DNA from: an uncultured Chloroflexia bacterium
GTDB lineage: Bacteria; Chloroflexota; Anaerolineae; Anaerolineales; UBA4823
NCBI GenBank assembly: GCA_963726315.1
Contig: CAVSBZ010000007.1
Coordinates: 450,435 to 514,434, forward strand
Reading direction: 5' to 3'
DNA length: 64,000 nt
Made by a program: the position numbers and the translations under genes. How positions within the stretch are numbered: the first letter of the stretch is position 1; the number at the start of each line of letters is the position of its first letter. The notes beneath the pieces are model-generated. The model was not told the origin of the DNA. It saw only the letters and a list, made by a program, of their open reading frames with translations, and searched no databases. This document shows positions 1 through 64,000 of this stretch, one piece after another.

Positions 1-534
1 AGCTTCGGATAGCGTCTTACCTTGCCTATCCCTGGATGACAGAATAGGCGCTTCACCGTCTGGGATAGGCCAGGTTATATTCAACATAGGGTCATTCCAC
101 AGGAGGGTGCGTTCCCACTCGGGGGCATAATAGTCGGTGGCTTTGTACACCACCTCAGCCCAATCACTGAGCACATAGAAACCATGGGCAAAGCCAGGTG
201 GGACCCACAATTGGGTTTTATTTTTTGCAGACAGCTCGACCCCCACCCACTGGCCGAATGTAGGCGACCAGCGGCGTAAATCAACTGCCACATCGTAGAT
301 CTCACCTGCAATGACGCGAACAATCTTTCCTTGTGCCTGGCGCACCTGGTAATGTAAGCCACGCAGAGTGCCATGCTGCGAGCCGGAATGGTTATCCTGG
401 ACGTAGATGAATGGCAGCCCAGCTGCACCAAAGCGCTGCGCCTGGTAAGTCTCGAGGAAAAAGCCGCGTTCATCACCAAACACCTGGGGGGTGATCAGGA
501 TGATGTCGGGAATGGTAGTTGGTTCAAACTGCAT
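1..534 (-). CDS. rfbC: dTDP-4-dehydrorhamnose 3,5-epimerase (RmlC/RfbC), C-terminal end cut by window edge
   Basis: Absent from the ORF track because it runs off the window. Manual translation from ATG 534..532 gives MQFEPTTIPDIILITPQVFGDERGFFLETYQAQRFGAAGL..., open in frame to position 1 (178 codons). FGDERGFF is the classic RmlC motif. Track ORF 81..479 is an out-of-frame shadow. Confidence 0.85.
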   Translation of the reverse strand, partial: MQFEPTTIPDIILITPQVFGDERGFFLETYQAQRFGAAGLPFIYVQDNHSGSQHGTLRGLHYQVRQAQGKIVRVIAGEIYDVAVDLRRWSPTFGQWVGVELSAKNKTQLWVPPGFAHGFYVLSDWAEVVYKATDYYAPEWERTLLWNDPMLNITWPIPDGEAPILSSRDRQGKTLSEA

Positions 535-598
535 GGGGATGGGCCTCCATTTGTAGCGTATCCTTTTGTAATATCAACTAAGATTATATCAATTCATA

Positions 599-1471
599 TC
601 AAGGAGTGAAGATTTGGCGTAACCTCACCCGCAACTTTAATGGCAGCCAGGCATAGAACATGCGACGGATAAACCAGCGGATGCTGAGTAGCGAGAAGTG
701 AGAACCGCGTTCGCGCTGGTATACGCGGAGCATCTCAGGGTAGCAGCGGTCATCCATGGCAACAGTTTTCCCCCCGCCGTGAAGGCGGAAATTCGCCCAT
801 AAGCCAGGGGAATAAACTAAGGGTGCCAGTTTCGCCAGGCGCACCCACAGGTCATAGTCCATGGCAAACTGAAAGGTTGGGTCGAGCGGAGCAACCTGTT
901 TCCAGGCACTCGCCCGAAAAAAAGCCGTCTGCTGGGGGATGTGGACCGAGCCGCGCAACAACTTGTTTAGATTCGTCTGACGGGAAGGAAAGCGACCGAT
1001 GATGCGACCGTCTTCATCGACCAGGTTGGCGTCGGCATAAACAAGCGACGCTTCTGGGTGAGCTTGCAAGCGGCCGACTGCAGATGAGACTGCGCCTGGG
1101 AGGTAGGTGTCGTCTGAGTTGAGCCAGGCGAAAATCTCTCCCGTGGCGCGAGCAAAACCCTTGTTGATCGCATCGGTTTGACCACGGTCGGGCTCAGAGA
1201 CCCACCAGGATAGACGCCCGGCATACCGGCGGATAATATCCACCGAGCCATCATTGGAACCACCATCGACAATAATATATTCAAGGTTGGGATAATCCTG
1301 CGTGAGCACCGATTGGATGGTCTCTTCGAGGAATCGCCCCTGGTTATAAGACGGAGTGAGAATGGAAATAAGAGGTTGTTGCGTCACATTGTTCGTTGAA
1401 TATATAGAAGCGTGGGGATTAAAGTTCAACCAGGTGGACACCTTGCTCATCCACGCACAGACCCTGTCCAT
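599..1471 (-). CDS. Family 2 glycosyltransferase (GT-A fold)
   Basis: [42 protein letters not shown]...[17 protein letters not shown]...WLNSDD. Start uncertain: ATG 1471/1450 overlap the upstream gene, while GTG at 1387 would give [16 protein letters not shown]. Confidence 0.85.
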
Positions 1472-2414
1472 GGTGTTGGAACTGCCGGCGGGTGTTACGG
1501 TATGCCAGGAAGAGCTTTTGGAGTCCGATGGTATTCCCCGCGGCTTGAACCAGCTTGTACCAGCTACCCAGGACGACCCTGGGAGCCAACCTCCAGGCTT
1601 GCTGAAAATGCTTCAATGCCAGGCGTGGCTGTCCGGCATCGATCAGGCGTTTACCGGCGAAGACGTGCAAGCCGGCATAAATATCCGCGCGCCGCTGGTT
1701 AAATATTGGCAAAAAGAGAGGGTCACTCTCCCATGATTGAACGAATTGGAAGGCCTCGTCTACAAAACGGGCTGCCTGGGCAATCGTCTTGGCATCAGCG
1801 TGGGTGCGCTCGACGGCCCAAAATTCACTCACATGTAGGAGGGGAAAACGGGCAGCAATCTGCACCCACAGCGTGTGGTCTAGGATCAAGTTGAACCCAG
1901 TGGGTAGGAAGCAGGCTTGCTCCAGGGCATCCCTGCGCATGAAGACGGTGGGCTGCAGAAGGACATTGAAGGATAGCAAATCGAACAGCGAATGCTGGGG
2001 GTAAGCATGCCAGTCCAAAATGCGCAGGTCAGCATCGACCATGACACCGTCGGCATAAACCATACCAGCATCGGGATGGGATTGTAGAGCACGTACCGCC
2101 TGACTCACCACATCGGTGCGGTAGTACAAATCGTCTGAGTTCAACCAGGCCAGGATCTGCCCGCTGGCGTGTCTGAACCCCTTGTTGATGGCATCTGCCT
2201 GACCGTGATCGGGCTCGGAGACCCACCAGGAAAACCGGTCAGTGTAGCGTTGGATAATATCCAGGCTGCCATCCTTAGAGCCGCCGTCCACCAACAGGTA
2301 TTCGAGGTGGGGATAATCCTGGCACAGGACGGAGCGGATGGTTTGTTCAATATACTGCGCCTGGTTGTAGGAAGGGGTGATGATGGATACCAGGGGGAGA
2401 TCTGGGTCAGGCAT
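1419..2414 (-). CDS. Family 2 glycosyltransferase, tandem paralog of 599..1471
   Basis: [42 protein letters not shown]...[17 protein letters not shown]...WLNSDD. The N-terminal domain is clearly colinear with the neighbouring GT2. Confidence 0.85.
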
Positions 2415-3943
2415 TATGGAGCGGTTTCCAAAGGCTGGTTCAGGTTGAAAATGAGGTAACCATCCCCCTCGGAATATACTTGATAATGGTCGTAAAGGTA
2501 GGATTTCAATATAGGCTGAGAATCGAAGTCACCGAACAATGTAACTACGAAGTAATCCTGACCTTTGATTGCATTCTCAAACCTGGTTGTGAATTCGCCG
2601 ATTGGATCAGGCATCTGTAATAATGGGGATTCGTCTTCAGCAGTATAAGGCCAGGGAGTAACATGCTGCCAACCGTAGTATGCAATGCGATAGCCTTGTT
2701 CGTGGGTAATTCCGGTCAGATGACCGTCTTTTGGTAATTCCTGACCCATCTTCTGCCAGGCCACTGCTTCATTACGATAATTTTTTCCTAACATGATGGA
2801 ACGCGCCATCCAGCCTGAGTAAGCAATTGAGAAGACCAGGATCCCAGCCACCGCCCAACGAGCCAGGTGTCCCCGATCGCTGAGGCGGTCAAAGATCAAG
2901 CTGGCTATCGGGGCAAGCGACAGGGCGACCGCAGGGATTAATGGGATGGAATAATACTCATGGGTGGTGATGTGGTAGGAGAATGCCAGTCCATACAGGA
3001 TATAACCCACCCATAAAGCCAGGGGAATGATTCGAGCTTTTTTAGGCAATAGCCAGACGCCCACAAAACTGATAAAGGCAACACCCAGGTCCACCATTCC
3101 CCCAGCAAAGATGATCCAACGAATGTAAAATGACGGCGATATCAGATTTTTAAGCAGCCCAAGGCTAAAACTTAACCATCCACTTGATTGACCCGGGATG
3201 ATAAACAAGTAGTATATGGCTGGAAATACAACCAATAATCCTGCCATTGCCCATACCTGAGGGTGTTTGACTGCTTTTTTGAACCCCAGCGTGGTGAGTA
3301 CGATCCCCACGAGCATCAAAACAATGGGGAATATCGCCGGCAGCTTGACGTAAGCAGCCAGACCAGCCAACAGTCCAGTCGAAATTGCCCATTTCCAGGA
3401 GGGGTTCTCTCCCCAACGATATAGGGTGTATGCCACCCATAGGGTCAGCATCACCATGATCAGGTCTGGCTGGAAAATGCGGCTGAAGATCACGCTCCAG
3501 GGGAGGAAGAAGTAGTATAAAAGTGACGCAATTGCAGCCAGGGGGGAGGTCATGCGGCGGGCGAGGGCATACAACGCTATCCCACCGAGTAACCAGAACA
3601 GGATTGAATACACGCGTGCCACCCAGAGGTGCTCACCCCCGGTGACCAGGTAAGTGACCGCCACCAATCCCTCAAAGACGGATGGCTCGCGCGGGTCCAT
3701 CGTATTCGCCAGGTTCACTGCCTGGTCTCTTTTTGCAGGGTCGGCGGAGGGCAGCAGCTGGTAATAGATCGCCCGGGCAATGATGGCACCGCGCAGCTGG
3801 CGCTGAGGGAAGTAATCCAGAGGAGGGTCGGTCAGGTCCAAAAGGCGCAGACCCGTCCCGAGGACGAATATTGCGATCACGCAGATCATAATCCAGATTG
3901 GGGTGCGTTTTGCAGTACCGACAGGTGATTCCAATTCAACCAT
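2414..3943 (-). CDS. Polytopic membrane glycosyltransferase, GT-C fold (ArnT/PMT, GT39/GT83-like)
   Basis: 509 aa with about 12 hydrophobic segments, a first extracytoplasmic loop and a soluble C-terminal domain. The overall pattern is typical of PMT_2/ArnT-like proteins. Its stop overlaps the start of the next gene by 1 nt. Confidence 0.65.
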
Positions 3944-4045
3944 TTATTGATATCCTAATACCTTAGTGCTCGTTTCTATAAAAAAAACAAAATACCTCAA
4001 GTAACTTGATGGATTAAACAGCATGTAAAATTAATATCAACCTGC

Positions 4046-4861
4046 TCAGAACAGTGAAAGGTAATCGACCTTGGGAAATATGGTTAGCTTGCCACCCACC
4101 GTCGCATCAACAATCCGCCTGCCAGCTTGCGTGTAAACCTCCCGCGCCCTGGTATAACCACGTTCTGAACCGGCCAGGTCAGGCAGCTGCCATTTAAACC
4201 CTTTGCCGAAATAATTCGAGGCAAAGTGGTTGGGATCATCTCCTTGCGAGACGACTGCCTGATTAGCAGCACCCTGGGTGATGTAGTTGTGGTCCACACC
4301 AACAAGGGCGACCTCGGTGAATCCCATATGATACGCCAGCTGAAGAGCCACATTAGTGACGGTGAAGCCTTCGAAAATGCGGCCTGTCAGACCTGGCGAA
4401 AAGCCCTCTTCCCCGGTGAAGTCGGTATCAAGATAGGTGATGTTCGGATCAGGGTGAAACCAATAACGCGCCCGCCAGGTGATGAATTTGGGCAAGATGA
4501 GATTTTGCATCTCAGCCGCACATTGTTCAATGACCATATCGTTCACTGCAAGCAGACAAGAAGTGGAAAAACCGAGCTCAGGAAATAGCAGGTAGATTCG
4601 GTTGAGACCGAAGGTGTACTCCGATTTAAGCTTGCTCATATCGGTTTGGCGGAGACTGGGACCGTTGCCGATGATAAAACAGCGCCTGCCGGTATATTTA
4701 TTTTCCAGGTTTTTTAGCTTGCGAACACTCTCAGACCAGCGAGAGTCAAATGGTTGTGCCAGACGGTGCCGGCCGCGGTTGTGCCACCACCAATATGCGT
4801 CTGAGCCCATTCCCCACAGTGGTGCGGGAGTGATTCTCTTCAAGGATTGTCGGACGCTCAT
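4046..4861 (-). CDS. DUF115 / MptE-like (Maf, Cst-II-like) protein; candidate CMP-ulosonic acid transferase
   Basis: CFIIGNGPSLRQTDMSKL...FGLNRIY and TVTNVALQLAYHMGFTEVALVGVDHNY parallel the GNGPSL and ITSG..A..LGY.EIYL.G.D motifs of Cst-II/Maf-type proteins. Confidence 0.5.
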   Translation of the reverse strand: MSVRQSLKRITPAPLWGMGSDAYWWWHNRGRHRLAQPFDSRWSESVRKLKNLENKYTGRRCFIIGNGPSLRQTDMSKLKSEYTFGLNRIYLLFPELGFSTSCLLAVNDMVIEQCAAEMQNLILPKFITWRARYWFHPDPNITYLDTDFTGEEGFSPGLTGRIFEGFTVTNVALQLAYHMGFTEVALVGVDHNYITQGAANQAVVSQGDDPNHFASNYFGKGFKWQLPDLAGSERGYTRAREVYTQAGRRIVDATVGGKLTIFPKVDYLSLF

Positions 4862-4892
4862 GGAATCATCACCAAACTCGTCATATATAATT

Positions 4893-5687
4893 TCATTCTG
4901 TGCTTAGGCGGGCGGTAGCGCCTCCATCGACGATCATCGCCTGCCCTGTCATGAATGATGACTGTGTGCCATCGGCCAGGAAGTAGATGGCGTGGGCGAT
5001 CTCTTCGGGAGTGCCGATGCGCCCGTTAACCGTTTTTCGCGCCAGGTTATCCAGGCGAGTCTGGATATCACCGCCCTGGACGTGATCGCGCACCAGACCG
5101 GCGCGCAGCATGGGCGTGTCTACCGCGCCGGGCAGGATGGCATTCACCCGGATATTATTAGGAGCGAACTCGATCGCCATAGCACGAGTCAGGGCAAGCA
5201 AGCCACCTTTACTGGCGGCATAAGCGGCGATGTTAGCAGAGGTCGCCACCGCATGGACGGAGGACACATTGACAATGGCGCCTCCATTGGCGGCGATAAA
5301 GAGCGGGAAAGCAAGCTTGGCACTTAAAAAGACCGAGCGCAAATTCGAGGCCATGACCGCATCCCATTCTTCCACGCTGGTCTGGATGATAGGCTTGGCA
5401 ACTTGCACAGCGGCGTTGTTTACCAAGGCGTTCAGATAACCGGTGTGTGCATTGGCCTGGCTGAAAATCGATTCCAGGTTGCCACCGATGGAGATATCAG
5501 ATTGGATAAAAAAACCATCCTCCGGAAAGGGTTCACCGAAAGGAGAACGGTCCACACCGATGACGCGCCAACCTAATGAGGCAAAGTGATGGACTGTGGC
5601 GCGGCCTATCCCGCCTGCTGCTCCGGTGACGAGTACGGTGCGCGGTGCGGATGAATTTGTGGGATCAGTTTTTGAAATCGTCGACAT
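4893..5687 (-). CDS. Short-chain dehydrogenase/reductase (classical SDR)
   Basis: VLVTGAAGGIGRA glycine-rich NAD(P) motif, NNAA, S...YAASK catalytic pattern, 264 aa. Confidence 0.85.
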   Translation of the reverse strand: MSTISKTDPTNSSAPRTVLVTGAAGGIGRATVHHFASLGWRVIGVDRSPFGEPFPEDGFFIQSDISIGGNLESIFSQANAHTGYLNALVNNAAVQVAKPIIQTSVEEWDAVMASNLRSVFLSAKLAFPLFIAANGGAIVNVSSVHAVATSANIAAYAASKGGLLALTRAMAIEFAPNNIRVNAILPGAVDTPMLRAGLVRDHVQGGDIQTRLDNLARKTVNGRIGTPEEIAHAIYFLADGTQSSFMTGQAMIVDGGATARLSTE

Positions 5688-6652
5688 CAGGTTTCCTTTG
5701 GTATTGTGATATTCAGTCCGTCGAGCAAATTATCGATCGTATTCTGGTGCACCCTTTCCCAGGCTTTCGGGCTGGAATTGGCATTATGAGAGGCAAGCAT
5801 GACATTATCCATCTTCGTCAGCGGGCTGACCGCTGAAAGAGGCTCAACTTCGAAGACATCCAGGGCAGCCCCTGCAAGCTTCCCAGATTGCAGGGCAGAG
5901 ATCAACGCCGGCTCATCGATGACTGGTCCACGCGAAGTATTGATGAGGATTGCAGACGGCTTGATGTGGGAGAGAGTATCCTTGTTCACCAGGTGGAAAC
6001 TGGATGGGTTCAGGTCACAGTTCAGGCTGACGAAATCCGAGCGTGCCAGCAGGTCTTCAAGGGTGGTCATTACAACCCCGTTCTTGGAAAGAAAGACCGG
6101 ATCGATGGGGATGATATCAGTACCGAGCAGCTGCATGCCAAAGGCATGTGCCCGGCGAATGACTGCCTTGCCGATCTTACCCACACCCACTACACCCAGG
6201 GTGCATTCACTGAGCGAGCGGCCGGGGATTTTCTCCCACTCTCCCGATTTTACCGCCCGGTCCATCCAGGGGAAGTGCCTGGCAAAGGTGAGTATATAAC
6301 CGAGGACGGTATCTGCCACTGGCAAGGTAAATGCATTAAGAGTGTTGCGCACCTGGATACCCAGACCTTCAGCCACCGTGCGGTCAATCGAATCGATCCC
6401 TGTGCCCCACTTGGAGATAACTTTCAGCCTCGGATAGCATGCCTGCAATACGCGGGCGGTGTAATGATCGTCCCCGCAGATCGTGCCATCGAATGTGCCT
6501 GCATAGGCGAGAAGCTGGTTTTCGTCCAGACGTTCATGCACCTCGGGGACGATGATCTGCAAACCGAGACCTTCAAGTAATGGGCGGAAGCGGGGCAGTA
6601 GAGGGATCATGTATGGCGCAGAGTACAGAATGGTCAGCATAGGTTCATCCAA
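5687..6652 (-). CDS. D-isomer-specific 2-hydroxyacid dehydrogenase (PGDH/GyaR-like)
   Basis: GVVGVGKIGKAV NAD-binding motif, NTSRG, DVFE.EP and HNANSS motifs typical of the family. Confidence 0.85.
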   Translation of the reverse strand: MDEPMLTILYSAPYMIPLLPRFRPLLEGLGLQIIVPEVHERLDENQLLAYAGTFDGTICGDDHYTARVLQACYPRLKVISKWGTGIDSIDRTVAEGLGIQVRNTLNAFTLPVADTVLGYILTFARHFPWMDRAVKSGEWEKIPGRSLSECTLGVVGVGKIGKAVIRRAHAFGMQLLGTDIIPIDPVFLSKNGVVMTTLEDLLARSDFVSLNCDLNPSSFHLVNKDTLSHIKPSAILINTSRGPVIDEPALISALQSGKLAGAALDVFEVEPLSAVSPLTKMDNVMLASHNANSSPKAWERVHQNTIDNLLDGLNITIPKET

Positions 6653-7322
6653 TTGTGGTCAGAGTCTGCTGCATCAAAAATTCACTGATGGCAAAATCGA
6701 GCTCATCATCGATATCCCAGGCTTCAGCGGCCTCCATATGGAACATCAAAGGGCGCTCCCCAATTCGGTTGAGACGGGTCGATAATATTTCGCGGGTGAA
6801 TATATAGATGCAGGAATTCTCTTCATAAACGGGGGGTAAATCCTGGGTTTGCAGGAGGATGGCAGGGTTATGATTTATCGCGCGGCCCAGCTGATCCCAC
6901 AAACGGACCTGGAGAGGGGTAACCGTAAAGAGGGAATCATACTCAGGTGAACCGGCAAGCATGGAAAGGATGGCACGCGAGATGGTGGATGGGCGCAGAA
7001 GTGGGTTGGTGGTGTGGGTCTGCAGGTAAAAATCAGCCTCCACCTGGGATGTGTCGTAGAGCAGGATTTCATTCATAGAGACCGTATCGCCAGACAGGTG
7101 AGCGGAGCGCTCGAGGATGCGGACCTTAGGGAAATGCTCCTGCAGTCCAGCTATGATCGGTGGGCTATCGGTGTCGACCACCACCTGGGAAATTTCAGGG
7201 CAGGCAAGCAGAGACCCGATGATGTGGTGAAAGAGCGGTTTCCCTGCCAGTGGGCGAAAGTTCTTGCCTGGGACACGCTGGGAGTGGTGTCGCATGGGTA
7301 CAAGGGCGGCAATTGTGGGCAT
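6645..7322 (-). CDS. CMP-sugar type cytidylyltransferase (NeuA/KdsB-like, CTP_transf_3)
   Basis: IAALVPMRHHSQRVPGKNFRPLAGKPLFHHII N-terminal motif; 225 aa; overlaps the downstream dehydrogenase gene by 8 nt. Confidence 0.7.
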   Translation of the reverse strand: MPTIAALVPMRHHSQRVPGKNFRPLAGKPLFHHIIGSLLACPEISQVVVDTDSPPIIAGLQEHFPKVRILERSAHLSGDTVSMNEILLYDTSQVEADFYLQTHTTNPLLRPSTISRAILSMLAGSPEYDSLFTVTPLQVRLWDQLGRAINHNPAILLQTQDLPPVYEENSCIYIFTREILSTRLNRIGERPLMFHMEAAEAWDIDDELDFAISEFLMQQTLTTIG

Positions 7323-7323
7323 A

Positions 7324-8287
7324 TTACCTCTGGTGAGAACGTGTTCCTTCTATGGAATCATATTGGATGGGGGATATATCCCTGGGTGCGGAGGAGGTTG
7401 GTAAATTTGCACCGCGGGGATAATAGAATGTCTGGCGCAGCTGCCAGGTGAGAGGTCCTGACTGCCGGTAACCTTTATAGGTGCCCCAAAACTGCATCCA
7501 GCGGAACCAGATTATTTCGGCGAAATGAGTGACCAGTTTACCCTGGCGGGCAGCATGAGAGGCATCGCTGGTGATATTGGTGGTCAGGTTATGGAACAAA
7601 TCCCATAAGTTGTAATGTTCGTGGGGAAAAAGGCGGTTAAAAGCCATGGCCTCACGGCGATACCGGTTGTATACCGCATGGGGAGTCTCTTCATGGATAT
7701 GTACCACTTCAGCTTCAGCCACATAGCTGATACCAAAACCCTGTGCAGTGATGCGCTGAGCCCATTCCAGGTCTTCCAGACCTGGCAGGGATTCATCGTA
7801 ATGGAATCGCTCCCACAAGGAACGGCGGATGGCGGCGTTGGCATTATTGCAGAATGGATGCGCCTGGTGGGGCTGGGAGCTCTCCGGATACCAATGGAGA
7901 AATATCTGGCCTTCGGAGAATTTGTTTAATCTGCTAGCCGCGCTGTTTACCGTAGGTGAGTGCCACTTGAGGGTCAGCAAAGGGTGCCAGAAGGCTTTCC
8001 AGCCAGTCTGGATAGACAGGGTAGACGTGGGCACTGGCTATGACGATGAACTCACCATGAGATTCCAAAATTCCCTGGTTTATAGAGTGTCCGAATGTGA
8101 AATCCTGGGGCTGAATATGCACCACCCTGACGGGGTAGCGCGAGGCAATTTCGAGGGTACCATCGGTCGAGCCTGAATCAACCAGGATGATCTCGTGGTC
8201 GGTGAGGGATTGGCTGGCGATGCCCTCTAACAACTGGCCAATATGTTTCTCTTCATTGCAGGCACGGATTACGATGGAGGTGCGCAT
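7324..8287 (-). pseudogene. GT2 glycosyltransferase (rhamnosyltransferase-like) split by a +1 frame disruption near 7934..7940
   Basis: The N-terminal half (MRTSIVIRACNEEKHIGQLLEGI...ILVDSGSTDGT...ALTYGKQRG*) stops at TAG 7936..7934. The homologous continuation (SRLNKFSEGQIFLHWYPESS..HPFCNNANAAIRRSLW...GLEDLEWAQR) is in the +1 frame. Removing one nt in CGCGGCTAG restores YGKQRGSRLNKFSEG. Confidence 0.7.
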
Positions 8288-8324
8288 GGTAAGTGAAGTT
8301 ATATACGCAGATTGACGTCTTGAC

Positions 8325-9980
8325 TCAGAGGTCTGAGGAAAGCTGGAAATCACCGTCCTCGAGGATGCCGGCCAGGATGGTTTTCATGGTGGGAGAGGAA
8401 GTGGGTGAAAGCGACTGGAGGGCAAACTTTTTGAGCCTGACGAAACCGGGCCAGATGCCATCTTCCTGGATGAAATCGGTGAATGGGAGGGAGGAACGGT
8501 AGATCTGATAATATAGGAACCGACGGGCATTGCGCTGGTACTCCTGAGGAATAGAAATTTGATCGATTGTCAGAAAATCTTGCGCAAGCTGGCGGTACTC
8601 CTGGAGTGAGCTGGGGAAAAAGACAGTGGGGAGTTGGGTGAAACGGGCACGACCGGCACATAGCACCGGAACACCCATGATCGAGGCTTCGAGACCAATG
8701 GTGGAGTTGTACACCATAATGAATTTTGACCGCTGGATAAGCTCGTATGAGCTGAGGGGCTGCTGTGAATCGATGAAGATAAGGTTGGGAAGAGAATCAG
8801 CCTGGTTTTGTGAGACCCATTGGCTAACGCTCTCCTGGCTGGATTTTCCGGGGCGGGTTTCATCCGGATGAGCTCGCACCACGAATAAAGTATCTGGGTG
8901 GTCACGGGCGATCTCCAACACCAGGTCGAGCCAGGCAAACATGTGCGGAAAGAGTACGTTGGAGTGCGGCTGGCTGGTATCGAAGATGACATTGGTAAAG
9001 ACAGGCACAATCTGCTTGAAGGCACCGGCACGCTCTACAAAGCTTGCATCCAACCCCTTCATCTCAGGCCAGAACTGGACACCAGCCATGGAAAACTGAC
9101 CATGAAAGCGCTGGCTGATATAAGCATCCAGCCTTTCATCCTGCGCAGGGCTCAGCCTGAAATCATCGGGTACATGCAGTGGGTAAGCGGTGGCTTCTCC
9201 CGGGGTGAAGAATGCGCTGAACGGCTGCAGACCCACTTCATGGGTGATGCAACGGATGCCTCGTTGAGACGCCACCCAGCGGGCGGTTGCCTCGGGAAAG
9301 AACTGCCCGTTGAACAGGACAACTGCCTGCGGAGAGGTATTATCCAACAGGGTGGAAAATTCTTGAGCTACGTGATAAGCGGAGAGGATGTATTTCTGAT
9401 ATAGGGAGCGGGTTGGCACATCATCCGGCAGGTGGTGGCGGCGCAGCACCCAACGCATCGAAGGGAGAACCAGCCGTCCGAGAGGCAGGTCTGGAGCTGT
9501 CGCTCCGTAGGGAGAACCATTTTCTGCTCGAGAGCGGTACTCAAATCCCATCAAGCCGTCCAGGGAGAGACCGCGCAGCAATTCGATGAGCTCTGCGTGG
9601 TTTTGGTAAGTGAAGGGAATTGCCAGGCTACTCGAATAGAACCAACGCGATTGCGCGATGCAGGCTTTGCAAGGGGGAGCCTTGGCTGGATCATTCCGGT
9701 CAGTGCCTAAAACACATCGGCTCATACCTGCCTGGCAGACAAAGTGAACTACAGGGACTTTTTGGAGACGGAGCACCCAGGCTGTAAGCAGGGAAAATGC
9801 GGCATTCAAACTCATCCCGACCAGGCGGGTGGAGGCATTGAACAAGACCACCGGTTTTACCTCGGGATCGGAGTGGGTGTGGCGGCTGAGCTGGGAGCTG
9901 TAGTTGAAGGTGCGCAGGTTGATTTTTTGCCGCTGAAGGCGCTGTAGCAGCACTTCAGCGAATTGGAGCTTATCTGGCAT
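8325..9980 (-). CDS. Capsule-biosynthesis-type (KpsS/KpsC, Capsule_synth-like) glycosyltransferase with N-terminal Cys cluster
   Basis: VPVFTNVIFDTSQ...LFVVRAHPDE and FIMVYNSTIGLEASIMGVPVLCAGRARF resemble the KpsS/KpsC family pattern (..Q..D.q..., .K.HP, S..G.EA...G.PV...G...Y). Cys pattern CQAGMSRC...CKAC near the N-terminus. Confidence 0.5.
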   Translation of the reverse strand: MPDKLQFAEVLLQRLQRQKINLRTFNYSSQLSRHTHSDPEVKPVVLFNASTRLVGMSLNAAFSLLTAWVLRLQKVPVVHFVCQAGMSRCVLGTDRNDPAKAPPCKACIAQSRWFYSSSLAIPFTYQNHAELIELLRGLSLDGLMGFEYRSRAENGSPYGATAPDLPLGRLVLPSMRWVLRRHHLPDDVPTRSLYQKYILSAYHVAQEFSTLLDNTSPQAVVLFNGQFFPEATARWVASQRGIRCITHEVGLQPFSAFFTPGEATAYPLHVPDDFRLSPAQDERLDAYISQRFHGQFSMAGVQFWPEMKGLDASFVERAGAFKQIVPVFTNVIFDTSQPHSNVLFPHMFAWLDLVLEIARDHPDTLFVVRAHPDETRPGKSSQESVSQWVSQNQADSLPNLIFIDSQQPLSSYELIQRSKFIMVYNSTIGLEASIMGVPVLCAGRARFTQLPTVFFPSSLQEYRQLAQDFLTIDQISIPQEYQRNARRFLYYQIYRSSLPFTDFIQEDGIWPGFVRLKKFALQSLSPTSSPTMKTILAGILEDGDFQLSSDL

Positions 9981-10098
9981 GGTTAGTGATGCCTGGATGA
10001 TACGTAATCAGATTGACAGGATGTAATATTGGCAGATGGTGAGGTGTAGCATGGGGAGACATCATTATCTTTAGGGCTATCAAACAATAACTAAGAGA

Positions 10099-10974
10099 TC
10101 AATCTTTCACCCGGCGCAGCTTGCGCAGGGAGGGGACTTCGCTATCATAGACGCGCTTGACTCCATCTCCCAATGCCTGCTCGGTGACACGGATATACTT
10201 AACCAGGCGTTCCATCCCACCGGGCTCGACCGAGGCTGCCTGGTCGCTGCCCCACATGGCTCTATCGAGGGTGATGTGCCGTTCAACCAGGCAGGCGCCC
10301 ATGGATACGGCAACGACGGTGGGGATCAAACCGACCTCGTGACCCGAATAGCCTATTGGGCAGGAAAATTCTTCCACGAGAGTGCGGATCATCTTCAGGT
10401 TCAACTCCTCAGGGTCACACGGGTAGGTGCTGGTAGCGTGGGTGATGAGCAGGTTATCCTCACCCAATATTTTTACTGCCGCCTTGATCTGGCGCATGGT
10501 GGACATGCCGGTTGAAAGGATGACCGGCTTGCCTGTGTTACGGGCATGCAACAAGAGGTTTTTATCGGTCAGAGAGGCGGAGGGAATTTTATAGCAGATG
10601 GGGTTGAACTGCTGCAGAAAATCAACCGAGGGTTCGTCCCAAACCGACGCAAACCAGGGAATATTCTTCTGCTGGCAGTAACGGTCAATTTCGCGGTATT
10701 CATTCAAGTCAAACTCAACCTTGTAACGATAATCCAGGTACGAGATATACCCCCAGGGCGTCTCGCGCATATGCTTCTGCTGGTCAGGCGGGACGCACAG
10801 CTCAGGGGTACGTTTTTGAAGCTTTACAGCATCGATGCCTGTTTTTGCAGCTACATCGATCAGCGATTTTGCAATATCAACACTGCCATTATGGTTAATG
10901 CCAATCTCAGCGACGATAAAAGTCGGGTAGCCCTCACCCACATTTCGATTACCGATCATAATTTCACGTGGCAT
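10099..10974 (-). CDS. NeuB-family ulosonic acid (9-phosphate?) synthase, TIM-barrel only, no SAF domain
   Basis: FIVAEIGINHNGSVDIAKSLIDVAAKTGIDAVKLQKR, IGYSGHE, ERHITLD are NeuB signatures. The 291-aa protein ends just before where the SAF/AFP-like domain would start. Confidence 0.8.
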   Translation of the reverse strand: MPREIMIGNRNVGEGYPTFIVAEIGINHNGSVDIAKSLIDVAAKTGIDAVKLQKRTPELCVPPDQQKHMRETPWGYISYLDYRYKVEFDLNEYREIDRYCQQKNIPWFASVWDEPSVDFLQQFNPICYKIPSASLTDKNLLLHARNTGKPVILSTGMSTMRQIKAAVKILGEDNLLITHATSTYPCDPEELNLKMIRTLVEEFSCPIGYSGHEVGLIPTVVAVSMGACLVERHITLDRAMWGSDQAASVEPGGMERLVKYIRVTEQALGDGVKRVYDSEVPSLRKLRRVKD

Positions 10975-11042
10975 AGTATTTCACCTTTCTGATCTATTTA
11001 TTTCCGGGAATAATGATTACTACGAACGAAAAAGAATGAAAT

Positions 11043-12254
11043 CTACCCCTGGTTGTTGAGAATACGGTCGCACAATTCCCTCACCGCACCACGGCCACCA
11101 GGGCGAGATAACACCACATCCGCCTGTGGGATCACATCTGGGTGGGCATCCGCGACGACGACTGCACAACCGACCAGCGGAAAGCACGATAAATCATTCA
11201 CGTCATTACCAAGGTAAACCACGTGGGCTGGGTCAAGCTGGCGTTCGAGAATCAGCCGCTTTAATGTGGTTGACTTATCGGACAAACCCTGGATAACGGG
11301 CAGGTTTAATTTTTGGCAGCGGGCAGCGACCACCGGGTTCGTCTCGGTGGAAAGGACAACCATGGGGATCCCTGCTTTATGAAGCATTCCAATCCCTAAT
11401 CCATCCCGGCGGTTGGCAGCAACCATTTCGTGCCCATCCTGGTCCACCCACACACGGTCATCGGTCATCACGCCATCAAAATCCAAAACCAGCAGATCGA
11501 CCTTCGGCGGCAAGGGTCGTTTACTGCTGCCTGGATGGACCATTGGCAGGTCACCCTGGGAGATGATCCATTCTGCAAGCTGCCAGTCGCGCAACGTGTC
11601 AATATCGATGGCATAACGAGGATCCATGTGCAGCGGCAGGATGACATCTCCACTCAACGAATTCTTTTTGAGGATGGTGGACACCCGTATAGCATCAATG
11701 TGACCGGTCTGCCAGTAGGTTTGGGGAAGCGCCTGGCGTGGGGCGTTATAGGGTTCATCCACACCAGGGAAGGCAAGTAAGGGAGACATGTGACCCTGGT
11801 CATCCATGCGCCACATTTTATAGGGGTTTTGACCAGATGGGATCACACCACGCATCGAATCAGCTTCGGGATGCTCGAGTAGGATCTGCAGCGCCTGGTC
11901 GACACAGTCGGGTGGGCGAAGCGGCGAGGTGGGTCGGAGCTGCACCACCACGTCTGGCTGATAGCCTTCTTTTTCTTTGAGCCAATGCAGGGCATGGGTG
12001 AAGACGGGCAGGTCGGTGGTGTCGTCGCGGGAAAACTCCTCCGGACGCAGGAAGGGGGCTTCAGCACCGAAGCTTTGTCCAGTACAGGCAATCTCATCAT
12101 CATCGGTCGATACGATGGTGCGAGTCACCTGCCTGGATTGCTGCGCCGCAGCAATCGAGTATGCCAGGAGCGGGTAGCCGGCGAGAGGCTTGATATTTTT
12201 GCGGGGAATGCTTTTGGAGCCTCCCCGAGCAGGGATTAGAGCAAGGATTTCCAT
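11043..12254 (-). CDS. Bifunctional CMP-ulosonic acid synthetase (N-term) / KdsC-type HAD phosphatase (C-term)
   Basis: N-term ILALIPARGGSKSIPRKNIKPLAGYPLLAYSI (NeuA-like). C-term LVLDFDGVMTDDRVWVD...VLSTE...YLGNDVNDL with intact HAD motifs I-IV of the KdsC/KDN-9-P phosphatase type. Confidence 0.8.
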   Translation of the reverse strand: MEILALIPARGGSKSIPRKNIKPLAGYPLLAYSIAAAQQSRQVTRTIVSTDDDEIACTGQSFGAEAPFLRPEEFSRDDTTDLPVFTHALHWLKEKEGYQPDVVVQLRPTSPLRPPDCVDQALQILLEHPEADSMRGVIPSGQNPYKMWRMDDQGHMSPLLAFPGVDEPYNAPRQALPQTYWQTGHIDAIRVSTILKKNSLSGDVILPLHMDPRYAIDIDTLRDWQLAEWIISQGDLPMVHPGSSKRPLPPKVDLLVLDFDGVMTDDRVWVDQDGHEMVAANRRDGLGIGMLHKAGIPMVVLSTETNPVVAARCQKLNLPVIQGLSDKSTTLKRLILERQLDPAHVVYLGNDVNDLSCFPLVGCAVVVADAHPDVIPQADVVLSRPGGRGAVRELCDRILNNQG

Positions 12255-12275
12255 GTGGGTCTATCCAATCGTTGA

Positions 12276-13130
12276 CTACCAGGCAGTCCAGCCACCATCG
12301 ACCACCAGGTTGGAACCGGTCATATAAGATGAGGCATCCGATGCCAGGAAAAGAATGGCGCCGTTCATCTCGTCTTTGTTCGCCATACGGCCCATAATGG
12401 TGCGGGCGGAGTAGGCTGTGAGGAATTCCTCATCGTGGTTATTGTAGATACCACCCGGAGTGAGGGCGTTGACGCGGATCTCGCTACCGGCATAGTAGGC
12501 GGAGAGATAGCGGGTGAGTCCCAACACACCGGCTTTGGTGACCGAATAATACACCGGCTTATAAGACGTTTGCAGACCACCACGCTGGTAGATGCGCTGA
12601 TCGGGAGCGACCAAACCATAAGTGGAGCATATATTGATAATGGAGCCTTTCTTTCCCTGGGCGAGCATCGGCTTGACGGCTGCCTGGCAGCACAGGAACA
12701 TACCGGTCAGGTTTACATCCAGGGCAGCTTTCCAGGCATCTAGCGGGTAGTCTTCGAAGGAACCGGAGAGTGCGCCGCGTTTTGCATTCGCCACCAGTGC
12801 ATCCGGGTCGAACTTGGGGTCTAGGGCAGCAGAGTTGACCAGGATATCCAACCGACCGAACGTCGCTAGGGTTTCAGCGACCAGGTTACGGACCGACTCA
12901 GGCTGCGTGACGTCGGTAGTGATCCCCAGGCAGTGGTAACCATCCTGGATCAATGAGGTGGCGAGGACATTGATGCCATCCGCATTAAGATCGGCAACGA
13001 CTACCGCAGCACCGGCTTCTGCGAGAGTACGGCAGAATTCCTTTCCCAGCAAGCCTGGTCCACCAGTGACGACGGCGACCCTACCTGAAAGGTCGAATTT
13101 TTGCAATACAGCATTCATTTGTATTCCCAT
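12276..13130 (-). CDS. SDR-family oxidoreductase
   Basis: VAVVTGGPGLLGKEF, NSAA, YSVTKAG catalytic pattern, 284 aa. Confidence 0.8.
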   Translation of the reverse strand: MGIQMNAVLQKFDLSGRVAVVTGGPGLLGKEFCRTLAEAGAAVVVADLNADGINVLATSLIQDGYHCLGITTDVTQPESVRNLVAETLATFGRLDILVNSAALDPKFDPDALVANAKRGALSGSFEDYPLDAWKAALDVNLTGMFLCCQAAVKPMLAQGKKGSIINICSTYGLVAPDQRIYQRGGLQTSYKPVYYSVTKAGVLGLTRYLSAYYAGSEIRVNALTPGGIYNNHDEEFLTAYSARTIMGRMANKDEMNGAILFLASDASSYMTGSNLVVDGGWTAW

Positions 13131-13212
13131 TCTCCTTGATATAGCTTTAGTTTTGATAATAGGGCGTACGGCTTCAAGTTAACCGCTTAATTATCATCCC
13201 TATATGGATCAA

Positions 13213-14862
13213 TCAAGGAAGCTGTTCGGGTGAATAAAAGTAGATTTCTCCATCTGGGGTTTGGGCATAAAGAGACAAATTTCTGGTTAAATTTTTCAAC
13301 CGTATGGCGGATTTATCTCCATATAATTCCTGGAATTGCTGGTAGCGAGTATTAAACAATACCAAGGCAGCTCCATTTTCGCGAAATATAATCTGGGCAG
13401 GATCTGCAAGGTCATCACCATAACGGTTGGTTAAGGTTTGGATGGTTTGGTCAACTAATTCTGATAGATCATAGGCAGGACGACCGGTATAGAATAATAA
13501 GAAAGCTGACTCGTTCGAAATGATCGGAGTTTCCGCAGGAAGTATCTCGACTAAATTCAATATTTTTGTATTTCGCCAGGCTTTAGCGGTGTAGCCGGCT
13601 CCTTCCCGGTGATAAAGAGAGACCAGATCGGCAGTATCATGCAGGTAGGAGATAAATATCCCGACGGCGAAACCAAGGGGGATGATAAATAACCACCTGG
13701 CTGATGGCCATGGTCGAATAAAGAAAAGGACTAATGAGAAGATACCCAATAAGATTGCAATGTGGACAGGTAGGAACGTACGGCTGATCAGATCGGGTGC
13801 CGGAGAGGTAAAAATGTAGCTAAACCCAAGGATGAATAGGTAGGCAGCAGCCAAGACCAACAACAAAATAGCTAAAACCAATCCATTCGGGGGGTCAAGA
13901 AGTTTCTGGTTGGTTTTTCGCATTCGCCAGACCACAACGGAAAAAAGGACCAGAAAAATAAGGAGGAAAATGACGATTAAATTCTGGGCGAGGTTGTATG
14001 AGTAGCGGGGCAGGATTGAGGTAAAAGGAAGCCAGGACCAGAATATTTCCATCGCGGCCAGCTTAAATTCAGTAAATCGCTCAGTAAAGTTTATCTGGAC
14101 CGGGTAACTCCTCACACCAAGTGACTGAACCCTTAACCAAACCAACCAGAGTATGGTCGGCACACAGCCCAGCACTCCATAAATCAATGCATCACTTGCC
14201 CGATTTTTCCAGGGCTTATGCTCAAAAATCACCAGGATGAACACGCCGGTGAATATGAATGCAAGCCCGGAATAGCGGGTAAGCGTCGCCAGCCCAACGG
14301 CTGCACCAGCAATTAGCAGCTGATAAGTACGATTGGATTTTAAGAAAAGTAAGAGCAAGCATAAACTTGATAATCCAGTGAACAGGAACAGCGGTTCAGA
14401 CATGGCCCCACTGAAGACATCCACCACAACCGGCATACTAAAAAGCATCAGGCTGCTGACAATGGAAAGCCATGCGGATTGGGTGTAGGCATAGATCGTA
14501 ATTCCCAATACCAGGATGGTCGATCCGAACAGGATGATATCCATCCAACGGGCTGCGGTAACCAGGTCCGCACCGAATAATCCGAAGAAACCTAGAACGA
14601 GGGAGTAAAAGGGGGGATGTAAGGACAGGGGATGGAATGCGCCTGATGCACCGTAAAGACCCAGGCCATGTCCCTGGATCAGATTGCGAGCGGAGACAAT
14701 ATATTCGGTGGAATCGCTGTAAACCCACGGACCCCAGACAGTGCTGTAGAATATCATGACCGATCCCATCAGGGCAATGATGGCGACCAGCACTACGGTC
14801 AGGTTTTGCTTACTCAAACCTTTCATGCGAATTTTTTTATTTGGATTGCTGTGAGAATGCAA
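13213..14862 (-). CDS. Large polytopic membrane protein, GT-C-like (ArnT/PMT-like) candidate
   Basis: 549 aa. The first loop carries YSDSTEYIVSARNLIQGHGLG (acidic loop motif as in GT-C enzymes). More than 10 hydrophobic segments and a soluble C-terminal domain. Markedly AT-richer than its neighbours. Start ambiguous. Confidence 0.5.
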   Translation of the reverse strand: MHSHSNPNKKIRMKGLSKQNLTVVLVAIIALMGSVMIFYSTVWGPWVYSDSTEYIVSARNLIQGHGLGLYGASGAFHPLSLHPPFYSLVLGFFGLFGADLVTAARWMDIILFGSTILVLGITIYAYTQSAWLSIVSSLMLFSMPVVVDVFSGAMSEPLFLFTGLSSLCLLLLFLKSNRTYQLLIAGAAVGLATLTRYSGLAFIFTGVFILVIFEHKPWKNRASDALIYGVLGCVPTILWLVWLRVQSLGVRSYPVQINFTERFTEFKLAAMEIFWSWLPFTSILPRYSYNLAQNLIVIFLLIFLVLFSVVVWRMRKTNQKLLDPPNGLVLAILLLVLAAAYLFILGFSYIFTSPAPDLISRTFLPVHIAILLGIFSLVLFFIRPWPSARWLFIIPLGFAVGIFISYLHDTADLVSLYHREGAGYTAKAWRNTKILNLVEILPAETPIISNESAFLLFYTGRPAYDLSELVDQTIQTLTNRYGDDLADPAQIIFRENGAALVLFNTRYQQFQELYGDKSAIRLKNLTRNLSLYAQTPDGEIYFYSPEQLP

Positions 14863-15820
14863 GGGCAGTCAATGATAGACGTAATACCTGAACGCCATCC
14901 TGAAGGCTGCAAAGCGGTTCAATATCCCCATTCAACAGGTTACGGAAGTGGCGCAGCTCATCCAGGAACATCCAATTGCGCTCGAACCCTTCTGGTGGGT
15001 AGATTTCTTGTAATGTAACTTCCTTATCACCCTCGCCAGGTTTGGTCAGGCGGACGATGCCATCAGCATTGTCCCAGCGCAAGCTGCCGTGTGTGCCGAT
15101 AATTTCCAGCCAATGGGAGGCAGGGCGCTGGAGGTAATCGAGGTGAACGCTGCCAACTGCTCCGCTGGCAAAAAGCAATGCAATCTCAGCAGTATCTTCC
15201 ACCGGCAGATTCAGACCTGCACGGCTGGTGTAGGCTGACAGTGATTCAACCTCGCCAAGGAGCCAGCGCAGGTAATCTAATGGATGGGATAAAGTGAGTA
15301 CCACGCCCCCGCCCAGCTCGCGTCGGGCAGCATATCCCTGTTTGTAATTTTCCCAGGGATGCCAGTCGGGGAGATATTCACCCCAATGGGCGTGAGCGGA
15401 AACAGGTTTTCCAATCGCTCCACCATCCAGCAACTTTTTTACCTGCTGTAAACCAGGGTGAAAGCGGAACTGGAACCCGACCAATACCTGGCAGTGGTTC
15501 TGTTGGACGGTGTCTTGCAGCTCATCTAGCTTTGCCAGGGAATGGGAAACGGGTTTTTCGATCATTAGATGGCAGCCGCATTGTGCGGCGGGAACGGCGA
15601 CATCCATGTGCAGGGCAGTGGGATTGGATATAATCACTGCATCGGGTTGATAAGCCAGTGCAGCACGCAGGTCACTCTCGACCGGAAAATCTTTTAGCTC
15701 ATCATCGGGGAGGGTGGATTGGTGAGTATGGTAGACCAGGAGATCCCGCTCTCCCAGAGTGAGCAGGTTGCGAAAGTGTCGCCGACCTATGGATCCAAAC
15801 CCTGCGATCAGGTATTTCAT
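14837..15820 (-). CDS. Gfo/Idh/MocA-family NAD(P) oxidoreductase
   Basis: MKYLIAGFGSIGRRH Rossmann N-terminus, EKP motif (MIEKPVS), 327 aa. Confidence 0.85.
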   Translation of the reverse strand: MKYLIAGFGSIGRRHFRNLLTLGERDLLVYHTHQSTLPDDELKDFPVESDLRAALAYQPDAVIISNPTALHMDVAVPAAQCGCHLMIEKPVSHSLAKLDELQDTVQQNHCQVLVGFQFRFHPGLQQVKKLLDGGAIGKPVSAHAHWGEYLPDWHPWENYKQGYAARRELGGGVVLTLSHPLDYLRWLLGEVESLSAYTSRAGLNLPVEDTAEIALLFASGAVGSVHLDYLQRPASHWLEIIGTHGSLRWDNADGIVRLTKPGEGDKEVTLQEIYPPEGFERNWMFLDELRHFRNLLNGDIEPLCSLQDGVQVLRLSLTALAFSQQSK

Positions 15821-16800
15821 GAATTGATCAGGATGTGCAAACGGTTGTATAGCCCGAGTGCCAGGCGTTTGATAAGAGGATTACGCATGATCCGATTGGT
15901 GGAGCGGTGCGAAGATGCCGACACAGCACCAGCCTCGGCTGAAAGACCCAGGCGTTTCGCTTCGGTAGCATTCTCAGGGCTGATCACATTTCCAAGCAGG
16001 CGGGTGACCGGAGTATATGTGCTCAGGCGGAGATAGCCGCGTTGATCGACCGAGTTTTCGAGCTCGATCATTTTCCCCATCAGGTTCTTATCCCAGGGAG
16101 GCAAAACTTCAAGCATGAGCTGGCGAGTGGTGACGAACTGGTGGTGCCCGGCGGAGGCCAATGTGCTCACCCCATGGTAGCATAGCCCGATATCCTCAAG
16201 ACCATTGACTTCGGTCTGGTAGCTTTCCCAGCTGCGGCCCATGTTATCGATATAATGCTGTTCGAGCTCGCGTGGGATGAGAAAGCCGCGCGACACCTGG
16301 ACGTCTGGTTGCCCCGCAAATGCTTCAATAGTCTGTGTGGCATACCGCAGGTGGGAGCGGATGTAAAAACCGGTCACCAAACCCACATGCGGGTAAGTCT
16401 CCATGATCTTCAGGTGAGCATCCAGCCAACCCGGCAGGAAGAGCACATCATCATCCGAATAAGCCACGATCTCACCTGGGGCGGCACGAAAAATAACCTG
16501 TAAGGCGCTGATCTTGCCTATGTTGGAGCTGGAGAGGATCAGGTAGTTGATCTGCCCCTGGTCGCGCAGCTGGCACAGGTAGCTCACCAGCTCGGGGCAG
16601 CTGCCGTTATCGAAAACGATCAAATCGTGTGGCTCGGGGGTATCGGCGATCAAGCTCTCCAAGCTCAGCCGCGTGACTGCCAGGCGCTCGGCAAAGTAGC
16701 CCGCCTGGTTGGGCAGGTAGGTTAGCATCGCCAGGGTGATGCGTGAAGGGCTGTATTCGGTGAGCTGACCGCGGTTAGGGTTTATTCCTATTCTGGGCAT
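15817..16800 (-). CDS. GT-A fold glycosyltransferase (GT2-like)
   Basis: LIVFDNGSCPELVSYL and AYSDDDVLFLPGWL (DxD) motifs; 4-nt overlap with the downstream gene. Confidence 0.6.
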   Translation of the reverse strand: MPRIGINPNRGQLTEYSPSRITLAMLTYLPNQAGYFAERLAVTRLSLESLIADTPEPHDLIVFDNGSCPELVSYLCQLRDQGQINYLILSSSNIGKISALQVIFRAAPGEIVAYSDDDVLFLPGWLDAHLKIMETYPHVGLVTGFYIRSHLRYATQTIEAFAGQPDVQVSRGFLIPRELEQHYIDNMGRSWESYQTEVNGLEDIGLCYHGVSTLASAGHHQFVTTRQLMLEVLPPWDKNLMGKMIELENSVDQRGYLRLSTYTPVTRLLGNVISPENATEAKRLGLSAEAGAVSASSHRSTNRIMRNPLIKRLALGLYNRLHILINS

Positions 16801-16812
16801 TTGTTTTTCACA

Positions 16813-17691
16813 TTATGAGGTGACAATGGGTAACCAGGCGCGTTGAGGAGCAAGGCGCTCAACAATACGGCGGCGGAAGAACCCGAACTGGCGGTGGAAG
16901 TGCACCTGCCGATCGGGTTTGAATACATACTGAGTGCTGCTATCAGCTTGCGCCAGGAGGGTGAGATAGAGCGGGATGAGCTCCGAACGAGGCTGCCCGT
17001 GGGCTCGTAGCTGGGTAACCCGGTAGCCAGCTTTCTGCACTACCTGGGTGAGTGTGTGTGTGCTGAAGGAGGTGAGGTGAGCCACTTCGAAGCAATCATG
17101 AGCGTACAGGTTGGGCACTTCCAGGAGCAGCCAGCTATCAGGTTCAAGTAAGCTGGTACGCAGGTTTTGAAGATACCCGACCGGATCTGGCAGATGCTCC
17201 AACACATGCATCATGCTCACAAGGTTGAAAGGCGGATGACCTGCGTTTTGAAGCTCATCCAGTGAGGCATAGACCTCCAGCCCCAGGGAGCGGGCATATT
17301 GGCGGTAAACTGTTCCCGGTTCAACCCCAACAGCCTCAGCCTGATAGCGGGCTTGAAATTGCTGCAATAAGATACCGGTCGAGCAGCCAACATCCAGGAT
17401 GCGGGCAGCCGAGCTAACCCACGGAGTGATAAATTCCAGCGATACTTTGGCACGGTCAGACTGCACTGACAGGTCTTTCGGGTTGGGACCTTCCTGCCCC
17501 TGGTACAGCAGGCGGTATTCGGCCTCGTAAAATGCCTGGCTTTCTGCTTCGGTCATGCGCGGCGTTTGGTAGACCAGCCCACAGCTGCGGCAAATGTTGT
17601 TGATCACCGGTTGACCGCGGAATTCGCGCCGGTCAAACAGTGCACTCGCGTTTGCCCCACAAAGAGGGCAGGGGACAACGATCTCAGTCAT
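16813..17691 (-). CDS. Class I SAM-dependent methyltransferase with N-terminal CxxC..CxxC zinc ribbon
   Basis: MTEIVVPCPLCGANAS...CRSCGLVYQTP then ILDVGCSTGILL SAM motif. The track ORF extends to 17889, but that extension is low-complexity and overlaps the upstream gene, so the start is set at ATG 17691. Confidence 0.8.
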   Translation of the reverse strand: MTEIVVPCPLCGANASALFDRREFRGQPVINNICRSCGLVYQTPRMTEAESQAFYEAEYRLLYQGQEGPNPKDLSVQSDRAKVSLEFITPWVSSAARILDVGCSTGILLQQFQARYQAEAVGVEPGTVYRQYARSLGLEVYASLDELQNAGHPPFNLVSMMHVLEHLPDPVGYLQNLRTSLLEPDSWLLLEVPNLYAHDCFEVAHLTSFSTHTLTQVVQKAGYRVTQLRAHGQPRSELIPLYLTLLAQADSSTQYVFKPDRQVHFHRQFGFFRRRIVERLAPQRAWLPIVTS

Positions 17692-18637
17692 CAGCCGCTC
17701 GAAGTTGACCAAGCTTATAGGCAGCCCGCCCGCGGAATTCCTTCCAGGCTTTAACGGGGTGGAAAACCGAGAAGAACAGGTGGGCAAATGCCATCGAGTG
17801 GAACTTGACCAGGGGGAAAATCTCTGTCTCACGCAGCAGCTTTTGGGAACGCAGAGGGATTTTTTGGAGCCTGTCATTCCCCAGGGCATAATCAGCGTCC
17901 TGCAGCGTGAATACGGTGCGACGACCGCCGGCTAAACGCAGGTTCTCGGACGATTCGGGGAGCCGGTAATGAGGCTGACCATTGGGGAGGTGTGAGTAGT
18001 CGTGATCCTGGTGGATGACCGGGATAGATGCACTCGCGTCGATGACTGGCATATGCTGTATGCGGGCGTGGTAGATCATCCAGTTGTCCCATCCGGCACG
18101 ACCAATGGCGAAGCCTGGCAGGTCGGTGAAACATGAACGCGGGAAAATAAAATAATCACTGCCGGCAGGGGGGTGCAGGCGTCCACGTGATTTTAAATCC
18201 TCAAGGAGGCGTAAATCCCAACCGGATGTAAATTCGAGCGGCTCCTTGATTTCCAAGTCATAACGCTGACCGACGATGAGGAACAGTTTTTCCTGACAGT
18301 AAACCTGGCTGGCAGCTGTAACGAATTGGGGAGTGAGCAGGATATCGGCATTGACATATGCCAGCAAGGGGGAGGTGCTAATCTGCCGTGCCGCAGCGAA
18401 AATTGAGCTAACCAGTGGTGTACCGGATTGATTTCTGGCGACCTCCGGCAGGTATTGAATGTCTGTTTCGGCAGAAAACTCTGCCACGCCAGGCTCATCC
18501 CCGATCATTACCACATTCACCTCGTCTCCCAGGTTCTGCCAGGAAAAGATGGCGTTGCGCTGGATCAGGTTAATATGCGGGTGGGTGAAGGGCTTGGGAG
18601 CGGTAAAAATGGTGATGAAAGGATCGGGAGAAGCCAT
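17684..18637 (-). CDS. Uncharacterised GT-A-like protein (putative glycosyltransferase)
   Basis: MASPDPFITIFTAPKPFTHPHINLIQRNAIFSWQNL...LLAYVNADILL. No family is confidently recognised. Start chosen 4 nt after the upstream stop; the track extension to 18874 is rejected. Confidence 0.4.
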   Translation of the reverse strand: MASPDPFITIFTAPKPFTHPHINLIQRNAIFSWQNLGDEVNVVMIGDEPGVAEFSAETDIQYLPEVARNQSGTPLVSSIFAAARQISTSPLLAYVNADILLTPQFVTAASQVYCQEKLFLIVGQRYDLEIKEPLEFTSGWDLRLLEDLKSRGRLHPPAGSDYFIFPRSCFTDLPGFAIGRAGWDNWMIYHARIQHMPVIDASASIPVIHQDHDYSHLPNGQPHYRLPESSENLRLAGGRRTVFTLQDADYALGNDRLQKIPLRSQKLLRETEIFPLVKFHSMAFAHLFFSVFHPVKAWKEFRGRAAYKLGQLRAADD

Positions 18638-18641
18638 TGAA

Positions 18642-19532
18642 TTAGACGCCTGAATTGCGCTGGTCGACATCAAAAGCAGATTTATGCGGAACGGCTGCAT
18701 TGATGAAGCCCAGCTCGGGTTCCATCTGCAAGAGAGAAAGAACCTCCTGCCAGCTGAAAAGCTCGAATGAATCAAAGTGAGAATAGACCTGGCGCACGAA
18801 TTCGAGATCTGCCGGGGTATCCACCGTCCAGCGCAGGGAACCAAGGTCAGGAATGTGGTTGAGCAAGGCAACATGGAAGCCGAGAGGAGTGGTAGCTTGC
18901 TCCCTATACCACACCGCTTCGGGTGGCACGTCAGGCTGGGGGAACGAGATGCCCTGATAGATGTAAGGCATCACATGCTCACGCTGGAAACCCTGGTCAG
19001 CTTCCTTCCAGGCGCGTTCCAGGGCTTCGAAGGAACATACTTCAACATCCAGACCGATTGGGAGCGTCCGGCGCCAGGGTGGGGGTAATCGATTGGCAGA
19101 AAAATCATTTGGATATGTAGTCAGAGATGGAGTATCAGCTTTCTGGTAAGAAATTGCTGATGCCTGCTTTATAGATTTGCCAAGAAACGTATCAACCGTC
19201 AGATCCAACACATCTGGATCGAGGAGCGGGCAATCGGCTGTCAAGCGGATGATTGCATCGGCGTTGTACTGCACTGAGGCGCGATAGAAGCGGTCCAGCA
19301 CATCGTGGAGGCTACCTCGCCAGCAAGGGATACCCTTGATGAGGCAGTATTGCTCCAAGACGTCATCCGAGGGATCGGTGGTGGTGGCAATCACGATGCC
19401 ATCAACCGACCTGGCTTTCATCGCCCGCGCAACAACGTGCTCGAGCATTGGACGCCCGCCGATATCCATCAAGACCTTCCCCGGCAGGCGGGAAGAAGAC
19501 ATACGAGCCTGGATAATAGCTAGTTTATTCAT
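18642..19532 (-). CDS. SpsF-type cytidylyltransferase (CMP-ulosonic acid synthetase family)
   Basis: MNKLAIIQARMSSSRLPGKVLMDIGGRPMLEHVVARA is the characteristic SpsF/CTP_transf_3 N-terminus; 296 aa. Confidence 0.7.
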   Translation of the reverse strand: MNKLAIIQARMSSSRLPGKVLMDIGGRPMLEHVVARAMKARSVDGIVIATTTDPSDDVLEQYCLIKGIPCWRGSLHDVLDRFYRASVQYNADAIIRLTADCPLLDPDVLDLTVDTFLGKSIKQASAISYQKADTPSLTTYPNDFSANRLPPPWRRTLPIGLDVEVCSFEALERAWKEADQGFQREHVMPYIYQGISFPQPDVPPEAVWYREQATTPLGFHVALLNHIPDLGSLRWTVDTPADLEFVRQVYSHFDSFELFSWQEVLSLLQMEPELGFINAAVPHKSAFDVDQRNSGV

Positions 19533-19544
19533 CGGTTTATTTGT

Positions 19545-20084
19545 TTACTGGGCAAATTCTGAAATGGAAGGGATTGATTTGGTGCGAGCCACAAACCACC
19601 AAACTGAAATTCCCACCAGGGCGCCACCGATCAGTGCAATTGGAAGCCACTCGATTACCTGGTTGAGGATGATTTTTTGAAATGCAGAACTCCACGCCTG
19701 CCAGAAACCGGCTTGCTTGGGCCCCTGAATGAGCAGATATTCCATATTTGGCAATCCCCATAAAGCCAGGAGCAACAGATAGAAAATGTAATAACCGGCG
19801 ATTGAGCAAACCCAACACAAGGCTCCTGCCAGTGCTGACCGGGAGGCTGAGCGCGAAGCGCGGCTTTCATAGAATGTGACCGGTAAGACAGGAACCAACC
19901 AGATGCCATAGTTCAACAGGATGATGATGGGTATGACGATGGGGTTATTTTGCAGCTTCCCCCAGGAGAGCTGCGCCAAGAAATTCAGATAGTACCAGTC
20001 GGCAATACCGAACAAGAACCCAACCAATGAATAAATCAACCAACGTTTTTTCCCATGCACAGCTTTATCTACTCCAAAAACCAA
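19545..20084 (-). CDS. Small integral membrane protein, unknown function
   Basis: 179 aa with 4-5 hydrophobic helices and no recognisable motif. TTG start in the track; GTG at 20060 (MHGKKRW...) is an alternative. Confidence 0.45.
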   Translation of the reverse strand: MVFGVDKAVHGKKRWLIYSLVGFLFGIADWYYLNFLAQLSWGKLQNNPIVIPIIILLNYGIWLVPVLPVTFYESRASRSASRSALAGALCWVCSIAGYYIFYLLLLALWGLPNMEYLLIQGPKQAGFWQAWSSAFQKIILNQVIEWLPIALIGGALVGISVWWFVARTKSIPSISEFAQ

Positions 20085-20364
20085 TCTTTATTTAACCAGT
20101 CTAAGATAAAAAGCACGTAATTACTCATCGATTAAAAATTAACCTCAACACATTTGAAATTTGAGGCGAAAACCCCTGATACATAAAAAACGGAATACCC
20201 CCTCCCGCCTCCCCCACCACGCTCACAAAAACAGTTCGCTAGGCAACGAAAACAAAAAGCATGTTTTTAGGGGAGGAGTATTGAGGTATGGGCTGTGCGA
20301 TGGTCGAGTTATTTCGATTAATCATCAAATAGATGAGTAATAACAAAAGTACAATAACCCACTT

Positions 20365-21462
20365 TCAGATGTTTTGTTTTATTGCGATGGAATAGGCTTT
20401 TTCCAGCTGGGGGAAATTTTTTCCCCAATCGGCACGGGCTTCAGCAATCCGGCGTGCTTTGTTTCCCATCTCGGTGAGGTCTTCCCGATGCTCAAGAGCA
20501 TATAAGATCGCTGCGGCAAGGGCTTCAGCATCACCGTCGGGGAACAACCAACCATTCTCACCCGGGGTGACCCATTCCCGGTTGCCAGGAATATCGGGGA
20601 CAATCGCCGGGGCTGCTGTAGCAAAAGCTTCCAATAAGGAAATCGAAGTGCCATCACTATGGGAGGCGCTGAGATATAAATCTGTGGTCTGATAGTAAGC
20701 AGGCAGGTCTGCAAAGGATACCTGACCTGGGAAAATGACTCTATCGTAAACGCCGCCGACTAATAAAATCTGCCGAATGGGGGCTAACTGGGAGCCACCG
20801 CCTAAAAGGGTGAGGTGAAGCTCTGGGCGTTTCCGAGCGGCGATAACGAAAGCCCGGGCGATCACATCGATACCATAAATTGGTTCCCAGCTGCGAGTGG
20901 AGAGCAGGTTAAAGCTTGAAGTATTTACATCTTTACAGGACGAAACGGTAAAGTGAGTAAGGTCGATGCCCCAGGGGAAGGTCACGATGCGCTCATCAGG
21001 CATGCCATAGGAGACTGCCAGCTTGCGGATAGTGTCGCAATCGCCAACGAAAGCATCGCTGTGATACAAGGTATATCTCGTCGCCAGGTTCCAGAACGGA
21101 TTGATATTGGCATCGTGCAGCAGGTCATAACCCCATGACGCGCTAACCAGGGGGTGAAAATCAGCCAGGGCAGCTAAAAGGGCGCAACGCTGAATGGGAC
21201 CAGCGTGAATTAAGTCGGGTTTGACTCGACGGATGACTTCACGCAGGCTCTCGAGCAAGCGAAAACCATCTTTCAACCTGGCAGGCTGGCTGCCTCCCGC
21301 CCATTGGACTGATTCAATCCCTGGTGGGAGAGGACGGTCTTCGAGGGTTTGTTTTCCTCCTTCCAGGCGTAAATAAAACACCTGGTTGTCTGTATTCGAC
21401 AGGGCAGTGAGGAAGCGATGGTCGTGGGTGGTGTAATCGCGGGAAAAATAGATGATCCGCAT
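20365..21462 (-). CDS. Family 4 (GT-B) glycosyltransferase
   Basis: DGTSISLLEAFATAAPAIVPDIPGNREWV..GENGWLF is the E-x7-E-type GT4 C-terminal signature; 365 aa. Confidence 0.85.
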   Translation of the reverse strand: MRIIYFSRDYTTHDHRFLTALSNTDNQVFYLRLEGGKQTLEDRPLPPGIESVQWAGGSQPARLKDGFRLLESLREVIRRVKPDLIHAGPIQRCALLAALADFHPLVSASWGYDLLHDANINPFWNLATRYTLYHSDAFVGDCDTIRKLAVSYGMPDERIVTFPWGIDLTHFTVSSCKDVNTSSFNLLSTRSWEPIYGIDVIARAFVIAARKRPELHLTLLGGGSQLAPIRQILLVGGVYDRVIFPGQVSFADLPAYYQTTDLYLSASHSDGTSISLLEAFATAAPAIVPDIPGNREWVTPGENGWLFPDGDAEALAAAILYALEHREDLTEMGNKARRIAEARADWGKNFPQLEKAYSIAIKQNI

Positions 21463-21469
21463 CTATTCC

Positions 21470-21916
21470 TTATAAGCGATTATTTATCGCCTGGCTGAGA
21501 CGTTGAATCAACAGTTTATCGCGTTCATAGTCGAACACCATTGCATCCATTTCGGATTGAGGATGCGACCAGGGAAGACCTTTTCGATAAATCTCTGGTT
21601 CGGTCATGTAGCGGGGGACAATATGGGCGTGCAGGTACGGATCCAAATTGCCAGCGATGGCGTAATTTATTCGATATGCACCGGTAACTTCTAATAGAGC
21701 GTCTCCAACCACTGACATGTCACATAAGAATTCTGCCCGTTCTGCCTGGCTCAGATCATTCAAGCTGGATACAACCGGGTCTGCCAGTAAGATACAGTAT
21801 CCGCTGAGAAATTGTAAGTCGCACAGCACAACCCAACCTGAAGGTACCCGGCAGATGACGGTCGGGTTGGTTCCTGCTCGGGCGGTTTCAACGCGTTGGG
21901 GAATCGGGATGGGCAT
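21470..21916 (-). CDS. HIT-superfamily protein (nucleotide hydrolase/transferase)
   Basis: DPYLHAHIVPRY aligns with the HIT motif H-x-H-x-H-x-x, with the second and third His retained and the first replaced by Tyr; 148 aa. Confidence 0.55.
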   Translation of the reverse strand: MPIPIPQRVETARAGTNPTVICRVPSGWVVLCDLQFLSGYCILLADPVVSSLNDLSQAERAEFLCDMSVVGDALLEVTGAYRINYAIAGNLDPYLHAHIVPRYMTEPEIYRKGLPWSHPQSEMDAMVFDYERDKLLIQRLSQAINNRL

Positions 21917-21918
21917 GC

Positions 21919-22986
21919 TTATTCTCCCAAACCGGTCCAGCGAAGCTCTTTCCCCAACGGCATGTCTGATAATGCGCGTTTACCGATCACTGAGCCGATC
22001 TCATCCGGCTTAATGGCACCGGGAGTAGCAGGGCGGAGCACGTCGATCATTTCACGCGTGAATACTTCTCCGGCTTTGATATCACGGGCGGCACGCAGGC
22101 AGCGGCGCTGAATGACGGCTGTGTCGACCTCATTGCCGGCGACGAACTTGTCGGGGCTGCCCAGGCTGCGCTCCAAAATTCTAGTCTCCTCGACCATTGC
22201 CGCCCAATTGCGGGGGTCCATAGCAAACTTATGGTCAGGACCTTGGCGGTCATTGCTGTCAGTGAAATGACGTTCGATGACCTGGGCGCCCAGCGTCACT
22301 GCCGCTAAAACGGGTGCGACGGCATGGGTGTGGTCGGAAAGACCCAGGATCACATCAGGGAACAGGGTGGCATAGGTTTTGAGCACGTTGATGTGAAGGT
22401 GATCGTAGTTATCTGGGCTGGCAGTGTAATTTGTGTTGCACTGCATCAGCACAAGCTGAGGGTTGATCTTGAGAACAGCATGAATTGCCCGCTGGACTTC
22501 GCCGATATCGGAGGCACCGGTGGCAATAAAAAAAGGCTTGCCCTTGGATGCCATGCGCTCGAGAGCTTCGATCCAATCGATCTCCCCTGAACCGGCTTTA
22601 TACATTTCGACGTACGGGTCGAGCATATCGATGGTTTCGAAATCATACGGCGCAGAAAAGAAATCAATTCCCACCTGGTCGCATGCCTGTTTCAACACCG
22701 GAGTCCACTCAAATGGGATGGAGGCTTCGGAATATACCTGGAAAACCGACTTCTTCCAGGCGGCCTGGTGGGAAATCTGCCCATCCATGTGGGTGAAGCC
22801 GTAGTCTGAAACGATGTGCGGAGCGCGGAAGTTTTGGAACTTGGCTGCGTCTGCTCCGGCTTCCTTAGCGAGGCGGATAAGCATTTTGGCGCGCTCAAGG
22901 TCTCCATCATGGTTGGCAGCAATATCCGCGATGAAATAGGTGGGGTGACCTGGTCCGATGATATGAGTGCCGATCCGAATTTGCAT
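21919..22986 (-). CDS. NeuB/PseI/LegI-type nonulosonic acid synthase with C-terminal SAF domain
   Basis: YFIADIAANHDGDLERAKMLIRLAKEAGADAAKFQNF, LGLSDHT, ERHFT, and SAF-like RAARDIKAGEVFTREMIDVLRP. Confidence 0.85.
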   Translation of the reverse strand: MQIRIGTHIIGPGHPTYFIADIAANHDGDLERAKMLIRLAKEAGADAAKFQNFRAPHIVSDYGFTHMDGQISHQAAWKKSVFQVYSEASIPFEWTPVLKQACDQVGIDFFSAPYDFETIDMLDPYVEMYKAGSGEIDWIEALERMASKGKPFFIATGASDIGEVQRAIHAVLKINPQLVLMQCNTNYTASPDNYDHLHINVLKTYATLFPDVILGLSDHTHAVAPVLAAVTLGAQVIERHFTDSNDRQGPDHKFAMDPRNWAAMVEETRILERSLGSPDKFVAGNEVDTAVIQRRCLRAARDIKAGEVFTREMIDVLRPATPGAIKPDEIGSVIGKRALSDMPLGKELRWTGLGE

Positions 22987-23021
22987 GGTTTTCTCCGGGC
23001 TAGCATGGACAGGGAAAAATA

Positions 23022-23939
23022 TTAGCTTGTTCCCAGGCTGCGCAGCATGTGTGGATAACCCTGTTGATAAAGCTTGAATAACTTATCCAAACCTGTGGAT
23101 ACCCTGGGGAGAGATTTACCCAATTCATGCGCAAGCTTGTCAGAGCGCAGCGAGAGGTTAGGCGAGCGAACCGCTTTCAATCCCGCCTTTGCAATGGAAG
23201 TTGGGTTGATCAAACTGGTATCCAGGTCAAAGCGGTGGGCGAGACGGATACCAAAATCATACTTGCTCAGGGATTCGGAGCTTACCACGTGATACAGACC
23301 ACTAAGACCCCTCTCCAGCATCCTGACGAAAATATCTGCCAGGTCGTTGGCAAGCAGGGGGCAAAAGCACACATCGGTGAAACCCATTACCTGGTTTCCC
23401 TGGCTCAAGTTATTGAAGAAAAATTCTGCCAGGCTGCGGTTGCCGCTTTGGGACCAACCAAACAGATTAACCCGGGCGATGATAGCTGTTGGGTCTGCTT
23501 CGGCAACGGCTAATTCACCGTCCAGCTTGGTGCGGGAATACACACCCACAGGCGTGGGGCTATCTTCCTCGCTGTAGTTACCTAGCCATCCATCGAATAC
23601 TGAATCGGTGGAGACGTGAACCAGGCGCGCTCCGCTCCTGGCGACATGACTTGCCAGTGTGCGGGGGAGGTCGGTATTCAGCTGCTGCGCCAGGAGGGGG
23701 TCAGCCTCACAGGCATCTAAATTTGCCAATGCGGCACAGTGGATGACCCAGTCGGGTTGAGCCAGATCGAGCAGGCGCTCCACTGCGCCAGGAACCAGAA
23801 GGTCGGTCTGGATCACCTCGAAGGCATCGGTTTTTATGACATGCTGGCTGACCGTACCAAAAACCGTGTGCCGGGAGGTGGTTTCCAGTGCCAGGTTGAG
23901 ACCCAGCAAACCACTGGCTCCGGTGATGAGGATGCGCAT
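23022..23939 (-). CDS. RmlD-like NAD(P)H sugar 4-ketoreductase (RmlD_sub_bind family)
   Basis: MRILITGASGLLG, HCAA, STDSVFDG, YSRTKLDGE catalytic Y-x3-K; 305 aa. Confidence 0.75.
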   Translation of the reverse strand: MRILITGASGLLGLNLALETTSRHTVFGTVSQHVIKTDAFEVIQTDLLVPGAVERLLDLAQPDWVIHCAALANLDACEADPLLAQQLNTDLPRTLASHVARSGARLVHVSTDSVFDGWLGNYSEEDSPTPVGVYSRTKLDGELAVAEADPTAIIARVNLFGWSQSGNRSLAEFFFNNLSQGNQVMGFTDVCFCPLLANDLADIFVRMLERGLSGLYHVVSSESLSKYDFGIRLAHRFDLDTSLINPTSIAKAGLKAVRSPNLSLRSDKLAHELGKSLPRVSTGLDKLFKLYQQGYPHMLRSLGTS

Positions 23940-23944
23940 ATCAC

Positions 23945-24955
23945 CTATTCTTCAACATAACCATTTACCTGGCGACCTTCGAAGGGCGCCACCATGTCAT
24001 GGATTTGATCGACGCTTAACCACTGCGGGTTGTTATCACTTCCGAAGCGGAAACCAACGGGTAAACCCTGCCCTTCAGACTGCCAATCGTGACCGAACCA
24101 GGCGTTTGGGCTGGGCTGGACAACATACATATGTTCCATCTCTACTGCGGAGCGAGATTCATCTTCAGAGATCAATACTTCATGAAGCTTCTCACCAGGT
24201 CGGATGCCCACCACTTCCAGCCTTGCCGCAGGAGCGATGGCTTTCGCCAGATCAATGATCTTCATGCTTGGAATCTTGGGCACAAATACTTCGCCTCCGT
24301 GCATTTGTTCAATGCAGCTGATGACGAAACGAACTCCCTGGTCGAGGGTGAGCCAGAAGCGGGTCATACGATCATCGGTGACGGTGAGCTTGCCTGTAGA
24401 CCTCTGCTGCAGAAAGATAGGCACCACGCTACCGCGCGAGCCAACCACATTACCGTAGCGGACGCAGCTGAAACGGGTCGCCATCCCACCTGCGTAGGAA
24501 TTGCTCTGGATGATCAGTTTTTCGGCGGCCAGCTTGGTGGCACCATAAAGGTTTATCGGATTGACCGCTTTATCTGTGCTGAGGGCAAGGACTTTCTTGA
24601 CACCTGCGTCAAGGGCTGCCTCGACCACATTGCTGCTACCCAGGATATTGGTCTTGATGGCTTCCATCGGGTTGTATTCACAGGCAGGCACCTGCTTGAG
24701 AGCAGCCGCGTGGACCACAACGTCCACGCCGTGCATGGCACGGCGCAGGCGTTCGATGTCGCGCACATCCCCGATAAAATACCGCAGGGAGGGATGATCG
24801 AAACCAGCCACGCGCATTTCATGCTGTTTGAGCTCGTCGCGGCTGAACACGATCAGCTTGGCGGGATGGTATTCCTTCAGCATCGTCTCGATATATTTTT
24901 TACCAAAAGACCCGGTTCCACCAGTGACGAGGATGACTTGTTCGGTCCAGTTCAT
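23945..24955 (-). CDS. pseB: UDP-N-acetylglucosamine 4,6-dehydratase, PseB/FlaA1-type
   Basis: ILVTGGTGSFGKKY, SRDELKQHEM, FIGDVRD, VRYGNVVGSRGSVVPIF, MTRFWLTL, VFVPKIPSMKIIDLA, GIRPGEKLHE are colinear with FlaA1/PseB. Start set at ATG 24955 (MNWTEQ). Confidence 0.8.
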   Translation of the reverse strand: MNWTEQVILVTGGTGSFGKKYIETMLKEYHPAKLIVFSRDELKQHEMRVAGFDHPSLRYFIGDVRDIERLRRAMHGVDVVVHAAALKQVPACEYNPMEAIKTNILGSSNVVEAALDAGVKKVLALSTDKAVNPINLYGATKLAAEKLIIQSNSYAGGMATRFSCVRYGNVVGSRGSVVPIFLQQRSTGKLTVTDDRMTRFWLTLDQGVRFVISCIEQMHGGEVFVPKIPSMKIIDLAKAIAPAARLEVVGIRPGEKLHEVLISEDESRSAVEMEHMYVVQPSPNAWFGHDWQSEGQGLPVGFRFGSDNNPQWLSVDQIHDMVAPFEGRQVNGYVEE

Positions 24956-24986
24956 GGGATCTCCATTTTTACATATCCGGTTAATA

Positions 24987-25850
24987 TCATTTTTCCTTGC
25001 CCATCTCGACCAGCGGGTACTGCCCATACCTGCCTAGAAAGTGTGGGAAAAGTTCTTCCAGTGCGTAGATCAGCTTGAGCAGGAATTTTCCAGCGAAGCG
25101 TTCATGGATAAACGTGCGCAGGAAGCGCACGTTAACGCTCCGCCAGCAGTATACATTAATCGGCATCAGGCTGCCAACTTCCTTGTTGAGCCAGGCTGCA
25201 TTTTCTTTGCGTACATATGTGCCGCGTCGTTCTGCTTGATCTGCTGATGGATGGATTACCTGGTCGGGGTTGGTAGACCTGGTCTGGGGTCGAGTGATTG
25301 CGTATAGCCGTTCAGTCAGCATAATCCAAAAGTTCAGGAAGATCGTAAGTGGAGGGTTATCCCAGCCGTTGACAATCACGCCCTTGCCACTCGCGGCCAG
25401 AGTGCGCTGCAGCTCACCATAGGCACGCACATGATCGACGGGAGGCAGATGGTGCAGGGTGTGAAGCGATACCAGACCGTCAAACACATCCGATTTAAAG
25501 GGAAGGTTGGCAACATCGCAAACCACATATAAGCCATGGCTGCCAAGGCGTTTACGGGCTTCCTGCAAGGCTACGATGGAGATGTCAGCACAAATCCGGC
25601 GTTGGTAGCCCCTGGAATATTCAAGGTATTCCGGGTACTGGATTGGTCCGCAGCCGGCATCGAGCAGGTAGCGCCCCAAGGGGTTCAAATGGCGCAGCAC
25701 ACGCAGGTGGCAGTTATGGATGTACTCATGCGAGACAGGACGCAGGTCTTCATAAGAGGCATTCTGGTAGAAACCATCGCTCTCGGTCTGCCAGCCAACC
25801 CGGTCATAAAATTCGCGCACCTGGTGCTTGATTTCAGCGTCTGGGATCAT
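24987..25850 (-). CDS. Class I SAM-dependent methyltransferase
   Basis: YLLDAGCGPIQ SAM motif I and FDGLVSLHTLHHLP motif. Confidence 0.75.
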   Translation of the reverse strand: MIPDAEIKHQVREFYDRVGWQTESDGFYQNASYEDLRPVSHEYIHNCHLRVLRHLNPLGRYLLDAGCGPIQYPEYLEYSRGYQRRICADISIVALQEARKRLGSHGLYVVCDVANLPFKSDVFDGLVSLHTLHHLPPVDHVRAYGELQRTLAASGKGVIVNGWDNPPLTIFLNFWIMLTERLYAITRPQTRSTNPDQVIHPSADQAERRGTYVRKENAAWLNKEVGSLMPINVYCWRSVNVRFLRTFIHERFAGKFLLKLIYALEELFPHFLGRYGQYPLVEMGKEK

Positions 25851-25853
25851 TTC

Positions 25854-27465
25854 TCACCAATGGACAGGCTCGCCGACCAGGTAGCGAAAGGTCTGCTGAT
25901 AGGTAGCTAGTCCTTCATTGCTCAGCAAGCGCGACAACGGCCAGGTTTCCAGATCTTTCCAGAAGTGGACCAGGTGCCAGGGGAAGGGGTGCGGATACTC
26001 GAAGAAGAAGCGGTATGCATAATTCCAGGCTTGTGCCACCTGTACCTGGGATAGGCGAAATGAGCCAGGGTTTGCCAGGACGTTGGAAAGCAGCTCAAAA
26101 TAAGCTTCCCAGCTTGAGGGGTCCAGGGTAAACCCTTTGTCGCGGTAGTGGGTGTTGCCAACGACGATTACCGGTACACCAGTCATCGCCATTTCCATGC
26201 CCACCGTGGTGGTGTAGACCAAACCCAGGTCGGCGATCTCCACAACATCGTAGGTGTTCACCTTGGCATCTGCGGGTACCAGGTGGATGTTTTCAGGGAT
26301 TGAAGGTAATGCCTGGTGAACAACATCCGCGACGGAAGGTCCTTTGGTGATCAATTCTCCCGGATGGATGCGGACAACCAGCTGAACTTCCGGGTGACCG
26401 GCAAAAAAGCGCACTGTACGCTCAAGCCAATCGGTCATCGAATCACTAAAAACTTGCCGACCTAAAGTAAGGCTGTCACCGATCACGTTGGTTGCCAGCA
26501 GGATGATCGGGCGGTGGTCTAAGGATAGCGCCTGGCGCACCTGCTCGCCACCTTCAGAAGGCACTCCCTGCCATCGGCGGGCAAAGTTTTCCCACAGGCT
26601 GGCTCGTTGACGGGAGGTAAATAGGTTTACCACCTGGTCTTTCTGCTCAGGGGTCAAGGGCTGTTCCTGACGTGCATGCCATAATTGTGCGGTGTCCTGG
26701 CGCATGACCTCCGCATTCTGAGCCAGCCAGATGCGGTCACACTGCTCGCCGAATTCATAGGTGACGGTTGGGATGCCCAGATAACGCGCCAGCTGGTAGA
26801 TCACCCCAAATTCAAGGATGGTCCCATTGGGGAGGATGACTGAGATCAGGTCTATGACTTTCAAGGTAGGAAAAGGCAGCACCAGCCGCTGCCAGGTTGC
26901 GCTGAAAGCGCAGCTTATACAGGTCACTATCCAGGCTGACCTGTTCCACCTGGAGGGTATATTGGGTATCGCGCAAGGATACCAGCTCAACAGCCTGCTG
27001 CAGATCGGTTGGCAGATGCGGAGCCTTTGATTGGCTTAATAGTGGCACGATTTTTAGCAGGGGTGAAGCTTTCGTCAGGACGTTCTCGGTGTATATATTT
27101 TGACGCCGCAGGTTGAATGCCTCAATCGGCTTCTGCCAGCGGGCATAAGGCAGATAGGAAAGGCTAACGGAATGTCCCAAGCCCGCTAATGACATCCCCA
27201 AAAGCGTGGCGTGCTCGAGCCAGTAACGCAGGGTAGCGAAAATAAAGATGTTCTTAGCAGGTGAATCGGATGAACGGCTGCCAGATGCATAAACCTCAGA
27301 CGCCAACACCTGGGAGCGCCACTCCGGGATGGAAGCTTCCAGTCGGTCGAGGGTAAATTCAGCCGTCACGGGCTTACCCGGCTGGCGCAGGTACCAGTAC
27401 GCTTCGGCGGTAAGCGGGATTTGACCCAGTATCGACATGAGGTCTTGCTTACTGACCATTCTCAT
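25854..27465 (-). pseudogene. KpsS/KpsC-like (Capsule_synth-like) glycosyltransferase, paralog of 8325..9980, split by a +1 frame disruption near 26838..26845
   Basis: The N-part (track ORF 26812..27465) ends ...AAFSYLESHRPDL then goes out of frame. The C-part continues in the +1 frame as VILPNGTILEFGV...LLATNVIGDS...LVVRIHPGE...VYTTTVGMEMAMTGVPVIVVGNTHY. The junction parallels LLDNTSPQAVVLFNGQFFPEA in the paralog. The start ATG overlaps the wzt1 stop (ATGA). Confidence 0.6.
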
Positions 27466-28745
27466 AGGCGCTCAATCGTCCATTCCAAAGCCGGTCGAAT
27501 GGCACCCATACGGGGCTCAGGCCACTGCTTACCTGGGGCTCCGGTGGCATCGACGGTGAACGCCAGAGAGTGGTCATCCCAAAAATAGCGTTTGATGCGG
27601 AAGCTGCTGGCATTGACTGCCAGAACGTAGCGACCTTCATTCAGTATATCGGCTGGGATGGTACAGCGGCTGGTGTAATGACCGGTTGTTCGTACACCTT
27701 GTTGCTCGAACTGATGGGGGTCATCCAGGTCAAAGGAAGTGAACACATACTCACCACGCATCGTGAGGAGATAAATCCCGACACGTAAACCTGTTATGGA
27801 TTGGTCCAACCGGTACTCGATCTCGATAGTGAATGGCTCGGTTGAGCGTAAGGTATCAACCACGCGTGAGTTCTTGTCACGCAGGCGCAGCGCAATGGGA
27901 GCGAATGGAGCAGCATCTGCGGGGATTTCGGCGGAGGTCCAGATACGCTCCCCTGAGCCGGTGAAACCCGCGGCCATGTAATAATCCACCGCTTGAGGGG
28001 TGGGGGCGCGGTAGACCATGAGGCCTTTATCCAACACCATGGTCTCTTCGGTGAGGCGCAGTACGGCCGACATATTATGGCTCACGAAAAGCACGGTGCG
28101 CCCTGCCTGGGCAACGTCAGTCATCTTGCCCATGCATTTTCGCTGGAACTCGGCATCACCCACCGCAAGCACCTCGTCCACTACCAGTATCTCGGGTTCC
28201 AGGTGGGCTGCCACCGCAAAGGCGAGGCGAAGGTACATGCCGCTTGAATAGCGCTTGACGGGTGTGTCGATGAACTGCTCCACTTCAGAGAAAGCGACGA
28301 TTTCATCGAACTTTCGCTCGATCTCCAGGCGCTTCATCCCCAGGATGGCGCCGTTCAGGTAGATATTCTCACGCCCAGTCAGCTCGGGATGAAAACCGGT
28401 GCCTACTTCCAATAAAGAGCCAACCCGCCCGTGGATTTCGGCGTTGCCTTCAGTGGGCTCGGTAACGCGTGACAGGATTTTGAGCAGCGTGCTCTTCCCT
28501 GCGCCATTCCGTCCAACGATGCCAAGCACCTTACCCCGCTGGACTTCGAAGGAGATATCGCGAAGTGCCCAAATCGAGCTGGTTTCGGTAGAGGTGGAGG
28601 TGACTGCGGAACCGCGCCGCAACCGCTGGAAAGGCGCGTTGACTCCTGCGGCGATGGTATCGCGCAGGGTTTTATAGCGCTCGGGGGCAGTCCCGATGCG
28701 GTAGCGCTTGCCAAGATCTTCAACGCGGATAGCAATATCATTCAT
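27462..28745 (-). CDS. wzt: Polysaccharide ABC exporter ATP-binding protein (Wzt/TagH-like) with C-terminal extension
   Basis: GIVGRNGAGKSTLLKIL Walker A, YSSGMYLRLAFA signature, LVVDEVLAVGD Walker B, followed by about 180 extra residues (Wzt_C-like beta-rich sequence). Confidence 0.85.
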   Translation of the reverse strand: MNDIAIRVEDLGKRYRIGTAPERYKTLRDTIAAGVNAPFQRLRRGSAVTSTSTETSSIWALRDISFEVQRGKVLGIVGRNGAGKSTLLKILSRVTEPTEGNAEIHGRVGSLLEVGTGFHPELTGRENIYLNGAILGMKRLEIERKFDEIVAFSEVEQFIDTPVKRYSSGMYLRLAFAVAAHLEPEILVVDEVLAVGDAEFQRKCMGKMTDVAQAGRTVLFVSHNMSAVLRLTEETMVLDKGLMVYRAPTPQAVDYYMAAGFTGSGERIWTSAEIPADAAPFAPIALRLRDKNSRVVDTLRSTEPFTIEIEYRLDQSITGLRVGIYLLTMRGEYVFTSFDLDDPHQFEQQGVRTTGHYTSRCTIPADILNEGRYVLAVNASSFRIKRYFWDDHSLAFTVDATGAPGKQWPEPRMGAIRPALEWTIERL

Positions 28746-28787
28746 AAGGCGGATCGAGCCTCAGCAAGCGAAAAGGTCAGATATGTT

Positions 28788-29660
28788 CTAGATCTCATCA
28801 GCGAAGGTCCGTTCCATATTGCGGAAGTAAACCAACCCGGTGATGAGCAGGATCACAGCAACTCCTGCTGAGACGGCAGTCACCTGCCATGGCAGGCCGT
28901 GGATGCCCAACAGACTCCAACGGAAACCTTCGACCACGCTGGTGAGGGGGTTGAGAGCATATAATATTTGCCATTTACCTGATACAGCCGAGGCAGAATA
29001 AACGATCGGGGTGAGGAAGAACCAGATTTGGGTCAAAAACGGGAGGATATGACCCACATCGCGGTAGATCACATTCATGGCTGATAACCACAGGCTGACA
29101 CCCAGGGTGGCGACCAGCGCCAGGAGGATGAATAGAGGCAAAGTGAGGATTGCTGGGGTGATCTGGTAGGTGTAGGTGGAGCTGGGTGCAAAATTATAGT
29201 ACAGGATGATCAAGATGTATACGATGAAGCCAATACCGAAATCTACCATGCCGGCCAGGACGGAAGCCACAGGGATGGTCAGGCGGGGAAAATAGATCTT
29301 GGTGATCATATTGCGGTTGGTTACCAGAGAGCGTCCGGCGTCATTCATCGCCTTGGAGAACAACCCCCAGGGTAAAAGTGCGGTGAAGTTGAAGATGGGA
29401 TAAGGCACGCCTTCTGAAGAAAAACCTGCGGCATTGGAAAAGATTAAGGTAAACACAACCATCTGGACGACGGGTTGGATCACTGCCCAGGCGGCACCTA
29501 ACACGGTCTGTTTATAGCGCACCAGGACATCGCGCCAGGTGAGGAAAAGAACCAGCTCACGGTAAACCCAGAGATCGCGCAGGTTCAATGCGGCCAGACC
29601 GTGCGTGGGTCGCAGGTAGGTCACATCTGAGCAGGGTTTGGAGAGCGGGTTGGTAGCCAT
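28788..29660 (-). CDS. wzm: ABC-2 type polysaccharide exporter permease (Wzm/TagG-like)
   Basis: LWVYRELVLFLTWRDVLVRYKQTVLGAAWAVIQP is the typical ABC-2 N-terminal motif; 6 TM pattern. Start set at ATG 29660 (MATNPL), after the fcl stop. Confidence 0.8.
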   Translation of the reverse strand: MATNPLSKPCSDVTYLRPTHGLAALNLRDLWVYRELVLFLTWRDVLVRYKQTVLGAAWAVIQPVVQMVVFTLIFSNAAGFSSEGVPYPIFNFTALLPWGLFSKAMNDAGRSLVTNRNMITKIYFPRLTIPVASVLAGMVDFGIGFIVYILIILYYNFAPSSTYTYQITPAILTLPLFILLALVATLGVSLWLSAMNVIYRDVGHILPFLTQIWFFLTPIVYSASAVSGKWQILYALNPLTSVVEGFRWSLLGIHGLPWQVTAVSAGVAVILLITGLVYFRNMERTFADEI

Positions 29661-29670
29661 GGATGAGCGA

Positions 29671-30633
29671 TTAGACCTTCCGGTTTTCCCGGTACCAGGC
29701 GATCGTCCGGCGTAAACCTTCTTCAAAATTTACGCTTGCGCGCCAACCGAAATATTCAGCTGCACGACTGGTATCCAAGGCACGGCGAGGCTGCCCGTTC
29801 GGCTTGGTGGTATCCCATACCAACCGGCCTTCATAACCGGTCAGGTGGGTAATCAGCTCTGCCAGGTGTTTGATACTGATCTCTTGCCCGGAACCGATAT
29901 TGACCGGCTCACTGCCATCATAAAATTCAGAGGCAGATAGAATCCCTTCTGCCGCGTCGCCAACGTAGATGAACTCACGGGTTGGGGACCCATCTCCCCA
30001 CAACACAACTTCCTTGTCGCCACGCTCCTGCGCTTCGATGCATTTCCGCACCAGGGCAGGGATGACGTGGGAAGTCTCGAGGTTGAAATTGTCCCCGGGT
30101 CCATATAGATTGACTGGTAGCAGGTAGATGGCATTGAAACCGTACTGTTGGCGGTAAGCTTGAGCCTGGACGAGGAGCATTTTCTTTGCCAGCCCGTACG
30201 GAGCGTTGGTTTCCTCTGGGTAACCATCCCATAAATTTTCTTCCTTGAAAGGAACGGGGGTGAACTTGGGGTAGGCACAGACCGTGCCGATGGCAACGAA
30301 CTTGGATACCCCGCGCTTCCAGGCTTCGTGCATCAGCTGCACACCCATCATCAGGTTAATATAGAAAAAATCGGCTGGTCTCGCCCGGTTGGCACCAATC
30401 CCCCCTGCCAGGGCCGCCAGGTGGATGAGCAGGTCTGGCTGGGCAACATCCAGCATCCGTTGGATATCAGCGGGATTAACCAGGTCGTATTCTTCAATCC
30501 GGGGAACAAAGATATCCGTGGCTCCACGCTGTGCTAGTGCTTTGAGAATGAAGGAGCCTAAGAAACCTGCCCCACCAGTGACGCAAATGCGTTTATTATG
30601 CCAGAACTTTGGATCAGATTGATACGCCATCAT
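29671..30633 (-). CDS. fcl: GDP-L-fucose synthase (GDP-4-keto-6-deoxymannose 3,5-epimerase/4-reductase)
   Basis: [51 protein letters not shown] are patterns typical of Fcl/WcaG. Confidence 0.8.
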
Positions 30634-30671
30634 GACTCCTAATCTTGTGGTTCACCCGCCTTGCTGTGAGC

Positions 30672-31712
30672 TTATTGGACGATAAATTGGGCATTCCGGT
30701 AACGCTGATCGTGGGGGTTGCTGATCAAACCTGTTCGGATGGCATGCAGCACTTCACGGATGCCGTCGTCGGGTGTAAGGCGTGTCTGGAATCCCAGGTT
30801 GCGTTGAACTTTTTCGTACGAAACAGTGATGTCCCGCATATCCCCTCCGAAGGTCATGTCCTTATAATTGACCACGGTCTCAGGCATACGCTTGAGAACC
30901 ATCCCAACGATTTGATCCTTGGTATAGTTACCGTTATCGGAACCCAGGTTATAAATCTCGCAACGGACCTTCTCATCGGGTGCCTGCAATCCCAGGACGA
31001 TCCCTCGCACCGCATCGTTGATGTGAATAAAGGAGCGTGAATATCCACGCTGGTAGATGAGCAGCTCGCGTTTTGTATACGCATCCAAAACGAACTGGTT
31101 GATGATCAGGTCAAACCGGGGGCGGGGAGAAATGCCATACAGGGTTGCCAGGCGGTAGATCAAAGGCGCACAAGCTGAATCACTCTGTGCCAGCAGGAAG
31201 CGTTCAGCTGCAATTTTCGTCTCTGCATACAGAGATTGCGGGGTAAGAGGTGTGGTTTCGGTGACAGGTTGACCATCGGGCGAGAGACCGTAATTACTGT
31301 AGGACGACGCATACACCACTCGTTCCATCCTCAATTGGACAGCCTGCTCGTAAACGCGTTCGGTGGCCTCAACGTTATAGCGCCAGGCAACTTGTCTCCC
31401 AACCGACTGGCAGGCTGGGAAGCCCACAATGGCAGCCAGGTGAACCAGAGCGGAAGGTTTATCCCAGTCTGAGCGCAGGCTGGTGCGCATGATGCGCGGC
31501 TCGATCACATTCGCCTTGACGAAGTGGAAATTCGGGTGAGCCAGGTAAGCCATCAGCGATTCACCCCCATAAATAAGGTCGTCAATTACTGTGACCTTCA
31601 TCCCAAGGCGCAGCAGCTCACCGGTCAATAAAGAGCCGATATATCCTGCTCCACCAGTGATAACGACATGTTTTAGTTGAGCTGGCTGCATATACGTCTC
31701 TCCTTGGTTCAC
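30672..31712 (-). CDS. NAD-dependent nucleotide-sugar epimerase/dehydratase (extended SDR)
   Basis: VVITGGAGYIGS, SSYSNYG, YAETKIAAE (Y-x3-K); substrate not assignable. Confidence 0.75.
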   Translation of the reverse strand: MNQGETYMQPAQLKHVVITGGAGYIGSLLTGELLRLGMKVTVIDDLIYGGESLMAYLAHPNFHFVKANVIEPRIMRTSLRSDWDKPSALVHLAAIVGFPACQSVGRQVAWRYNVEATERVYEQAVQLRMERVVYASSYSNYGLSPDGQPVTETTPLTPQSLYAETKIAAERFLLAQSDSACAPLIYRLATLYGISPRPRFDLIINQFVLDAYTKRELLIYQRGYSRSFIHINDAVRGIVLGLQAPDEKVRCEIYNLGSDNGNYTKDQIVGMVLKRMPETVVNYKDMTFGGDMRDITVSYEKVQRNLGFQTRLTPDDGIREVLHAIRTGLISNPHDQRYRNAQFIVQ

Positions 31713-32221
31713 ACCTTCACCTCCATCTGCAGGGTGACCTTTACCCCATGAACGATCAAGGTCGGGTCGGATGGGTCAGGGCTGATCTTGACACCCTGCT
31801 CCAGGCAGGTCAGGCGGCATATGTCGACGATATCATTGGTCTGGCTCGCGCCGTTGGGGTCCTCGAGGCTGGTCTCAGATTCGATATGGACACAATCGTA
31901 CCCGCCATGCTTGAGCTCGACCAGGAGCTCACGCACCCGTTTACGGATGTTGCGGTAGAGAAGGAAGGATTGTTCTATATAATCGATGGTCAGGTGGGCT
32001 CTGAATGCGATGCCTTCAGGGGTGATGATATAGCGTAGTTTACGCCTTTCAGCGCGCTTTACCTTGACATAGCCTTTGGCTATCATGCGCTTAATGTGCC
32101 AGTTCACCGTGCCTACTGCCACGCCCAGCTGGGTTGCCAGCGAGGCTTGAGTGACATCTGGATCGTTCTCGATCTTTTCGAGAAGGATCATTTCACGGGT
32201 GGCTTCAGGGTTTTCTGCCAT
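31709..32221 (-). CDS. Winged-helix (MarR-like, EPS-associated) transcriptional regulator
   Basis: N-terminal ILLEKIENDPDVTQASLATQLGVAVGTVNWHIKRMIAKGYVKVKRAERRKLRYIITPEG is a wHTH. It is the first gene after a 139-nt spacer, with a 4-nt overlap with the next gene. Confidence 0.65.
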   Translation of the reverse strand: MAENPEATREMILLEKIENDPDVTQASLATQLGVAVGTVNWHIKRMIAKGYVKVKRAERRKLRYIITPEGIAFRAHLTIDYIEQSFLLYRNIRKRVRELLVELKHGGYDCVHIESETSLEDPNGASQTNDIVDICRLTCLEQGVKISPDPSDPTLIVHGVKVTLQMEVKV

Positions 32222-32262
32222 TAGATGATCAGGGATTTTGGAGTCAGCTATTGCGGATTAAA

Positions 32263-32302
32263 TCAATATTCAGTGACTGAAATTCAATGACTGAATTATA
32301 AC
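32263..32302 (-). promoter_or_regulatory. Candidate promoter/operator: TATAAT (32300..32295) followed by two tandem palindromes
   Basis: Minus strand reads GTTATAATTCAGTCATTGAATTTCAGTCACTGAATATTGA. Palindromes are AATTCA-N5-TGAATT (32281..32297) and TTCAG-N3-CTGAA (32269..32281). 20 nt are identical to 50883..50902. Confidence 0.45.
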
Positions 32303-32360
32303 TCATATTTACCAATTATGGGATGGACCGTGGATAAATCACTTGTGGGACGAAGAGCGA

Positions 32361-32999
32361 TCAAACTTTATCAAAATTGCCTACGATACGCAGGATGTCG
32401 AACCCTTCGGCAAAGGGTCGCTCTGCCAGGGCGCCATGGCGGATCAGTGTGGCACGCAGCACATCGTGGCTAAAATAATATTTATCGTCGTAGGTGGTGT
32501 ACTCTGCCAGCGCATTTATTTTTCGTTCGACATCCTCAGCTGTCACTTCCACCAGAAAGTGGGGGAAGAACCCGTAACTGCTGCGCAAGGCGTCAAACCC
32601 CAAGACGGTAGTACCGCGGAAAGCACGCAATACTTCTTCCGTAGTCTGCTGGTGATCCTGGTGGATATCGGCGCGCGAATGGGTGATGACGATATCGGGT
32701 TGATACTCGTGGTTGAGCTTATACAAGTATTCCAGGATTTCCTGGCGCAGCTCAGGGAAACGGCGGGTGACGAACGATTTCAGCTTTACATGCTCTCTTG
32801 TCACCCCCAAGACGGACATACTGCGGAAATGCTCATCCACCACGTGGGCGAGGGCAGGGTTCTTTTGGTTATCGGACAGGGTGACGCACAAGATATCCGT
32901 TTTGCCGATGATATTGGAGATAAATGCACCGCAGCCCAGCTCAATATCATCCGGGTGGGCTCCAATGAAACATACTTTTTTACCGTGGAAGAGCATCAT
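32361..32999 (-). CDS. PIG-L/LmbE-family deacetylase
   Basis: FIGAHPDDIELGCG and HSRADIHQDH motifs. Start ATG 32999 forms an ATGA overlap with the upstream stop. Confidence 0.8.
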   Translation of the reverse strand: MMLFHGKKVCFIGAHPDDIELGCGAFISNIIGKTDILCVTLSDNQKNPALAHVVDEHFRSMSVLGVTREHVKLKSFVTRRFPELRQEILEYLYKLNHEYQPDIVITHSRADIHQDHQQTTEEVLRAFRGTTVLGFDALRSSYGFFPHFLVEVTAEDVERKINALAEYTTYDDKYYFSHDVLRATLIRHGALAERPFAEGFDILRIVGNFDKV

Positions 33000-34291
33000 A
33001 ATCCGTCCTTTTCGAGAAGAATCCGGTAAGGGAATATCGGCGAAACCAACCGGCGGATAAAAATCCAAATCTGTTTTAGCAAGGTGCGAAAGCTTCTGTA
33101 GCGCAGTGTATAGAGCCCTCTTTGGAGGAGGGTGGGGTACCGTTCTTGGTCAGCGCTGCTCCAAAAATCTTGTGGTGATTTCTCAGGTGAGAATATCGTA
33201 TCCTGGTTTAGATGCCGAAATATATATTTATTAGCCGTGATCAGGTTCAGGGTGTCTACAAGCTGGGCTGCCCGTACCCCAGGATGGTAGCGCTGCAAGA
33301 CGTCCTGGTAGGCTTCAGCACCCAGGTCTTTCCGATTTTTTGCATCTTCAGTCAAAGACTCAAGGTAATCTGTCCAGTCCTGCACATTATTTGCCAGATA
33401 GCCATTCTCTCCCTGCCGGATGGCTGTGGAATATGAATCGCTGGGACTGGCGATGGAGGGTACTCGCAGGAGAGCTGCCTCTACGTATTTAATCTCGCTT
33501 TTGGATTGTCCAAAAGGGTTATTGGTCTCGAGCGGTGCCAGGTTTATATCAAACCTGACCAGGATCGACGGCAGATGGCGCCACGGCATAAAACTAAACT
33601 TTTTTATTCGACTCGACAGATCACCCCAATTACTACCAGGGTCAAGGTGACCTACCAGCCACAGCTCTACAACAGGATGCCTCGTCAGGCAAGCCTGCAA
33701 CGCCGGTGCGATCAAAGCAAAATCGAGGTCGTGGGTGGGCGTGCCACTGGCATACCCGATCACAACTCTGCCTGGGTCCGTTTTCCGCGACATAAAAGCT
33801 CGCTCAGCCAGGTTCAGCATTTCCAGGCTGAAGGCATTGCGGTGAATGTAAGCAGGTTTCCCAAGCTGACGGACTGCATTTGCCAGGAACTCACAGGAGG
33901 TAATGACCGCATCACTGACTTCCATGGTTTTCCGGCAGAGGCGGATATCTTCCTGGTATAAGGACCGCCGGACAGGGTCTGCGAAATCGGGACTATGAAT
34001 AAATCTGACAGCCTGAGGGTCGAATACAAGGTCGTCAAGATCATTGATCAAAACCCCACCCTTCTGGTGGATGACTTTCTCAATCCACGCTATTTGACTG
34101 TCATACGAAGCACGATGGATTATGACTACCGAGGCCCGGTTTACTTTTTCCCGCAGCCCAGGATCAGTCACGTGTGATAGCTCGCAGCTCAAACCCGCCA
34201 GGCGCGCCTGTTCGAACAAATGAAATGTGCGGTAGCGCCGCGGGTCATCCTGGACGCCGCTTAGAATGAGCAGTGTTGGTTCAACAATCAT
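32996..34291 (-). CDS. GT-B-fold glycosyltransferase-like protein (uncharacterised family)
   Basis: VIGYASGTPTHDLDFALIAPAL...INLAPLETNNPFGQSKSEIKYVEAALLRVPSIAS...GENGYLA. Paralogous to 34339..35412. Confidence 0.5.
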   Translation of the reverse strand: MIVEPTLLILSGVQDDPRRYRTFHLFEQARLAGLSCELSHVTDPGLREKVNRASVVIIHRASYDSQIAWIEKVIHQKGGVLINDLDDLVFDPQAVRFIHSPDFADPVRRSLYQEDIRLCRKTMEVSDAVITSCEFLANAVRQLGKPAYIHRNAFSLEMLNLAERAFMSRKTDPGRVVIGYASGTPTHDLDFALIAPALQACLTRHPVVELWLVGHLDPGSNWGDLSSRIKKFSFMPWRHLPSILVRFDINLAPLETNNPFGQSKSEIKYVEAALLRVPSIASPSDSYSTAIRQGENGYLANNVQDWTDYLESLTEDAKNRKDLGAEAYQDVLQRYHPGVRAAQLVDTLNLITANKYIFRHLNQDTIFSPEKSPQDFWSSADQERYPTLLQRGLYTLRYRSFRTLLKQIWIFIRRLVSPIFPYRILLEKDGL

Positions 34292-34338
34292 CTTCAGGAT
34301 CCAAATAATGCCTCAAAAGCATTTATTCACACGCCAGG

Positions 34339-35412
34339 TCATAATTTTCGCATCAGCTCGACCCAATCGATTGCGTGTTGCGCCAGGGTGCGTTGGGTAT
34401 ATAAATAACGGGTCGCGTTTTGGGCAATATTCAAGCGCAGGGTGGGGTCATTGATCAAGCAATCCAGCGCTTCCTCCCAGGCTTCGGGGGTGTTCGCTGC
34501 CAGCCAGCCATTGTGCTTGTGCTGCACAGTGGATGAATAAGCAGGAGATTGACTGAATATTCCGGCTGCACCGATGGAGGCGTAGTCCAGGAATTTGATA
34601 TCCGACTTGCAGTTGTTGAAGGGGGTATTTTCCAGTGGAGAGATGGCGATATCCCAATGAATTTGCCCGGTAAACCAGAGCATGAACAGCGGGTATTCGT
34701 TTTCCTCAGGTCTGGGATAAAAGTAGCGAACAGGCAGTCCTTCCAACTGTTCTTTAGTTGCTTGATTATTCACCACACCTACCACCTGAATTTCGATCCG
34801 ACCGGGGTTGCGTTGGTGTATTGATTTGAGCGCTGGCAAAACCAGCTTGAAGTCTTCATCATGGGTGAAAGTGCCCATGTAACCGATCACAATCCGCTTA
34901 TGGTCCAACCTGAGATTTTTATCGCCGGGAAAGCGTGGGATCATCAAGCGCTCATCCAGCTGGTTTGGCAGGACTTGGATATTTGAGTTGAATTCCAACA
35001 GTCGCTGGCGCAGTGCCGGAGTGGTGACCAGCACCGCATCTGCCTGGCGCAGCAAAAAAATGATCACCGGTAGAATTTCGCTGATAGGTCGGGAGTGCTC
35101 ATAAAACGCCAGGTCGAAGTAATCATCGTCGATGCAATAAACGATCCGGCTGCCCCGGAGGTGAATCCTGTTGACCAGCTCTTCTGCCAACGGTAAGGCG
35201 ATATCAAATCTCCACAGGCGATCGATGAGAACCAGATCAGCTGGCTCGTTATTGTAGTCCAACCCAAACGTGGTATCGAGATGAGCCTGCACCTGAGGAT
35301 GGGACAACGGGCGGATTAAGCGCAAGAAAGAGCTGGAATATGGTCGGTAATCCGGTCCATATTCATAAATCACATGAATGCGCCGCTTGTTGGGTTGAAT
35401 GGGATCAGTCAT
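34339..35412 (-). CDS. GT-B-fold glycosyltransferase-like protein, paralog of 32996..34291
   Basis: VIGYMGTFTHDEDFKLVLPAL...ISPLENTPFNNCKSDIKFLDYASIGAAGIFS...HNGWLA. Confidence 0.5.
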   Translation of the reverse strand: MTDPIQPNKRRIHVIYEYGPDYRPYSSSFLRLIRPLSHPQVQAHLDTTFGLDYNNEPADLVLIDRLWRFDIALPLAEELVNRIHLRGSRIVYCIDDDYFDLAFYEHSRPISEILPVIIFLLRQADAVLVTTPALRQRLLEFNSNIQVLPNQLDERLMIPRFPGDKNLRLDHKRIVIGYMGTFTHDEDFKLVLPALKSIHQRNPGRIEIQVVGVVNNQATKEQLEGLPVRYFYPRPEENEYPLFMLWFTGQIHWDIAISPLENTPFNNCKSDIKFLDYASIGAAGIFSQSPAYSSTVQHKHNGWLAANTPEAWEEALDCLINDPTLRLNIAQNATRYLYTQRTLAQHAIDWVELMRKL

Positions 35413-36914
35413 TTATCCCCCCGGAAAAGCACTTTAAGTATATTGAAAGCTGGTGCTTCCGCATATAAGCGGGCAGCAGCAGAAACGGCATTCTTTTGAA
35501 GCATCAGACGGAGCGCATCGTCTTCGATTAACCGCTGGAGTGCTCTAAAACTGGCTTCCTGGTCATGAGTATCTACCACCAGGCAGTTCTGCTCATTTTG
35601 GGCATAATCCTGCGTGCCACCATTCGCCGGGGCGATCACCGCCAATCCGGTGGCCATGGCTTCCACGGCAGTCAGCCCGAATGCCTGGAAATCTGAAAAA
35701 TCCACAAAGATATCGGCTTCATTGAACAAATTTACTACCTGGGTTGAGCGCAGCTGCCCGGCGAGCTGCCAAACGAAGTCTTGCTCGAGGGAGGCAAAGC
35801 CTGGGTCTGTGGAATCACAGCCGAACAACCTGATTTGCACCCTGGAGGGGTACATTTCGCTGGCTCGCCGCAGGATCGCCATGGTCAGTTTTGGGTTCCG
35901 CCGAGAAGTAGCCGGACGGATCATGGCAGTGATCCTTAAAGGACGGTCTGGCCAGGAAGGGTCGGTGCGCGGGTGTGGTCGGAATAGGTCTGTATCGATG
36001 TGCCCGCCAACGATGGCGCTTTGAATGTGGTGATGGAGCTGGATTTGTTCGGAAATCCACGCAGTGGTCACCATACGCAGCAGGTTTTGGGTCAGGGTGT
36101 AAGAGGCGGTGGCTTTCTGGAATTCGTGCGAATCCGGCGGGTAGAAATACGGTTCATAATCCTGGATGTAATATCCAAGCTTCAAATCAGGTAATTTTTC
36201 CGCTGCTGGAGCAATCCAGGCGACGGTTGGGTTGGAAGTGGCGATGACGGCATCGAAATTGGCAGCCAAGCGGGGAATATCCTCAACGTCGGCAAAAACC
36301 ACCGGCAGCTTGAGATCGGGATAATTCTTTTCGAACCAGGAGCGGTGAACATTCAGGTTCATGATCTGGGCATCGACGCCCATGCGCTGCATTGCCCTGG
36401 CTACCAGGATAATTGAATTGGCACCACCGCCCAATACGCGGATCGGTGAAACGAACAACACCCGCCGGTTTCGAAAGAGGGCGCGACCCTGTTCAACCAG
36501 CCTCTGGCGCTCAATGAAATTTTGATTATGGCTGGTGAGACCCGTTTGGACCAGCTCAGCGTGGTACCCGGAAGCCGGTGTGAATTCGGGAAATAGTGCC
36601 TGTCCTTTTTGCTCGAGAGGTGGGGTAAGGTGAATATCCTCCACCTTTAGAAATTGGCCCCGCCCACGCGTCACCAGTTTCCTGCGTATTGCCTGGTAGG
36701 CGCCCCGAGTTTGCCAGCTGATGAATTGGTATAAGCGTTTGAGAAAAAATACCATCCCATCCTGGCGAATGATAGTGAATCCATAACGAATATGGCGGAT
36801 GGCTGACTCCAACCGGCTGACTGGAGCAATATTAGTGTCAACAGGTCGCCTGGTCTCATTCATGACGAGGGAAAAATCCAATCGCTGAAGATATTCCTCC
36901 AGGAAATGACCCAA
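35409..36914 (-). CDS. GT-B (GT4-like) glycosyltransferase; shortest member of a three-gene paralog series
   Basis: RVLFVSPIRVLGGGANSIILVARAMQRMGVDAQIMNL...GYYIQDYEPYFY...DTDLFRP...AFGLTAVEAMATGLAVIAP is colinear with the C-terminal ~370 aa of the next two genes. Start uncertain (TTG 36914 or ATG 36863). Confidence 0.7.
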   Translation of the reverse strand: MGHFLEEYLQRLDFSLVMNETRRPVDTNIAPVSRLESAIRHIRYGFTIIRQDGMVFFLKRLYQFISWQTRGAYQAIRRKLVTRGRGQFLKVEDIHLTPPLEQKGQALFPEFTPASGYHAELVQTGLTSHNQNFIERQRLVEQGRALFRNRRVLFVSPIRVLGGGANSIILVARAMQRMGVDAQIMNLNVHRSWFEKNYPDLKLPVVFADVEDIPRLAANFDAVIATSNPTVAWIAPAAEKLPDLKLGYYIQDYEPYFYPPDSHEFQKATASYTLTQNLLRMVTTAWISEQIQLHHHIQSAIVGGHIDTDLFRPHPRTDPSWPDRPLRITAMIRPATSRRNPKLTMAILRRASEMYPSRVQIRLFGCDSTDPGFASLEQDFVWQLAGQLRSTQVVNLFNEADIFVDFSDFQAFGLTAVEAMATGLAVIAPANGGTQDYAQNEQNCLVVDTHDQEASFRALQRLIEDDALRLMLQKNAVSAAARLYAEAPAFNILKVLFRGDK

Positions 36915-39068
36915 TCATGGCTCAACCGGAAAGAGTGCCTTGAGGATATTATAGGCGGGCAGCTCAGGATAAAACTGAACACCGGTCGAGAGGGCATTCT
37001 TCTGCAGCTTCTGCCTGAGCGCATCATCTTCGACCAGGCGCTGCAGGGCTCTGAAACAGGCATCTTGATCCTGGGTATCTACGACCAGGCAGTTCTCTTC
37101 ATGCCTGGCAAAGGCATCCGACCCGCCTTTGGAAGGGACAATAGTGGCTAAGCCGCAGCACATTGATTCTATGGCAGTCAGCCCGAAGCCCTGAAATATG
37201 GAATAGTCCACAAATATATCTGATTGGTTGAGCAGGTTAACGATTTGAGCTGGGCGCAGCTCTCCGGCAAGCTGCCAGGGGAAATTCTTAGGCAGTGGGG
37301 CAAAACCTGGGTCATAGGGTTCACAGCCGAAGAGCAAGAATTCCAATTTTGAGCCATACAGTTTACTGGCTTGTTGGAGAATCTGCATCGTCATTCTTGG
37401 GCTACGACGCTCCGAGCTGGGACGGATCATGGCGGCAATCCGCAAAGGTTGTTCGGACGGTGAAGAATCTGGGAGTGGAATTGGACGAAATAAATCGGTA
37501 TCGATGTGACCACCAACCAGCTGGCTGGAGATGGCGTGCTGTTGCTCAATCTGGTCACTGATCCATTGGTTGGTCACACAGCGCACCTGGTTTGGAATCA
37601 GGTTATAAGAAGCTGCGGCAACACGGTAACCTTCAGAATCAGGCCGGTAGAAGTACGGCTCGTAATCCTGGATATAGTACCCAACTCGCAAATCGGATCG
37701 CTTAACCTGAGCTGGAACAATCCAGGAAACGGTAATGTTGGATGTGGCAACCAGCGCATCATAACCGTCAGCCATCTCCGGAATATCCTTAATTTCTCCG
37801 AACAAAACCGGAACGTCTACAGCGGGGTAGGATTTCATGAAAGATGGGCGGTTGATCAACAAGTTCATAATTTGAGCGTCCACTCCCATTTTCCTCATTG
37901 CCTGAACTGCGAGAAAAACTGAATTTGATCCACCTCCAGCACCCTTTACCGGCAAGATGAACAGCACTCGCCGGTTGTTGAAGTGTTCCCGTCCTGAACG
38001 GATCAGATTTTCTCGTTCGGCGATATAACGGTTGTGCCAGTAAATGCCCTCCTGAATACGGTCGTGGTGAGGATAAGTATTTCCCTCGCTAAAACTGCTA
38101 TGCTCTTCTTCCTTAGCCAGTGGCGTGACAGGCAGCTCCAGGTTTTCGAGCGAATTATTCGGGTCAGTATGGTCAGGTTGAACGATATTGACATATGCGT
38201 TATCTGCAAGTGCGGGTTGCCAGCTTGTCTGTGATAGATGTAGCCATTCATCTTCTTTAATAACTCCAAGCTGGTCAATCATCTGGTGTCGCACAAGCAG
38301 GAAGTGGTCATCCAGTTTATTCAGTGGTGGGTAAATCCGCCTGGAATACAGAGAGACCAATTCACCGGTTGGGTTGGGAAGGCTGCTTTCCGGGAGAGTC
38401 AGTCTTGCCGGATTGATTGTGGATAGAGTATTCGATATGGCAAGGTCAATCGACAGGTTGGTTAACGGACCCACCAGCCCAATCTTGGGGTCACTTTCCA
38501 TACAAGCCAGCATGCCATCCAACCAACCTGGGGTGACCTGTGTATTGCTGTTAAGCAGGACGGCGAATTCAGTCACGGATTTCTGTAAACACTGGTTTAA
38601 GGCTTGTGGATAACCCAACTTGTTATCATGCCGGATAATGGGGATAGAATGGCTAAAACCTGCCAGGTAGTGCTGAGTTTCCTCGTCGCTACCGTCATCA
38701 ACCAGGGTGATTTGAAAAGGAGGGGGAGTGCATTTTTGGACGGATTCGACACATTCCTTGAACTCTGAAGTCGAATTATGAATATAAATAAAGATATCGA
38801 CCGGTGATCGGTGGGGTGACGCCGGGGGGTTAATGCGAATATCTTCAAGCGTGATGACTTTAGCTCCCTTGGGCATCGTCCCCTTGAAACGCAGGATATA
38901 CCCGAAGCGGATCAAATCCCAATATACCTTCCTTACTATTAGAAGGACGAAAGTGAATATCCCCTCATTACGGATAATAGAGAGCGCATGGCGGATCGGA
39001 CTTCTCGTGTTTTCTGCCTGTTTGCCAGATGGAATGGGGCTTTGGCGGTGCTGTTTTGATGCGGTCAT
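36915..39068 (-). CDS. Bimodular GT2 + GT-B (GT4-like) glycosyltransferase
   Basis: GT2 part: VDIFIYIHNSTSEFKECVESV...ITLVDDGSDEET...LLNSNTQVTPGWLD. C-terminal GT-B part: RVLFILPVKGAGGGSNSVFLAVQAMRKMGVDAQIMNL...GYYIQDYEPYFY...GFGLTAIESMCCGLATIVP. Confidence 0.75.
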   Translation of the reverse strand: MTASKQHRQSPIPSGKQAENTRSPIRHALSIIRNEGIFTFVLLIVRKVYWDLIRFGYILRFKGTMPKGAKVITLEDIRINPPASPHRSPVDIFIYIHNSTSEFKECVESVQKCTPPPFQITLVDDGSDEETQHYLAGFSHSIPIIRHDNKLGYPQALNQCLQKSVTEFAVLLNSNTQVTPGWLDGMLACMESDPKIGLVGPLTNLSIDLAISNTLSTINPARLTLPESSLPNPTGELVSLYSRRIYPPLNKLDDHFLLVRHQMIDQLGVIKEDEWLHLSQTSWQPALADNAYVNIVQPDHTDPNNSLENLELPVTPLAKEEEHSSFSEGNTYPHHDRIQEGIYWHNRYIAERENLIRSGREHFNNRRVLFILPVKGAGGGSNSVFLAVQAMRKMGVDAQIMNLLINRPSFMKSYPAVDVPVLFGEIKDIPEMADGYDALVATSNITVSWIVPAQVKRSDLRVGYYIQDYEPYFYRPDSEGYRVAAASYNLIPNQVRCVTNQWISDQIEQQHAISSQLVGGHIDTDLFRPIPLPDSSPSEQPLRIAAMIRPSSERRSPRMTMQILQQASKLYGSKLEFLLFGCEPYDPGFAPLPKNFPWQLAGELRPAQIVNLLNQSDIFVDYSIFQGFGLTAIESMCCGLATIVPSKGGSDAFARHEENCLVVDTQDQDACFRALQRLVEDDALRQKLQKNALSTGVQFYPELPAYNILKALFPVEP

Positions 39069-39096
39069 ATCGAGGGATGAGCTCTGGGATTGCCCC

Positions 39097-42060
39097 TTAC
39101 AAGGGGAATAAAGTGTTCAGCATATTCAAAGCGACCTGCTCTGGAAAATAAGCACAAATATCGTGAATGGCATTGTGCCGCAGTTGATCGCGAAGCTTTT
39201 CATCATCAATGAGGCGCTGTAAGGCAGCCCACACGTTATCAAAAGCTGACATGTCGACAACCAAACTGTTTTGTTCATTTATGGCGTAAGTGGTTGCACC
39301 ACCATTTTGGGGAACGATCACCGCTGAACCGCAAGCCATAGCCTCCATGGCAGTCAGACCCATCGCCTGATGGGACGAGTAATCAACAAAAATATCGGTC
39401 TGACTGAGCAGATTAGCTACCTGGGAAGGAGAGAGAATCCCATATAATTTCCACGGGAAGCCTTGCGCCAACTGCTGAAAGTCAAGATTATCGTGAGTGG
39501 TTCCGAACTGGTTAATCTCGACCTCACCTCTATATTTTTGGGACAATTTTCGTAGCAGCGTCATCGTTTTTTTGGGTTCCCGATATGAAGATTCCGGCCG
39601 GATCATAGCGGTGATCGTCAATGGTCCATCAGGCCAAACCGGGCGATGATGCGGGCGTGGGCGAAAGAGATCAATATCCACGCTGGCACCAATCACTCTA
39701 CATTCGCGACTGGTGGAACGAATGATCTGCTGTCGTGTCCAATCTGTTTTGGTGAATAGGACCATATTCTCAATCAAGGTATAAGAATTGAGGGCGCTTT
39801 GATAGCGCGAGTCAGCATCTTTATACATTAATGGTTCGAACCCCTGAATATAATAACCAAGCGCCGGATGAGGCGTCCTTGATTGGAGGGGTTTAAGCCA
39901 ATCAACCGTTGGGTTAAACGTGGCGATAACAGCATCATAATTTTGAGCTGCGAATTCCAGATCTGCTTCACTACCAAAAATTGTATAAGGAAGGAGGTCT
40001 GGATAGGACTTAATGAAACCCTGCTTGTGTGAGGCTGGGTGAAAATAGGATACTTTTACTCCCATCTCTTGCATGGCGAAGCTCTCAGTGCGGATGACAT
40101 TGACACCCCCGCCAGGATTATAGATGGCATCGAACACAAAGAGAACCTTCTTGCCTGACAACTGCTTACCTTCATGAACGCATTTTTGCCTGTCATGGGC
40201 CACCTGTGCTCTGGCGCGGATCCCTTCCAAGACTGGATCTTGCAGGCAAAAATGCACGCTCTGCGAAAGCATCTTTTCGCCGTGTTTCTTGCGCAGGATT
40301 TTTTGGGCGCGTTCAGAGAGCGCCAAACGTTGGTCAGTCGAATAGCTCTTGGATTGGGCATGGTAAATATAAGCATCGTCGGCAAGCGCCAGCTTCCAAC
40401 CCAGCTTGCGGGCGCGCAGCATGAGGTCATCCTCTTCACCATACCCCTGCCTGAACTGCTCCTCGTCGAATAGCCCGGCCTCATCCAATAATTTCCGCCT
40501 GATCAGCAAGCAGAAGCCGTTCAATAAGGGCATATCCACATACAATCTGGCAGACCTGGAGGCGACCAGCTGTGCCATGCCGGCGGGGGATAACCCCCCC
40601 GGTAATGGGTTGGAAGCCCAATCGCCGTTCTCCTCAATTTTAGGAACTGACTGCCAGGAGGCGGTGTTAGAAAGCGGACCAACTGCCCCGATCTTGTCGT
40701 CGGTTTGGATACACGCCATCAGTCTGTCCAACCAATCTGGGGTCAGGATGGTGTCGCTATTTAACAATACCAGAAACTCCGCGCTGGATGCACGCATCCC
40801 CCGGTTGGCAGCGCTGGGATAACCCGTTGGCTGGTCCGATCTGAGCAACAGGGAGTTGTGCAAAGCGGTAAATTCGCCCAGGTATTGGGCGGTTTGCTCA
40901 CCAGAGCCATCATCGACCAAAATAAGCTTGTACGGCTGAGTGGTGTGCTCAATGAGGGAATCCAGGCAATTGCGGGTATCTTCCAGTGCATTATGCACAC
41001 AGATAATAATATCCACATTGGTTGTATGTGGTTCGAGCCTTGGTCGGTCGACCATACCGGCGATCTCACAGACTTGACTGGCTGGCGATGAATTGGAATG
41101 CCTTAGCCTATATTGATGCCAAAGAATACTGGTTCTAAGAGCAAGCCTTCCATAAAGTTTCTGCGAAGAGAATTGAAAAAAGCCGATGAAGCCTTCACGG
41201 CGGAACACCTGATACCCCCGAAATACATTGCGCATGGCTGATTCCCGCCGGCTTCCCAGGGGAATGATCCGCTCCCTGAAGTGTTGTACGTGGGTAATAA
41301 GTCGCCAGCTGGTGCTGTTCCTGATCGCATCCAGCTCCGCCTGGAGACGCTTCGGCTTCCAATATTGAAGCTCCATCTCTTTCCTGGCAAGCTCATTTTT
41401 ATATTCCACGCTGAGCGCGCGCCTCAGTGCGGCTTCCTGTGAAACCTGCCAGATCTTCCGTTCGTAGAGCATTATCTGGTCCGCTAATTGTAGCTTGGCT
41501 TTCAGGAAGCGCATCGCCCATGGAGCGACGAAAGAAGCGTCGAAGTCAAGGTCATGGATGAAGCCAAGCCGGTTAAAGATGGCTGCCCAATACTCGGGTG
41601 GTTGGGTGGTTCCATGTGACGAATGATTAGAATCGATTGGCAGGCAGGAAAAAAGTACGTCTTCAGTATGCAGACACAGGTTTTCCAATGCGCTGACCGC
41701 ATCTTCAGGAGACAGGTGCTCGACGACATCGATACAGATGATCAAATCGAAATGCGTTTGGGGTAAAGGCTCGAGGATCGACCCTCCCTGGCAGTAAGGT
41801 TGACTTTCAGTCAACACCCTGCCTATGGAGGTTTCGGAGCTATCGATTCCCCACGCATCCACGCCACGGTTGCGCAGCGCTCTAATCAGGTAACCGCTTC
41901 CACATCCGGTATCCAGGACTGTGGCGGGCTGCAGGTCAAGCACGATGCGTTCAGCCAGACTTTCGAATGACCCCGTCGTGGAATCATCGGGAAAGGCTTG
42001 ATCGCCCCAGCGCATGGTGTGGTAGATCTGGTTAAAATTATCCTGGTGGTTAGGTGTCAT
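39097..42060 (-). CDS. Multidomain SAM-methyltransferase / coiled coil / GT2 / GT-B (GT4-like) enzyme, 987 aa
   Basis: MTase: VLDTGCGSGYLIRAL...IICIDVVEHL. Helical heptad-like stretch: KAKLQLADQIMLYERKIWQVSQEAALRRALSVEYKNELARKEMELQYWKPKRLQAELDAIRNSTSWRL. GT2: VDIIICVHNALEDT..LILVDDGSGEQT..LLNSDTILTPDWLD. GT-B: KVLFVFDAIYNPGGGVNV...GYYIQGFEPLMY...AMGLTAMEAMACGSAVIVP. Confidence 0.75.
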   Translation of the reverse strand: MTPNHQDNFNQIYHTMRWGDQAFPDDSTTGSFESLAERIVLDLQPATVLDTGCGSGYLIRALRNRGVDAWGIDSSETSIGRVLTESQPYCQGGSILEPLPQTHFDLIICIDVVEHLSPEDAVSALENLCLHTEDVLFSCLPIDSNHSSHGTTQPPEYWAAIFNRLGFIHDLDFDASFVAPWAMRFLKAKLQLADQIMLYERKIWQVSQEAALRRALSVEYKNELARKEMELQYWKPKRLQAELDAIRNSTSWRLITHVQHFRERIIPLGSRRESAMRNVFRGYQVFRREGFIGFFQFSSQKLYGRLALRTSILWHQYRLRHSNSSPASQVCEIAGMVDRPRLEPHTTNVDIIICVHNALEDTRNCLDSLIEHTTQPYKLILVDDGSGEQTAQYLGEFTALHNSLLLRSDQPTGYPSAANRGMRASSAEFLVLLNSDTILTPDWLDRLMACIQTDDKIGAVGPLSNTASWQSVPKIEENGDWASNPLPGGLSPAGMAQLVASRSARLYVDMPLLNGFCLLIRRKLLDEAGLFDEEQFRQGYGEEDDLMLRARKLGWKLALADDAYIYHAQSKSYSTDQRLALSERAQKILRKKHGEKMLSQSVHFCLQDPVLEGIRARAQVAHDRQKCVHEGKQLSGKKVLFVFDAIYNPGGGVNVIRTESFAMQEMGVKVSYFHPASHKQGFIKSYPDLLPYTIFGSEADLEFAAQNYDAVIATFNPTVDWLKPLQSRTPHPALGYYIQGFEPLMYKDADSRYQSALNSYTLIENMVLFTKTDWTRQQIIRSTSRECRVIGASVDIDLFRPRPHHRPVWPDGPLTITAMIRPESSYREPKKTMTLLRKLSQKYRGEVEINQFGTTHDNLDFQQLAQGFPWKLYGILSPSQVANLLSQTDIFVDYSSHQAMGLTAMEAMACGSAVIVPQNGGATTYAINEQNSLVVDMSAFDNVWAALQRLIDDEKLRDQLRHNAIHDICAYFPEQVALNMLNTLFPL

Positions 42061-42113
42061 GCTTGCTTATCGCCCCATTGGGTCGCAGAAATCCTGCATG
42101 TATCCAGCATTTT

Positions 42114-43364
42114 TTATAACAGGTGCCATTCACCACTCATGGTCATAACCCCATAACGATCATGAACGTTATGTCCATGGTTGTTAATTCGGAAGGTGTA
42201 GTAGTGATCGTGGTAGTCAAGGATGATATTTCCGAGGCGATTAACCAGCGCAATGGATAATTGATACATACCTTCCATCAGGGGGAGAGAGGGAATGGTA
42301 TAAACGATCCCACCAATCCCCGGCATTACTTTTATATCCAAACCATCGAAAGCCGTGTTCGGTCCGGTGATATGAACTCCATCCTGCCGGTGGATGGCAA
42401 TCCCTACCTCCAGTGAATTGACCTGTTCGTGGGCAACATATTCAATCTGCACCTGCATACATTCGCCGGTATGGAATATTTGCTGCTCCCGGTCCTGTTT
42501 ATTTAATATCCTGACTTGCCTGATTTCGATGGGTTTATATTCTTTTTCGTCAGAATTATCACCTGCCTGGCTCTGGGCGATAAGCTGCCGGTTTTCTTCT
42601 TCCGAGACGAGACCAAGGTAACGATCGACCACTGTTTTTGCATTATCCATCGATACAATTTGGCCGCGGTGAAGCCAGGCGGCTCGCTGGCACATCCCCT
42701 CGATCACGCTCATCGAGTGGGAAACGAGCAGGATGGTCGCCCCTTGAGATTTGATTGCCAGGATGCGGTCATAACTCTTATGCTGAAAAGCTTCATCGCC
42801 TACCGATAAAATCTCATCCACAATCAGGATGTCGGGCTGTGAATCGGTTGCCACAGCGAAGCCCAGCCGGGCAGTCATGCCGGAAGAATAGGTGCGCAGT
42901 GGTGCGTCAATGAAATCACCCAGCTCTGAAAACTCAACGATGCGCGGGAATTTTTTATGCATTTCTTCCTGGCTGAATCCGAGCATGGCACCATTGAGAT
43001 ATATATTCTCGCGGCCGGTCAGCTCAGGGTGAAAGCCCGCACCGACTTCAAGCAGGGGTGCCACGCGCCCTCTCACAATCACCCGCCCTGCTGTTGGTCG
43101 GATCACTTTTGCCACCAGCTTTAGCAGCGTGCTTTTCCCGGCGCCATTATGACCGATCAGACCGAATACTTCGCCCCGGTTTACACTCAGGTTTACCTGG
43201 TTCAAAGCATTAAAAGTGCGCTGTTTGACCTTCCCCTCAATCAAGCGGATAAAGTACTCCTTGAATGTGCCTATCTGCTCCTGGGGGACGCGGTACTTTA
43301 CCGAGACGTTATTGAGCTCGATAATGGTTTGATCGGATGTCAATGCGGCAGGAGTTTCAGTCAT
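42114..43364 (-). CDS. wzt: Polysaccharide ABC exporter ATP-binding protein (Wzt-like) with C-terminal extension
   Basis: GLIGHNGAGKSTLLKLV Walker A, YSSGMTARLGFA, LIVDEILSVGD, then about 180 aa beta-rich C-terminal domain. Start set at ATG 43364 (MTETPAAL); 43391 or 43421 are possible. Confidence 0.85.
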   Translation of the reverse strand: MTETPAALTSDQTIIELNNVSVKYRVPQEQIGTFKEYFIRLIEGKVKQRTFNALNQVNLSVNRGEVFGLIGHNGAGKSTLLKLVAKVIRPTAGRVIVRGRVAPLLEVGAGFHPELTGRENIYLNGAMLGFSQEEMHKKFPRIVEFSELGDFIDAPLRTYSSGMTARLGFAVATDSQPDILIVDEILSVGDEAFQHKSYDRILAIKSQGATILLVSHSMSVIEGMCQRAAWLHRGQIVSMDNAKTVVDRYLGLVSEEENRQLIAQSQAGDNSDEKEYKPIEIRQVRILNKQDREQQIFHTGECMQVQIEYVAHEQVNSLEVGIAIHRQDGVHITGPNTAFDGLDIKVMPGIGGIVYTIPSLPLMEGMYQLSIALVNRLGNIILDYHDHYYTFRINNHGHNVHDRYGVMTMSGEWHLL

Positions 43365-43368
43365 TTTC

Positions 43369-44208
43369 CTATATCCGGTAGGCAAATTCATCCGATTTAT
43401 TGGTAAAAACCAGCCAACCAAGGGTCAGGAAGAATAAAGAGATACCCAGCGGTATCAGGAACTCGGTCATGGTAGGTAATCTGCCAAAATAGATGGGGAT
43501 GCGGAACAGGGTGACCATATGATACATGGGATTGAGTACGGTGAGGTAGAACCGGTAGGCCTCTGGCAAAATCGTGACGGGATACATGACCGGGGTGAGG
43601 AACATCCACGCCATCATAAGTATTTGGTACATCTCGGCAATATCCGGGAAATAGACCGCCAGGGTGGATATTAATAACCCGATTCCCAGGGCAAACCCTG
43701 CCAGGATCACTACCGATATGGGGGTAAATAAAATCGACCAGTGCAGTTTAAGCCCGGTGATAAACATGACCCCAATTAGAGGCACCATTGAGAGAGTAAT
43801 GTTTACCAGACCAGTGCCAATGGCAGCGATGGCAAATGAGGTCCTGGGCATGTAGATGCGGTTGAGCAAACCACCCCCCCAGACCAGGTTAACCATCGAG
43901 GCAGTAGTGGTCTGGCTGAAAAATGTCCAGGCTAACAAACCGCTTAGTACATAGGCTGGATAGGATGGCAGGTCACCAGCTCGAAAAAACTGGGAGAAAG
44001 CAATCGTCCACACCAACATCATGCCGAGGGGGTTGAGCATCGTCCAGGCAACACCCAGGAATGACCTCTTGTAGCGGGTCAGGATGTCTCTACGGATCAG
44101 CTGCAGGATCAGGTAGCGATAATTAAATATCTCGCGCAGCTCTTCAAGCACGACAGAGCCCCGGCGAGTGCTATCATATACCACAGAAAGACCAGGTTGA
44201 GACTTCAT
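43369..44208 (-). CDS. wzm: ABC-2 type polysaccharide exporter permease (Wzm-like)
   Basis: YRYLILQLIRRDILTRYKRSFLGVAWTMLNPL N-terminal ABC-2 motif; 6 TM pattern; 279 aa. Confidence 0.85.
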   Translation of the reverse strand: MKSQPGLSVVYDSTRRGSVVLEELREIFNYRYLILQLIRRDILTRYKRSFLGVAWTMLNPLGMMLVWTIAFSQFFRAGDLPSYPAYVLSGLLAWTFFSQTTTASMVNLVWGGGLLNRIYMPRTSFAIAAIGTGLVNITLSMVPLIGVMFITGLKLHWSILFTPISVVILAGFALGIGLLISTLAVYFPDIAEMYQILMMAWMFLTPVMYPVTILPEAYRFYLTVLNPMYHMVTLFRIPIYFGRLPTMTEFLIPLGISLFFLTLGWLVFTNKSDEFAYRI

Positions 44209-44293
44209 GGATTACCTTGTGATGATTCCTGATTATTATATAACGTGTTGTACCTCGGGGTGGATTGGGAAGCAGGTCTCCATCCAGAAGGGA

Positions 44294-45094
44294 TTATTTG
44301 GTGGCGAGAAATCCGCCGACGACCTTGGTCATCACTAATTTGCCATCTTTTGCCAGGCGTTGCTCGGCAACGGTTTTAATCGCCTGCATGACTTGCTCGA
44401 AGCCCCCTGAATCTTCAAACAAGGTCTTCCAAAGCCGGCGATCTTCAGATAACGATGCCCGGGTGTAGGCAAGGAATGGGTCAACTTCTTCGAATGTCAA
44501 CGGGTTTTCGAAGATGTGCAGCTCAACCGTAGAGAACAGGTTTTGAATGTTCTTATAGATCAGGCTGGAATAGCGTGAGCTGCCCGGCATGGGTGGAATG
44601 GGTTTGTGTGTTGCCTCAAAGATGAGGTCATAAAATAGTTTTTTATTTTCCGGCATGGGACCGGTGGTAAATAAGCGTCCACCTAGGTTGAGCACCCTGT
44701 GCATCTCAGCGATTGTGTAGGGTATGTCTTCGGAATAATAGATTGCAAAACAAGAGGTCACCAGGTCGAACTCGTCATTGTTAATCGGAAAGCGCTGGTT
44801 GAAATCGAGGTCGATGAACCGGATGCGGTTCCCAATCTTGGCATTTTCCTGGCGTGCTTTTTCGAGCAGCTCTGGGTTTACGTCACCACCCGTAATATCT
44901 GCCTCGCCATCCAACGCTTTATAAAAAAGGAAGCATTGTTTACCTGCCCCACAGCCGATATCCAGGATTTTTGAGCCCTTTTGTGGATTGATGATATGGA
45001 GCATCCATTCATCGATATCACGGCTACCATATTTCTTATGGATATCGATGCGGGCGAGCAGGTCATTGGTTGTTTCTTGATATTCGATTTTCAT
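44294..45094 (-). CDS. Class I SAM-dependent methyltransferase
   Basis: ILDIGCGAGKQ motif I and FDLVTSCFAIYY motif; 266 aa. Confidence 0.8.
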   Translation of the reverse strand: MKIEYQETTNDLLARIDIHKKYGSRDIDEWMLHIINPQKGSKILDIGCGAGKQCFLFYKALDGEADITGGDVNPELLEKARQENAKIGNRIRFIDLDFNQRFPINNDEFDLVTSCFAIYYSEDIPYTIAEMHRVLNLGGRLFTTGPMPENKKLFYDLIFEATHKPIPPMPGSSRYSSLIYKNIQNLFSTVELHIFENPLTFEEVDPFLAYTRASLSEDRRLWKTLFEDSGGFEQVMQAIKTVAEQRLAKDGKLVMTKVVGGFLATK

Positions 45095-45155
45095 AAGGCA
45101 TCCTCTTTAAAATCTTCCTTTCGGAGAATAATTCTTTCGAGACTGACGATAACAT

Positions 45156-47174
45156 TTACTGCTTGCATGCACTGATATCGATCAGGAGACGGAAATCCTT
45201 TTTATCATCCTGCTCGCGCTGGTCGAGGATATCGACGCATGGCTGTTGGAAATATTCCTGTTGAGACCGGGTAAGGCCATCCCACCAGGTTTGGTCTATA
45301 TACACGTAATCATACCCTGCGGAGGCGACGTGGCTGGGATTGGGATCGGCGATCAGGGCTTGCCATTCAGGTAAGGGCTCATAAATTCCCGAGCTGGCGC
45401 GCGAAATATGCCCGAAGATGGCAACCGAACGCTCAGGTACACGATCTAGCACCTGGGTACCATAGGGCAGTTTATTCCAGTAATCCACCGCGTAACGGGC
45501 ATCCAGACCATCGATGTAATAAGCTAATTGGGGGCTGTTAATCGAATACAGCTGTACTCTGAAGATGACCACTCCGGCAAGGACGCATACCAGGAATCCA
45601 ACGGATAGTCCTACCCTGGCAGCACTACTTATATGAGGAAGCGCTCTCCACAAGATGGGGAAGGCTATCACCAGCGCGACCCACAAGCCTGTGGCTGACA
45701 TGCGCGTGATCGACCGGTCGACTTCATATTGAAAAAATAGTGGGAATATCAGGCTGAGAGCTACACTGATTGCTAAACCGATGGCGAATAGATTTCCATA
45801 TTTGAGGTCTTTCTTGAACCCGAAAAAGATGACCGGAATGATCAGTAAAGCCGGACCGAGCTCAGCCAACAATGCAGTCAGCTGACCTGGGTTTACAATT
45901 GAAAGCACCCCCAGGTGTGCAGAAAGTAATCCAGGCGGCATGCGTATGGAAAACCCGCGTGCGTTATAACTCTGGGCGGCTGCTCCTGTTATTGTGCTAA
46001 TTAAATTCCGGGCAGTCTCCGTGATGAACCCACCCTGCACCAATGCGATGACGCCGCTCGTCAGAAGAATGATCCCCCATTGAAGGGCGATAACCTTGGA
46101 TACGGACGCAGGTAAGCGCTTTCGGTAAAGAAAAGCAATGCCAATCGCTAAAAGGATTCCCACCCAGATAACCGCAAAGAGATGCTCTGCGCTCAATGCA
46201 AGTGTGGAGAAAATCAGGCTCCAAATGATCAGGCTGGCAATCGAGAAACGCCCACGTGGGAGCAGCAGGAGCAGCAGGAAAACCGTCATGAACGGAAGCG
46301 CACCGGTGCTGCCCAGGTTGAAGAAAACGGGCACGAAGATCCCGTTATGAAAAGCGAATGGAAATGCGACCGGTCCGCCGCCTTCGATCACCCACGAGCT
46401 GTGTAAGGCTTTAGTTAATGTTGCGGCTGTATCCAGTCCCGTCCCCACCAGATTGACCCTTTGGCTGACCCAGCTTAGCCACGGGGCAGGCAGTATTAAT
46501 AACAACCAGCGAGCCCCGCCAGCAAAGGTGAATAAAAAAGTACCCAACCAGGCTGCCAAACGGCTGCCGGTGACTTTACGCACCCAGATCCACCCCAGAA
46601 CGAGGGTGAAGCCGATTGCCAGGGCGCGACTGAAATCCCAGGCGCTCCATGGGAAAAAGTTTCCCAGGCGCACCAGGCTGGCAGCGTATACCTGGAGGGC
46701 ATAATGATAGGCAAAGTAAAATGCGGGATTAAGGTAAAAATGAGGTGGGATATCGCCAGCCGCCATGATGGAGATGAGCGGAAGGTGCTGGTATTCATCG
46801 AATATGGATTCACCCCGCAGGATTAGAGTGAATAATATAGTAATCGCTGCCAACCCCACCAGTAGAGGAATGGCGCTTAGCTCACTTTTGTTGATTCCTG
46901 CAGGTTTTTTTGATCTCCAGGCAAATAGAAGTCCAGCTGCCAGGATCAGAATCGATGCAGCCCAAAAAGCAGCAGTTAGCGGCAAGACGTGCGCCAGAAG
47001 GTTGCTTAAACCAATAAAAATCACAAAACCGGCTGCTAATCCAGTCACAATGCGCTCGGTGCGGCGTAAACGGAAAGCGTACCTGACAAGCAGGATGCCA
47101 CCCGAGGCCCACCCAGCGGAGAGCAGGAAGTAGAGAGCTAAATCAACCAGATTGTTGGTACGAAGCCAATACAT
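45156..47174 (-). CDS. Very large polytopic membrane protein (about 15 TM), GT-C-like candidate, function unknown
   Basis: 672 aa. Loop IFDEYQHLPLISIMAAGDIPPHFYLNPAFYFAYHYAL (acidic loop plus aromatic-rich motif) and a soluble C-terminal ~110 aa. No family confidently recognised. Confidence 0.45.
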   Translation of the reverse strand: MYWLRTNNLVDLALYFLLSAGWASGGILLVRYAFRLRRTERIVTGLAAGFVIFIGLSNLLAHVLPLTAAFWAASILILAAGLLFAWRSKKPAGINKSELSAIPLLVGLAAITILFTLILRGESIFDEYQHLPLISIMAAGDIPPHFYLNPAFYFAYHYALQVYAASLVRLGNFFPWSAWDFSRALAIGFTLVLGWIWVRKVTGSRLAAWLGTFLFTFAGGARWLLLILPAPWLSWVSQRVNLVGTGLDTAATLTKALHSSWVIEGGGPVAFPFAFHNGIFVPVFFNLGSTGALPFMTVFLLLLLLPRGRFSIASLIIWSLIFSTLALSAEHLFAVIWVGILLAIGIAFLYRKRLPASVSKVIALQWGIILLTSGVIALVQGGFITETARNLISTITGAAAQSYNARGFSIRMPPGLLSAHLGVLSIVNPGQLTALLAELGPALLIIPVIFFGFKKDLKYGNLFAIGLAISVALSLIFPLFFQYEVDRSITRMSATGLWVALVIAFPILWRALPHISSAARVGLSVGFLVCVLAGVVIFRVQLYSINSPQLAYYIDGLDARYAVDYWNKLPYGTQVLDRVPERSVAIFGHISRASSGIYEPLPEWQALIADPNPSHVASAGYDYVYIDQTWWDGLTRSQQEYFQQPCVDILDQREQDDKKDFRLLIDISACKQ

Positions 47175-47188
47175 AATAAAAAATCAGC

Positions 47189-48949
47189 TCATTTGCACGG
47201 TTCGGGGCGTGGGGTGTATAAAACCACGCCGACAGAATCCAATGTTGTTGCTGCCTGGTAATAACACAATACCGGCTCGGAGACGCGCTGCACCCAGGCA
47301 TCGTTCTCCTCGCCAAAGCTGTGATTTCTTCCTTGATACTGGATAACCAACGGTTCCGAAACGATCATGTCGAAGCGCTGATTGCTGATATCCGTATCAA
47401 ATGCATCCACATAGGAGCGGTTATCAGACATCGCCATTTCCATCAGGAAGACAAGCTCATCATCCGGTACCAGGGGTACATTCTTGACCTCATCGAAGGT
47501 CAACAGGTGGCGCTGGCTGATAAACAGTACTTCACCACCCTTTTTCGCAACCTGCTGGGTGGCAGTATTGATCGTCTTCAGAGCAGCCTGGGCAGCCGCA
47601 AAATCGCGCCGCGGGATTTGACCTCCCGTGCTCAAGGTGAAATACATGGGGATGATCAGCGCACCGGCGAGGAAAATATTTTCGATGGTGCTCAAAAGTT
47701 GGCTGGGCTTTGCAGGGGTAAGCTCCTCATTATTTTCAGCCAATTTAGCTGGGTGATCGGGCTCGAAGCGATCAAAGTAAATATAACTTCCGACGACGAA
47801 CAGCAGGGCTAGATATGCGTCGAGGTTGTGCAGGTTACTTCCGCCGCCAATCTTGAGGCTGACGATCACGCCGCCGATAAAGAGCACACCCAGGATGGCA
47901 GTTAAACCTGACAGTCGGATGAGGTGAAATTCCCGCCAGCGGCGGATGAGACGGACAAGAATGAGACCGATGATGGGCAGAGACACCAGTACGGCGCTCA
48001 ATAGAATTCCCATTGGGTACGTCTGGTTGGGGAAGAGGCGGTACCACAGCAGGTCGGATGAGAAGCTGGATCCGAACCAGGGAGGTGGATTACCTGACCA
48101 CTGCTGGTATGCAGATTGGCTAACGAAACCGATTCCCGTCCCTGCGAGCACCCAAACAGCCGGCGGGATGAGGTATTTGATCAGGGATTTATCCTCCACC
48201 CTGGCTTCCAACATGTATAGCGCAGAAGCCAACAATCCTGGCACTGGCAACCAGTTGATGCGGCTGATGCCTGCCCAGACGGAGGCGATCAGTACCAGGA
48301 TAAGGTTACGCCAGAAGCGCTGCCGGTTAAAGCCCCAGAGGATTAAAATCACCATAAACTGCAGGTGGTAATAGACTGGTCCCTGGAACAGGAAGATGAA
48401 CCCCCACATAACCATGCTTAAAGTGATAACCAGTGGTTTTCTTCGGGCTGGTAAAGCCAACCGGCGAACCAGCAGGAAACTGGTAAGCGCGGTGGTGACG
48501 ACCCACAAAACTACCTGCCAGAACCGGCTGAACCACAGCGAAGAACCAGGCACCAGGAAGGGTAGCGCTTGCAGCAGGTAGCGGGTAGGGTGAAGCACAG
48601 AGGGTGGCACGGACAGACCATACACCTGCCTGGATAACCACAGGGAGGCGTAATAATATCGGCTGCCTTCCGACCAGCCCAATGAGAATGGATAAGAAGA
48701 GACATCCGGGATAAAACTGGCGAGCTTATAGATTGAGGCATAACCCAGTGTGGTGACCAGGAATGCTGCACCCCAACCTTGGTTTGGCCATGCCTGCCGA
48801 AAAAGGAACGCTCCACCGACAGATAAGAGACAAAAAATCCCCAAGCGTACCGGAATGCTCGCGGTCAGTGTGACTGCAGGTGAAAGTACCAGCACCGGGA
48901 AAATTATGAATGAAATAATATAAAGAATGGCGAATATTTTCCGCTGCAT
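47189..48949 (-). CDS. Large polytopic membrane protein with soluble C-terminal domain, GT-C-like candidate
   Basis: 586 aa. Loop PFSLGWSEGSRYYYASLW, more than 10 hydrophobic segments, C-terminal ~170 aa soluble domain. Confidence 0.45.
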   Translation of the reverse strand: MQRKIFAILYIISFIIFPVLVLSPAVTLTASIPVRLGIFCLLSVGGAFLFRQAWPNQGWGAAFLVTTLGYASIYKLASFIPDVSSYPFSLGWSEGSRYYYASLWLSRQVYGLSVPPSVLHPTRYLLQALPFLVPGSSLWFSRFWQVVLWVVTTALTSFLLVRRLALPARRKPLVITLSMVMWGFIFLFQGPVYYHLQFMVILILWGFNRQRFWRNLILVLIASVWAGISRINWLPVPGLLASALYMLEARVEDKSLIKYLIPPAVWVLAGTGIGFVSQSAYQQWSGNPPPWFGSSFSSDLLWYRLFPNQTYPMGILLSAVLVSLPIIGLILVRLIRRWREFHLIRLSGLTAILGVLFIGGVIVSLKIGGGSNLHNLDAYLALLFVVGSYIYFDRFEPDHPAKLAENNEELTPAKPSQLLSTIENIFLAGALIIPMYFTLSTGGQIPRRDFAAAQAALKTINTATQQVAKKGGEVLFISQRHLLTFDEVKNVPLVPDDELVFLMEMAMSDNRSYVDAFDTDISNQRFDMIVSEPLVIQYQGRNHSFGEENDAWVQRVSEPVLCYYQAATTLDSVGVVLYTPRPEPCK

Positions 48950-48955
48950 ATAGTC

Positions 48956-49848
48956 TTATTTATTACCCGCGACGATATCAGGGATGAACAAGGCTCCGGG
49001 CAGGCTGGCGATCATTTGTAGCAGCCGCATCAACAGGGCCAAGGTGAGCCCAGATGCTGGAGATAGTCCGCCAACAGCCGAATAGAAAAAGGTCATTGCC
49101 AGCTCCTGCACGCCCATGCCGTTGATGGAGATGGGCAGCAGGGTAATGAAGTAAGTCGCGCTCCATAAACCCATCACCGACCAGAAGGAGATAAGCTCGC
49201 CCATCCCAGCCAGCAGCACACTGACTGTGCCAAACGTACACAGCATGTGCACCCAGGTGAAGCCGAGGGCGCCAAGCAGTGAGCTGGGTTTTTTGAGCCA
49301 AATTTTGACTGCCTGGTTAAGTTCCTGCAAAAAACGCTTTATTCTATCTGCCAATGGGCGCACCCATGGGATTGCCAGGGCGCTACTCGTGGTCGAAGCA
49401 GCGAGATACTGTTGGTAGACAGGGATGCCAAATGGGAGTGCCATTGCCATCCCGGTCATACCAACCAGGCGGTCTACCACCAGCGATGCCAGGCTGATTG
49501 CATTGTCGAACCCCAACCTGACTGCCCCTGCATAACGGACCACGTCTCCGCCGATGGTCGTTGGCAGGAAATTGGAAGCGAACAGCATAGCGAAGGTCAG
49601 GCGGATGGATTGAGGCGGAGTAATTCCCGTTCCTGCGGAGTGCATTAATACGTGCCAGCGACCGGCAACTGCCAGCCTTGAGACCATCACCAGGATGAGT
49701 GCTACAACAAATCGCCACCAGGCGATCTGCCGAAGGGCGACCGCGATTGCCGCCCACCCTTGTTGACTCAATAAATAGATCAGCAGCCCTAACGCAAGCA
49801 GTGTGCCGACCCAGCGCAGCCACGAGGGGTGAGCTTTTTTCGCTGCAC
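48956..49848 (-). CDS. UPF0104 / LPG_synthase_TM-like flippase-like membrane protein; 5-prime end unresolved (frame change at 49834..49840)
   Basis: The track ORF starts at TTG 49771 (SQQGWAAIAVALRQIAWWRFVVAL..RLAVAGRWHVLM). The same frame is open upstream and encodes KKAHPSWLRWVGTLLALGLLIYLL, the expected first TM helix, but it has no ATG/GTG/TTG. GTG 49848..49846 lies one frame off and runs into CGA AAA AAG. Confidence 0.55.
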
Positions 49849-49890
49849 CTTTTTCTGGTGGAGTGTCTGTCTGATAAGTCAGGTTTTCGC

Positions 49891-50859
49891 TCAGGTAACC
49901 TCCCCCCCAAGGTGTTTCAGGTCAGCGTCCACCATCATCTCGGCTAATCCATCGAAGTCGATCTTTGGCGACCAACCGAGAGACTGGCGCACCCTGGTGG
50001 AGTCGGCAACCAGCAGGTCCACCTCTGCCGGTCGGATAAAGCGGGGATCCTGGACGACGTAATCATGATAATCAAGATCGAGGTAACAAAAAACCTTTTC
50101 ACAAAATTCACGCACGGTGTGTGTTTCCCCGGTGCCCACGACATAATCCACCGGCTGATCATTTTGGAGCATGCGCCACATGGCATCCACATAATCACCG
50201 GCAAAACCCCAATCACGGCGCGCTTCCAGGTTGCCGAGGTGCAGGTCTTTTGCCAATCCCAGCTTGATCCGTACCGCGCCATAGGTGATCTTGCGGGTGA
50301 CGAATTCCGTCCCGCGGCGGGGGCTTTCGTGGTTGAATAGAATTCCGGAAACCGCGAACAGGTTATACGATTCACGGTAATTGACCGTGATCCAATGCCC
50401 GTAGACCTTAGCAACACCGTAGGGGCTACGGGGGTAAAACGGAGTGGTCTCTCGTTGGGGCACTTCGTGCACTTTGCCAAACATCTCGCTCGAGGAAGCC
50501 TGGTAATACCGCGTTTTTGGGCTGAGCAGGCGGATGGCCTCCAGCATACGTGTAACGCCGAGGGCGGTGACTTCACCTGTGAGCACAGGCTGGTTCCACG
50601 AGGTGGGCACAAAGGATTGCGCGGCGAGGTTATATACTTCATCAGGTTTAAACTGCTCGATAAGGTCCATCAAAGAGCTCTGGTCGTGGAGATCTCCCTG
50701 GATGATATCTATTTGGTCCTGGATATGCTGGATGCGCTCGAAGGTTACCACGCTGGAACGACGCATCATTCCAATCACGCGATAACCTTTAGACAATAAT
50801 AGCTCAGCCAGATAAGATCCATCCTGACCGGTAACTCCGGTGATGATTGCTGTCGGCAC
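49891..50859 (-). CDS. gmd: GDP-mannose 4,6-dehydratase
   Basis: [67 protein letters not shown] start preceded by AGGAG 8 nt upstream. Confidence 0.9.
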
Positions 50860-50877
50860 GCTTATTCTCCTAATATC

Positions 50878-50904
50878 TCAATATTCAATGACTGAATTAT
50901 AAAC
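50878..50904 (-). promoter_or_regulatory. Candidate promoter/operator upstream of gmd: TATAAT (50901..50896) plus palindrome ATTCA-N5-TGAAT
   Basis: Minus strand reads GTTTATAATTCAGTCATTGAATATTGA. 20 nt (50883..50902) are identical to 32282..32301. The stop codon (50899..50897) of the preceding gene lies inside the TATAAT. Confidence 0.45.
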
Positions 50905-52543
50905 TAAATTCCCCGGAAGACGACTTCGGCTTATGGACCTTATCCCAGATCAGCCCACCCAACAGGATGGACCCGCATACTAGCAGGGTAAGCAGCGACA
51001 TCCACTTGATATCCAGGTGGAAGATTCCCGGGTAATAACGCCCGATATACCATTCGGTAAAAAATCCAACGAAGACCAGCTCGACCGCCAACCAGCGGTA
51101 AAGCCAGGCATCTTTACGCGAGCGTGCCCATTCCCATGCCCAGGCTGCCAACACCACCTGCCATACGAGGAGAATTGCCCGGTAGCGGGGGTTATCCCAC
51201 TGGTCTGCACCGGCATTGAGTGCAGATACCATAATCCAGGCCCAATTGACCAGGCTGATCCAAATCAGCTGGTAGCGGCGCGTTTCCTGACGACTGCGCA
51301 GTACACCGAAAGTACCGTAGATCAGGAAAAGCACCAGTGTATACCAGCCAGCTGCGCGCAAGAAACCAATGATGCGTAACATCGGCTGGGCACCAGGGTC
51401 ACCAACAACCGCGGGTAGGACGGGTTGGGCGATCCCATAGATTAAAATAATCAGCCAGCGCCACTGCTCACCGATGCTGGTTATCAGGCTTTGAAATATC
51501 CCTGAGTTCCGCTCGAGCAAGTAACTTTGGAAGGTGAAGTTATTCTTGAACCAGGTTTGGTAGACACTCAACACCCCGGTACCTTGCAGCGAGGGCAGAT
51601 TTACCAGCACCGAGCTTGCCACCAGCATTCCAATCAGGAGAATCCCGAGCGACAGGACGATGATCAGGATTGTCCGACGCTGCTGGAGGGAACGCAACGT
51701 AATTGGATCGAAGAACCAGGCCCCCATCAAAATGATTAATGAGATAACTGCCACCAGGGGTTGAATGGGCAGCATGATTAATCCGGAGAGGATGATCCAC
51801 AGCCAGCCCGAATTCTTCCCTGCCTGGATTTCTGTCAGCCCGAAGAAGGCAACTGCGACCATCGGGATGATGATCGCTTCCCGCATTTGCGTACTGCCCA
51901 ACAGAATGCTCTCAGGATATAAAGCAAAGATCCAGGCAGCAAGCAAGGCAGTCTTATCGCCAAACCATCTGCTGGTCGCTTTCCATAAAGTCAACACACC
52001 CACTGCAGACGCAACCGCGTTCAGGATAAGAATCAGGATGGGGCGGTGGGCATCTGGGCTGACGAAGCGGTAAATAAACGCGCTGATGGCAAGCAGGCCG
52101 CCATATTGGTCTCCTGAGAAGCGACTGGAGAATGCAGAACCCAATGACTCGCCTGAGGTTGCCAGGTCCCACGCCTGGTTGTCGCGAATAGACGAATCTG
52201 TGTAGAAATAGCCGGCATGGTGTTCCGCGTTATCCTGGTAGCCGAAAAGCGGCAGCAGCAGGGTCAGGGCGACACCGATTCCCAGCCGGAGGAAGAAAGC
52301 GATCAAGGCAATCTTTGTGACGCCACGGCTGGCGTCAACTGCCTTACTCACCCCGTAAATACAGATCGCTGATAGTCCAAGCAGGATGGAATACGCAATC
52401 CCGCCCCTGAATGGCAGTCCGCTTTTATCCACCAAAGTTAGCAGGGCAGCGAGGCTCAATACCCCAATCATCGTGATCCAGAATACTTTGGAAAACCTTA
52501 TTGTCTTCATATCAGGGACGCTGAAGGCTTTGAGATAAATCAA
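50897..52543 (-). CDS. Large polytopic membrane protein, GT-C-like or polymerase-like candidate
   Basis: 548 aa with about 13 hydrophobic segments. Loop GYQDNAEHHAGYFYTDSSIRDNQAWDL. No confident family. Confidence 0.45.
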   Translation of the reverse strand: MIYLKAFSVPDMKTIRFSKVFWITMIGVLSLAALLTLVDKSGLPFRGGIAYSILLGLSAICIYGVSKAVDASRGVTKIALIAFFLRLGIGVALTLLLPLFGYQDNAEHHAGYFYTDSSIRDNQAWDLATSGESLGSAFSSRFSGDQYGGLLAISAFIYRFVSPDAHRPILILILNAVASAVGVLTLWKATSRWFGDKTALLAAWIFALYPESILLGSTQMREAIIIPMVAVAFFGLTEIQAGKNSGWLWIILSGLIMLPIQPLVAVISLIILMGAWFFDPITLRSLQQRRTILIIVLSLGILLIGMLVASSVLVNLPSLQGTGVLSVYQTWFKNNFTFQSYLLERNSGIFQSLITSIGEQWRWLIILIYGIAQPVLPAVVGDPGAQPMLRIIGFLRAAGWYTLVLFLIYGTFGVLRSRQETRRYQLIWISLVNWAWIMVSALNAGADQWDNPRYRAILLVWQVVLAAWAWEWARSRKDAWLYRWLAVELVFVGFFTEWYIGRYYPGIFHLDIKWMSLLTLLVCGSILLGGLIWDKVHKPKSSSGEFSL

Positions 52544-53975
52544 GAGGGGTAGGGTTTGGAGAGATAGCCCGATTTTTGGTCATGCTGTGGTAGATGAAGA
52601 CGGTCACCCATAGAACCACCATGGATTGCAGCGGTACCAGGAAGCGAGGATTATCACCATGGTCAATCAGGGTTTGCAGGATGGAGGCGATCCAGATATT
52701 ACCCAGCAACATCCACAGAAATGCGCCCACGGGAGGGTGAATATGGGGGATATGCAGTGGGGATGGTTTTCGGCGTAAGGCAAATAAACACTCGATAAGG
52801 GCAAATGCGATCGAAGAGAAGATAAATACTAGGTTGCACAGGAAGAGCAGTCCCCGTTCAAGCAGGACGAGGAACCTGACACCCCCCGCGAGCCAGTGAT
52901 AGCGCACTGCATCTGCGGACCAATAGACGGGGACACGCCAGAACATCCACCAACCCGAGATCGCATTTTTAATATATTGCATAGGATGATGCAGGATAAG
53001 GTCAACTGAAATGCGCGCCAGGACTCTCGAGAGGGCATAAAAACTATACCCCGAAACTTTGCTCATCTCGGGGATGGCATCCCAGATGGCATTGGTCTGG
53101 GTGCCAAACTCGGCAATTTGGGCATCGCGATATTTGATATAGGTATCCCGCAAGGAAGCATATTCGTCGGGTACATATTCGAAGTAATTCCCAGTGTGTT
53201 GGATCAGGTTGTATCCCGTCATGGTGGTGATGGCCCATTCACCAAAGTTCTTATGGATAAAAGTAACCCAACCCCCCAAGAGCAGGAATACTGGGAGAAG
53301 AAATGCAAGTCCAATTCCCAGGTGCGGAACCCTGCGGACAGGCCGGTGATCATCGGCGGTATCTTCCTCAGCGGGATTTCTAACCTGTAGAGAAGTGAGC
53401 TTGGGCTCGATCCACAGGAACAGCAGCAGGTAGAACGGCAGGTAGATGAATAACGGTCTTACCAGGAGCGTTGCGGTAGAAGATAATCCCAACACAAACC
53501 CCAGCCATGGTCGGCGATATTGGGGGTATAAAAGCCAAACCAACACACCAGCCATGGTCAAGGTCATCAGGAAGGTGGTCAGTGATTCGGTAAGCAGGTT
53601 GGATTCAAAAAAGAGCTGTCCCAGGTTGAGAGTATGGGCGAGGGCGAGTAGTCCCCCCAACCAGGGTTTGTCCGTCAGCTTCCAACCCATAAAAAATATG
53701 AGCAAGGTGGTAATGGATCCCAACAGGAGCTGAGCCAGCCAAACGTGTTGATCACTGCCTACCAGGGCTAAAAAGACCGGATAACCGGGTGTGCGCGTGC
53801 CATCATAACCGGCAAATCCGTGTAACACCGTTTCTGCCAGTCGTCGGTAGCTGGGAGTGTCACCATAGGAAGCTGGTTGGTAGAACAGGATGGTGAGCAG
53901 CCGGAGCAGGAATGCTGCAGTAGAAACGATGATCAACCAGGCGATGGGTGACGAAGCGTATCTTCTAAGGTTCAT
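52512..53975 (-). CDS. GT-C fold membrane glycosyltransferase (GT39/ArnT-like)
   Basis: First loop YGDTPSYRRLAETVLHGFAGYDGTRTPGYPVFLAL is typical of PMT_2/ArnT-like proteins. Start set at ATG 53975 (MNLRRYASS), overlapping the upstream gene by 11 nt. Confidence 0.6.
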   Translation of the reverse strand: MNLRRYASSPIAWLIIVSTAAFLLRLLTILFYQPASYGDTPSYRRLAETVLHGFAGYDGTRTPGYPVFLALVGSDQHVWLAQLLLGSITTLLIFFMGWKLTDKPWLGGLLALAHTLNLGQLFFESNLLTESLTTFLMTLTMAGVLVWLLYPQYRRPWLGFVLGLSSTATLLVRPLFIYLPFYLLLFLWIEPKLTSLQVRNPAEEDTADDHRPVRRVPHLGIGLAFLLPVFLLLGGWVTFIHKNFGEWAITTMTGYNLIQHTGNYFEYVPDEYASLRDTYIKYRDAQIAEFGTQTNAIWDAIPEMSKVSGYSFYALSRVLARISVDLILHHPMQYIKNAISGWWMFWRVPVYWSADAVRYHWLAGGVRFLVLLERGLLFLCNLVFIFSSIAFALIECLFALRRKPSPLHIPHIHPPVGAFLWMLLGNIWIASILQTLIDHGDNPRFLVPLQSMVVLWVTVFIYHSMTKNRAISPNPTPLDLSQSLQRP

Positions 53976-55155
53976 TGGCAACGATACCGCCTGTGGAAGG
54001 AAATCCTGTTTGATTTGGGAAGCCTTCAAGTGCTTTATGAGCCCGTTCCAACCAGGTATACTGCTGGATATCCTTCCAGGCTTGAGCAGCCAATGACCTG
54101 CGCTTCTCTTCATCCAGGATTAAATCTCCTAATGCTACCGACCAGGCTTCAATGTCTTGTGCAGGGCAAAGCACGGCATTCGAAGGGTTCAAGACCTCGC
54201 GAATGACGGGTAGATCACTGGAGATGATTGCCCGTTGGCAGGCCATATACTCAAACATTTTCATCGGGCTGGCGTAAGTGGATGAATTTCCACCGCTGCT
54301 ACCGGTGATCATCCTTTCGTACGGCATTAACAAAATATCTGCAGCTGCCTGATATAACGGGAGCTGCTCGTTTCTGATGAATCCGGTCAGGGTGATATTC
54401 GTTAGATGATTACCTGCCATGTGCTCGCGCCACGTTTTTACATCCTGTTCATTACCGCCTACCCATAAAAAATTGATGTTAGGGAAACAGCTGGCAAGCT
54501 CGGTAAGCAGTGCCATACCCCGCCCCGGATATAGATGACCGGTATAGCCAACTGTCAGCGTGGGTGGCAGGTTGAGCAGGGTGCGTGCTGTCGCTGAGTT
54601 GGGTAGGTTGGAATAACGCTCCAAATCCACTCCATTGGGAGCAATCTGAAGGACGCCCTGGTGATCAAGATTGGTATTAAATTTTTCATGCAGGATATTC
54701 GCCAGAGCTTGGGTGATGGTCAACAGGCGTTTTTTCCCAGGGGTCTTCTGAAACAGGCGGAATAATGTTGGACCAAACCTACCTTCGGGAGGACCGTGCA
54801 GCTCGATTATCACCGGCAGGCGTGCCAGAAGAGAAAATATCCCGGCTTGCAGGAACCACACATAGGTGAGATCCGCATTTATGTGCCGGGCCATGCGCAC
54901 TGCATGCCAGGCGAAATCATAGCGATGTAAACCGGGTGGGGAAGACAACCAGTCAATCGAAAATTGTGTATTAAGACCATAAAAAGAGACCAGGTCCGTC
55001 TCATTAAGTGGATGCTTGTGCCTGGGTACAAATAGATGGACTTCGTGCCCCAATTGGCTGATAGCCTGGCAGGCTTTCATCATTTGAATGCTGTTTGCCG
55101 TGGTAGAGGGTACCATTGAAGCAGAAATACAGGCTACTTTCATAGGCTTATCCAA
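53965..55155 (-). CDS. Family 4 (GT-B) glycosyltransferase
   Basis: MKVACISASMVPSTTANSIQMMK...GHLYPGRG...ASPMKMFEYMACQRAIISSDLPVIREVL (E-x7-E region). The start may be ATG 55143. Confidence 0.85.
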   Translation of the reverse strand: MDKPMKVACISASMVPSTTANSIQMMKACQAISQLGHEVHLFVPRHKHPLNETDLVSFYGLNTQFSIDWLSSPPGLHRYDFAWHAVRMARHINADLTYVWFLQAGIFSLLARLPVIIELHGPPEGRFGPTLFRLFQKTPGKKRLLTITQALANILHEKFNTNLDHQGVLQIAPNGVDLERYSNLPNSATARTLLNLPPTLTVGYTGHLYPGRGMALLTELASCFPNINFLWVGGNEQDVKTWREHMAGNHLTNITLTGFIRNEQLPLYQAAADILLMPYERMITGSSGGNSSTYASPMKMFEYMACQRAIISSDLPVIREVLNPSNAVLCPAQDIEAWSVALGDLILDEEKRRSLAAQAWKDIQQYTWLERAHKALEGFPNQTGFPSTGGIVANEP

Positions 55156-55165
55156 TTAAGGATCA

Positions 55166-56596
55166 TCAGATATCGTTTGCGGCAGGCTCGATGGCCATTC
55201 CATCTTGAGCTTCCTGGTGACTGATCTCCCGCCAACCGCGCCAGGCAGTAATACCTACCGTGACGGTTAAATAGGCGGATAATATTGCCGCCATCATCAA
55301 ATATCCATATTGGGGGACCAGCAATAAAATGAGCAAGATTTCGATCACCCCAACGCACACAGATACGATGAGTGGGTAGGAGGGTTTTCCGAACGCCAGG
55401 AGCAAGGGTCGGTTCCAGTTAAAGATGTTCGCCATGCCGTAGCCGACGAGCAGAATGAGCACCACCGGGTAAACAGGCAGGGTAGCTGGTCCATATACCA
55501 GGGGGATCAACCACCACCCAAATATTGCTATCCCAGCAGCAACAGCAACCGTCCACGCCCCGGCGATGGAGCTCACCTGCTTCAGCAAACTACGGGTTCG
55601 CTGCCACTGGCGCAGCGCAATCGTACGGGTAATTTCGGCGTAGGTCGGCCAAATAAAAGGGTCGATAGGTAAGGTGATGAAATTGATAATGGATAATCCA
55701 AGCTTGATATAGCCAACGTATGTTTGAGCAAGATACGCCGGGCTTAAATATGCCAGGTACAGGTAGGCACTATCGCGGGTGATCAGGTTTACTGTGCCGT
55801 TCAGGTTGGTATTAATCGCAAAACTCCAGATGCTGCGCCAATCCCGCACCAGTTTCAGGGAGGCACGCCACCATCCCCGACCCGTCGTCTCATTCATCTG
55901 CCTGAATGCCAGTATCGTAATGGCGATCCCCGCAAAGGCTTTTCCTATAAGGTAGGCTGCCAGGATAGCAACAATCCCACGGCTCAAGAAGAATGCCAGC
56001 AGGATGAGGGCAGAGGTCAGGACGCTCTGGATGGTACTGATCAGTGCCAACCAATCAAAGCGTTTGTGAGTCTGCAGAACGCCGGCGGATGTTTCATAGA
56101 CCAGATTTGCCAGCAGCATTAAACCATAAAAAGGAATTAAAACCACCGCCGAGGGATCTTTAACCAGCTTTAGCGCTGCCCAGGATGCGAGCAGGAGAAC
56201 AACCAGATATGCCAGAGTGGATGTGGCAGCTTCAACCAGACCAATGCCTTTGACCATGGCAGCAGCTTGGGCGGTATGAGCAGCCCTTTGGTCAGCAAGC
56301 GCTGATTCATTGGTCTGCTCAGGCAATTCCTTGCGCCCGGCTGCCAGCACCTGGCCCAGGTATTTAACCACCACCTCGCTCATGCGGAACGACAGCAGGC
56401 GGTTTACATTAGTGACGAAGGTTTGGACGATGGTCACCAAACCCAAACCCTCCACGCCCAGCAGCCGTGTGGTGAAGATGGAGTTGAGCATTGCCAGGGC
56501 GGCAGAAATTGTATTACTGCTGAACAGAAAACTGGAGTTTTTCAACACCCCTCTGAGCAGTTTATCTTGCCACCAGGCGCGCAGCATTTTCAACAT
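55166..56596 (-). CDS. wzx: Wzx-type oligosaccharide flippase (MOP superfamily, Polysacc_synt)
   Basis: 476 aa with about 12-14 TM. N-terminal LKNSSFLFSSNTISAALAMLNSIFTTRLLGVEGLG is typical of polysaccharide biosynthesis (Wzx/RfbX) proteins. Confidence 0.7.
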   Translation of the reverse strand: MLKMLRAWWQDKLLRGVLKNSSFLFSSNTISAALAMLNSIFTTRLLGVEGLGLVTIVQTFVTNVNRLLSFRMSEVVVKYLGQVLAAGRKELPEQTNESALADQRAAHTAQAAAMVKGIGLVEAATSTLAYLVVLLLASWAALKLVKDPSAVVLIPFYGLMLLANLVYETSAGVLQTHKRFDWLALISTIQSVLTSALILLAFFLSRGIVAILAAYLIGKAFAGIAITILAFRQMNETTGRGWWRASLKLVRDWRSIWSFAINTNLNGTVNLITRDSAYLYLAYLSPAYLAQTYVGYIKLGLSIINFITLPIDPFIWPTYAEITRTIALRQWQRTRSLLKQVSSIAGAWTVAVAAGIAIFGWWLIPLVYGPATLPVYPVVLILLVGYGMANIFNWNRPLLLAFGKPSYPLIVSVCVGVIEILLILLLVPQYGYLMMAAILSAYLTVTVGITAWRGWREISHQEAQDGMAIEPAANDI

Positions 56597-56649
56597 ATTC
56601 GGGTGGATTTAATTACACGTATGGATGAATAAACAGAAGGTGGAAAACA

Positions 56650-57630
56650 TTACGGGGTAAGGATCTCGCTCGCCCATGAACGTTCGTGGTTGTACCAATC
56701 CACCAGCTGAGCAACACCTTGTGCCATGCCGGTGGCAGGTATCCAATCCAAGACCCTGCCAGCTTTGCTGATATCCGCCCAATTTGTAGTCATATCTGCC
56801 GGGTGGGCGGGGAATTGCTCAATGTGTGCTTTTTTACCCGTTAGCGCTTCGAGCATACGGATCAATTCATTGATCTTAATCACTTCGTGACCACCAAGGT
56901 TGATGATCTCATACCCTAGAGGTTTTAAACCAAGCAGCGTGCCTCGGGCGATGTCTTCCACATAGGTGAAGCCGCGTGATTGCTCTCCATCCCCATTCAA
57001 TCTGAGTATCCGACCTTCGCTCAGCCATTGGGTGAAGCGGAACATCACCATGTCTGGGCGGGGTGCAGGTCCATAGACGGTAAAGTAGCGGAAGATAGTG
57101 ACGTCTAAACCATATAAATAATGGTAGACGTGGCACATCACTTCAGCACTTTTCTTTGTGGCTGCATACGCCTGAAGTGGAAGGTCACTACTGAATGATT
57201 CGGGGGTGGGTAAGGGAGCGTTGCTGCCGTATACACTCGATGTGGAGGCGAGGATAAACTTTGAGATGTTAAGCTCACGGCAGTATTCAAGTAAGTTCAA
57301 TGTGCCGGTAATGTTAGTATCTGAATACACCCATGGATTTTCGACCGACTGGCGCACGCCTGCCCGCGCTGCCAGGTTGATCACTGCATCATAAGACGTC
57401 TGCCTGAGGGGTGAGGCATTCGAAAATGTCATCCGATCTGCAATATCCAAACGCTGGAAATTAAATCCAGGATTTTCCTGCAGCTGTTTCAGCCGGTATT
57501 CCTTCATGCGCACATCGTAGGCATCATTCATATTATCCACACCTACGACGGTGTGACCAGCATCCAGCAGCATCCGGATCACGCTGGAGGCGATAAAACC
57601 AGCAGCACCCGTAACCAGGTAATTCCCCAT
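56650..57630 (-). CDS. NAD-dependent nucleotide-sugar 4-epimerase (UDP-glucuronate 4-epimerase-like)
   Basis: YLVTGAAGFIASSV, VDNMNDAYDVRMKEYRL, STSSVYG, YAATKKSAE, FTVYGPAPRPDM. Confidence 0.7.
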   Translation of the reverse strand: MGNYLVTGAAGFIASSVIRMLLDAGHTVVGVDNMNDAYDVRMKEYRLKQLQENPGFNFQRLDIADRMTFSNASPLRQTSYDAVINLAARAGVRQSVENPWVYSDTNITGTLNLLEYCRELNISKFILASTSSVYGSNAPLPTPESFSSDLPLQAYAATKKSAEVMCHVYHYLYGLDVTIFRYFTVYGPAPRPDMVMFRFTQWLSEGRILRLNGDGEQSRGFTYVEDIARGTLLGLKPLGYEIINLGGHEVIKINELIRMLEALTGKKAHIEQFPAHPADMTTNWADISKAGRVLDWIPATGMAQGVAQLVDWYNHERSWASEILTP

Positions 57631-57633
57631 AAC

Positions 57634-58956
57634 TTAAAGACGGACGACCTTGGGATTGTTCTTGCCCATTTTCCCCAGTGCATTTCGGCTGTCAAAGATG
57701 AACTTGGCTTCTTTGAGGATCGCCTTGTAGTCGTATATTGAGTGGTTAGTGATTATGACGACACAATCTGCATGGCGGACCGCATCCATCACATCGGTGA
57801 CGCTCTCCATCTCGATATCATCGTGGGTGCGCAGGTGGGGAATATACGGGTCATGGTACTCCACTTGGGCCCCTTTCTTCTGGAGCAGGCCTATCACGTC
57901 CAATGCAGGAGATTCACGAATATCGTCAATATCAGGTTTATAAGCTGCTCCCAAAACCAGGCATTTGGCGCCTTTCAGCGTCGTACCCCGGTCATTGAAC
58001 GCATCGATTACTCTGCTGACCACATAGCGCGGCATGTTGGTGTTGATATCTGCGGCTAACTCGATAAAGCGGGCATTGTACTGAAAGGCTTTCATTTTCC
58101 ACGATAAATATAATGGATCAATGGGGATGCAGTGACCGCCAAGACCGGGACCCGGAGTGAACTTCATAAATCCAAAGGGTTTGCTGGCTGCTGCATCGAT
58201 TACTTCCCACACATCCACACCCAGGCGCTCACACATGATCGCCAGCTCATTCACCAGGCCGATGTTGATCATGCGGAAGGTGTTCTCGAGCAATTTGGAG
58301 AGTTCAGCCGTCTCAGCTGATGACACTGGAACCACCGTCTTGAGGGCTTCCGCATACCAGGCTGCCGCCACTTCGCTACATTCCTCTGTGATACCCCCAA
58401 TCACCTTGGGAGTATTGAGGGTGGTCCAATCCTCGCGTCCAGGGTCAACCCTTTCTGGCGAAAATGCCAGGAAAAAATCTTTTCCAACGACAAGTCCCTT
58501 TTCCTTGCCAAGTTTTGGCAGGAGCACCTCACGCGTTGTGCCGGGATAAGTAGTCGATTCGAGCACAATGATCATGCCCGGGTGGATATATTTAGCCAGC
58601 TCTTCGGTGGCGCTCAAGATGAACGACATGTCGGGGTCACCGGTTTTCCGCAGCGGGGTGGGGACGCAGATACTGACCGCATCGCACTGGCGCAGAGCTG
58701 AGAAATCGGTGGTGGCAGATAACTTCCCCTCCTTCAACAGTTTGCCTATCTGTTTATCAGAAACATCCTGGATGTAACTTTCACCTTTATTTAGCGCATT
58801 TACCTTACGAGGGTCCGGATCGATACCGATAATTTGAAAGCCTGCCTCGCCAAACGCAGTTGCCAGAGGTAAGCCTACATACCCCAAGCCGAGTATACCA
58901 ATTTTGGCAGTGTGATCTTTTAGGGATTTTAGTAATTCAGCTTTTTCAGCGTTCAT
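57634..58956 (-). CDS. Nucleotide-sugar 6-dehydrogenase (UDP-glucose/GDP-mannose dehydrogenase family; TviB/WbpO/WecC-like)
   Basis: IGILGLGYVGLPLATAF, GGHCIPID catalytic Cys motif, LGAAYKPDIDDIRESP. Confidence 0.85.
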   Translation of the reverse strand: MNAEKAELLKSLKDHTAKIGILGLGYVGLPLATAFGEAGFQIIGIDPDPRKVNALNKGESYIQDVSDKQIGKLLKEGKLSATTDFSALRQCDAVSICVPTPLRKTGDPDMSFILSATEELAKYIHPGMIIVLESTTYPGTTREVLLPKLGKEKGLVVGKDFFLAFSPERVDPGREDWTTLNTPKVIGGITEECSEVAAAWYAEALKTVVPVSSAETAELSKLLENTFRMINIGLVNELAIMCERLGVDVWEVIDAAASKPFGFMKFTPGPGLGGHCIPIDPLYLSWKMKAFQYNARFIELAADINTNMPRYVVSRVIDAFNDRGTTLKGAKCLVLGAAYKPDIDDIRESPALDVIGLLQKKGAQVEYHDPYIPHLRTHDDIEMESVTDVMDAVRHADCVVIITNHSIYDYKAILKEAKFIFDSRNALGKMGKNNPKVVRL

Positions 58957-58978
58957 AGCTCCTCTTTACTGACAAATA

Positions 58979-59626
58979 TCAGAACAAGCTCAGCTGGGTG
59001 GGTTCTGATTTATCTTCAGGTGGTTTTACATCTTCGATTTTAGGGGAATTGTCTTTCTTAGCAATCAGCTCAGGCAGATTTAAAAAATCGCGCTCTATAG
59101 ACATCTTCAGCGAAGGCTGGTGTAATGCTGCTGCTGGATGGAACATGGGTACCACCAGCCTGCCTTTAATACGGTAGGACTGCCCGTGGACATCGCTGAT
59201 CTTGGCATTAGGCAGAAAGCGTGCCATCGAATATCGCCCCAGAGTAACGATCACCCTGGGATTGATCACCTGGATCTGGCGTTCAAGGTAATCACTGCAA
59301 GCCGCCAGCTCCTCAGGCAAGGGATCGCGGTTATTGGGTGGCCGGCATTTAACTACATTACCAATAAATACATCCTGGCGTTGAAGGTTTATTTTTGCCA
59401 GCAATTCTTCCAGGTATTTCCCGGCGGCACCTACAAAAGGGCGGCCCTGTTCATTTTCATGGAACCCGGGTCCTTCTCCAATAAACATAAGCTCAGCGTC
59501 CACTGGTCCCTCGCCAGGGACAGCCAGTTTTCGTGAATGATGCAGCATACAACGCTCACAAACTGAAACCTCCCGGGCAATTTGAGCCAGGGATGCTTCA
59601 GCAAGCTGTTTTTTTTCTTCGTCCAC
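58979..59626 (-). CDS. udg: Family 4 uracil-DNA glycosylase (Fe-S type)
   Basis: CERCMLHHSRKLAVPGEGPVDAELMFIGEGPGFHENEQGRPFVGAAGKYL, VKCRPP, HPAA. GTG start with AAGGAG 7 nt upstream. Confidence 0.85.
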   Translation of the reverse strand: MDEEKKQLAEASLAQIAREVSVCERCMLHHSRKLAVPGEGPVDAELMFIGEGPGFHENEQGRPFVGAAGKYLEELLAKINLQRQDVFIGNVVKCRPPNNRDPLPEELAACSDYLERQIQVINPRVIVTLGRYSMARFLPNAKISDVHGQSYRIKGRLVVPMFHPAAALHQPSLKMSIERDFLNLPELIAKKDNSPKIEDVKPPEDKSEPTQLSLF

Positions 59627-59696
59627 AAGCTGTCTCCTTGAAAATGTGGCGTAAGTATAAAGGATATCCCCTCAATATCCAAGGTCGATTCTCTAC

Positions 59697-60200
59697 CTAA
59701 ATTTCCACACTTTCCAACCAGGTCAGGTATCTGGGTCCTAATTTCTTGAGGGTCATTAAAACAGCATCTTCGTTATTGTCCTGGTAATATCTCAAACGGC
59801 GACCAACGATTTTAAAACCAAATTTTTTATACATCTGCTGGGCTGCCAGGTTATGCTCACGGACTTCCAGGGTGGCGAGTACTGCACCCCGCTGTGCGGA
59901 TTGGCGCAAAGTCTCAGATAGCAGTTTTTTACCAATCCCATGCCCGCGAAATTGTGGATGAACTGCAATCGTGGCAATGTGCGCTTCATCGACCATGATC
60001 CAAACGACAGTCATGCCAACGGTGATGGGGGTCGCCCCCGGCGGTACCAGGTCGACCACAATTGCGAGTGTGGTCGGGTTTTTGGTCAGCTCGAATTGAT
60101 AGGATTTCTCAGGCCAGGGCAATGAGAATGACAAGACATCGATCTCATGGACCCTGGGGATGTCTTCCAATATCATCTGGCGGAAGTGTAGTGAATACAT
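59697..60200 (-). CDS. rimI: Ribosomal-protein-alanine N-acetyltransferase (GNAT)
   Basis: GNAT motif A QFRGHGIGKKLL; located directly downstream of tsaE-tsaB, the conserved context. Confidence 0.75.
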   Translation of the reverse strand: MYSLHFRQMILEDIPRVHEIDVLSFSLPWPEKSYQFELTKNPTTLAIVVDLVPPGATPITVGMTVVWIMVDEAHIATIAVHPQFRGHGIGKKLLSETLRQSAQRGAVLATLEVREHNLAAQQMYKKFGFKIVGRRLRYYQDNNEDAVLMTLKKLGPRYLTWLESVEI

Positions 60201-60283
60201 CTAAGCTGGATGAAGCAAGTCAATCCCACCGGTAATGGGCTTGTTTTTTTATGATTAGCTGGAGGATCAGCGGGGAAAGCAGA

Positions 60284-60955
60284 TTAATCCGGTATCGGCT
60301 CACCCTGGTGCAGGTAGGTTGGCGAAATGGTTGCTGGGTCGTCGACATCTCCGGCTTCCCAGCGCCTCCAGGCAAGCTCCGCCAGGAAAGCAGGGCGTCT
60401 CACCGAATGAGCGGGTGAAGCCAGGATGACATTCTTATATTTCCTCGCCAGAGTATGTTGCTGCGTTTCAGTCAGCTCCCCACAAACCAGAGTGGGCTCC
60501 TGAATTTGATGGGTGAGCTTGATGGCGTCCATGATCTCTAATGGGGGGAGCAGCTGCCAGCGACCATCAGCAGCGGTGTACCATCCAACGGCCAGCCGAC
60601 CACGGCCTGCCTGGAGAACCGCAGCTAAAGTGATTCCAAGCGAGACCGGCTGAGATTCAGCAACAATATCCAGGGTTGGTATTCCAATGATCGGCAGGTG
60701 GCATGCCAGGGCAATGCCTTTGGTTAAGGCCAGACCGATACGTAACCCGGTAAATGACCCTGGGCCTGTTGCCACAGCTACAAGCTTGAGGTTATGTATA
60801 TCATAATTAGCACGTGAGAGTGTTGCAGCGACTGCCGGGGCAAGCTCAACAGTATGGTAATCCTGGCTTGCCCAAATGGTCTCACTGACCACCCGGATGC
60901 CATCATAGATGGCGATGCCCACATTGTGGGTGGAGGTATCAATAGCTAAAAGCAC
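60284..60955 (-). CDS. tsaB: tRNA t6A37 biosynthesis protein TsaB (YeaZ)
   Basis: MLLAIDTSTHNVGIAIYDG and VATGPGSFTGLRIGL motifs. Confidence 0.85.
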   Translation of the reverse strand: MLLAIDTSTHNVGIAIYDGIRVVSETIWASQDYHTVELAPAVAATLSRANYDIHNLKLVAVATGPGSFTGLRIGLALTKGIALACHLPIIGIPTLDIVAESQPVSLGITLAAVLQAGRGRLAVGWYTAADGRWQLLPPLEIMDAIKLTHQIQEPTLVCGELTETQQHTLARKYKNVILASPAHSVRRPAFLAELAWRRWEAGDVDDPATISPTYLHQGEPIPD

Positions 60956-61450
60956 TCAGCCTCCATAGACCAATTTACGAAACCGGGAGAGTAAATCTTG
61001 ATAATAATCACCCCGACCCGAAAAAACCAGGTCACGTTGGACATCATCGATGTAGTTTAGGTGCACCCATAACCCTTCTGCTGGCAGAACATTCTGGACG
61101 CGCTCCGCCCACTCGACAACCATGGGACCCTGATCGAGCATATTATCCAAATCGAGCTCAATTGCTTCAGCCGAACCGTTCAGACGGTAAGCATCTAAGT
61201 GAAATAAACGCAGACCATCCGTATGGCGGTATACGTTAACTAGCACAAAAGTCGGGCTGGAGACTTGATCGAACGTTCCCCAACCCGCTGCAATTCCTTG
61301 TACCAGTGTGGTTTTTCCTGAGCCAAGATCACCTACCAGGGCGACCAGGTCGCCGGGTTTGAGCAGTGCACCGAGCCGCATGCCCACCCGCCGGGTTTGT
61401 TCAGTGCTTCGGCTGATGATCTCCAGGGAATGTGAATCAAGGATGGGCAT
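60956..61450 (-). CDS. tsaE: tRNA t6A37 biosynthesis ATPase TsaE (YjeE)
   Basis: LVGDLGSGKTTLVQGIA P-loop, SPTFVL, HLDAYRL. Confidence 0.85.
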   Translation of the reverse strand: MPILDSHSLEIISRSTEQTRRVGMRLGALLKPGDLVALVGDLGSGKTTLVQGIAAGWGTFDQVSSPTFVLVNVYRHTDGLRLFHLDAYRLNGSAEAIELDLDNMLDQGPMVVEWAERVQNVLPAEGLWVHLNYIDDVQRDLVFSGRGDYYQDLLSRFRKLVYGG

Positions 61451-61456
61451 AGGAGG

Positions 61457-61462
61457 ATTATA
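61457..61462 (-). promoter_or_regulatory. Candidate -10 box (TATAAT) 6 nt upstream of the tsaE ATG (leaderless-type spacing)
   Basis: Minus strand reads GCTGTATAAT-CCTCCT-ATG. Confidence 0.35.
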
Positions 61463-61535
61463 CAGCGGATTATTAAAAATGGATAATAATATCCACTGGA
61501 CGGACGCTTGCGTGAATACGCTGATGTGATAATGG

Positions 61536-63716
61536 CTATCCTTTCGTCTTCAGGTTCGCCAGAGAAGCAGCCACGCGTTTCATCCCAATATTTTCAAAGA
61601 ATATATCCACAATTTCATCATCATCCTGCATACGGCTGCTCAATACCATCCCTTCACCCCAAACAGGATGCACGACATGGGAACCGGGTTTATATTTTTG
61701 CGTATTGACCCGTGCACTTGCAGCGCGTTTTGAGTCCCATCGCATCGCGCTTAAATCAAAGCTGGCTAACCTCGATGGTCGCATAGCACGCATGGAGGCG
61801 GTTTCTTCCAGCAAATGTTCGGGGATATCAGATAGGAAGCGTGATGGTACGACCGGTTCCGGGTAGCCAAAGGAACTCCGATTTTGGGCATAGATCAAAT
61901 ACAGGCGGTCTTTTGCCCGCGTGATTCCCACATACAACAACCGCCGTTCCTCCTGCATCGATTCTGGGTCATCAAATGAGCGTGAATGGGGAAGCGTACC
62001 GTCATTCAATCCAGCAATGAAGACTACCGGGTATTCCAATCCCTTGGCTGCATGCAACGTAAGCAGCGTGGGCACATTGGCGCTGGTTTCAATGGTGTCC
62101 TGGTCGGAGACCAGGGCGATGTTTTCAAGGAATTCGCTCACTGTCCGATCCTGGTATTCGGCAGCCAGGCGCCGCAGCTCCATCACGTTTTCCCAACGGT
62201 CGCTGCCTTCGTCAGTCCCATCATCGATATAGCCGTGGTAATCCGTCTGGTCGATAATTTGGTCCATGATATACAAAGGAGCAAGCTCATTCACCTGGGA
62301 GGTCAATCTGGAAAACAGCTCCCCAAAGCCTGCCAGGAGAGACAGCGCCCGGTGGGGAATTAAATCTTTAAATGGTTCAGGATCGCGTCCCATTTCGAGC
62401 AAAAGCCTTCCAGGGGTCAGGTTCACTTTCTGGGCGTGTGTGCGCAGGATCTGCAAGGTTTTATCACCAATCCCGCGTTGTGGCACATTAATCACTCGGA
62501 TGAGACTTGGCTCATCATCGGGGTTATGCACAAGGCGCATATAGGCGATGATATCTTTCACTTCTCGGCGACCATAGAAACGCTGCGCACCGACGAGTTT
62601 GTACGGCAGACCGGCGTGGAGAAATGCTTCTTCCAGAAGGCGGGATTGGGCATTTGTTCGATACATAACGGCCACATCACCCGGTTTAATCTGGTTCCGT
62701 CCAACCAGGCTGGAAGTGGTATCCACAATGAATGAAGCTTCCTGGCGGTCATCGTAGGTTTCGTGCAGGATAACTTTAAGACCCTCAGCGCGCTCGGTGA
62801 ATAATTGCTTGGGAGTCCGGTTTGGGTTCGGGTCGATGATTGCCATGGCGACATCCAGGATTTGCTGGGTGGAGCGATAATTTTGTTCAAGTAAGATAAT
62901 CTGGGCGGCTGGGTAATCTTGCTCAAATCGCAGCACATTGCGATAATCTGCTCCTCGCCAGCGATAGATCGATTGGTCAGCGTCACCGACGGCGAAGATA
63001 TTATTGTGATATGACGCAAGCCTGCTCAACAGGGTGTATTGTGCCAGGTTGGTATCTTGGAATTCATCCACCAGGATGTGCTCGTAGCGTCGGGAGTACC
63101 GTTCTCGTACAGCAGGGTTATCTTCCAATAGGGCTGCAGTGTAGAGCAGCAGGTCGTCAAAATCAACCGCATTGTTGGTCAACAGCATCTGCTGGTAGCC
63201 AATGTACACCCGCTTGATGACTTCGTCGCGATAAGTTTGCACCGGGTATTCATCTGGAAGGAGCAGCTCATTCTTGGCGTTTGAGATCGAATTCAAAATC
63301 GCCAGAGGGCGGTATTGTTTATCATCCAGGTTAAGATCCAGGATGACGCGTTTGACCAGGCTCAGCTGGTCATCTTCGTCGAAGATAACGTAGTTCGAGT
63401 TGAATGGCAGGAGTTCAGCTTCACGGCGCAGGATGCGCGCGCAGATGGCGTGAAACGTACCCAGGGTAATCCCACGGGCATTATCTTCGCCCAGTAAATT
63501 GAACACCCGGTTTTCCATCTCACGGGCAGCCTTATTGGTGAAGGTGACTGCCAGGATGTTATAGGGTCGTACACCCATCTTGCCGATCAAATAGGCGATT
63601 CGGTGGGTGAGGACGCGCGTTTTGCCAGAACCGGGTCCCGCCATTACCAGGACGGGACCCAAGCCAACCATTACTGCCTGTTGTTGTTGTGCATTTAGAC
63701 CAGTGAGCAGGTCCAT
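61536..63716 (-). CDS. pcrA: ATP-dependent DNA helicase PcrA/UvrD
   Basis: LNAQQQQAV..PVLVMAGPGSGKTRVLTHRIAYLI, TFTNKAAREM, VDEFQDTN, LEQNYRST, VMYRTN, LHAAKGLEYPVVF, VGITRAK. Confidence 0.9.
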   Translation of the reverse strand: MDLLTGLNAQQQQAVMVGLGPVLVMAGPGSGKTRVLTHRIAYLIGKMGVRPYNILAVTFTNKAAREMENRVFNLLGEDNARGITLGTFHAICARILRREAELLPFNSNYVIFDEDDQLSLVKRVILDLNLDDKQYRPLAILNSISNAKNELLLPDEYPVQTYRDEVIKRVYIGYQQMLLTNNAVDFDDLLLYTAALLEDNPAVRERYSRRYEHILVDEFQDTNLAQYTLLSRLASYHNNIFAVGDADQSIYRWRGADYRNVLRFEQDYPAAQIILLEQNYRSTQQILDVAMAIIDPNPNRTPKQLFTERAEGLKVILHETYDDRQEASFIVDTTSSLVGRNQIKPGDVAVMYRTNAQSRLLEEAFLHAGLPYKLVGAQRFYGRREVKDIIAYMRLVHNPDDEPSLIRVINVPQRGIGDKTLQILRTHAQKVNLTPGRLLLEMGRDPEPFKDLIPHRALSLLAGFGELFSRLTSQVNELAPLYIMDQIIDQTDYHGYIDDGTDEGSDRWENVMELRRLAAEYQDRTVSEFLENIALVSDQDTIETSANVPTLLTLHAAKGLEYPVVFIAGLNDGTLPHSRSFDDPESMQEERRLLYVGITRAKDRLYLIYAQNRSSFGYPEPVVPSRFLSDIPEHLLEETASMRAMRPSRLASFDLSAMRWDSKRAASARVNTQKYKPGSHVVHPVWGEGMVLSSRMQDDDEIVDIFFENIGMKRVAASLANLKTKG

Positions 63717-63723
63717 CCGGCAA

Positions 63724-63729
63724 ATTCTA
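63724..63729 (-). promoter_or_regulatory. Candidate extended -10 (TGgTAGAAT) 7 nt upstream of the pcrA ATG
   Basis: Minus strand reads TTATGGTAGAAT-TTGCCGG-ATG. Confidence 0.35.
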
Positions 63730-63776
63730 CCATAATTACAAATTCGGCATCTTTTAAGATGAAAAGAGGTTGCCGG

Positions 63777-63805
63777 TTGTCAAGATTATGGCTCTAAGCT
63801 AAAAT
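63777..63805 (+). promoter_or_regulatory. Candidate sigma70-type promoter TTGTCA-17 nt-TAAAAT, 6 nt upstream of the holB ATG
   Basis: ttgtca (63777..63782), 17-nt spacer, taaaat (63800..63805), cacagc, ATG 63812. Confidence 0.4.
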
Positions 63806-63811
63806 CACAGC

Positions 63812-64000
63812 ATGGATTGGAACATGATTGGGCATCAATGGGCGGTCAATCTCCTCGCCGAACATGTCGCCTTGCGGCGGGAGCGGCACGCCTACCTGTT
63901 CACTGGTCCCAATGGCGTGGGGCGGAAAACGTTGGCGTTGCGGTTCTCCCAGGCTCTAAATTGCCCCACACCACCTGTGCCTGGTCAGCCGTGCTTGAAT
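63812..64000 (+). CDS. holB: DNA polymerase III delta-prime subunit (HolB), N-terminal 63 codons only
   Basis: Absent from the track because it runs off the window. Translation: MDWNMIGHQWAVNLLAEHVALRRERHAYLFTGPNGVGRKTLALRFSQALNCP..., with the characteristic HAYLF.GP.GVGK...A..F...L.C pattern. Confidence 0.7.
   Translation, partial: MDWNMIGHQWAVNLLAEHVALRRERHAYLFTGPNGVGRKTLALRFSQALNCPTPPVPGQPCLN

Follow-up and report, generated by a model that had tools for sequence, protein, structure and literature searches.

The genes described here lie in a window of 64,000 nucleotides (the whole stretch of DNA that was analysed) from a genome of the order Anaerolineales (Chloroflexota) that is 94.9% complete. 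The initial annotation had recognised three open reading frames, encoding a NeuB-family synthase, a fusion protein and an SDR, and all three were found where it had placed them, on the minus strand. The surroundings of this triad form a Wzm/Wzt glycan island. The features that matter for the following are:

8325..9980, minus strand: KpsC/BFO_1060/TIGR04396-like protein of 551 aa, a candidate CMP-sugar transferase (weak matches to PF05159, NF046086 and TIGR04396)
10099..10974, minus strand: SAF-less NeuB-family synthase of 291 aa (PF03102)
11043..12254, minus strand: NeuA/PseF-type CMP-nonulosonate synthetase fused to a KdsC-type C0 HAD phosphatase, 403 aa (Pfam and NCBIfam matches)
12276..13130, minus strand: classical SDR oxidoreductase of 284 aa (adh_short, adh_short_C2)
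13213..14862, minus strand: PMT_2-like membrane protein of 549 aa (PF13231), with its gene between those for GFO and SDR
14837..15820, minus strand: GFO/IDH/MocA-family oxidoreductase (Pfam)

The triad is co-directional and transcribed in the order SDR, NeuA::HAD fusion and NeuB, with spacers of 21 and 68 nt, respectively. The SDR gene had been described as following the other two, but by the direction of transcription it is the first of the three. A scan of window positions 8000–16000 for promoters and terminators returned nothing exceeding the shuffled expectation. Elsewhere, the window encodes a second NeuB, which bears a SAF domain and adjoins a PseB gene, two further cytidylyltransferases and a GDP-mannose dehydratase. 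A gene for a WecB-type (non-hydrolysing) UDP-GlcNAc 2-epimerase is located 3 kb outside the left edge of the window.

In the Pfam search, the NeuB of the triad covered model positions 1–241 of the 241 of PF03102 (E 7e-77) and gave no match to the SAF domain, so the earlier statement that this 291-residue protein stops before SAF stands. The gap to the next gene is only 118 nt, which leaves no space for a SAF remnant. A canonical NeuB/NnaB or PseI was defined as a protein that scores above the equivalog cut-off and carries a C-terminal SAF domain contributing Arg314. The protein described here falls below both cut-offs (TIGR03569, 252.9 bits against 399.65; TIGR03586, 203.9 bits against 340.25), and its alignments to these models stop at positions 272 and 267. 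The NCBIfam search of NeuB gave two matching models, neither of which is a Kdn-9-P synthase model. The equivalents of E25, K53, Q55, K129, Y186, H215, E234, H236 and D247 of N. meningitidis NeuB are kept (here E23, K51, Q53, K129, Y184, H212, E231, H233 and D244), and the position of E134 is occupied by Ser. Among the orthologues, K51-x-Q53-K54-R55-T56-P57 and R70..P73-W74-G75 are invariant. The K-x-Q-K-R-T-P loop, together with the linkage to the HAD, gives an indirect hint of a possible Kdn-9-P synthase of the BT1714 or P. parvum type. A missing SAF domain alone is no mark of phospho-sugar use; animal NANS presumably possesses one. The SAF-less NeuB of Leptospira (6ncs) was considered as a model for this clade and rejected, as it is without the long Q53–E87 loop and hence represents a separate SAF-less lineage. 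The Atlas cluster nearest to this NeuB is mostly actinobacterial. The predicted reaction is the condensation of PEP with an aldose-6-phosphate to a 3-deoxy-nonulosonate-9-phosphate.

The 403-residue protein had been read as a NeuA–HAD fusion with intact HAD motifs, and both domains were recovered. CTP_transf_3 (PF02348) spans residues 5–138 (1.9e-19), PseF-like similarity covers residues 4–230 (155 bits on the PseF model, under the cut-off of 205.7) and KdsC/YrbI-type HAD similarity covers residues 251–403; the approximate domain borders are ~1–235 for the cytidylyltransferase and ~250–403 for the HAD. The motifs DFDGVMTD and GNDVNDL begin at residues 258 and 349. No variation was seen among 120 homologues at residues R10, S13, K14, K19, D217, D219, D258, D260, S302, E304, K315, K327, D351 and D354. 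The N-terminal domain combines CTP_transf_3 with the PARGGSK loop and the DID motif of the CMP-nonulosonate synthetase family, and the C-terminal domain has the motif residues of a KdsC/YrbI C0-type HAD (D258xD260, S302, K327 and D351/D354), all of them among the invariant positions. PDB matches of the fusion include the S. avermitilis HAD 3mmz (4e-45), the CMP-NeuAc synthetase 6ifd (3.6e-33), BT1713 (3e81, 3e-20), the mouse CMAS C-domain 3ewi (2e-17) and PpNeuA (9t4z, 2.5e-17).

On TIGR01670 (cut-off 106.95) the HAD domain obtained 106.6 bits with the whole protein and 109.8 bits, which exceeds the cut-off, in the genome search; on the Kdn-9-P-phosphatase equivalog NF058599 it obtained 88 bits (cut-off 180), against 126 bits for KdsC. 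In Bacteroidota and Ignavibacteria, the standalone HADs next to orthologous NeuBs score 144–159 bits on NF058599, which is still under the cut-off. With 126 and 107 bits, the KdsC models fit the HAD better than the BT1713 model does, which would suit an eight-carbon, Kdo-type route, in which a NeuB-fold enzyme replaces KdsA with Ara-5-P and the HAD serves as the Kdo-8-P phosphatase. The weak resemblance of the downstream gene to KpsC/KpsS Kdo transferases fits this route as well, and in the Hymenobacter and Ignavibacteriales genomes searched, no second gene of the KdsC family exceeded the cut-off. However, every NeuB-linked HAD compared has Glu and Lys at the positions of BT1713 E56 and K67 (E304 and K315 here), whereas the first position is Arg or Gly and the second Glu or Tyr in two KdsC-like paralogues from elsewhere (L098 and L102). 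PDB entries 4hgq and 4hgr are the E56A and E56A/K67A variants of BT1713. This comparison of residues supports assignment of the HAD to the Kdn-9-P phosphatases and not to those for Kdo-8-P. Moreover, we know of no NeuB-family enzyme that produces an octulosonate, and a Kdo-type route is considered very improbable. The fusion HAD was the sole KdsC-family gene found in the genome by profile search. A homologue search aimed at short standalone HADs returned mostly fragments of Anaerolineales fusions.

The synthase and the phosphatase are coupled well beyond this genome. Related loci were scanned for with a 13-sequence alignment, a 70-sequence version being too diverse; the relatives in the genome scan all have at least 61% identity, and Bacteroides and Streptomyces are absent among them. 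Among the named loci, 45 of the 50 from Chloroflexota have the HAD next to NeuB, always as the NeuA fusion, and so do 19 of the 23 from other phyla, where close NeuB orthologues (61–65% identity) adjoin a KdsC-type HAD. Furthermore, fusion proteins of the types HAD+NeuB (P0246), NeuA+HAD+NeuB (P0247) and NeuB+cytidylyltransferase (P0244) exist with 55–59% identity to this NeuB. Adjacency conserved across phyla together with such Rosetta-stone fusions indicates a functional coupling of synthase and phosphatase, which suggests that the NeuB product is phosphorylated. The phosphatase-dependent route that had been proposed from the three genes is thereby strengthened. Within the order, the NeuA::HAD fusion is full-length in 17/17 genomes sampled; among the loci fetched from same-order genomes (n = 11), the SDR stands beside the fusion in 10 and NeuB in nine, and the triad recurs in about 50 named Anaerolineae loci.

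The same three activities would fit an animal-like Neu5Ac route equally well, in which ManNAc-6-P and PEP yield Neu5Ac-9-P, then Neu5Ac and finally CMP-Neu5Ac. Ricaldi et al. deduced a route of this kind for a NeuB–phosphatase fusion of Leptospira (PMC3438082). A 289-aa Atlas cluster neighbouring that of the present NeuB is auto-named 'N-acylneuraminate-9-phosphate synthase', and the WecB gene 3 kb beyond the window also speaks for this route. The route depends on a source of ManNAc-6-P, that is, GNE, NanE, or NeuC with a kinase. The search for this source, which covered NanE and NeuC models in the genome and a GNE-like epimerase-kinase in the module, yielded no NanE, no NeuC above its cut-off and no such epimerase-kinase. 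The initial annotation was literally right that the window holds no NeuC, and it had named a neuC/nanK set elsewhere that is clearly coupled to this cassette as an argument against its proposal; in the 94.9%-complete genome no NeuC reached the model cut-off (best 86 bits against 235.9), and NanE gave no match. Both Epimerase_2 genes of the genome fall far under the NeuC cut-off. Of the two, the gene close to the window scores as WecB, the product of which is UDP-ManNAc and not ManNAc-6-P. In addition, comparison of the related loci revealed no N-acetyltransferase in the conserved block. The Neu5Ac route is therefore regarded as improbable, only slightly less so than the Kdo-type route. Taken together, the intact motifs, the conserved NeuB–HAD coupling, E304/K315 and the absence from the search results of NeuC, NanE or another KdsC-family gene make a phosphate-dependent, Kdn-type route to a CMP-nonulosonate well supported, with mannose-6-P as a possible substrate.

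The cassette had been called self-contained, which does not hold, since the SDR, usually the GFO oxidoreductase and the downstream transferase are conserved members; the product may accordingly be a modified Kdn. In 41 of 45 Chloroflexota loci and 12 of 20 loci of other phyla, an SDR gene is found upstream of NeuB at a distance of up to 3 kb. Of 80 related loci, 35 have a GFO homologue upstream of the SDR gene, usually abutting it; one of them, from Pirellulales, has the order GFO-SDR-NeuA::HAD-NeuB. The KpsC/BFO_1060-like gene is directly downstream of NeuB in 45 of the 80 loci, all of them from Chloroflexota; the matches of its product are weak (PF05159, 30.8 bits; NF046086; TIGR04396; KpsC 6mgd, E 0.4). 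The PMT_2-like protein has a homologue in just seven of the 80 loci and does not belong to the conserved module. A class III aminotransferase is the partner of the orthologous SDR in Bacteroidota, Ignavibacteria and Chlorobi.

The SDR may either tailor the nonulosonate or supply the precursor. To our knowledge, no Kdn pathway requires an SDR or GFO enzyme, and the roles given to them are therefore guesses. By E-value, the top NCBIfam model of the SDR is the PRK09186-derived NF006619, which we take to be the PtmA family, but the score of 189.2 bits is below the equivalog cut-off of 255, so that the protein does not qualify as a PtmA-type SDR; the gluconate 5-dehydrogenase model NF006070 gave 185.6 bits (cut-off 279). 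If the SDR and GFO enzymes supply the precursor, for example by redox C2-epimerisation of Glc-6-P to Man-6-P, the product would be plain CMP-Kdn and the pair would parallel the PtmA/PtmF accessory pair of Campylobacter-type legionaminic acid clusters. PtmA, an SDR of 254 aa, and PtmF, an oxidoreductase of 326 aa, have been assigned to precursor provision (PMC4481668), and the PRK09186-derived model is the best match of the SDR. Also in its favour is the outcome of the genome search for phosphomannose isomerase, in which type I gave no match and type II a marginal one; the same outcome counts against the reading preferred below. The window's GDP-mannose dehydratase, however, implies another source of mannose phosphate, and the sub-threshold NF006619 score weakens the parallel.

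The NeuB sequences themselves bear on this question. Across orthologues from three gene contexts, 76 positions are invariant and no conserved residue is context-specific, the SDR-less group in this comparison being six loci in whose genomes the SDR could sit elsewhere. This points to one common substrate, and likewise to the SDR and the aminotransferase acting at steps other than the NeuB condensation. That the pocket residues are the same with or without a nearby SDR is compatible with precursor supply, but the SDR–aminotransferase pairing of the three other groups named above fits oxidation of the product followed by amination better. Precursor supply is thus thought rather unlikely, and the conserved SDR and GFO genes argue against plain Kdn as the product. 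A tentative proposal, somewhat easier to defend, is that the SDR is a post-condensation nonulosonate dehydrogenase that works with GFO in Anaerolineales and Pirellulales and with the class III aminotransferase in other phyla. If this were true, the order-wide Anaerolineales module would make a core envelope sugar that has not been described before, either an epimer or a keto-derivative of Kdn, and the sister module of Bacteroidota, Ignavibacteria and Chlorobi would make an amino-nonulosonate, perhaps neuraminic acid itself, bypassing NeuC and UDP-GlcNAc chemistry.

The reading preferred here, to which a probability of roughly 60% is given as a whole, is that we are dealing with one copy of a module conserved in Anaerolineales and arranged like an operon, (GFO)-SDR-NeuA::HAD-NeuB-KpsC/BFO_1060-like transferase, and that this module makes a CMP-activated, Kdn-like nonulosonate via a 9-phosphate, which is then modified by the SDR and GFO enzymes. 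The sequences show the domain identities, the intact catalytic residues, the conservation of the module and the coupling of its synthase, phosphatase and cytidylyltransferase; we infer the substrate, the product, the SDR/GFO step and the order of events as follows. NeuB would join PEP to a common aldose-6-phosphate, with mannose-6-P as the most plausible one, and so form a product of the Kdn-9-P type. The 9-phosphate would be taken off by the C-terminal HAD of the fusion, and the CMP-sugar would be formed by its N-terminal domain. The downstream transferase would then add the sugar to a surface glycan of the surrounding island. The SDR and GFO enzymes most likely oxidise and re-reduce a hydroxyl of the nonulosonate, so that the final sugar would be a derivative or an epimer of Kdn.

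Filamentous bacteria of the Anaerolineales abound in sludge, sediments and soils, and the chemistry of their cell envelope is poorly known. That all 17 sampled genomes of the order have the fusion suggests a Kdn-type acidic sugar as a core component of the cell surface. A MAG labelled Anaerolinea thermophila (L046) is among the carriers of the module. A SAF-less NeuB, a KdsC-type phosphatase and a CMP-synthetase make up a module of a known and widespread type, so a further copy adds little. The valuable question is what the SDR and GFO enzymes do, and what the aminotransferase does in the sister module.

Wang et al. (2008) reportedly described the Kdn pathway of Bacteroides thetaiotaomicron. 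Like that organism (BT1714, BT1713 and a CMP-Kdn synthetase), the module has a NeuB-family synthase predicted to use a sugar-6-phosphate, a KdsC-family C0 HAD, which keeps the equivalents of BT1713 E56 and K67, and a CMP-synthetase; its NeuA domain also matches PpNeuA of Prymnesium parvum. The route to Kdn via Man-6-P, Kdn-9-P and a phosphatase has been established experimentally in both organisms (PMC6200933). Unlike in either pathway, the phosphatase here is fused to the cytidylyltransferase and scores below the equivalog cut-off, and the SDR, the GFO oxidoreductase and the KpsC-like transferase are conserved extras.

In Streptomyces, SCO4879–SCO4881 is the cluster for teichulosonic acid, a Kdn polymer; this operon is not known to include an SDR or GFO gene. 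Among solved structures, S. avermitilis 3mmz is closest to the HAD domain described here, but its chain of 176 aa is apparently a standalone HAD, whereas the present one is fused to NeuA. SAF-less NeuBs have been reported in Streptomyces, including S. scabiei (PMC8208679).

In the Campylobacter- and Plesiomonas-type clusters (PMC4481668), as in the present locus, an SDR (~254–284 aa) and an oxidoreductase (~326 aa) flank a CMP-nonulosonate synthetase; in the former, the two are PtmA and PtmF. The GFO gene may be homologous to PtmF, and the SDR differs from PtmA in falling below the NF006619 cut-off. In contrast to the present module, the legionaminic clusters have NeuC-type chemistry and a SAF-bearing LegI and are without the phosphatase.

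The fusion had also been said to mirror vertebrate CMAS, and the domain order is indeed identical, an N-terminal cytidylyltransferase followed by a C-terminal KdsC-like HAD, with the mouse 3ewi match already given. The architecture is not new, since the CMAS-like C-domain also occurs in some bacteria (PMC8636478), and both SAF-less NeuBs and bacterial CMAS-like fusions are already in the literature (PMC8208679, PMC8636478). CMAS-like fusions are very common in metagenomes. The mouse C-domain has no phosphatase activity and plays a role in oligomerisation (PMC8636478), whereas the HAD motifs of the fusion described here are all intact and invariant in the 120 homologues.

Three co-directional open reading frames lie on the minus strand at exactly the positions given in the initial annotation:

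10099-10974, minus strand: SAF-less NeuB, 291 aa (Pfam NeuB, no SAF)
11043-12254, minus strand: NeuA::HAD fusion, 403 aa (cytidylyltransferase and KdsC/YrbI-type HAD similarity)
12276-13130, minus strand: SDR, 284 aa (domain and family matches)

The 291-aa protein does end before the SAF domain, which is absent, while positions 1-241 of the 241-position Pfam NeuB model are covered (E 7e-77). It scores far under the NCBIfam NeuB and PseI equivalog cut-offs, with alignments ending at model positions 272 and 267. The 403-aa protein is likewise a fusion as described, of a NeuA/PseF-like cytidylyltransferase (residues 4-230) and a KdsC/YrbI-type HAD (residues 251-403) with the motifs DFDGVMTD at residue 258 and GNDVNDL at residue 349. 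No catalytic residue of the NeuA or HAD domain varies across 120 homologues. The SDR exists, but it does not follow the other two genes: read along transcription, it is the first. The gaps in that direction are 21, 68 and 118 nt, the last separating NeuB from the next downstream gene.

More than 8000 database relatives each were found for NeuB and for the fusion. Among the best 120 for each protein, identity is 86-99% (NeuB) and 73-94% (fusion), and nearly all have lengths of 291 and 403 aa; the nearest are named Anaerolineales or Anaerolineaceae bacterium, among others. Within a sample of 201 Chloroflexota genomes, a tally that takes in one genome (G173) with weak matches only, on which no conclusion depends, the full-length fusion occurs in 17/17 genomes of the same order; in the rest, NeuA and HAD are found only as separate genes or are absent. 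The SDR stands just upstream of the fusion in 10 of the 11 same-order loci examined, and NeuB just downstream in nine.

The proposal that the cassette is self-contained did not hold, as the module is larger than the triad. In a survey of 80 named loci with NeuB orthologues at least 61% identical, a GFO/IDH/MocA oxidoreductase usually immediately precedes the SDR (35 loci), and a 551-aa KpsC/BFO_1060/TIGR04396-like protein comes next after NeuB in 45. An SDR lies within 3 kb upstream of NeuB in 41/45 Chloroflexota loci, and a Pirellulales locus has the identical four-gene order GFO, SDR, NeuA::HAD, NeuB. GFO and SDR are contiguous in most relatives; here a PMT_2-like membrane gene (13213-14862) lies between them, which looks like an insertion, since its homologue occurs in just 7/80 loci.

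Many Anaerolineales loci keep two more cytidylyltransferase blocks (4046-7322 and 16813-19532) in synteny with the module, and together they form a conserved unit of about 20 kb. One block comprises CT225, a 2-hydroxyacid dehydrogenase, an SDR and an MptE/Maf-like protein; the other, an SpsF-like cytidylyltransferase, a 396-aa protein of no named family and a methyltransferase. Between them, a GT2 gene (7324-8353) is split into two overlapping reading frames (N-terminal half 7934-8353, C-terminal half 7324-8034). This fits a putative frameshift, because relatives match both halves side by side in the same order. Just left of the window (locus L005:14361-18412; contig C7:446360-450411) lie WecB, a non-hydrolysing UDP-GlcNAc 2-epimerase (495 bits), and then rmlD, rmlA and rmlB, so the glycan island reaches past the window's left edge.

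The HAD adjoins NeuB in 45/50 Chloroflexota loci with enough flank, where it is always fused to NeuA, and in 19/23 loci outside this phylum. NeuB orthologues stand beside the NeuA::HAD fusion in Kiritimatiellales, Phycisphaerales, Gemmatimonadaceae, Myxococcales and Pseudomonadota, and beside a standalone HAD in Bacteroidota, Ignavibacteria and Chlorobi. The nearest NeuB relatives (representatives of 50%-identity clusters) are almost all 270-300 aa, hence SAF-less, and include the fusions HAD+NeuB (P0246), NeuA+HAD+NeuB (P0247) and NeuB+cytidylyltransferase (P0244). This recurrent linkage, by adjacency and fusion, is the strongest evidence that the NeuB clade would release a phosphorylated product.

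The type of phosphatase was approached through a Hymenobacter HAD beside an orthologous NeuB, whose best solved relative is BT1713 (PDB 3e81), the Kdn-9-P phosphatase of B. thetaiotaomicron. The next entries are its mutants E56A (4hgq) and E56A/K67A (4hgr), so E56 and K67 are the residues probed by the depositors. Every NeuB-linked HAD, fused or free, has Glu and Lys at these positions in the alignment (E304 and K315 in the window), and the corresponding residues of two KdsC-like paralogues, encoded elsewhere in a Pirellulales genome and in one of Puia, are Arg or Gly and Glu or Tyr, respectively. Gain of this Glu reportedly marks the Kdn-9-P-phosphatase lineage, in which transferase fusion is said to be common (Daughtry et al., 2013). 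Against this type speaks the higher score of the HAD domain with KdsC models (126 and 107 bits) than with the BT1713 model (88 bits, cut-off 180).

Precursor genes were sought in the whole genome (4.52 Mb, 94.9% complete), which has two NeuB genes, both inside the window, and one KdsC-family domain, that of the fusion. The reported lack of NeuC was borne out genome-wide: neither of two Epimerase_2 genes is near the NeuC cut-off, and of the two, the gene located 3 kb to the left of the window has a WecB-type score. NanE was not found in this genome either. An N-acetylated 6-phosphate is thus not evidently available, which favours a non-aminated hexose-6-phosphate as the predicted NeuB substrate. 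The genome search found no type I phosphomannose isomerase and a marginal type II match. A GDP-mannose dehydratase gene in the window implies that mannose phosphates would be made.

Equivalents of the N. meningitidis NeuB catalytic set are kept in the window NeuB, save E134, which is Ser. Following the PEP-binding Lys, the loop has the sequence K51-x-Q53-K54-R55-T56-P57, then R70..P73-W74-G75; orthologues never vary at these residues, and conservation stays at 90% or more down to about 40% identity. Other residues occupy the K54/R55 positions in PseI, SpsE and N. meningitidis NeuB, and much of the loop is missing in Leptospira 6ncs. DAH7P and Kdo8P synthases bind the aldose phosphate through a Lys...Arg-Thr/Ser motif. 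A putative phosphate site may lie in the conserved loop of the window NeuB. According to a review, the corresponding α2-β2 loop of human NANS favours the phosphorylated substrate (PMC8208679).

A sister module surrounds a SAF-less NeuB, 61-65% identical to that of the window, in Bacteroidota, Ignavibacteria and Chlorobi (loci L074, L078, L081, L083-L085, L087-L092, L095 and L097; for example, L087:3232-8870). Where all members lie in the flank, it runs from a BFO_1060-like transferase through a KdsB/SpsF-like cytidylyltransferase, a class III (GSA-aminomutase-like) aminotransferase, an SDR and a standalone BT1713-like HAD to NeuB, and may provide a way to an amino-nonulosonate that does not depend on NeuC. 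Hymenobacter setariae (G201, L089) and an Ignavibacteriales genome (G202, L087) each have a single KdsC-family gene above cut-off, the neighbour of the SAF-less NeuB, and its enzyme may act in both pathways if Kdo is produced there too.

NeuB orthologues were sorted by context into 52 Chloroflexota loci with SDR, 15 Bacteroidota/Ignavibacteria/Chlorobi loci with class III aminotransferase and SDR, and six other loci whose flank lacks SDR. The groups have 76 invariant positions in common; residues conserved within groups but different between them were not found. All three therefore probably use one condensation substrate, judging from these alignments, and the SDR would act after condensation or supply the common sugar phosphate. 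The orthologous SDR of the sister module (47-51% identity) pairs with the glutamate-semialdehyde-aminomutase-like aminotransferase, which fits sugar oxidation followed by amination. On the most parsimonious reading, the SDR of Anaerolineales would act as a nonulosonate dehydrogenase, with the GFO enzyme as its partner for the reduction. Alternatively, the SDR, perhaps with the GFO enzyme, may supply a precursor, by analogy with the pair of PtmA (SDR) and PtmF (326-aa oxidoreductase) in legionaminic acid clusters (PMC4481668); NF006619 is the best NCBIfam match of the SDR, although below the model cut-off.

NeuB also occurs in other settings. Database fusions (P0309, P0337 and P0297) comprise NeuB with an MptE/Maf-like domain (941 aa), NeuB-SAF with an AP_endonuc_2 TIM barrel (633 aa), and two NeuB domains with SAF and a cytidylyltransferase (963 aa). 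The 633-aa protein may be the counterpart of the Leptospira fusion, whose C-terminal domain was described as endonuclease-like (PMC3438082). SAF-less homologues 48-50% identical to the window NeuB are encoded by a 484-kb uncultured phage (LR756508.1:322778-323581) and a marine virus (MH319754.1:87482-88294), and a 289-aa NeuB cluster in the Atlas is commonest in Uroviricota.

The points of value in this module are which sugar it makes and what the SDR and GFO enzymes do; SAF-less NeuB, KdsC-type phosphatase and CMP-synthetase are on record already as a module. Both B. thetaiotaomicron and Prymnesium have an established Kdn route through Kdn-9-P (PMC6200933). About 30% of NeuB sequences are SAF-less, and such enzymes form entire branches in environmental bacteria, Streptomyces among them (PMC8208679); the CMAS C-domain is described as present in some bacteria (PMC8636478), and a NeuB-phosphatase fusion was reported in Leptospira by Ricaldi et al. 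(PMC3438082). The window copy therefore belongs to an already known kind of module.

Follow-up and report, generated by a model that had tools for sequence, protein, structure and literature searches.

The locus described here raises the question of which sugar can be made by a gene set that opens like the pseudaminic acid pathway and includes a nonulosonic acid synthase, but in which neither the aminotransferase, the N-acetyltransferase nor the hydrolase PseG is recognized. The window, i.e., the whole stretch of 64,000 nucleotides (64 kb) that was analysed, belongs to a contig of about 1.03 Mb, and its genes were compared with those of 80 related Anaerolineae genomes or loci, some counts being given over 72, 54, ~110 or 163 loci. 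Based on sequence comparisons, it is proposed with evenly balanced confidence that a conserved module synthesizes a CMP-activated 5-acetamido-3,5,9-trideoxy-non-2-ulosonic acid, a 7-hydroxy analogue of pseudaminic/fusaminic acid, and employs it for an ABC-exported glycan.

Four adjacent genes on the minus strand, found at the coordinates given in the first-pass annotation and supported by Pfam, NCBIfam and PDB matches, encode PseB (23945..24955), an RmlD-like reductase (23022..23939), a NeuB-type synthase with a SAF domain (NeuB1, 21919..22986) and a HIT-fold protein (21470..21916), with intergenic gaps of 5, 35 and 2 nt. PseB is by family an inverting UDP-GlcNAc 4,6-dehydratase (Pfam Polysacc_synt_2, E 3.6e-102) that scores as a PseB equivalog (NCBIfam TIGR03589, 493 bits vs a cutoff of 407.75) and not as an FnlA/WbvB-type enzyme (NCBIfam FnlA profile, 251 vs a cutoff of 730); its ORF extends from 25027 to 23945 with a likely start Met at 24955, and its orthologs have 330-336 aa. 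The second gene encodes an RmlD-family NAD(P)H 4-ketoreductase (RmlD_sub_bind, E 9.8e-56) with GASGLLG and YxxxK motifs visible in the translation. This protein scores below the RmlD equivalog (TIGR01214, 175 vs a cutoff of 224) and has no RmlA/B/C partners in the cassette, the sole RmlC of the window being located at its far edge (1-534).

NeuB1 belongs to the NeuB family (PF03102, E 2.1e-65; SAF domain PF08666, E 6.9e-10), and the alignment shows that it shares its metal- and PEP-binding residues with NmNeuB: a Lys in KFQ and the His of SDHT and of ERHFT. It lies under both NCBIfam equivalog cutoffs (NeuB, 255 vs 400; PseI, 234.5 vs 340.25) and forms a separate clade with mixed diagnostic residues, including a Thr at NmNeuB position 184 and the motif KAGSGE, in which a Gly, found also in the Neu and Leg types, takes the place of the Phe of PseI. 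The cytidylyltransferase that had been placed downstream of the four genes was recovered as well (CT1, 18642..19532, minus strand; CTP_transf_3, E 2.7e-32) and is a predicted CMP-ulosonic-acid synthetase; this assignment is at the family level only, with a score of 23 vs a cutoff of 205.7 for the PseF equivalog (NCBIfam).

On the same strand, the genes upstream of pseB encode Wzm, the ABC-2 permease of a glycan exporter (28788..29726; ABC2_membrane, E 2.4e-19; present in 45 of the 80 related loci), a Wzt ATPase with a C-terminal carbohydrate-binding domain (27462..28745; ABC_tran, E 1.9e-21; Wzt_C, E 7e-10), a KpsC/KpsS-family protein designated unkA, a putative CMP-ulosonic-acid transferase (25854..27465), and the SAM-dependent methyltransferase MT1 (24987..25850; Methyltransf_11, E 5.2e-14; 60/80 loci). 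The unkA gene is split in the window by a 1-nt insertion near 26841 and is a single ORF of ~537 aa in 54/54 relatives; its orthologs match Pfam Capsule_synth (28.8 and 30.6 bits, cutoff 20), and a weak match to the KpsC structure 6mgd was detected. Directly after the HIT gene, and absent from the first-pass annotation, is the gene for a GT4 protein of GT-B fold, either a transferase or a candidate UDP-sugar hydrolase (20365..21462, minus strand; Glycos_transf_1, E 4e-27), with profile matches to PimA, BshA and PglA. It is followed on this strand by a lineage-specific small membrane ORF of 179 aa (19545..20084) without a family match in Pfam, which is shared with the closest relative (L004/L084) alone. 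In about half of the related cassettes an AAC(3)-like N-acetyltransferase and an M28/DUF4910 protein are encoded between GT4 and CT1. Beyond CT1, unkB (17684..18640, minus strand) encodes a glycosyltransferase-like protein with no Pfam match and no PDB sequence match; its AlphaFold model (pLDDT 85.6) points to a GT-A (SpsA-like) fold, with Foldseek matches to 6p61, SpsA (1qg8), K4CP and TarP.

Across the 80 Anaerolineae genomes the conserved core comprises Wzm, Wzt, the KpsC-like protein, the methyltransferase, PseB, the RmlD-like reductase, NeuB, GT4, the cytidylyltransferase and the GT-A protein, and Candidatus Villigracilis MAGs are among the cassette-bearing loci. The order PseB-RmlD-like-NeuB1-GT4-CT1 is kept in 58/58 loci holding all five genes. 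The reductase comes second, at most 150 bp behind PseB in 67/72 loci; GT4 always follows NeuB1 (72/72 loci with downstream sequence) and CT1, present in 61/80 loci, always follows GT4. The cassette is a genuine unit. The co-occurrence of PseB, RmlD, NeuB and HIT genes considered in the first-pass annotation holds for the first three and not for the HIT gene, which is found within 10 kb in 4/80 cassettes.

The statement that no aminotransferase, N-acetyltransferase or PseG is encoded in the window was borne out by a Pfam scan of its 53 major ORFs, among which no DegT_DnrJ_EryC1 (PseC), Glyco_tran_28-type PseG or Epimerase_2 (NeuC/LegG) protein was detected; the lone GNAT (60200-59697) looks like RimI, as its neighbours are tsaB and tsaE. 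A scan for the DegT lysine motif gave no match in the six-frame translation of the window and was positive in 2 of 163 loci (L079 and L149), where the matches are to unrelated flanking genes outside the cassette and serve as positive controls. In ~110 cluster-bearing loci no aminotransferase is tied to the cassette, the sole DegT within 10 kb being one located 9 kb off in L149. Compared with the pseudaminic acid pathway (PseB-PseC-PseH-PseG-PseI-PseF), the cassette has in common a PseB equivalog in first place, a NeuB-family synthase with SAF domain, a CTP_transf_3 protein and the arrangement as one operon-like unit, but it lacks PseC, PseH and PseG, has an RmlD-family reductase after PseB, and its synthase and cytidylyltransferase fall below the PseI and PseF cutoffs. 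Since the cassette is a real unit that is free of aminotransferases in ~110 loci, it is most economical to assume, as proposed earlier, that the 4-keto intermediate undergoes reduction and not transamination.

In the pathway that can be hypothesized, PseB, as judged from its family assignment, would convert UDP-GlcNAc to UDP-2-acetamido-2,6-dideoxy-L-arabino-hexos-4-ulose, and the RmlD-like enzyme would reduce C4 to yield UDP-6-deoxy-L-AltNAc or its 4-epimer. After release of UDP, NeuB1 would condense the freed sugar with PEP and CT1 would form the CMP-sugar, which the KpsC-family protein would transfer to a glycan exported by Wzm/Wzt, with MT1 possibly acting in methylation. The leading candidate for UDP release, on speculative grounds, would be GT4, a universally conserved protein that has the GT-B fold in common with the hydrolases PseG and NeuC. 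Three points speak against this pathway: NeuB1 has Gly at the position of the PseI Phe, a residue tied to L-altro substrates (PMC7371886), GT4 is by sequence an ordinary GT4 transferase, and no UDP-release enzyme was recognized.

A chemical precedent for the predicted product is fusaminic acid (5-acetimidoylamino-3,5,9-trideoxy-L-glycero-L-gluco-non-2-ulosonic acid) of the Fusobacterium nucleatum ATCC 25586 O-antigen, to our knowledge the only 3,5,9-trideoxy nonulosonic acid described. The predicted sugar class matches it (7-hydroxy, 9-deoxy, a single amino group); the precedent is chemical only, and the two sugars may be unlike in their N-acyl group and in their configuration at C4. In the O-chain of this strain fusaminic acid occurs together with 6-deoxy-L-AltNAc, the kind of 6-deoxy-L-hexosamine expected from PseB plus a 4-reductase, so that the earlier view of the product as lying outside the classical nonulosonic acids has to be qualified, the 3,5,9-trideoxy class being already known (PMC7371886, PMC13014188). 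No biosynthetic pathway or genes for fusaminic acid were found in the searchable literature. As for the use of the sugar, the module resembles the systems for ABC-transporter glycans capped by an ulosonic acid (KpsC/KpsS, WbbB-type beta-Kdo transferases) in having Wzm, a Wzt_C-bearing Wzt, a Capsule_synth protein, a methyltransferase and a CMP-ulosonate pathway, and differs from Kdo-capped glycans in the C9 nonulosonic acid predicted instead of Kdo and in its Chloroflexota host; a role as chain cap is putative.

A possible but rather unlikely alternative, the more conservative one of the first-pass annotation, is that PseB and the RmlD-like enzyme only make a UDP-6-deoxy-L-HexNAc donor for GT4 or the GT-A protein, and that NeuB1 and CT1 independently make another ulosonic acid from a sugar provided by genes elsewhere. 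A Polysacc_synt_2 dehydratase followed by a 4-reductase is also found in the WbvB/WbvR/WbvD and FnlA/B/C routes to UDP-2-acetamido-2,6-dideoxy-L-hexoses, WbvR being reportedly an RmlD-family 4-reductase, and both GT4 and unkB resemble ordinary transferases of the GT4 and GT-A types. With such a division of labour the core would require no hydrolase, F. nucleatum carries 6-deoxy-L-AltNAc as a glycan residue in its own right, and the Gly of NeuB1 is like that of synthases using manno-configured substrates. The cassette differs from the Wbv and Fnl routes: its dehydratase scores as PseB and not as FnlA/WbvB, NeuB and the cytidylyltransferase stand in the same conserved gene order, and the UDP-sugar 2-epimerase (Epimerase_2) of the WbvB/WbvR/WbvD-type pathway is missing from the 64-kb window. 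Against the alternative, an unlinked sugar supply for NeuB1 would still be required, with no NeuC, ManNAc epimerase or phosphatase in the core, and the window already contains, besides CT1, two further cytidylyltransferases and a second synthase (NeuB2, 10974-10099), none of them in the first-pass annotation, NeuB2 together with a cytidylyltransferase-HAD set being suited to a phosphosugar route. The strict order of PseB, the reductase and NeuB1 argues for coupling, as in the reductive pathway proposed above.

Improbable in our judgement is the full form of the other earlier hypothesis, in which the HIT protein replaces PseG by removing the nucleotide from UDP-6-deoxy-HexNAc. The protein has a marginal match to Pfam HIT (E 0.031), but it matches solved HIT proteins (2oik, 1e-8; 3i4s, 8e-7; phmmer), and its predicted structure (pLDDT 80) retrieves 2oik, 3i4s, Fhit and the Ap4A phosphorylase Rv2613c with Foldseek, the top matches being all HIT proteins. 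In the motif YLHAHIVPRY the nucleophile (middle) His and the third His are retained, and invariant in the family; the catalytic His-x-His is thus unbroken, whereas Tyr replaces the first of the three triad His residues. The HIT fold and the conserved His-x-His-x-x motif ending in PR are shared with the structural-genomics proteins 2oik, 3i4s, 3ohe, 3nrd and 3i24 and with Fhit and Rv2613c, the first His being likewise replaced in 3i4s and 3ohe; the close relatives have no known substrate and no reported link to nucleotide sugars, and the identity is ~25% or less. Among characterised structures, those closest to it are Fhit and Ap4A phosphorylase rather than GalT-type nucleotide-sugar enzymes, and no GalT-type protein came up among the Pfam, NCBIfam, PDB and Foldseek matches. 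HIT superfamily chemistry would yield UMP and a sugar-1-phosphate, and a phosphatase would still be required before the aldol condensation.

The genomic context of the HIT gene speaks on both sides. It is located 2 nt from NeuB1 and 7 nt from GT4, and 31/80 of its orthologs lie inside this glycan cluster, 21 of them touching NeuB1, where ~1% would be expected from position alone. In addition, an unrelated canonical HIT (PF01230) is encoded between the reductase and NeuB1 in four other cassettes (L107, L115, L121, L126), and a NUDIX gene precedes PseB in three genomes. Against a pathway role, the HIT gene is missing from ~95% of the cassettes and stands between NeuB and GT4 in 3/72, and in the closest HIT-less relatives (L085 and L086, NeuB 88-89% identical) NeuB is joined straight to GT4. 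This junction is an insertion hot spot, occupied elsewhere by selfish genes; four-helix-bundle, PIN, GxxExxY and membrane genes were found there in other genomes. The remaining 49/80 orthologs lie in unrelated contexts, in the tree cassette-linked orthologs are intermixed with unlinked ones, and members 50-60% identical occur in Rhizobium, Maritalea, Truepera, Akkermansiaceae and Sporobacter with no NeuB/PseB nearby.

The role of the HIT protein as UDP remover is therefore poorly supported, given its rarity in the cassettes, the junction shared with selfish genes and its NeuB-free occurrence in other phyla; the gene was misassigned by operon adjacency alone. Considering the count in the cluster above chance and the unrelated HIT and NUDIX genes of other cassettes, it is likely an accessory nucleotide hydrolase or phosphorylase, catalytically competent in appearance, dispensable for the pathway and outside its conserved core. 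Its gene entered the cluster in only a few of the lineages, and its function may be the trimming or recycling of an intermediate that is linked to a nucleotide. That this HIT family, the canonical HIT and NUDIX were recruited independently because they cleave UDP-6-deoxy-L-HexNAc, in a PseG-independent, HIT-dependent release of the hexosamine, is very doubtful; if true, a first genetic route would be at hand for fusaminic-type 3,5,9-trideoxy nonulosonic acids.

Little probability is likewise given to a canonical diamino (Pse-like) pathway whose aminotransferase, acetyltransferase and hydrolase genes lie in other parts of the genome, with the reductase serving another sugar, which would agree with the full PseB equivalog, the partial view of the contig and the AAC(3)-like and M28/DUF4910 genes of related cassettes, but is at odds with the DegT survey, the reductase welded to PseB, and a NeuB1 that fails the PseI cutoff and has no PseI Phe.

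Nonulosonic acids shape cell-surface recognition, and the cassette, conserved across Anaerolineae, offers a concrete case in which candidate genes for 3,5,9-trideoxy nonulosonic acid chemistry can be tested. If confirmed, the reductive pathway would add a reductive branch to the Pse/Leg/Neu biosynthetic scheme, provide nonulosonic acid surveys with a specific mass (C11H19NO8) and expose the question of which enzyme stands in for PseG.

The roughly 53 genes of the window all lie on the minus strand, and the four adjacent genes described in the first-pass annotation were all recovered, separated by gaps of 5, 35 and 2 nt. The PseB-like dehydratase (25027/24955-23945; Polysacc_synt_2, E 3.6e-102) scores above the NCBIfam cutoff for the PseB equivalog (493 vs 408 bits) and fails the FnlA/WbvB model (251 vs 730). 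The RmlD-family reductase (23939-23022) is likewise upheld (RmlD_sub_bind, E 9.8e-56), though it scores below the RmlD equivalog cutoff; among solved structures it is closest to MAT2B and to RmlD from archaea and bacteria. Both NeuB and SAF domains were detected in the synthase NeuB1 (22986-21919), which scores under the NeuB and PseI cutoffs alike and lies at roughly the same distance from each of SpsE, C. jejuni PseI and N. meningitidis NeuB. The fourth protein (21916-21470, 148 aa) belongs to the HIT superfamily as proposed, despite not reaching the Pfam HIT threshold (E 0.031), as it matches the solved HIT protein 2oik (1e-8) and its structural model (pLDDT 80) retrieved HIT folds only. 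The cytidylyltransferase reported downstream (CT1) was located at 19532-18642.

These genes are part of a longer unit. A GT4 glycosyltransferase followed by a small membrane ORF lies between HIT and CT1, and CT1 is followed by a 317-aa protein without an assigned family (unkB) and a second methyltransferase. The unit also includes Wzm, a Wzt that carries a Wzt_C carbohydrate-binding domain, a KpsC/KpsS-family protein of ~537 aa beside Wzt (unkA, 25854-27465), and a methyltransferase (MT1) between unkA and PseB. Orthologs of unkA pass the Capsule_synth (KpsC/KpsS) Pfam threshold, and in all 54 relatives compared the gene is one uninterrupted ORF of ~537 aa; in the window one additional base near 26841 breaks the frame, and this copy represents either a pseudogene or an assembly indel error. 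The longest ORFs of unkB (17684-18874) and of the following methyltransferase (16813-17889) extend 230 and 205 nt, respectively, into the genes upstream of them; ortholog alignment indicates later starts, near 18640 and ~17690.

Searching all major ORFs of the window against Pfam revealed no DegT aminotransferase, PseG-type or NeuC-type enzyme; the sole GNAT adjoins tsaB and tsaE, and the DegT lysine motif had no match in the window (as positive controls, the motif scan matched two unrelated genes in other loci). Since the four genes are present and both scans were negative, the original observation of a cassette with no aminotransferase, PseG or PseH in the 64 kb is confirmed. The two poorly assigned proteins were considered as hidden enzymes. 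For unkA as a NeuC, the match to Epimerase_2 was only E 0.2, vs Capsule_synth above cutoff in its orthologs; for unkB as a PseG, PseH or aminotransferase, the model (pLDDT 85.6) has a GT-A, SpsA-like fold, by which a hydrolase role is neither backed nor ruled out.

The window proteins were mapped onto 80 HIT-centred and 80 NeuB1-centred loci from species-representative genomes, all Chloroflexota. In the NeuB1-centred set (NeuB1 identity 73-94%) the reductase was present in 76 loci, PseB and GT4 in 72 each and CT1 in 61. The order PseB-reductase-NeuB1-GT4-cytidylyltransferase was kept in all 58 loci containing the five genes, and the PseB-reductase gap was ≤150 bp in 67 of 72. The intervals MT1-PseB, reductase-NeuB1 and GT4-CT1 of these relatives were searched for the missing steps and contained no aminotransferase; they hold extra methyltransferases, sulfotransferase, GDPD, M20, DUF4260, PMT_2, EcoRV, AAC(3)-like NAT and M28/DUF4910 genes. 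An EcoRV-type restriction enzyme lies in the MT1-PseB gap of locus L154, and a D12-class DNA methyltransferase in the GT4-CT1 gap of L118. An AAC(3)-like N-acetyltransferase (Antibiotic_NAT) and a DUF4910/DUF2172/Peptidase_M28 protein occur between GT4 and CT1 in 34-39 loci, about half of the related cassettes (e.g., L098, 12228-14390), and may act as a de-N-acetylation/re-acylation pair on the amino group of the sugar; both are missing from the window cassette.

The distribution of the HIT gene is different from that of the core. Its close homologs number more than 2,000 and come almost entirely from Anaerolineales metagenomes, and the first three long contigs retrieved with them showed the gene order of the window. 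In the NeuB1-centred set HIT was found in only 4 of 80 loci (between NeuB1 and GT4 in 3 of 72). Elsewhere NeuB1 abuts GT4 or other genes take the place of HIT (L094, L102, L103, L108, L109, L114, L116, L117, L122, L132 and L149; also L097 and L154), including, in about a dozen loci, a gene for a four-helix-bundle protein, presumably of the 23S rRNA intervening-sequence type, a PIN/antitoxin pair, a GxxExxY protein and membrane proteins. The co-occurrence to be checked holds for PseB, reductase and NeuB1 and fails for HIT. In the HIT-centred set 31 of 80 orthologs lie inside the glycan cluster, 21 touching NeuB1 and the remainder in the reductase-NeuB1 gap, before the methyltransferase or further downstream; the other 49 occur in unrelated places (e.g., LepA-LPG_synthase_TM-HIT-cation efflux and DinB-DinB-HIT-ammonium transporter), and linked and unlinked orthologs are intermixed in a neighbour-joining tree. 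In at least four genomes (DYPU01, CAYQDU01, DAOUAP01, JBBRWF01) the cassette and HIT lie on separate contigs. Among the matches listed, family members 50-60% identical also occur in Rhizobium/Agrobacterium, Maritalea, Truepera, Akkermansiaceae, Armatimonadota and Sporobacter, where no NeuB or PseB adjoins them and their annotation goes no further than "HIT family protein" or a generic label as Ap4A hydrolase.

On this distribution HIT was rejected as a core pathway enzyme and, with Fhit and the Ap4A phosphorylase Rv2613c as its closest characterised structural relatives, the proposal that it removes UDP is poorly supported. That the family is so well conserved across phyla suggests a common substrate rather than a rare UDP-6-deoxy-hexosamine. 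A pure chance passenger is not favoured either: the 31/80 association, in several positions, is far above expectation from position alone and is echoed by a second HIT lineage (canonical PF01230, HYHLHVIPRY, N-terminal CPFC) in the reductase-NeuB1 gap of L107, L115, L121 and L126, and by a NUDIX hydrolase gene in the methyltransferase-PseB gap of three genomes (L003, 4281-4805; L009; L011/L089), all of which also have the window-type HIT. A GDPD phosphodiesterase gene follows the PF01230 HIT in L107 and L115 and also occurs in that gap in L103, L119 and L158. HIT is therefore interpreted as an accessory enzyme, a nucleotide hydrolase or phosphorylase that is in some way functionally linked to the glycan system, and not as a PseG replacement; its gene is a lineage-specific accessory of the cassette. 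The initial reading is thus supported in part: the cassette is a real conserved unit without aminotransferase, for which reduction is the most economical reading, and the role given to HIT is not supported.

Because this core lacks an aminotransferase and its reductase is tightly joined to PseB, a reductive pathway is the simplest and most likely, with every enzymatic step assigned from family membership: PseB would catalyse 4,6-dehydration with C5 inversion, the RmlD-like reductase would reduce C4, the 6-deoxy-L-hexosamine would be released from UDP and condensed with PEP by NeuB1, and CMP activation would follow. The predicted product is a 5-acetamido-3,5,9-trideoxy-non-2-ulosonic acid, which the KpsC-family protein may add to a glycan exported via Wzm/Wzt. 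PseG and NeuC hydrolases are GT-B proteins, and beside NeuB1 GT4 alone combines a nucleotide-sugar-binding fold with universal conservation; by analogy it is a candidate PseG-like UDP-sugar hydrolase, but in a profile search it gave ordinary GT4 transferases only. In addition, NeuB1 has Gly (in KAGSGE) at the position of a PseI Phe tied to the L-altro C2 configuration (PMC7371886), and Thr where PseI has Ser. As the release-step candidate profiles as a transferase and these residues are unlike PseI, a serious rival, although on balance unlikely, is that PseB and the reductase make a separate UDP-6-deoxy-L-HexNAc donor and the nonulosonic acid is made independently. A canonical diamino route encoded by unlinked genes elsewhere in the genome is improbable.

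A second ulosonic-acid gene set was detected at 4046-13130, comprising an SDR (13130-12276), a CTP_transf_3-HAD phosphatase fusion (12254-11043), NeuB2 without a SAF domain (10974-10099), a KpsC/S-like Capsule_synth protein (9980-8325), a third cytidylyltransferase (7322-6645), a 2-hydroxyacid dehydrogenase, another SDR and an MptE-like protein. These genes are suggestive of a route of the Kdn-9-P or Neu5Ac-9-P type, and a third activated sugar is possible. Another Wzm/Wzt pair, in which a Wzt_C domain is again present, is located at 39097-44208, adjoined by a 987-aa methyltransferase-GT2-GT4 fusion and two more GT fusions; based on this pair, the window appears to encode two ABC-transporter-dependent glycans.

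The product had been placed outside the classical bacterial nonulosonic acids. The sugar class itself has a precedent, as the F. nucleatum ATCC 25586 O-chain contains 2-acetamido-2,6-dideoxy-L-altrose and a 5-acetimidoylamino-3,5,9-trideoxy nonulosonic acid, fusaminic acid (PMC7371886; PMC13014188), of the same class as the product predicted here. The searchable literature on fusaminic acid or 6-deoxy-L-AltNAc biosynthesis holds structures and no pathway description, and a search for nonulosonic acids in Chloroflexi likewise returned structures only. In Anaerolineae the cassette represents a broadly conserved variant nonulosonic acid locus that lacks an aminotransferase, and it probably encodes the synthesis of a fusaminic/7-hydroxy-type sugar.

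Follow-up and report, generated by a model that had tools for sequence, protein, structure and literature searches.

A methyltransferase–glycosyltransferase fusion encoded beside wzm and wzt genes in Chloroflexota: a candidate polymerase and capping enzyme of a surface glycan

Where a permease and an ATPase of the Wzm/Wzt type are directly followed by one large protein that joins a methyltransferase to two glycosyltransferases (GTs), the question arises whether this single polypeptide makes the exported glycan, caps it and measures its length. Such a locus is found in the window, as we call the whole stretch of 64,000 nucleotides of Chloroflexota DNA that was analysed: wzm2, wzt2, the gene of a 987-aa protein and four further GT genes form an operon on one strand, with spacings of -4 to 53 nt. 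A first-pass annotation had proposed that capping enzyme, ruler and polymerase are fused here, and the three open reading frames on which it built, those of wzm2, wzt2 and the 987-aa protein, were confirmed exactly. It appears reasonably probable that this is an ABC-transporter-dependent (Wzm/Wzt) surface-glycan operon of an Anaerolineae-type bacterium in which the 987-aa protein polymerises and methyl-caps the glycan and a domain of Wzt2 reads the cap.

A Wzm permease and a Wzt ATPase are encoded side by side according to Pfam and a match to Aquifex Wzt. The gene wzm2 (43369..44208, minus strand) encodes an ABC-2 type permease of 279 aa (Pfam ABC2_membrane, E 2.8e-16), which matches the NCBIfam galactan Wzm/RfbD-like model with E 5e-19 but fails to reach its cut-off, and an orthologue with 97% identity has the same position in locus L001. 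Wzt2 (42114-43364, minus strand; 416 aa, ATG start at 43364) has its nucleotide-binding domain at residues 1-260 (42585..43364, minus strand; Pfam ABC_tran, E 1.7e-21) and matches the Aquifex Wzt 8DKU/7K2T (E 3e-66) and also TagH/TarH. About 160 residues follow this domain and not about 180 as had been counted before, and they contain a match to Wzt_C (PF14524) at residues 277-399 (42168..42536, minus strand) with E 6.2e-22 and 78.6 bits, the cut-off being 30.4. As the alignment to the full-length Aquifex Wzt also reaches residue 395, the earlier suggestion of a Wzt_C-like C-terminus is well founded, and Wzt2 is predicted to carry a bona fide Wzt_C carbohydrate-binding domain.

The gene that follows (39097-42060, minus strand) encodes the 987-aa protein, for which the order of methyltransferase, helical segment, GT2 and GT-B had been read correctly: Pfam and the AlphaFold2 model (pLDDT 87.7) agree on it, the model begins with a methyltransferase fold, which is followed by helices, then by a GT-A fold and finally by a complete GT-B fold that measures ~350 aa, and the motifs VLDTGCGSGYL, NSTSWRL, LILVDDGSG and LLNSDT are all present. 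The head (residues 1-190; 41491..42060, minus strand) is a predicted class I SAM-dependent methyltransferase and the proposed capping module. Pfam places Methyltransf_23/25/11 at residues 42-130 (E 1e-11 to 9e-10), the head is modelled as a Rossmann-type fold with a pLDDT of ~90, and an alignment of 71 sequences has little or no variation in motif I (G52-C53-x-x-G56) and at D73 and D105. The SAM-binding residues are conserved in this alignment and not degenerate, and the head thus appears to have the intact catalytic residues to be expected of a terminating enzyme.

Beyond the stalk, the protein consists of the GT modules and a helical region in front of them. The GT2 module of the GT-A fold (residues 346-635; 40156..41025, minus strand) is recognised by Glycos_transf_2 at 351-461 (E 7.6e-20), with Glyco_tranf_2_3 reaching 572; D383 D384, D436 and E542 E543 D545 are invariant in the same 71-sequence alignment, and the best solved relative is the chondroitin polymerase K4CP (E 1.4e-16). 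The GT4-like GT-B module (residues 636-987; 39100..40155, minus strand) is matched by Glycos_transf_1 at 872-965 (E 8.7e-14) and resembles the GT4 enzymes MshA, PglA and PimA in Foldseek (E 1e-12 to 1e-14, TM 0.7-0.75 on the target). The region before them (residues 254-345; 41026..41301, minus strand; AlphaFold2 helices at ~250-265 and 271-321) is basic and rich in aromatic residues, with a net charge of +2 to +4 per 18 residues, a hydrophobic moment of up to 0.5 and no transmembrane segment. It hardly varies in length from one orthologue to the next, most having 87-89 or 93 aa here, is shared with a 717-aa paralogue, and is proposed to be membrane-proximal or partner-binding.

This paralogue (36915..39068, minus strand) corresponds to residues 255-987 of the large protein with 34% identity (BLASTP, E 2e-142) and thus has the basic helices, a GT2-like part and a GT-B part, and neither head nor stalk; in its GT2-like part, NSNT replaces NSDT and the GYGEEDD segment is missing. 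A 501-aa GT4 protein (35409..36914, minus strand; Glycos_transf_1, E 8e-16) is in its residues 122-497 a paralogue of the GT-B module and shares 37-48% identity with the GT-B part that the large proteins have at other loci. The 357-aa GT4 protein (34339..35412, minus strand; Glycos_transf_1) can be regarded as the conserved partner, since the large gene is immediately followed by that of a homologue with 35-49% identity in L004, L005, L006, L008, L010, L012, L014 and L032. The gene order wzm2, wzt2, large gene, 357-aa GT and 431-aa GT is retained in L001-L003, and of these only L001 and L002 have the 717-aa and 501-aa paralogues, the former being absent from L003. The operon is flanked by a gene of a GDP-mannose 4,6-dehydratase and adjoined by genes of conserved polytopic membrane proteins to which no Pfam family could be assigned (45156-47174, 47189-48949); neither an initiating phosphoglycosyltransferase nor a ligase was identified within it.

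From these components, a pathway can be proposed. [quoted passage not shown] The methyltransferase head would O-methylate the non-reducing terminal sugar, whereupon extension would stop, and the carbohydrate-binding domain of Wzt2 would recognise the capped end, so that Wzm2/Wzt2 could export the chain. Capping, termination and cap-dependent export are suggested here by analogy to WbbB, WbdD, ORF6 of the K. pneumoniae O7 cluster, and WsaE.

The ruler is a doubtful part of the original proposal, of which the functional reading as capper and polymerase is best supported. The stalk (residues 191-253; 41302..41490, minus strand; AlphaFold2 helices 192-232 and 236-247) ends in N-S-T-S-W-R-L, is indeed helical, and comprises ~57-63 aa before this motif and not the ~70 aa once assumed; the heptad-like pattern ascribed to it was not recovered, as this stalk gave no significant signal of heptad periodicity (z -0.4). 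It is interrupted at Pro236, its pLDDT is 50-77 and drops below 50 at about 228-234, and with 55 aa between the anchors, compared to up to 120, it belongs to the shortest of its family. Given how short the stalk of the 987-aa protein is, the proline that breaks it and the lack of a significant heptad signal, it is doubtful that it measures chain length. For this step only, it is quite conceivable, if short of probable, that the stalk is a dimerisation element or a hinge and that chain length is kinetically determined, with extension and capping in competition and the modules always present 1:1 because they are fused. The short length, Pro236, the low-confidence break and the missing heptad signal all agree with this explanation, and the first ~30 stalk residues are conserved family-wide (Y199, E200, W204, R213/R214, L224), which is expected of a specific interface and not of a spacer.

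It is the family as a whole that is difficult to reconcile with a mere hinge. In 111 orthologues, the homologous segment spans 50-120 aa, and in 74 of them its length equals 57+7n. Among the 66 stalks with lengths other than 57, 29 belong to this class when 9.4 would be expected (P 6e-9, with relatedness ignored). A significant single heptad register is present in 61% of the family stalks, some contain tandem repeats of 7 or 14 aa, and the model of the orthologue with the 120-aa segment shows a helix of 73 aa. Stalk length is thus quantised in heptads across the family, and such a variation by whole heptads next to a flanking region that keeps its length is difficult to account for if neither the spacing of head and core nor their register is of importance.

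The proposed role of the head as a capping enzyme also gains from the family. A survey of the domain order, as had been recommended at the outset, found the stalk-GT2-GT4 core to be widespread across phyla and the heads to vary. The core consists, in this order, of the helical stalk, the basic helical region, GT2 and GT4, and over GT2 and GT-B it is 39-49% identical among differently headed homologues. Methyltransf_23 heads occur in Chloroflexota, Polyangia and Nodularia, Methyltransf_24 heads in Variovorax, Bacteroidales and Paraburkholderia, and Sulfotransfer_3 heads in one Chromatiaceae genome and one Anaerolineales genome. A protein of P. fluorescens, whose core is 40% identical to that of the 987-aa protein, is the only homologue seen to have a GT99 head; this head matches the WbbB Kdo-transferase structure 5FA0 with E 3.6e-108 and is, judging from this match, a genuine WbbB-type GT99 Kdo transferase. 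N-terminal heads are thus interchangeable on a homologous core, including two methyltransferase types, a sulfotransferase and GT99.

This bears on the possibility that the head decorates every repeat unit, with termination and export recognition depending on a stand-alone methyltransferase or with no cap at all, which we consider unlikely. The stand-alone enzyme, a predicted class I methyltransferase of 266 aa (44294..45094, minus strand; Pfam Methyltransf_25/31/11, Ubie_methyltran), is encoded directly upstream of wzm2, is kept in the same position in L001, L002, L003, L007 and L048 only, and is a competing candidate for any glycan methylation. The two methyltransferases, fused and stand-alone, could divide terminal and in-chain methylation between them, or it is the stand-alone one that caps. 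Besides the conservation of this second enzyme next to wzm2, in-chain decoration would agree with the family profile of the head, which detects the WbdD methyltransferase domain with E 3e-5 and CgnL (7PD7) with E 9e-6 and gives better scores with generic class I methyltransferases. It would also agree with those head-bearing loci whose Wzt is devoid of a binding domain: a Wzt long enough for the C-terminal domain is encoded at 17 of the 21 head-bearing loci with a Wzt within 10 kb, and as the domain is missing in L006, L032, L038 and L049, head and Wzt binding domain are not obligatorily coupled. However, a proven type of terminator, GT99, holds the position of the head in a homologous protein, the capping methyltransferases of WsaE and O7 ORF6 hold that position too, and a stalk of variable length between head and GT modules makes little sense for a decoration during polymerisation.

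That the 987-aa protein is no polymerase at all, each GT module acting once to form a defined oligosaccharide or adaptor while other GTs of the operon polymerise, is very unlikely: the operon does contain four further GT genes, and membership in GT2 or GT4 is uninformative with respect to processivity, but the minimal gene set conserved across phyla is wzm, wzt, the large protein and one small GT4, which leaves the large protein as sole candidate for repeat-unit synthesis in simpler loci, and the solved protein to which its GT-A part is most closely related, K4CP, is a polymerase with two activities.

Chloroflexota occur in large numbers in soil, sludge and sediments, and to our knowledge their surface glycans are almost unknown. 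With a candidate polymerising and methyl-capping fusion protein, the operon provides a concrete, testable model for one such glycan, and the family survey represents a natural experiment for the molecular-ruler idea, as stalks differ by whole heptads and one polymerase core is combined with various capping heads. The variety of stalks and heads could guide the glycoengineering of chain length and end-groups. A more far-reaching scenario, which at present appears rather unlikely, is that in the monoderm Chloroflexota, which have no LPS, the operon generates a methyl-capped surface polysaccharide, that one of the adjacent Pfam-less polytopic membrane proteins (45156-47174 or 47189-48949) attaches it to an acceptor and thus is a new kind of glycan ligase, and that exchangeable heads, including sulfotransferases, make terminating caps chemically more diverse than methyl, phosphate and Kdo. 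None of this alters what is established about ABC-transporter-dependent glycan assembly.

The architecture had been regarded as uncharacterised, which does not hold, as WsaE, O12 WbbB and O7 ORF6 already combine a terminator with a stalk and a polymerase in a single chain that is encoded next to wzm-wzt. WsaE, compared here by its description and encoded in a gene cluster that we take to be AF328862, likewise is one chain with an N-terminal methyltransferase and then two GT domains, encoded after wzm-wzt. [quoted passage not shown] In vitro, methylation by WsaE was independent of chain length (PMC2943079), an observation that counts against the proposed mechanism. A probable absence of LPS from the lineage had been pointed out, and this twist falls away because WsaE already works in a Gram-positive monoderm without LPS. 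A difference is that WsaE uses dTDP-L-rhamnose, with rml genes nearby, whereas the Chloroflexota operon is flanked by the GDP-mannose 4,6-dehydratase gene.

ORF6 of K. pneumoniae O7, also from a wzm/wzt cluster, combines a methyltransferase-kinase, a coiled coil and two GT2 modules, and both termination and polymerisation have been biochemically demonstrated, with one further GT acting in trans (PMC11231755). It shares with the 987-aa protein the N-terminal methyltransferase and two C-terminal GT modules, with its coiled coil in the place of the helical stalk; however, it has 1414 aa, it contains a kinase and an Ig-like module between methyltransferase and coiled coil, it adds a methyl-phosphate, and it has two GT2 modules in place of GT2 and a GT4-like GT-B. 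In the model of the 987-aa protein, a kinase or Ig-like domain is absent, the last methyltransferase strand ending at ~187 and the stalk helix starting at 192; with the methyltransferase ending at ~190 and the stalk beginning at 191, a kinase would not fit in between. In Klebsiella pneumoniae O12 and Raoultella terrigena, WbbB is a single chain that unites a terminator with a coiled-coil ruler and two GT modules for polymerisation, and the Wzt of this system possesses a binding domain (PMC11231755). Here too, two GT modules are C-terminal to a helical region in the same polypeptide (346-635 and 636-987 in the 987-aa protein), but the head of WbbB is a beta-Kdo transferase of GT99 and not a class I methyltransferase, and solved WbbB chains gave no match to the GT2-GT4 core outside the GT99 domain. 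The WbdD/WbdA system of E. coli O9a (K. pneumoniae O3/O5) has a methyl-based cap, a coiled-coil ruler and a cap-specific Wzt binding domain, and a membrane-proximal region of WbdD recruits the polymerase (PMC11231755). A methyl-based cap is also proposed here, and the WbdD methyltransferase domain is weakly detected by the profile of the head family (E 3e-5), but WbdD has in addition a kinase, which neither Pfam nor the AlphaFold2 model shows in the 987-aa protein, as well as a C-terminal amphipathic anchor, and it has no GT modules, its polymerase WbdA being separate, whereas they are fused here. As its layout has already been characterised in Klebsiella and Geobacillus, the Chloroflexota 987-aa protein is a further example of that layout and not a new design.

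The exporter genes wzm2 (43369-44208; 279 aa, Pfam ABC2_membrane) and wzt2 (42114-43364; 416 aa, Pfam ABC_tran and Wzt_C), the latter with its start ATG four bases past the wzm2 stop, and the gene of the 987-aa large protein (39097-42060) all lie on the minus strand exactly where the first-pass annotation had placed them, and every motif quoted there is found in the large protein. The domain layout it proposed is borne out by Pfam and by an AlphaFold2 model computed with 71 homologues (mean pLDDT 87.7, pTM 0.71), but the quoted lengths need small corrections. Pfam assigns a class I SAM methyltransferase (residues 42-130), a GT2 domain (351-572) and, for the GT4-type GT-B domain, the C-terminal half only (872-965), and the model has five parts: a methyltransferase fold (1-190), the stalk helices (192-232 and 236-247, up to N248-S-T-S-W-R-L), post-stalk helices (about 250-265 and 271-321), a GT-A fold (346-635) and a complete GT-B fold (636-987). 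More than 100 cluster representatives agree with the large protein in length and domain order, and the reading of this ORF as a fusion artefact or a frameshifted gene is therefore rejected.

The GT-B part resembles the GT4 enzymes MshA, PglA and PimA (Foldseek), and the GT-A part has a relative in chondroitin polymerase K4CP among the solved structures. Sequence, profile and Foldseek searches of solved structures otherwise returned generic GT2, GT4 and methyltransferase relatives only, along with a weak match to the methyltransferase domain of WbdD and no match to the WbbB polymerase, and none of the NCBIfam models passed its threshold with the large protein. Conservation in the 71-sequence alignment is complete or nearly complete for G52, C53 and G56 of SAM motif I, for D73 (after strand 2) and D105, for D383-D384, D436 of NSDT and E542-E543-D545 of the GT2 module, and for Q898 and E906 of the GT-B module. 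With the SAM-binding residues thus conserved, the objection of a degenerate SAM site fails, and the head can be regarded as an intact methyltransferase. Also the C-terminus of Wzt2 is the Wzt_C-like domain it had been proposed to be: the Pfam match (E 6e-22) is far over the curated cut-off, and residues 52-395 align with full-length Aquifex aeolicus Wzt (8DKU/7K2T; E 3e-66), binding domain included.

The best-supported model for this operon has three steps, polymerisation, capping and export, and builds on the observed domains, motifs, synteny and head swapping. The GT modules and partner GTs would assemble a lipid-linked polymer on the cytoplasmic side of the membrane, the methyltransferase head would then methylate the non-reducing end and thereby stop growth, and the binding domain of Wzt2 would recognise the methyl cap, so that Wzm2/Wzt2 export the chain. 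Capping, termination and cap-dependent export are in this case suggested by analogy to WbdD, WbbB, O7 ORF6 and WsaE.

The stalk was measured in 111 full-length orthologues, each representing a cluster at 90% identity, from a conserved anchor beside the invariant Y199 to the S-x-S-W motif. The segment is 50-120 aa long, and in 74 of the 111 its length is 57+7n (57, 64, 71, 78, 85, 92, 99, 106 or 120). Among orthologues with a length other than 57, 29 of 66 belong to this class, compared with 9.4 expected (binomial P 6e-9, ignoring relatedness), and so do nine of the 27 distinct lengths (P 0.01). Between the stalk and the GT2 domain the length hardly varies, with 87-89 or 93 aa in most orthologues and about 60 aa in a subset. 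Tandem 7- or 14-residue repeats occur in the stalks of several orthologues. A crude heptad score was uninformative and was replaced by tests of register and of 3.5-residue periodicity against shuffles; in 61% of the orthologues a single heptad register is significant, most long stalks having z of 5-8, and as the test assumes a single register it is conservative for stalks with stutters. The model of the orthologue with the 120-aa segment has a 73-aa helix, a low-confidence break and a 36-aa helix. Lengths, repeats, registers and this model together indicate that the family has a coiled-coil-type stalk, the length of which evolves by heptad steps.

The coiled coil proposed in the first-pass annotation thus has support in the family, but the copy in the window differs. 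Here the segment is 55 aa, among the shortest of the 111, carries Pro236, has a pLDDT below 50 at about residues 228-234 and gives no significant heptad signal (z -0.4, p 0.71, against shuffles), and therefore a coiled coil is not demonstrated in this copy, and a ruler role still less so. The first ~30 stalk residues keep their sequence throughout the family, which suggests a specific interface, and the variable insert is nearly absent in the large protein. It is thus a serious possibility, if somewhat short of an even chance, that this short stalk is only a dimerisation element or hinge and that chain length is set kinetically; methylation by WsaE was length-independent in vitro (PMC2943079), which fits kinetic control, and on the other side stand the heptad steps of the family.

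Relatives of the large protein are numerous, with more than 1000 in the protein database, and the best 120 of these are nearly all of 960-1050 aa with the same domain set, the few named ones among them being Anaerolineales, Anaerolineae or Litorilinea. A scan of one genome per species gave more than 600 matching stretches. Full-length matches, methyltransferase head included, come from Chloroflexota and one Polyangia genome. The Nodularia and Scytonematopsis proteins have a far longer stalk, and their Methyltransf_23 head aligns weakly or not at all with that of the large protein; in an Oscillospiraceae genome the match is divided between two ORFs. The closest relative, at locus L001 of an uncultured Chloroflexota, has 82% identity and the same gene order. 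Between the window and L001 the enzymes diverge faster than the exporter, with identities of 97% for Wzm, 95-96% for both domains of Wzt, 82% for the whole enzyme, 73% for the head only and 94% for the stalk.

The core of stalk, GT2 and GT4 is also found at 39-49% identity behind other N-terminal heads, namely Methyltransf_24 (Variovorax, Bacteroidales, an alphaproteobacterium, Paraburkholderia), Sulfotransfer_3 (a Chromatiaceae genome and an Anaerolineales genome; L038:9026-12241 and L016:7097-11986), GT2 or PIG-L plus GT2 (Nitrosomonas, Rubrivivax, Desulfuromonas, Sterolibacterium), a GT4-like domain (an Anaerolineaceae genome) and GT99 (P. fluorescens PS862; L034:8537-12232). We know of no description of a sulfate group as chain terminator of an O-polysaccharide. 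In nearly all of the phyla named the stalk ends in S-x-S-W-[RK]-x-T-x-P-x-R, which is degenerate in the cyanobacterial versions. The GT99 head belongs to a 1231-aa protein whose gene comes immediately after that of a 449-aa Wzt. It matches WbbB beta-Kdo transferase (crystal structure 5FA0) with E 3.6e-108, and that transferase is the experimentally established chain terminator of Klebsiella O12 (PMC11231755). The 1231-aa protein is a natural hybrid that joins the large-protein family to the O12 paradigm.

As such varied heads, a GT99 terminator included, occur on the same core, the N-terminal position is a slot for chain-end-modifying enzymes, and this is the strongest argument for the methyltransferase head as terminator. 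The functional idea of the first-pass annotation, a methyltransferase-capped polymer recognised by Wzt2, may be considered reasonable and better supported than before. A stand-alone methyltransferase is encoded directly before wzm2, and the head might instead decorate the chain internally, the cap being added by that enzyme or not at all; given the other occupants of the slot, we consider this unlikely.

At 11 of the 14 loci with a methyltransferase-type head, the large gene comes after a wzt whose product has the length for a C-terminal domain; when all head types are counted, such a long Wzt is present at 17 of the 21 loci that have a neighbouring Wzt. At four head-bearing loci the Wzt is short. 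The smallest set conserved across phyla consists of wzm, wzt, the large gene and, directly after it, a homologue of the window's 357-aa GT4 gene (34339-35412). The clade of the window has added paralogues of 717 and 501 aa, both absent from the related locus L003. The 717-aa paralogue (36915-39068) is homologous to residues 255-987 of the large protein (34% identity, E 2e-142); its GT2 domain keeps DDGS, but as NSNT replaces NSDT, with loss of the Asp, and the invariant GYGEEDD segment is missing, it may have no catalytic activity and act as a scaffold. The GT-B domain of the 501-aa protein is another copy of that of the large protein. Flanking the operon (29671-30633 and 49891-50859) are genes for a GDP-mannose 4,6-dehydratase, which lies upstream, and for a reductase resembling GDP-fucose synthase (NCBIfam E 9e-90, under the cut-off), and this points to a GDP-6-deoxyhexose such as fucose or D-rhamnose as building block, not dTDP-rhamnose. 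That the large protein builds a defined oligosaccharide and not a polymer is very improbable.

Neither an initiating transferase nor a recognisable ligase was found in the operon. The missing glycan ligase, or an extracytoplasmic transferase, may be among four polytopic membrane proteins of 533-672 aa without a Pfam or NCBIfam family (45156-47174, 47189-48949, 50897-52543 and 52512-54113), one of which has faint PMT_2 and STT3 matches; the first two are kept just upstream of methyltransferase-wzm2-wzt2 in related genomes. A hydrophobicity check of the whole large protein found no transmembrane segment, which excludes transmembrane anchoring. Its residues 254-345 are strongly basic, aromatic-rich and moderately amphipathic, and may hold the GT modules at the membrane or bind partners, like the membrane-proximal part of WbdD.

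The whole window forms a single large glycan island, in which every large ORF is read from the minus strand. A second exporter pair, wzm1 (28788-29726) and wzt1 (27462-28745), likewise has a Wzt_C domain (E 7e-10) and is followed by two overlapping ORFs (25854-27465) without a strong Pfam match, one of which matches Capsule_synth (KpsS/KpsC-like) weakly (E 0.013) and contains the motif R-I-H-P. These two ORFs may be one frameshifted Kdo-type transferase gene, and if so, a different, ulosonic-acid cap would be suggested for the second export system. Furthermore, the island encodes two NeuB-type synthases (21919-22986, 10099-10974), three CMP-type cytidylyltransferases (18642-19532, 11043-12254, 6645-7322), a 551-aa Capsule_synth-like protein (8325-9980), an MptE-like protein (4046-4861) and two PMT_2 GT-C-type membrane proteins (13213-14862, 2414-3943).

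The first-pass annotation regarded the architecture as uncharacterised, which does not hold, as the design is already established in WsaE, WbbB and O7 ORF6 (PMC2943079, PMC11231755). The single-chain design of terminator, stalk and polymerase is thus not new, and the large protein is a further example; the most interesting by-products are the quantisation of stalk length in heptads throughout the family and the variety of heads, which includes sulfotransferases. WsaE of G. stearothermophilus, a Gram-positive host, is a trifunctional enzyme whose gene comes after wzm and wzt with overlapping codons (PMC2943079), and in architecture the large protein fits the published description of WsaE. The phylum of the present host has a distribution of outer-membrane-related genes like that of monoderm Actinobacteria. 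Matches to wzm, wzt, WsaE and WsaF have been noted in a Xanthomonas LPS cluster (PMC3898925). WbbB joins terminator, ruler and polymerase in a single chain (PMC11231755), but with a GT99 head in place of the methyltransferase. K. pneumoniae O7 ORF6 consists of a methyltransferase-kinase, an Ig-like module, a coiled coil and two GT2 modules, and its authors described the strategy as widespread in bacteria, with methyltransferase-coiled coil-GT orthologues in several phyla (PMC11231755); the large protein has no kinase, and GT2 plus GT4 instead of two GT2 modules. WbdD has a kinase and a separate polymerase, whereas here the kinase is absent and the GT modules are fused. In its details the large protein is set apart by a head that has a methyltransferase but no kinase, by a minimal stalk and by the combination of GT2 with GT4.
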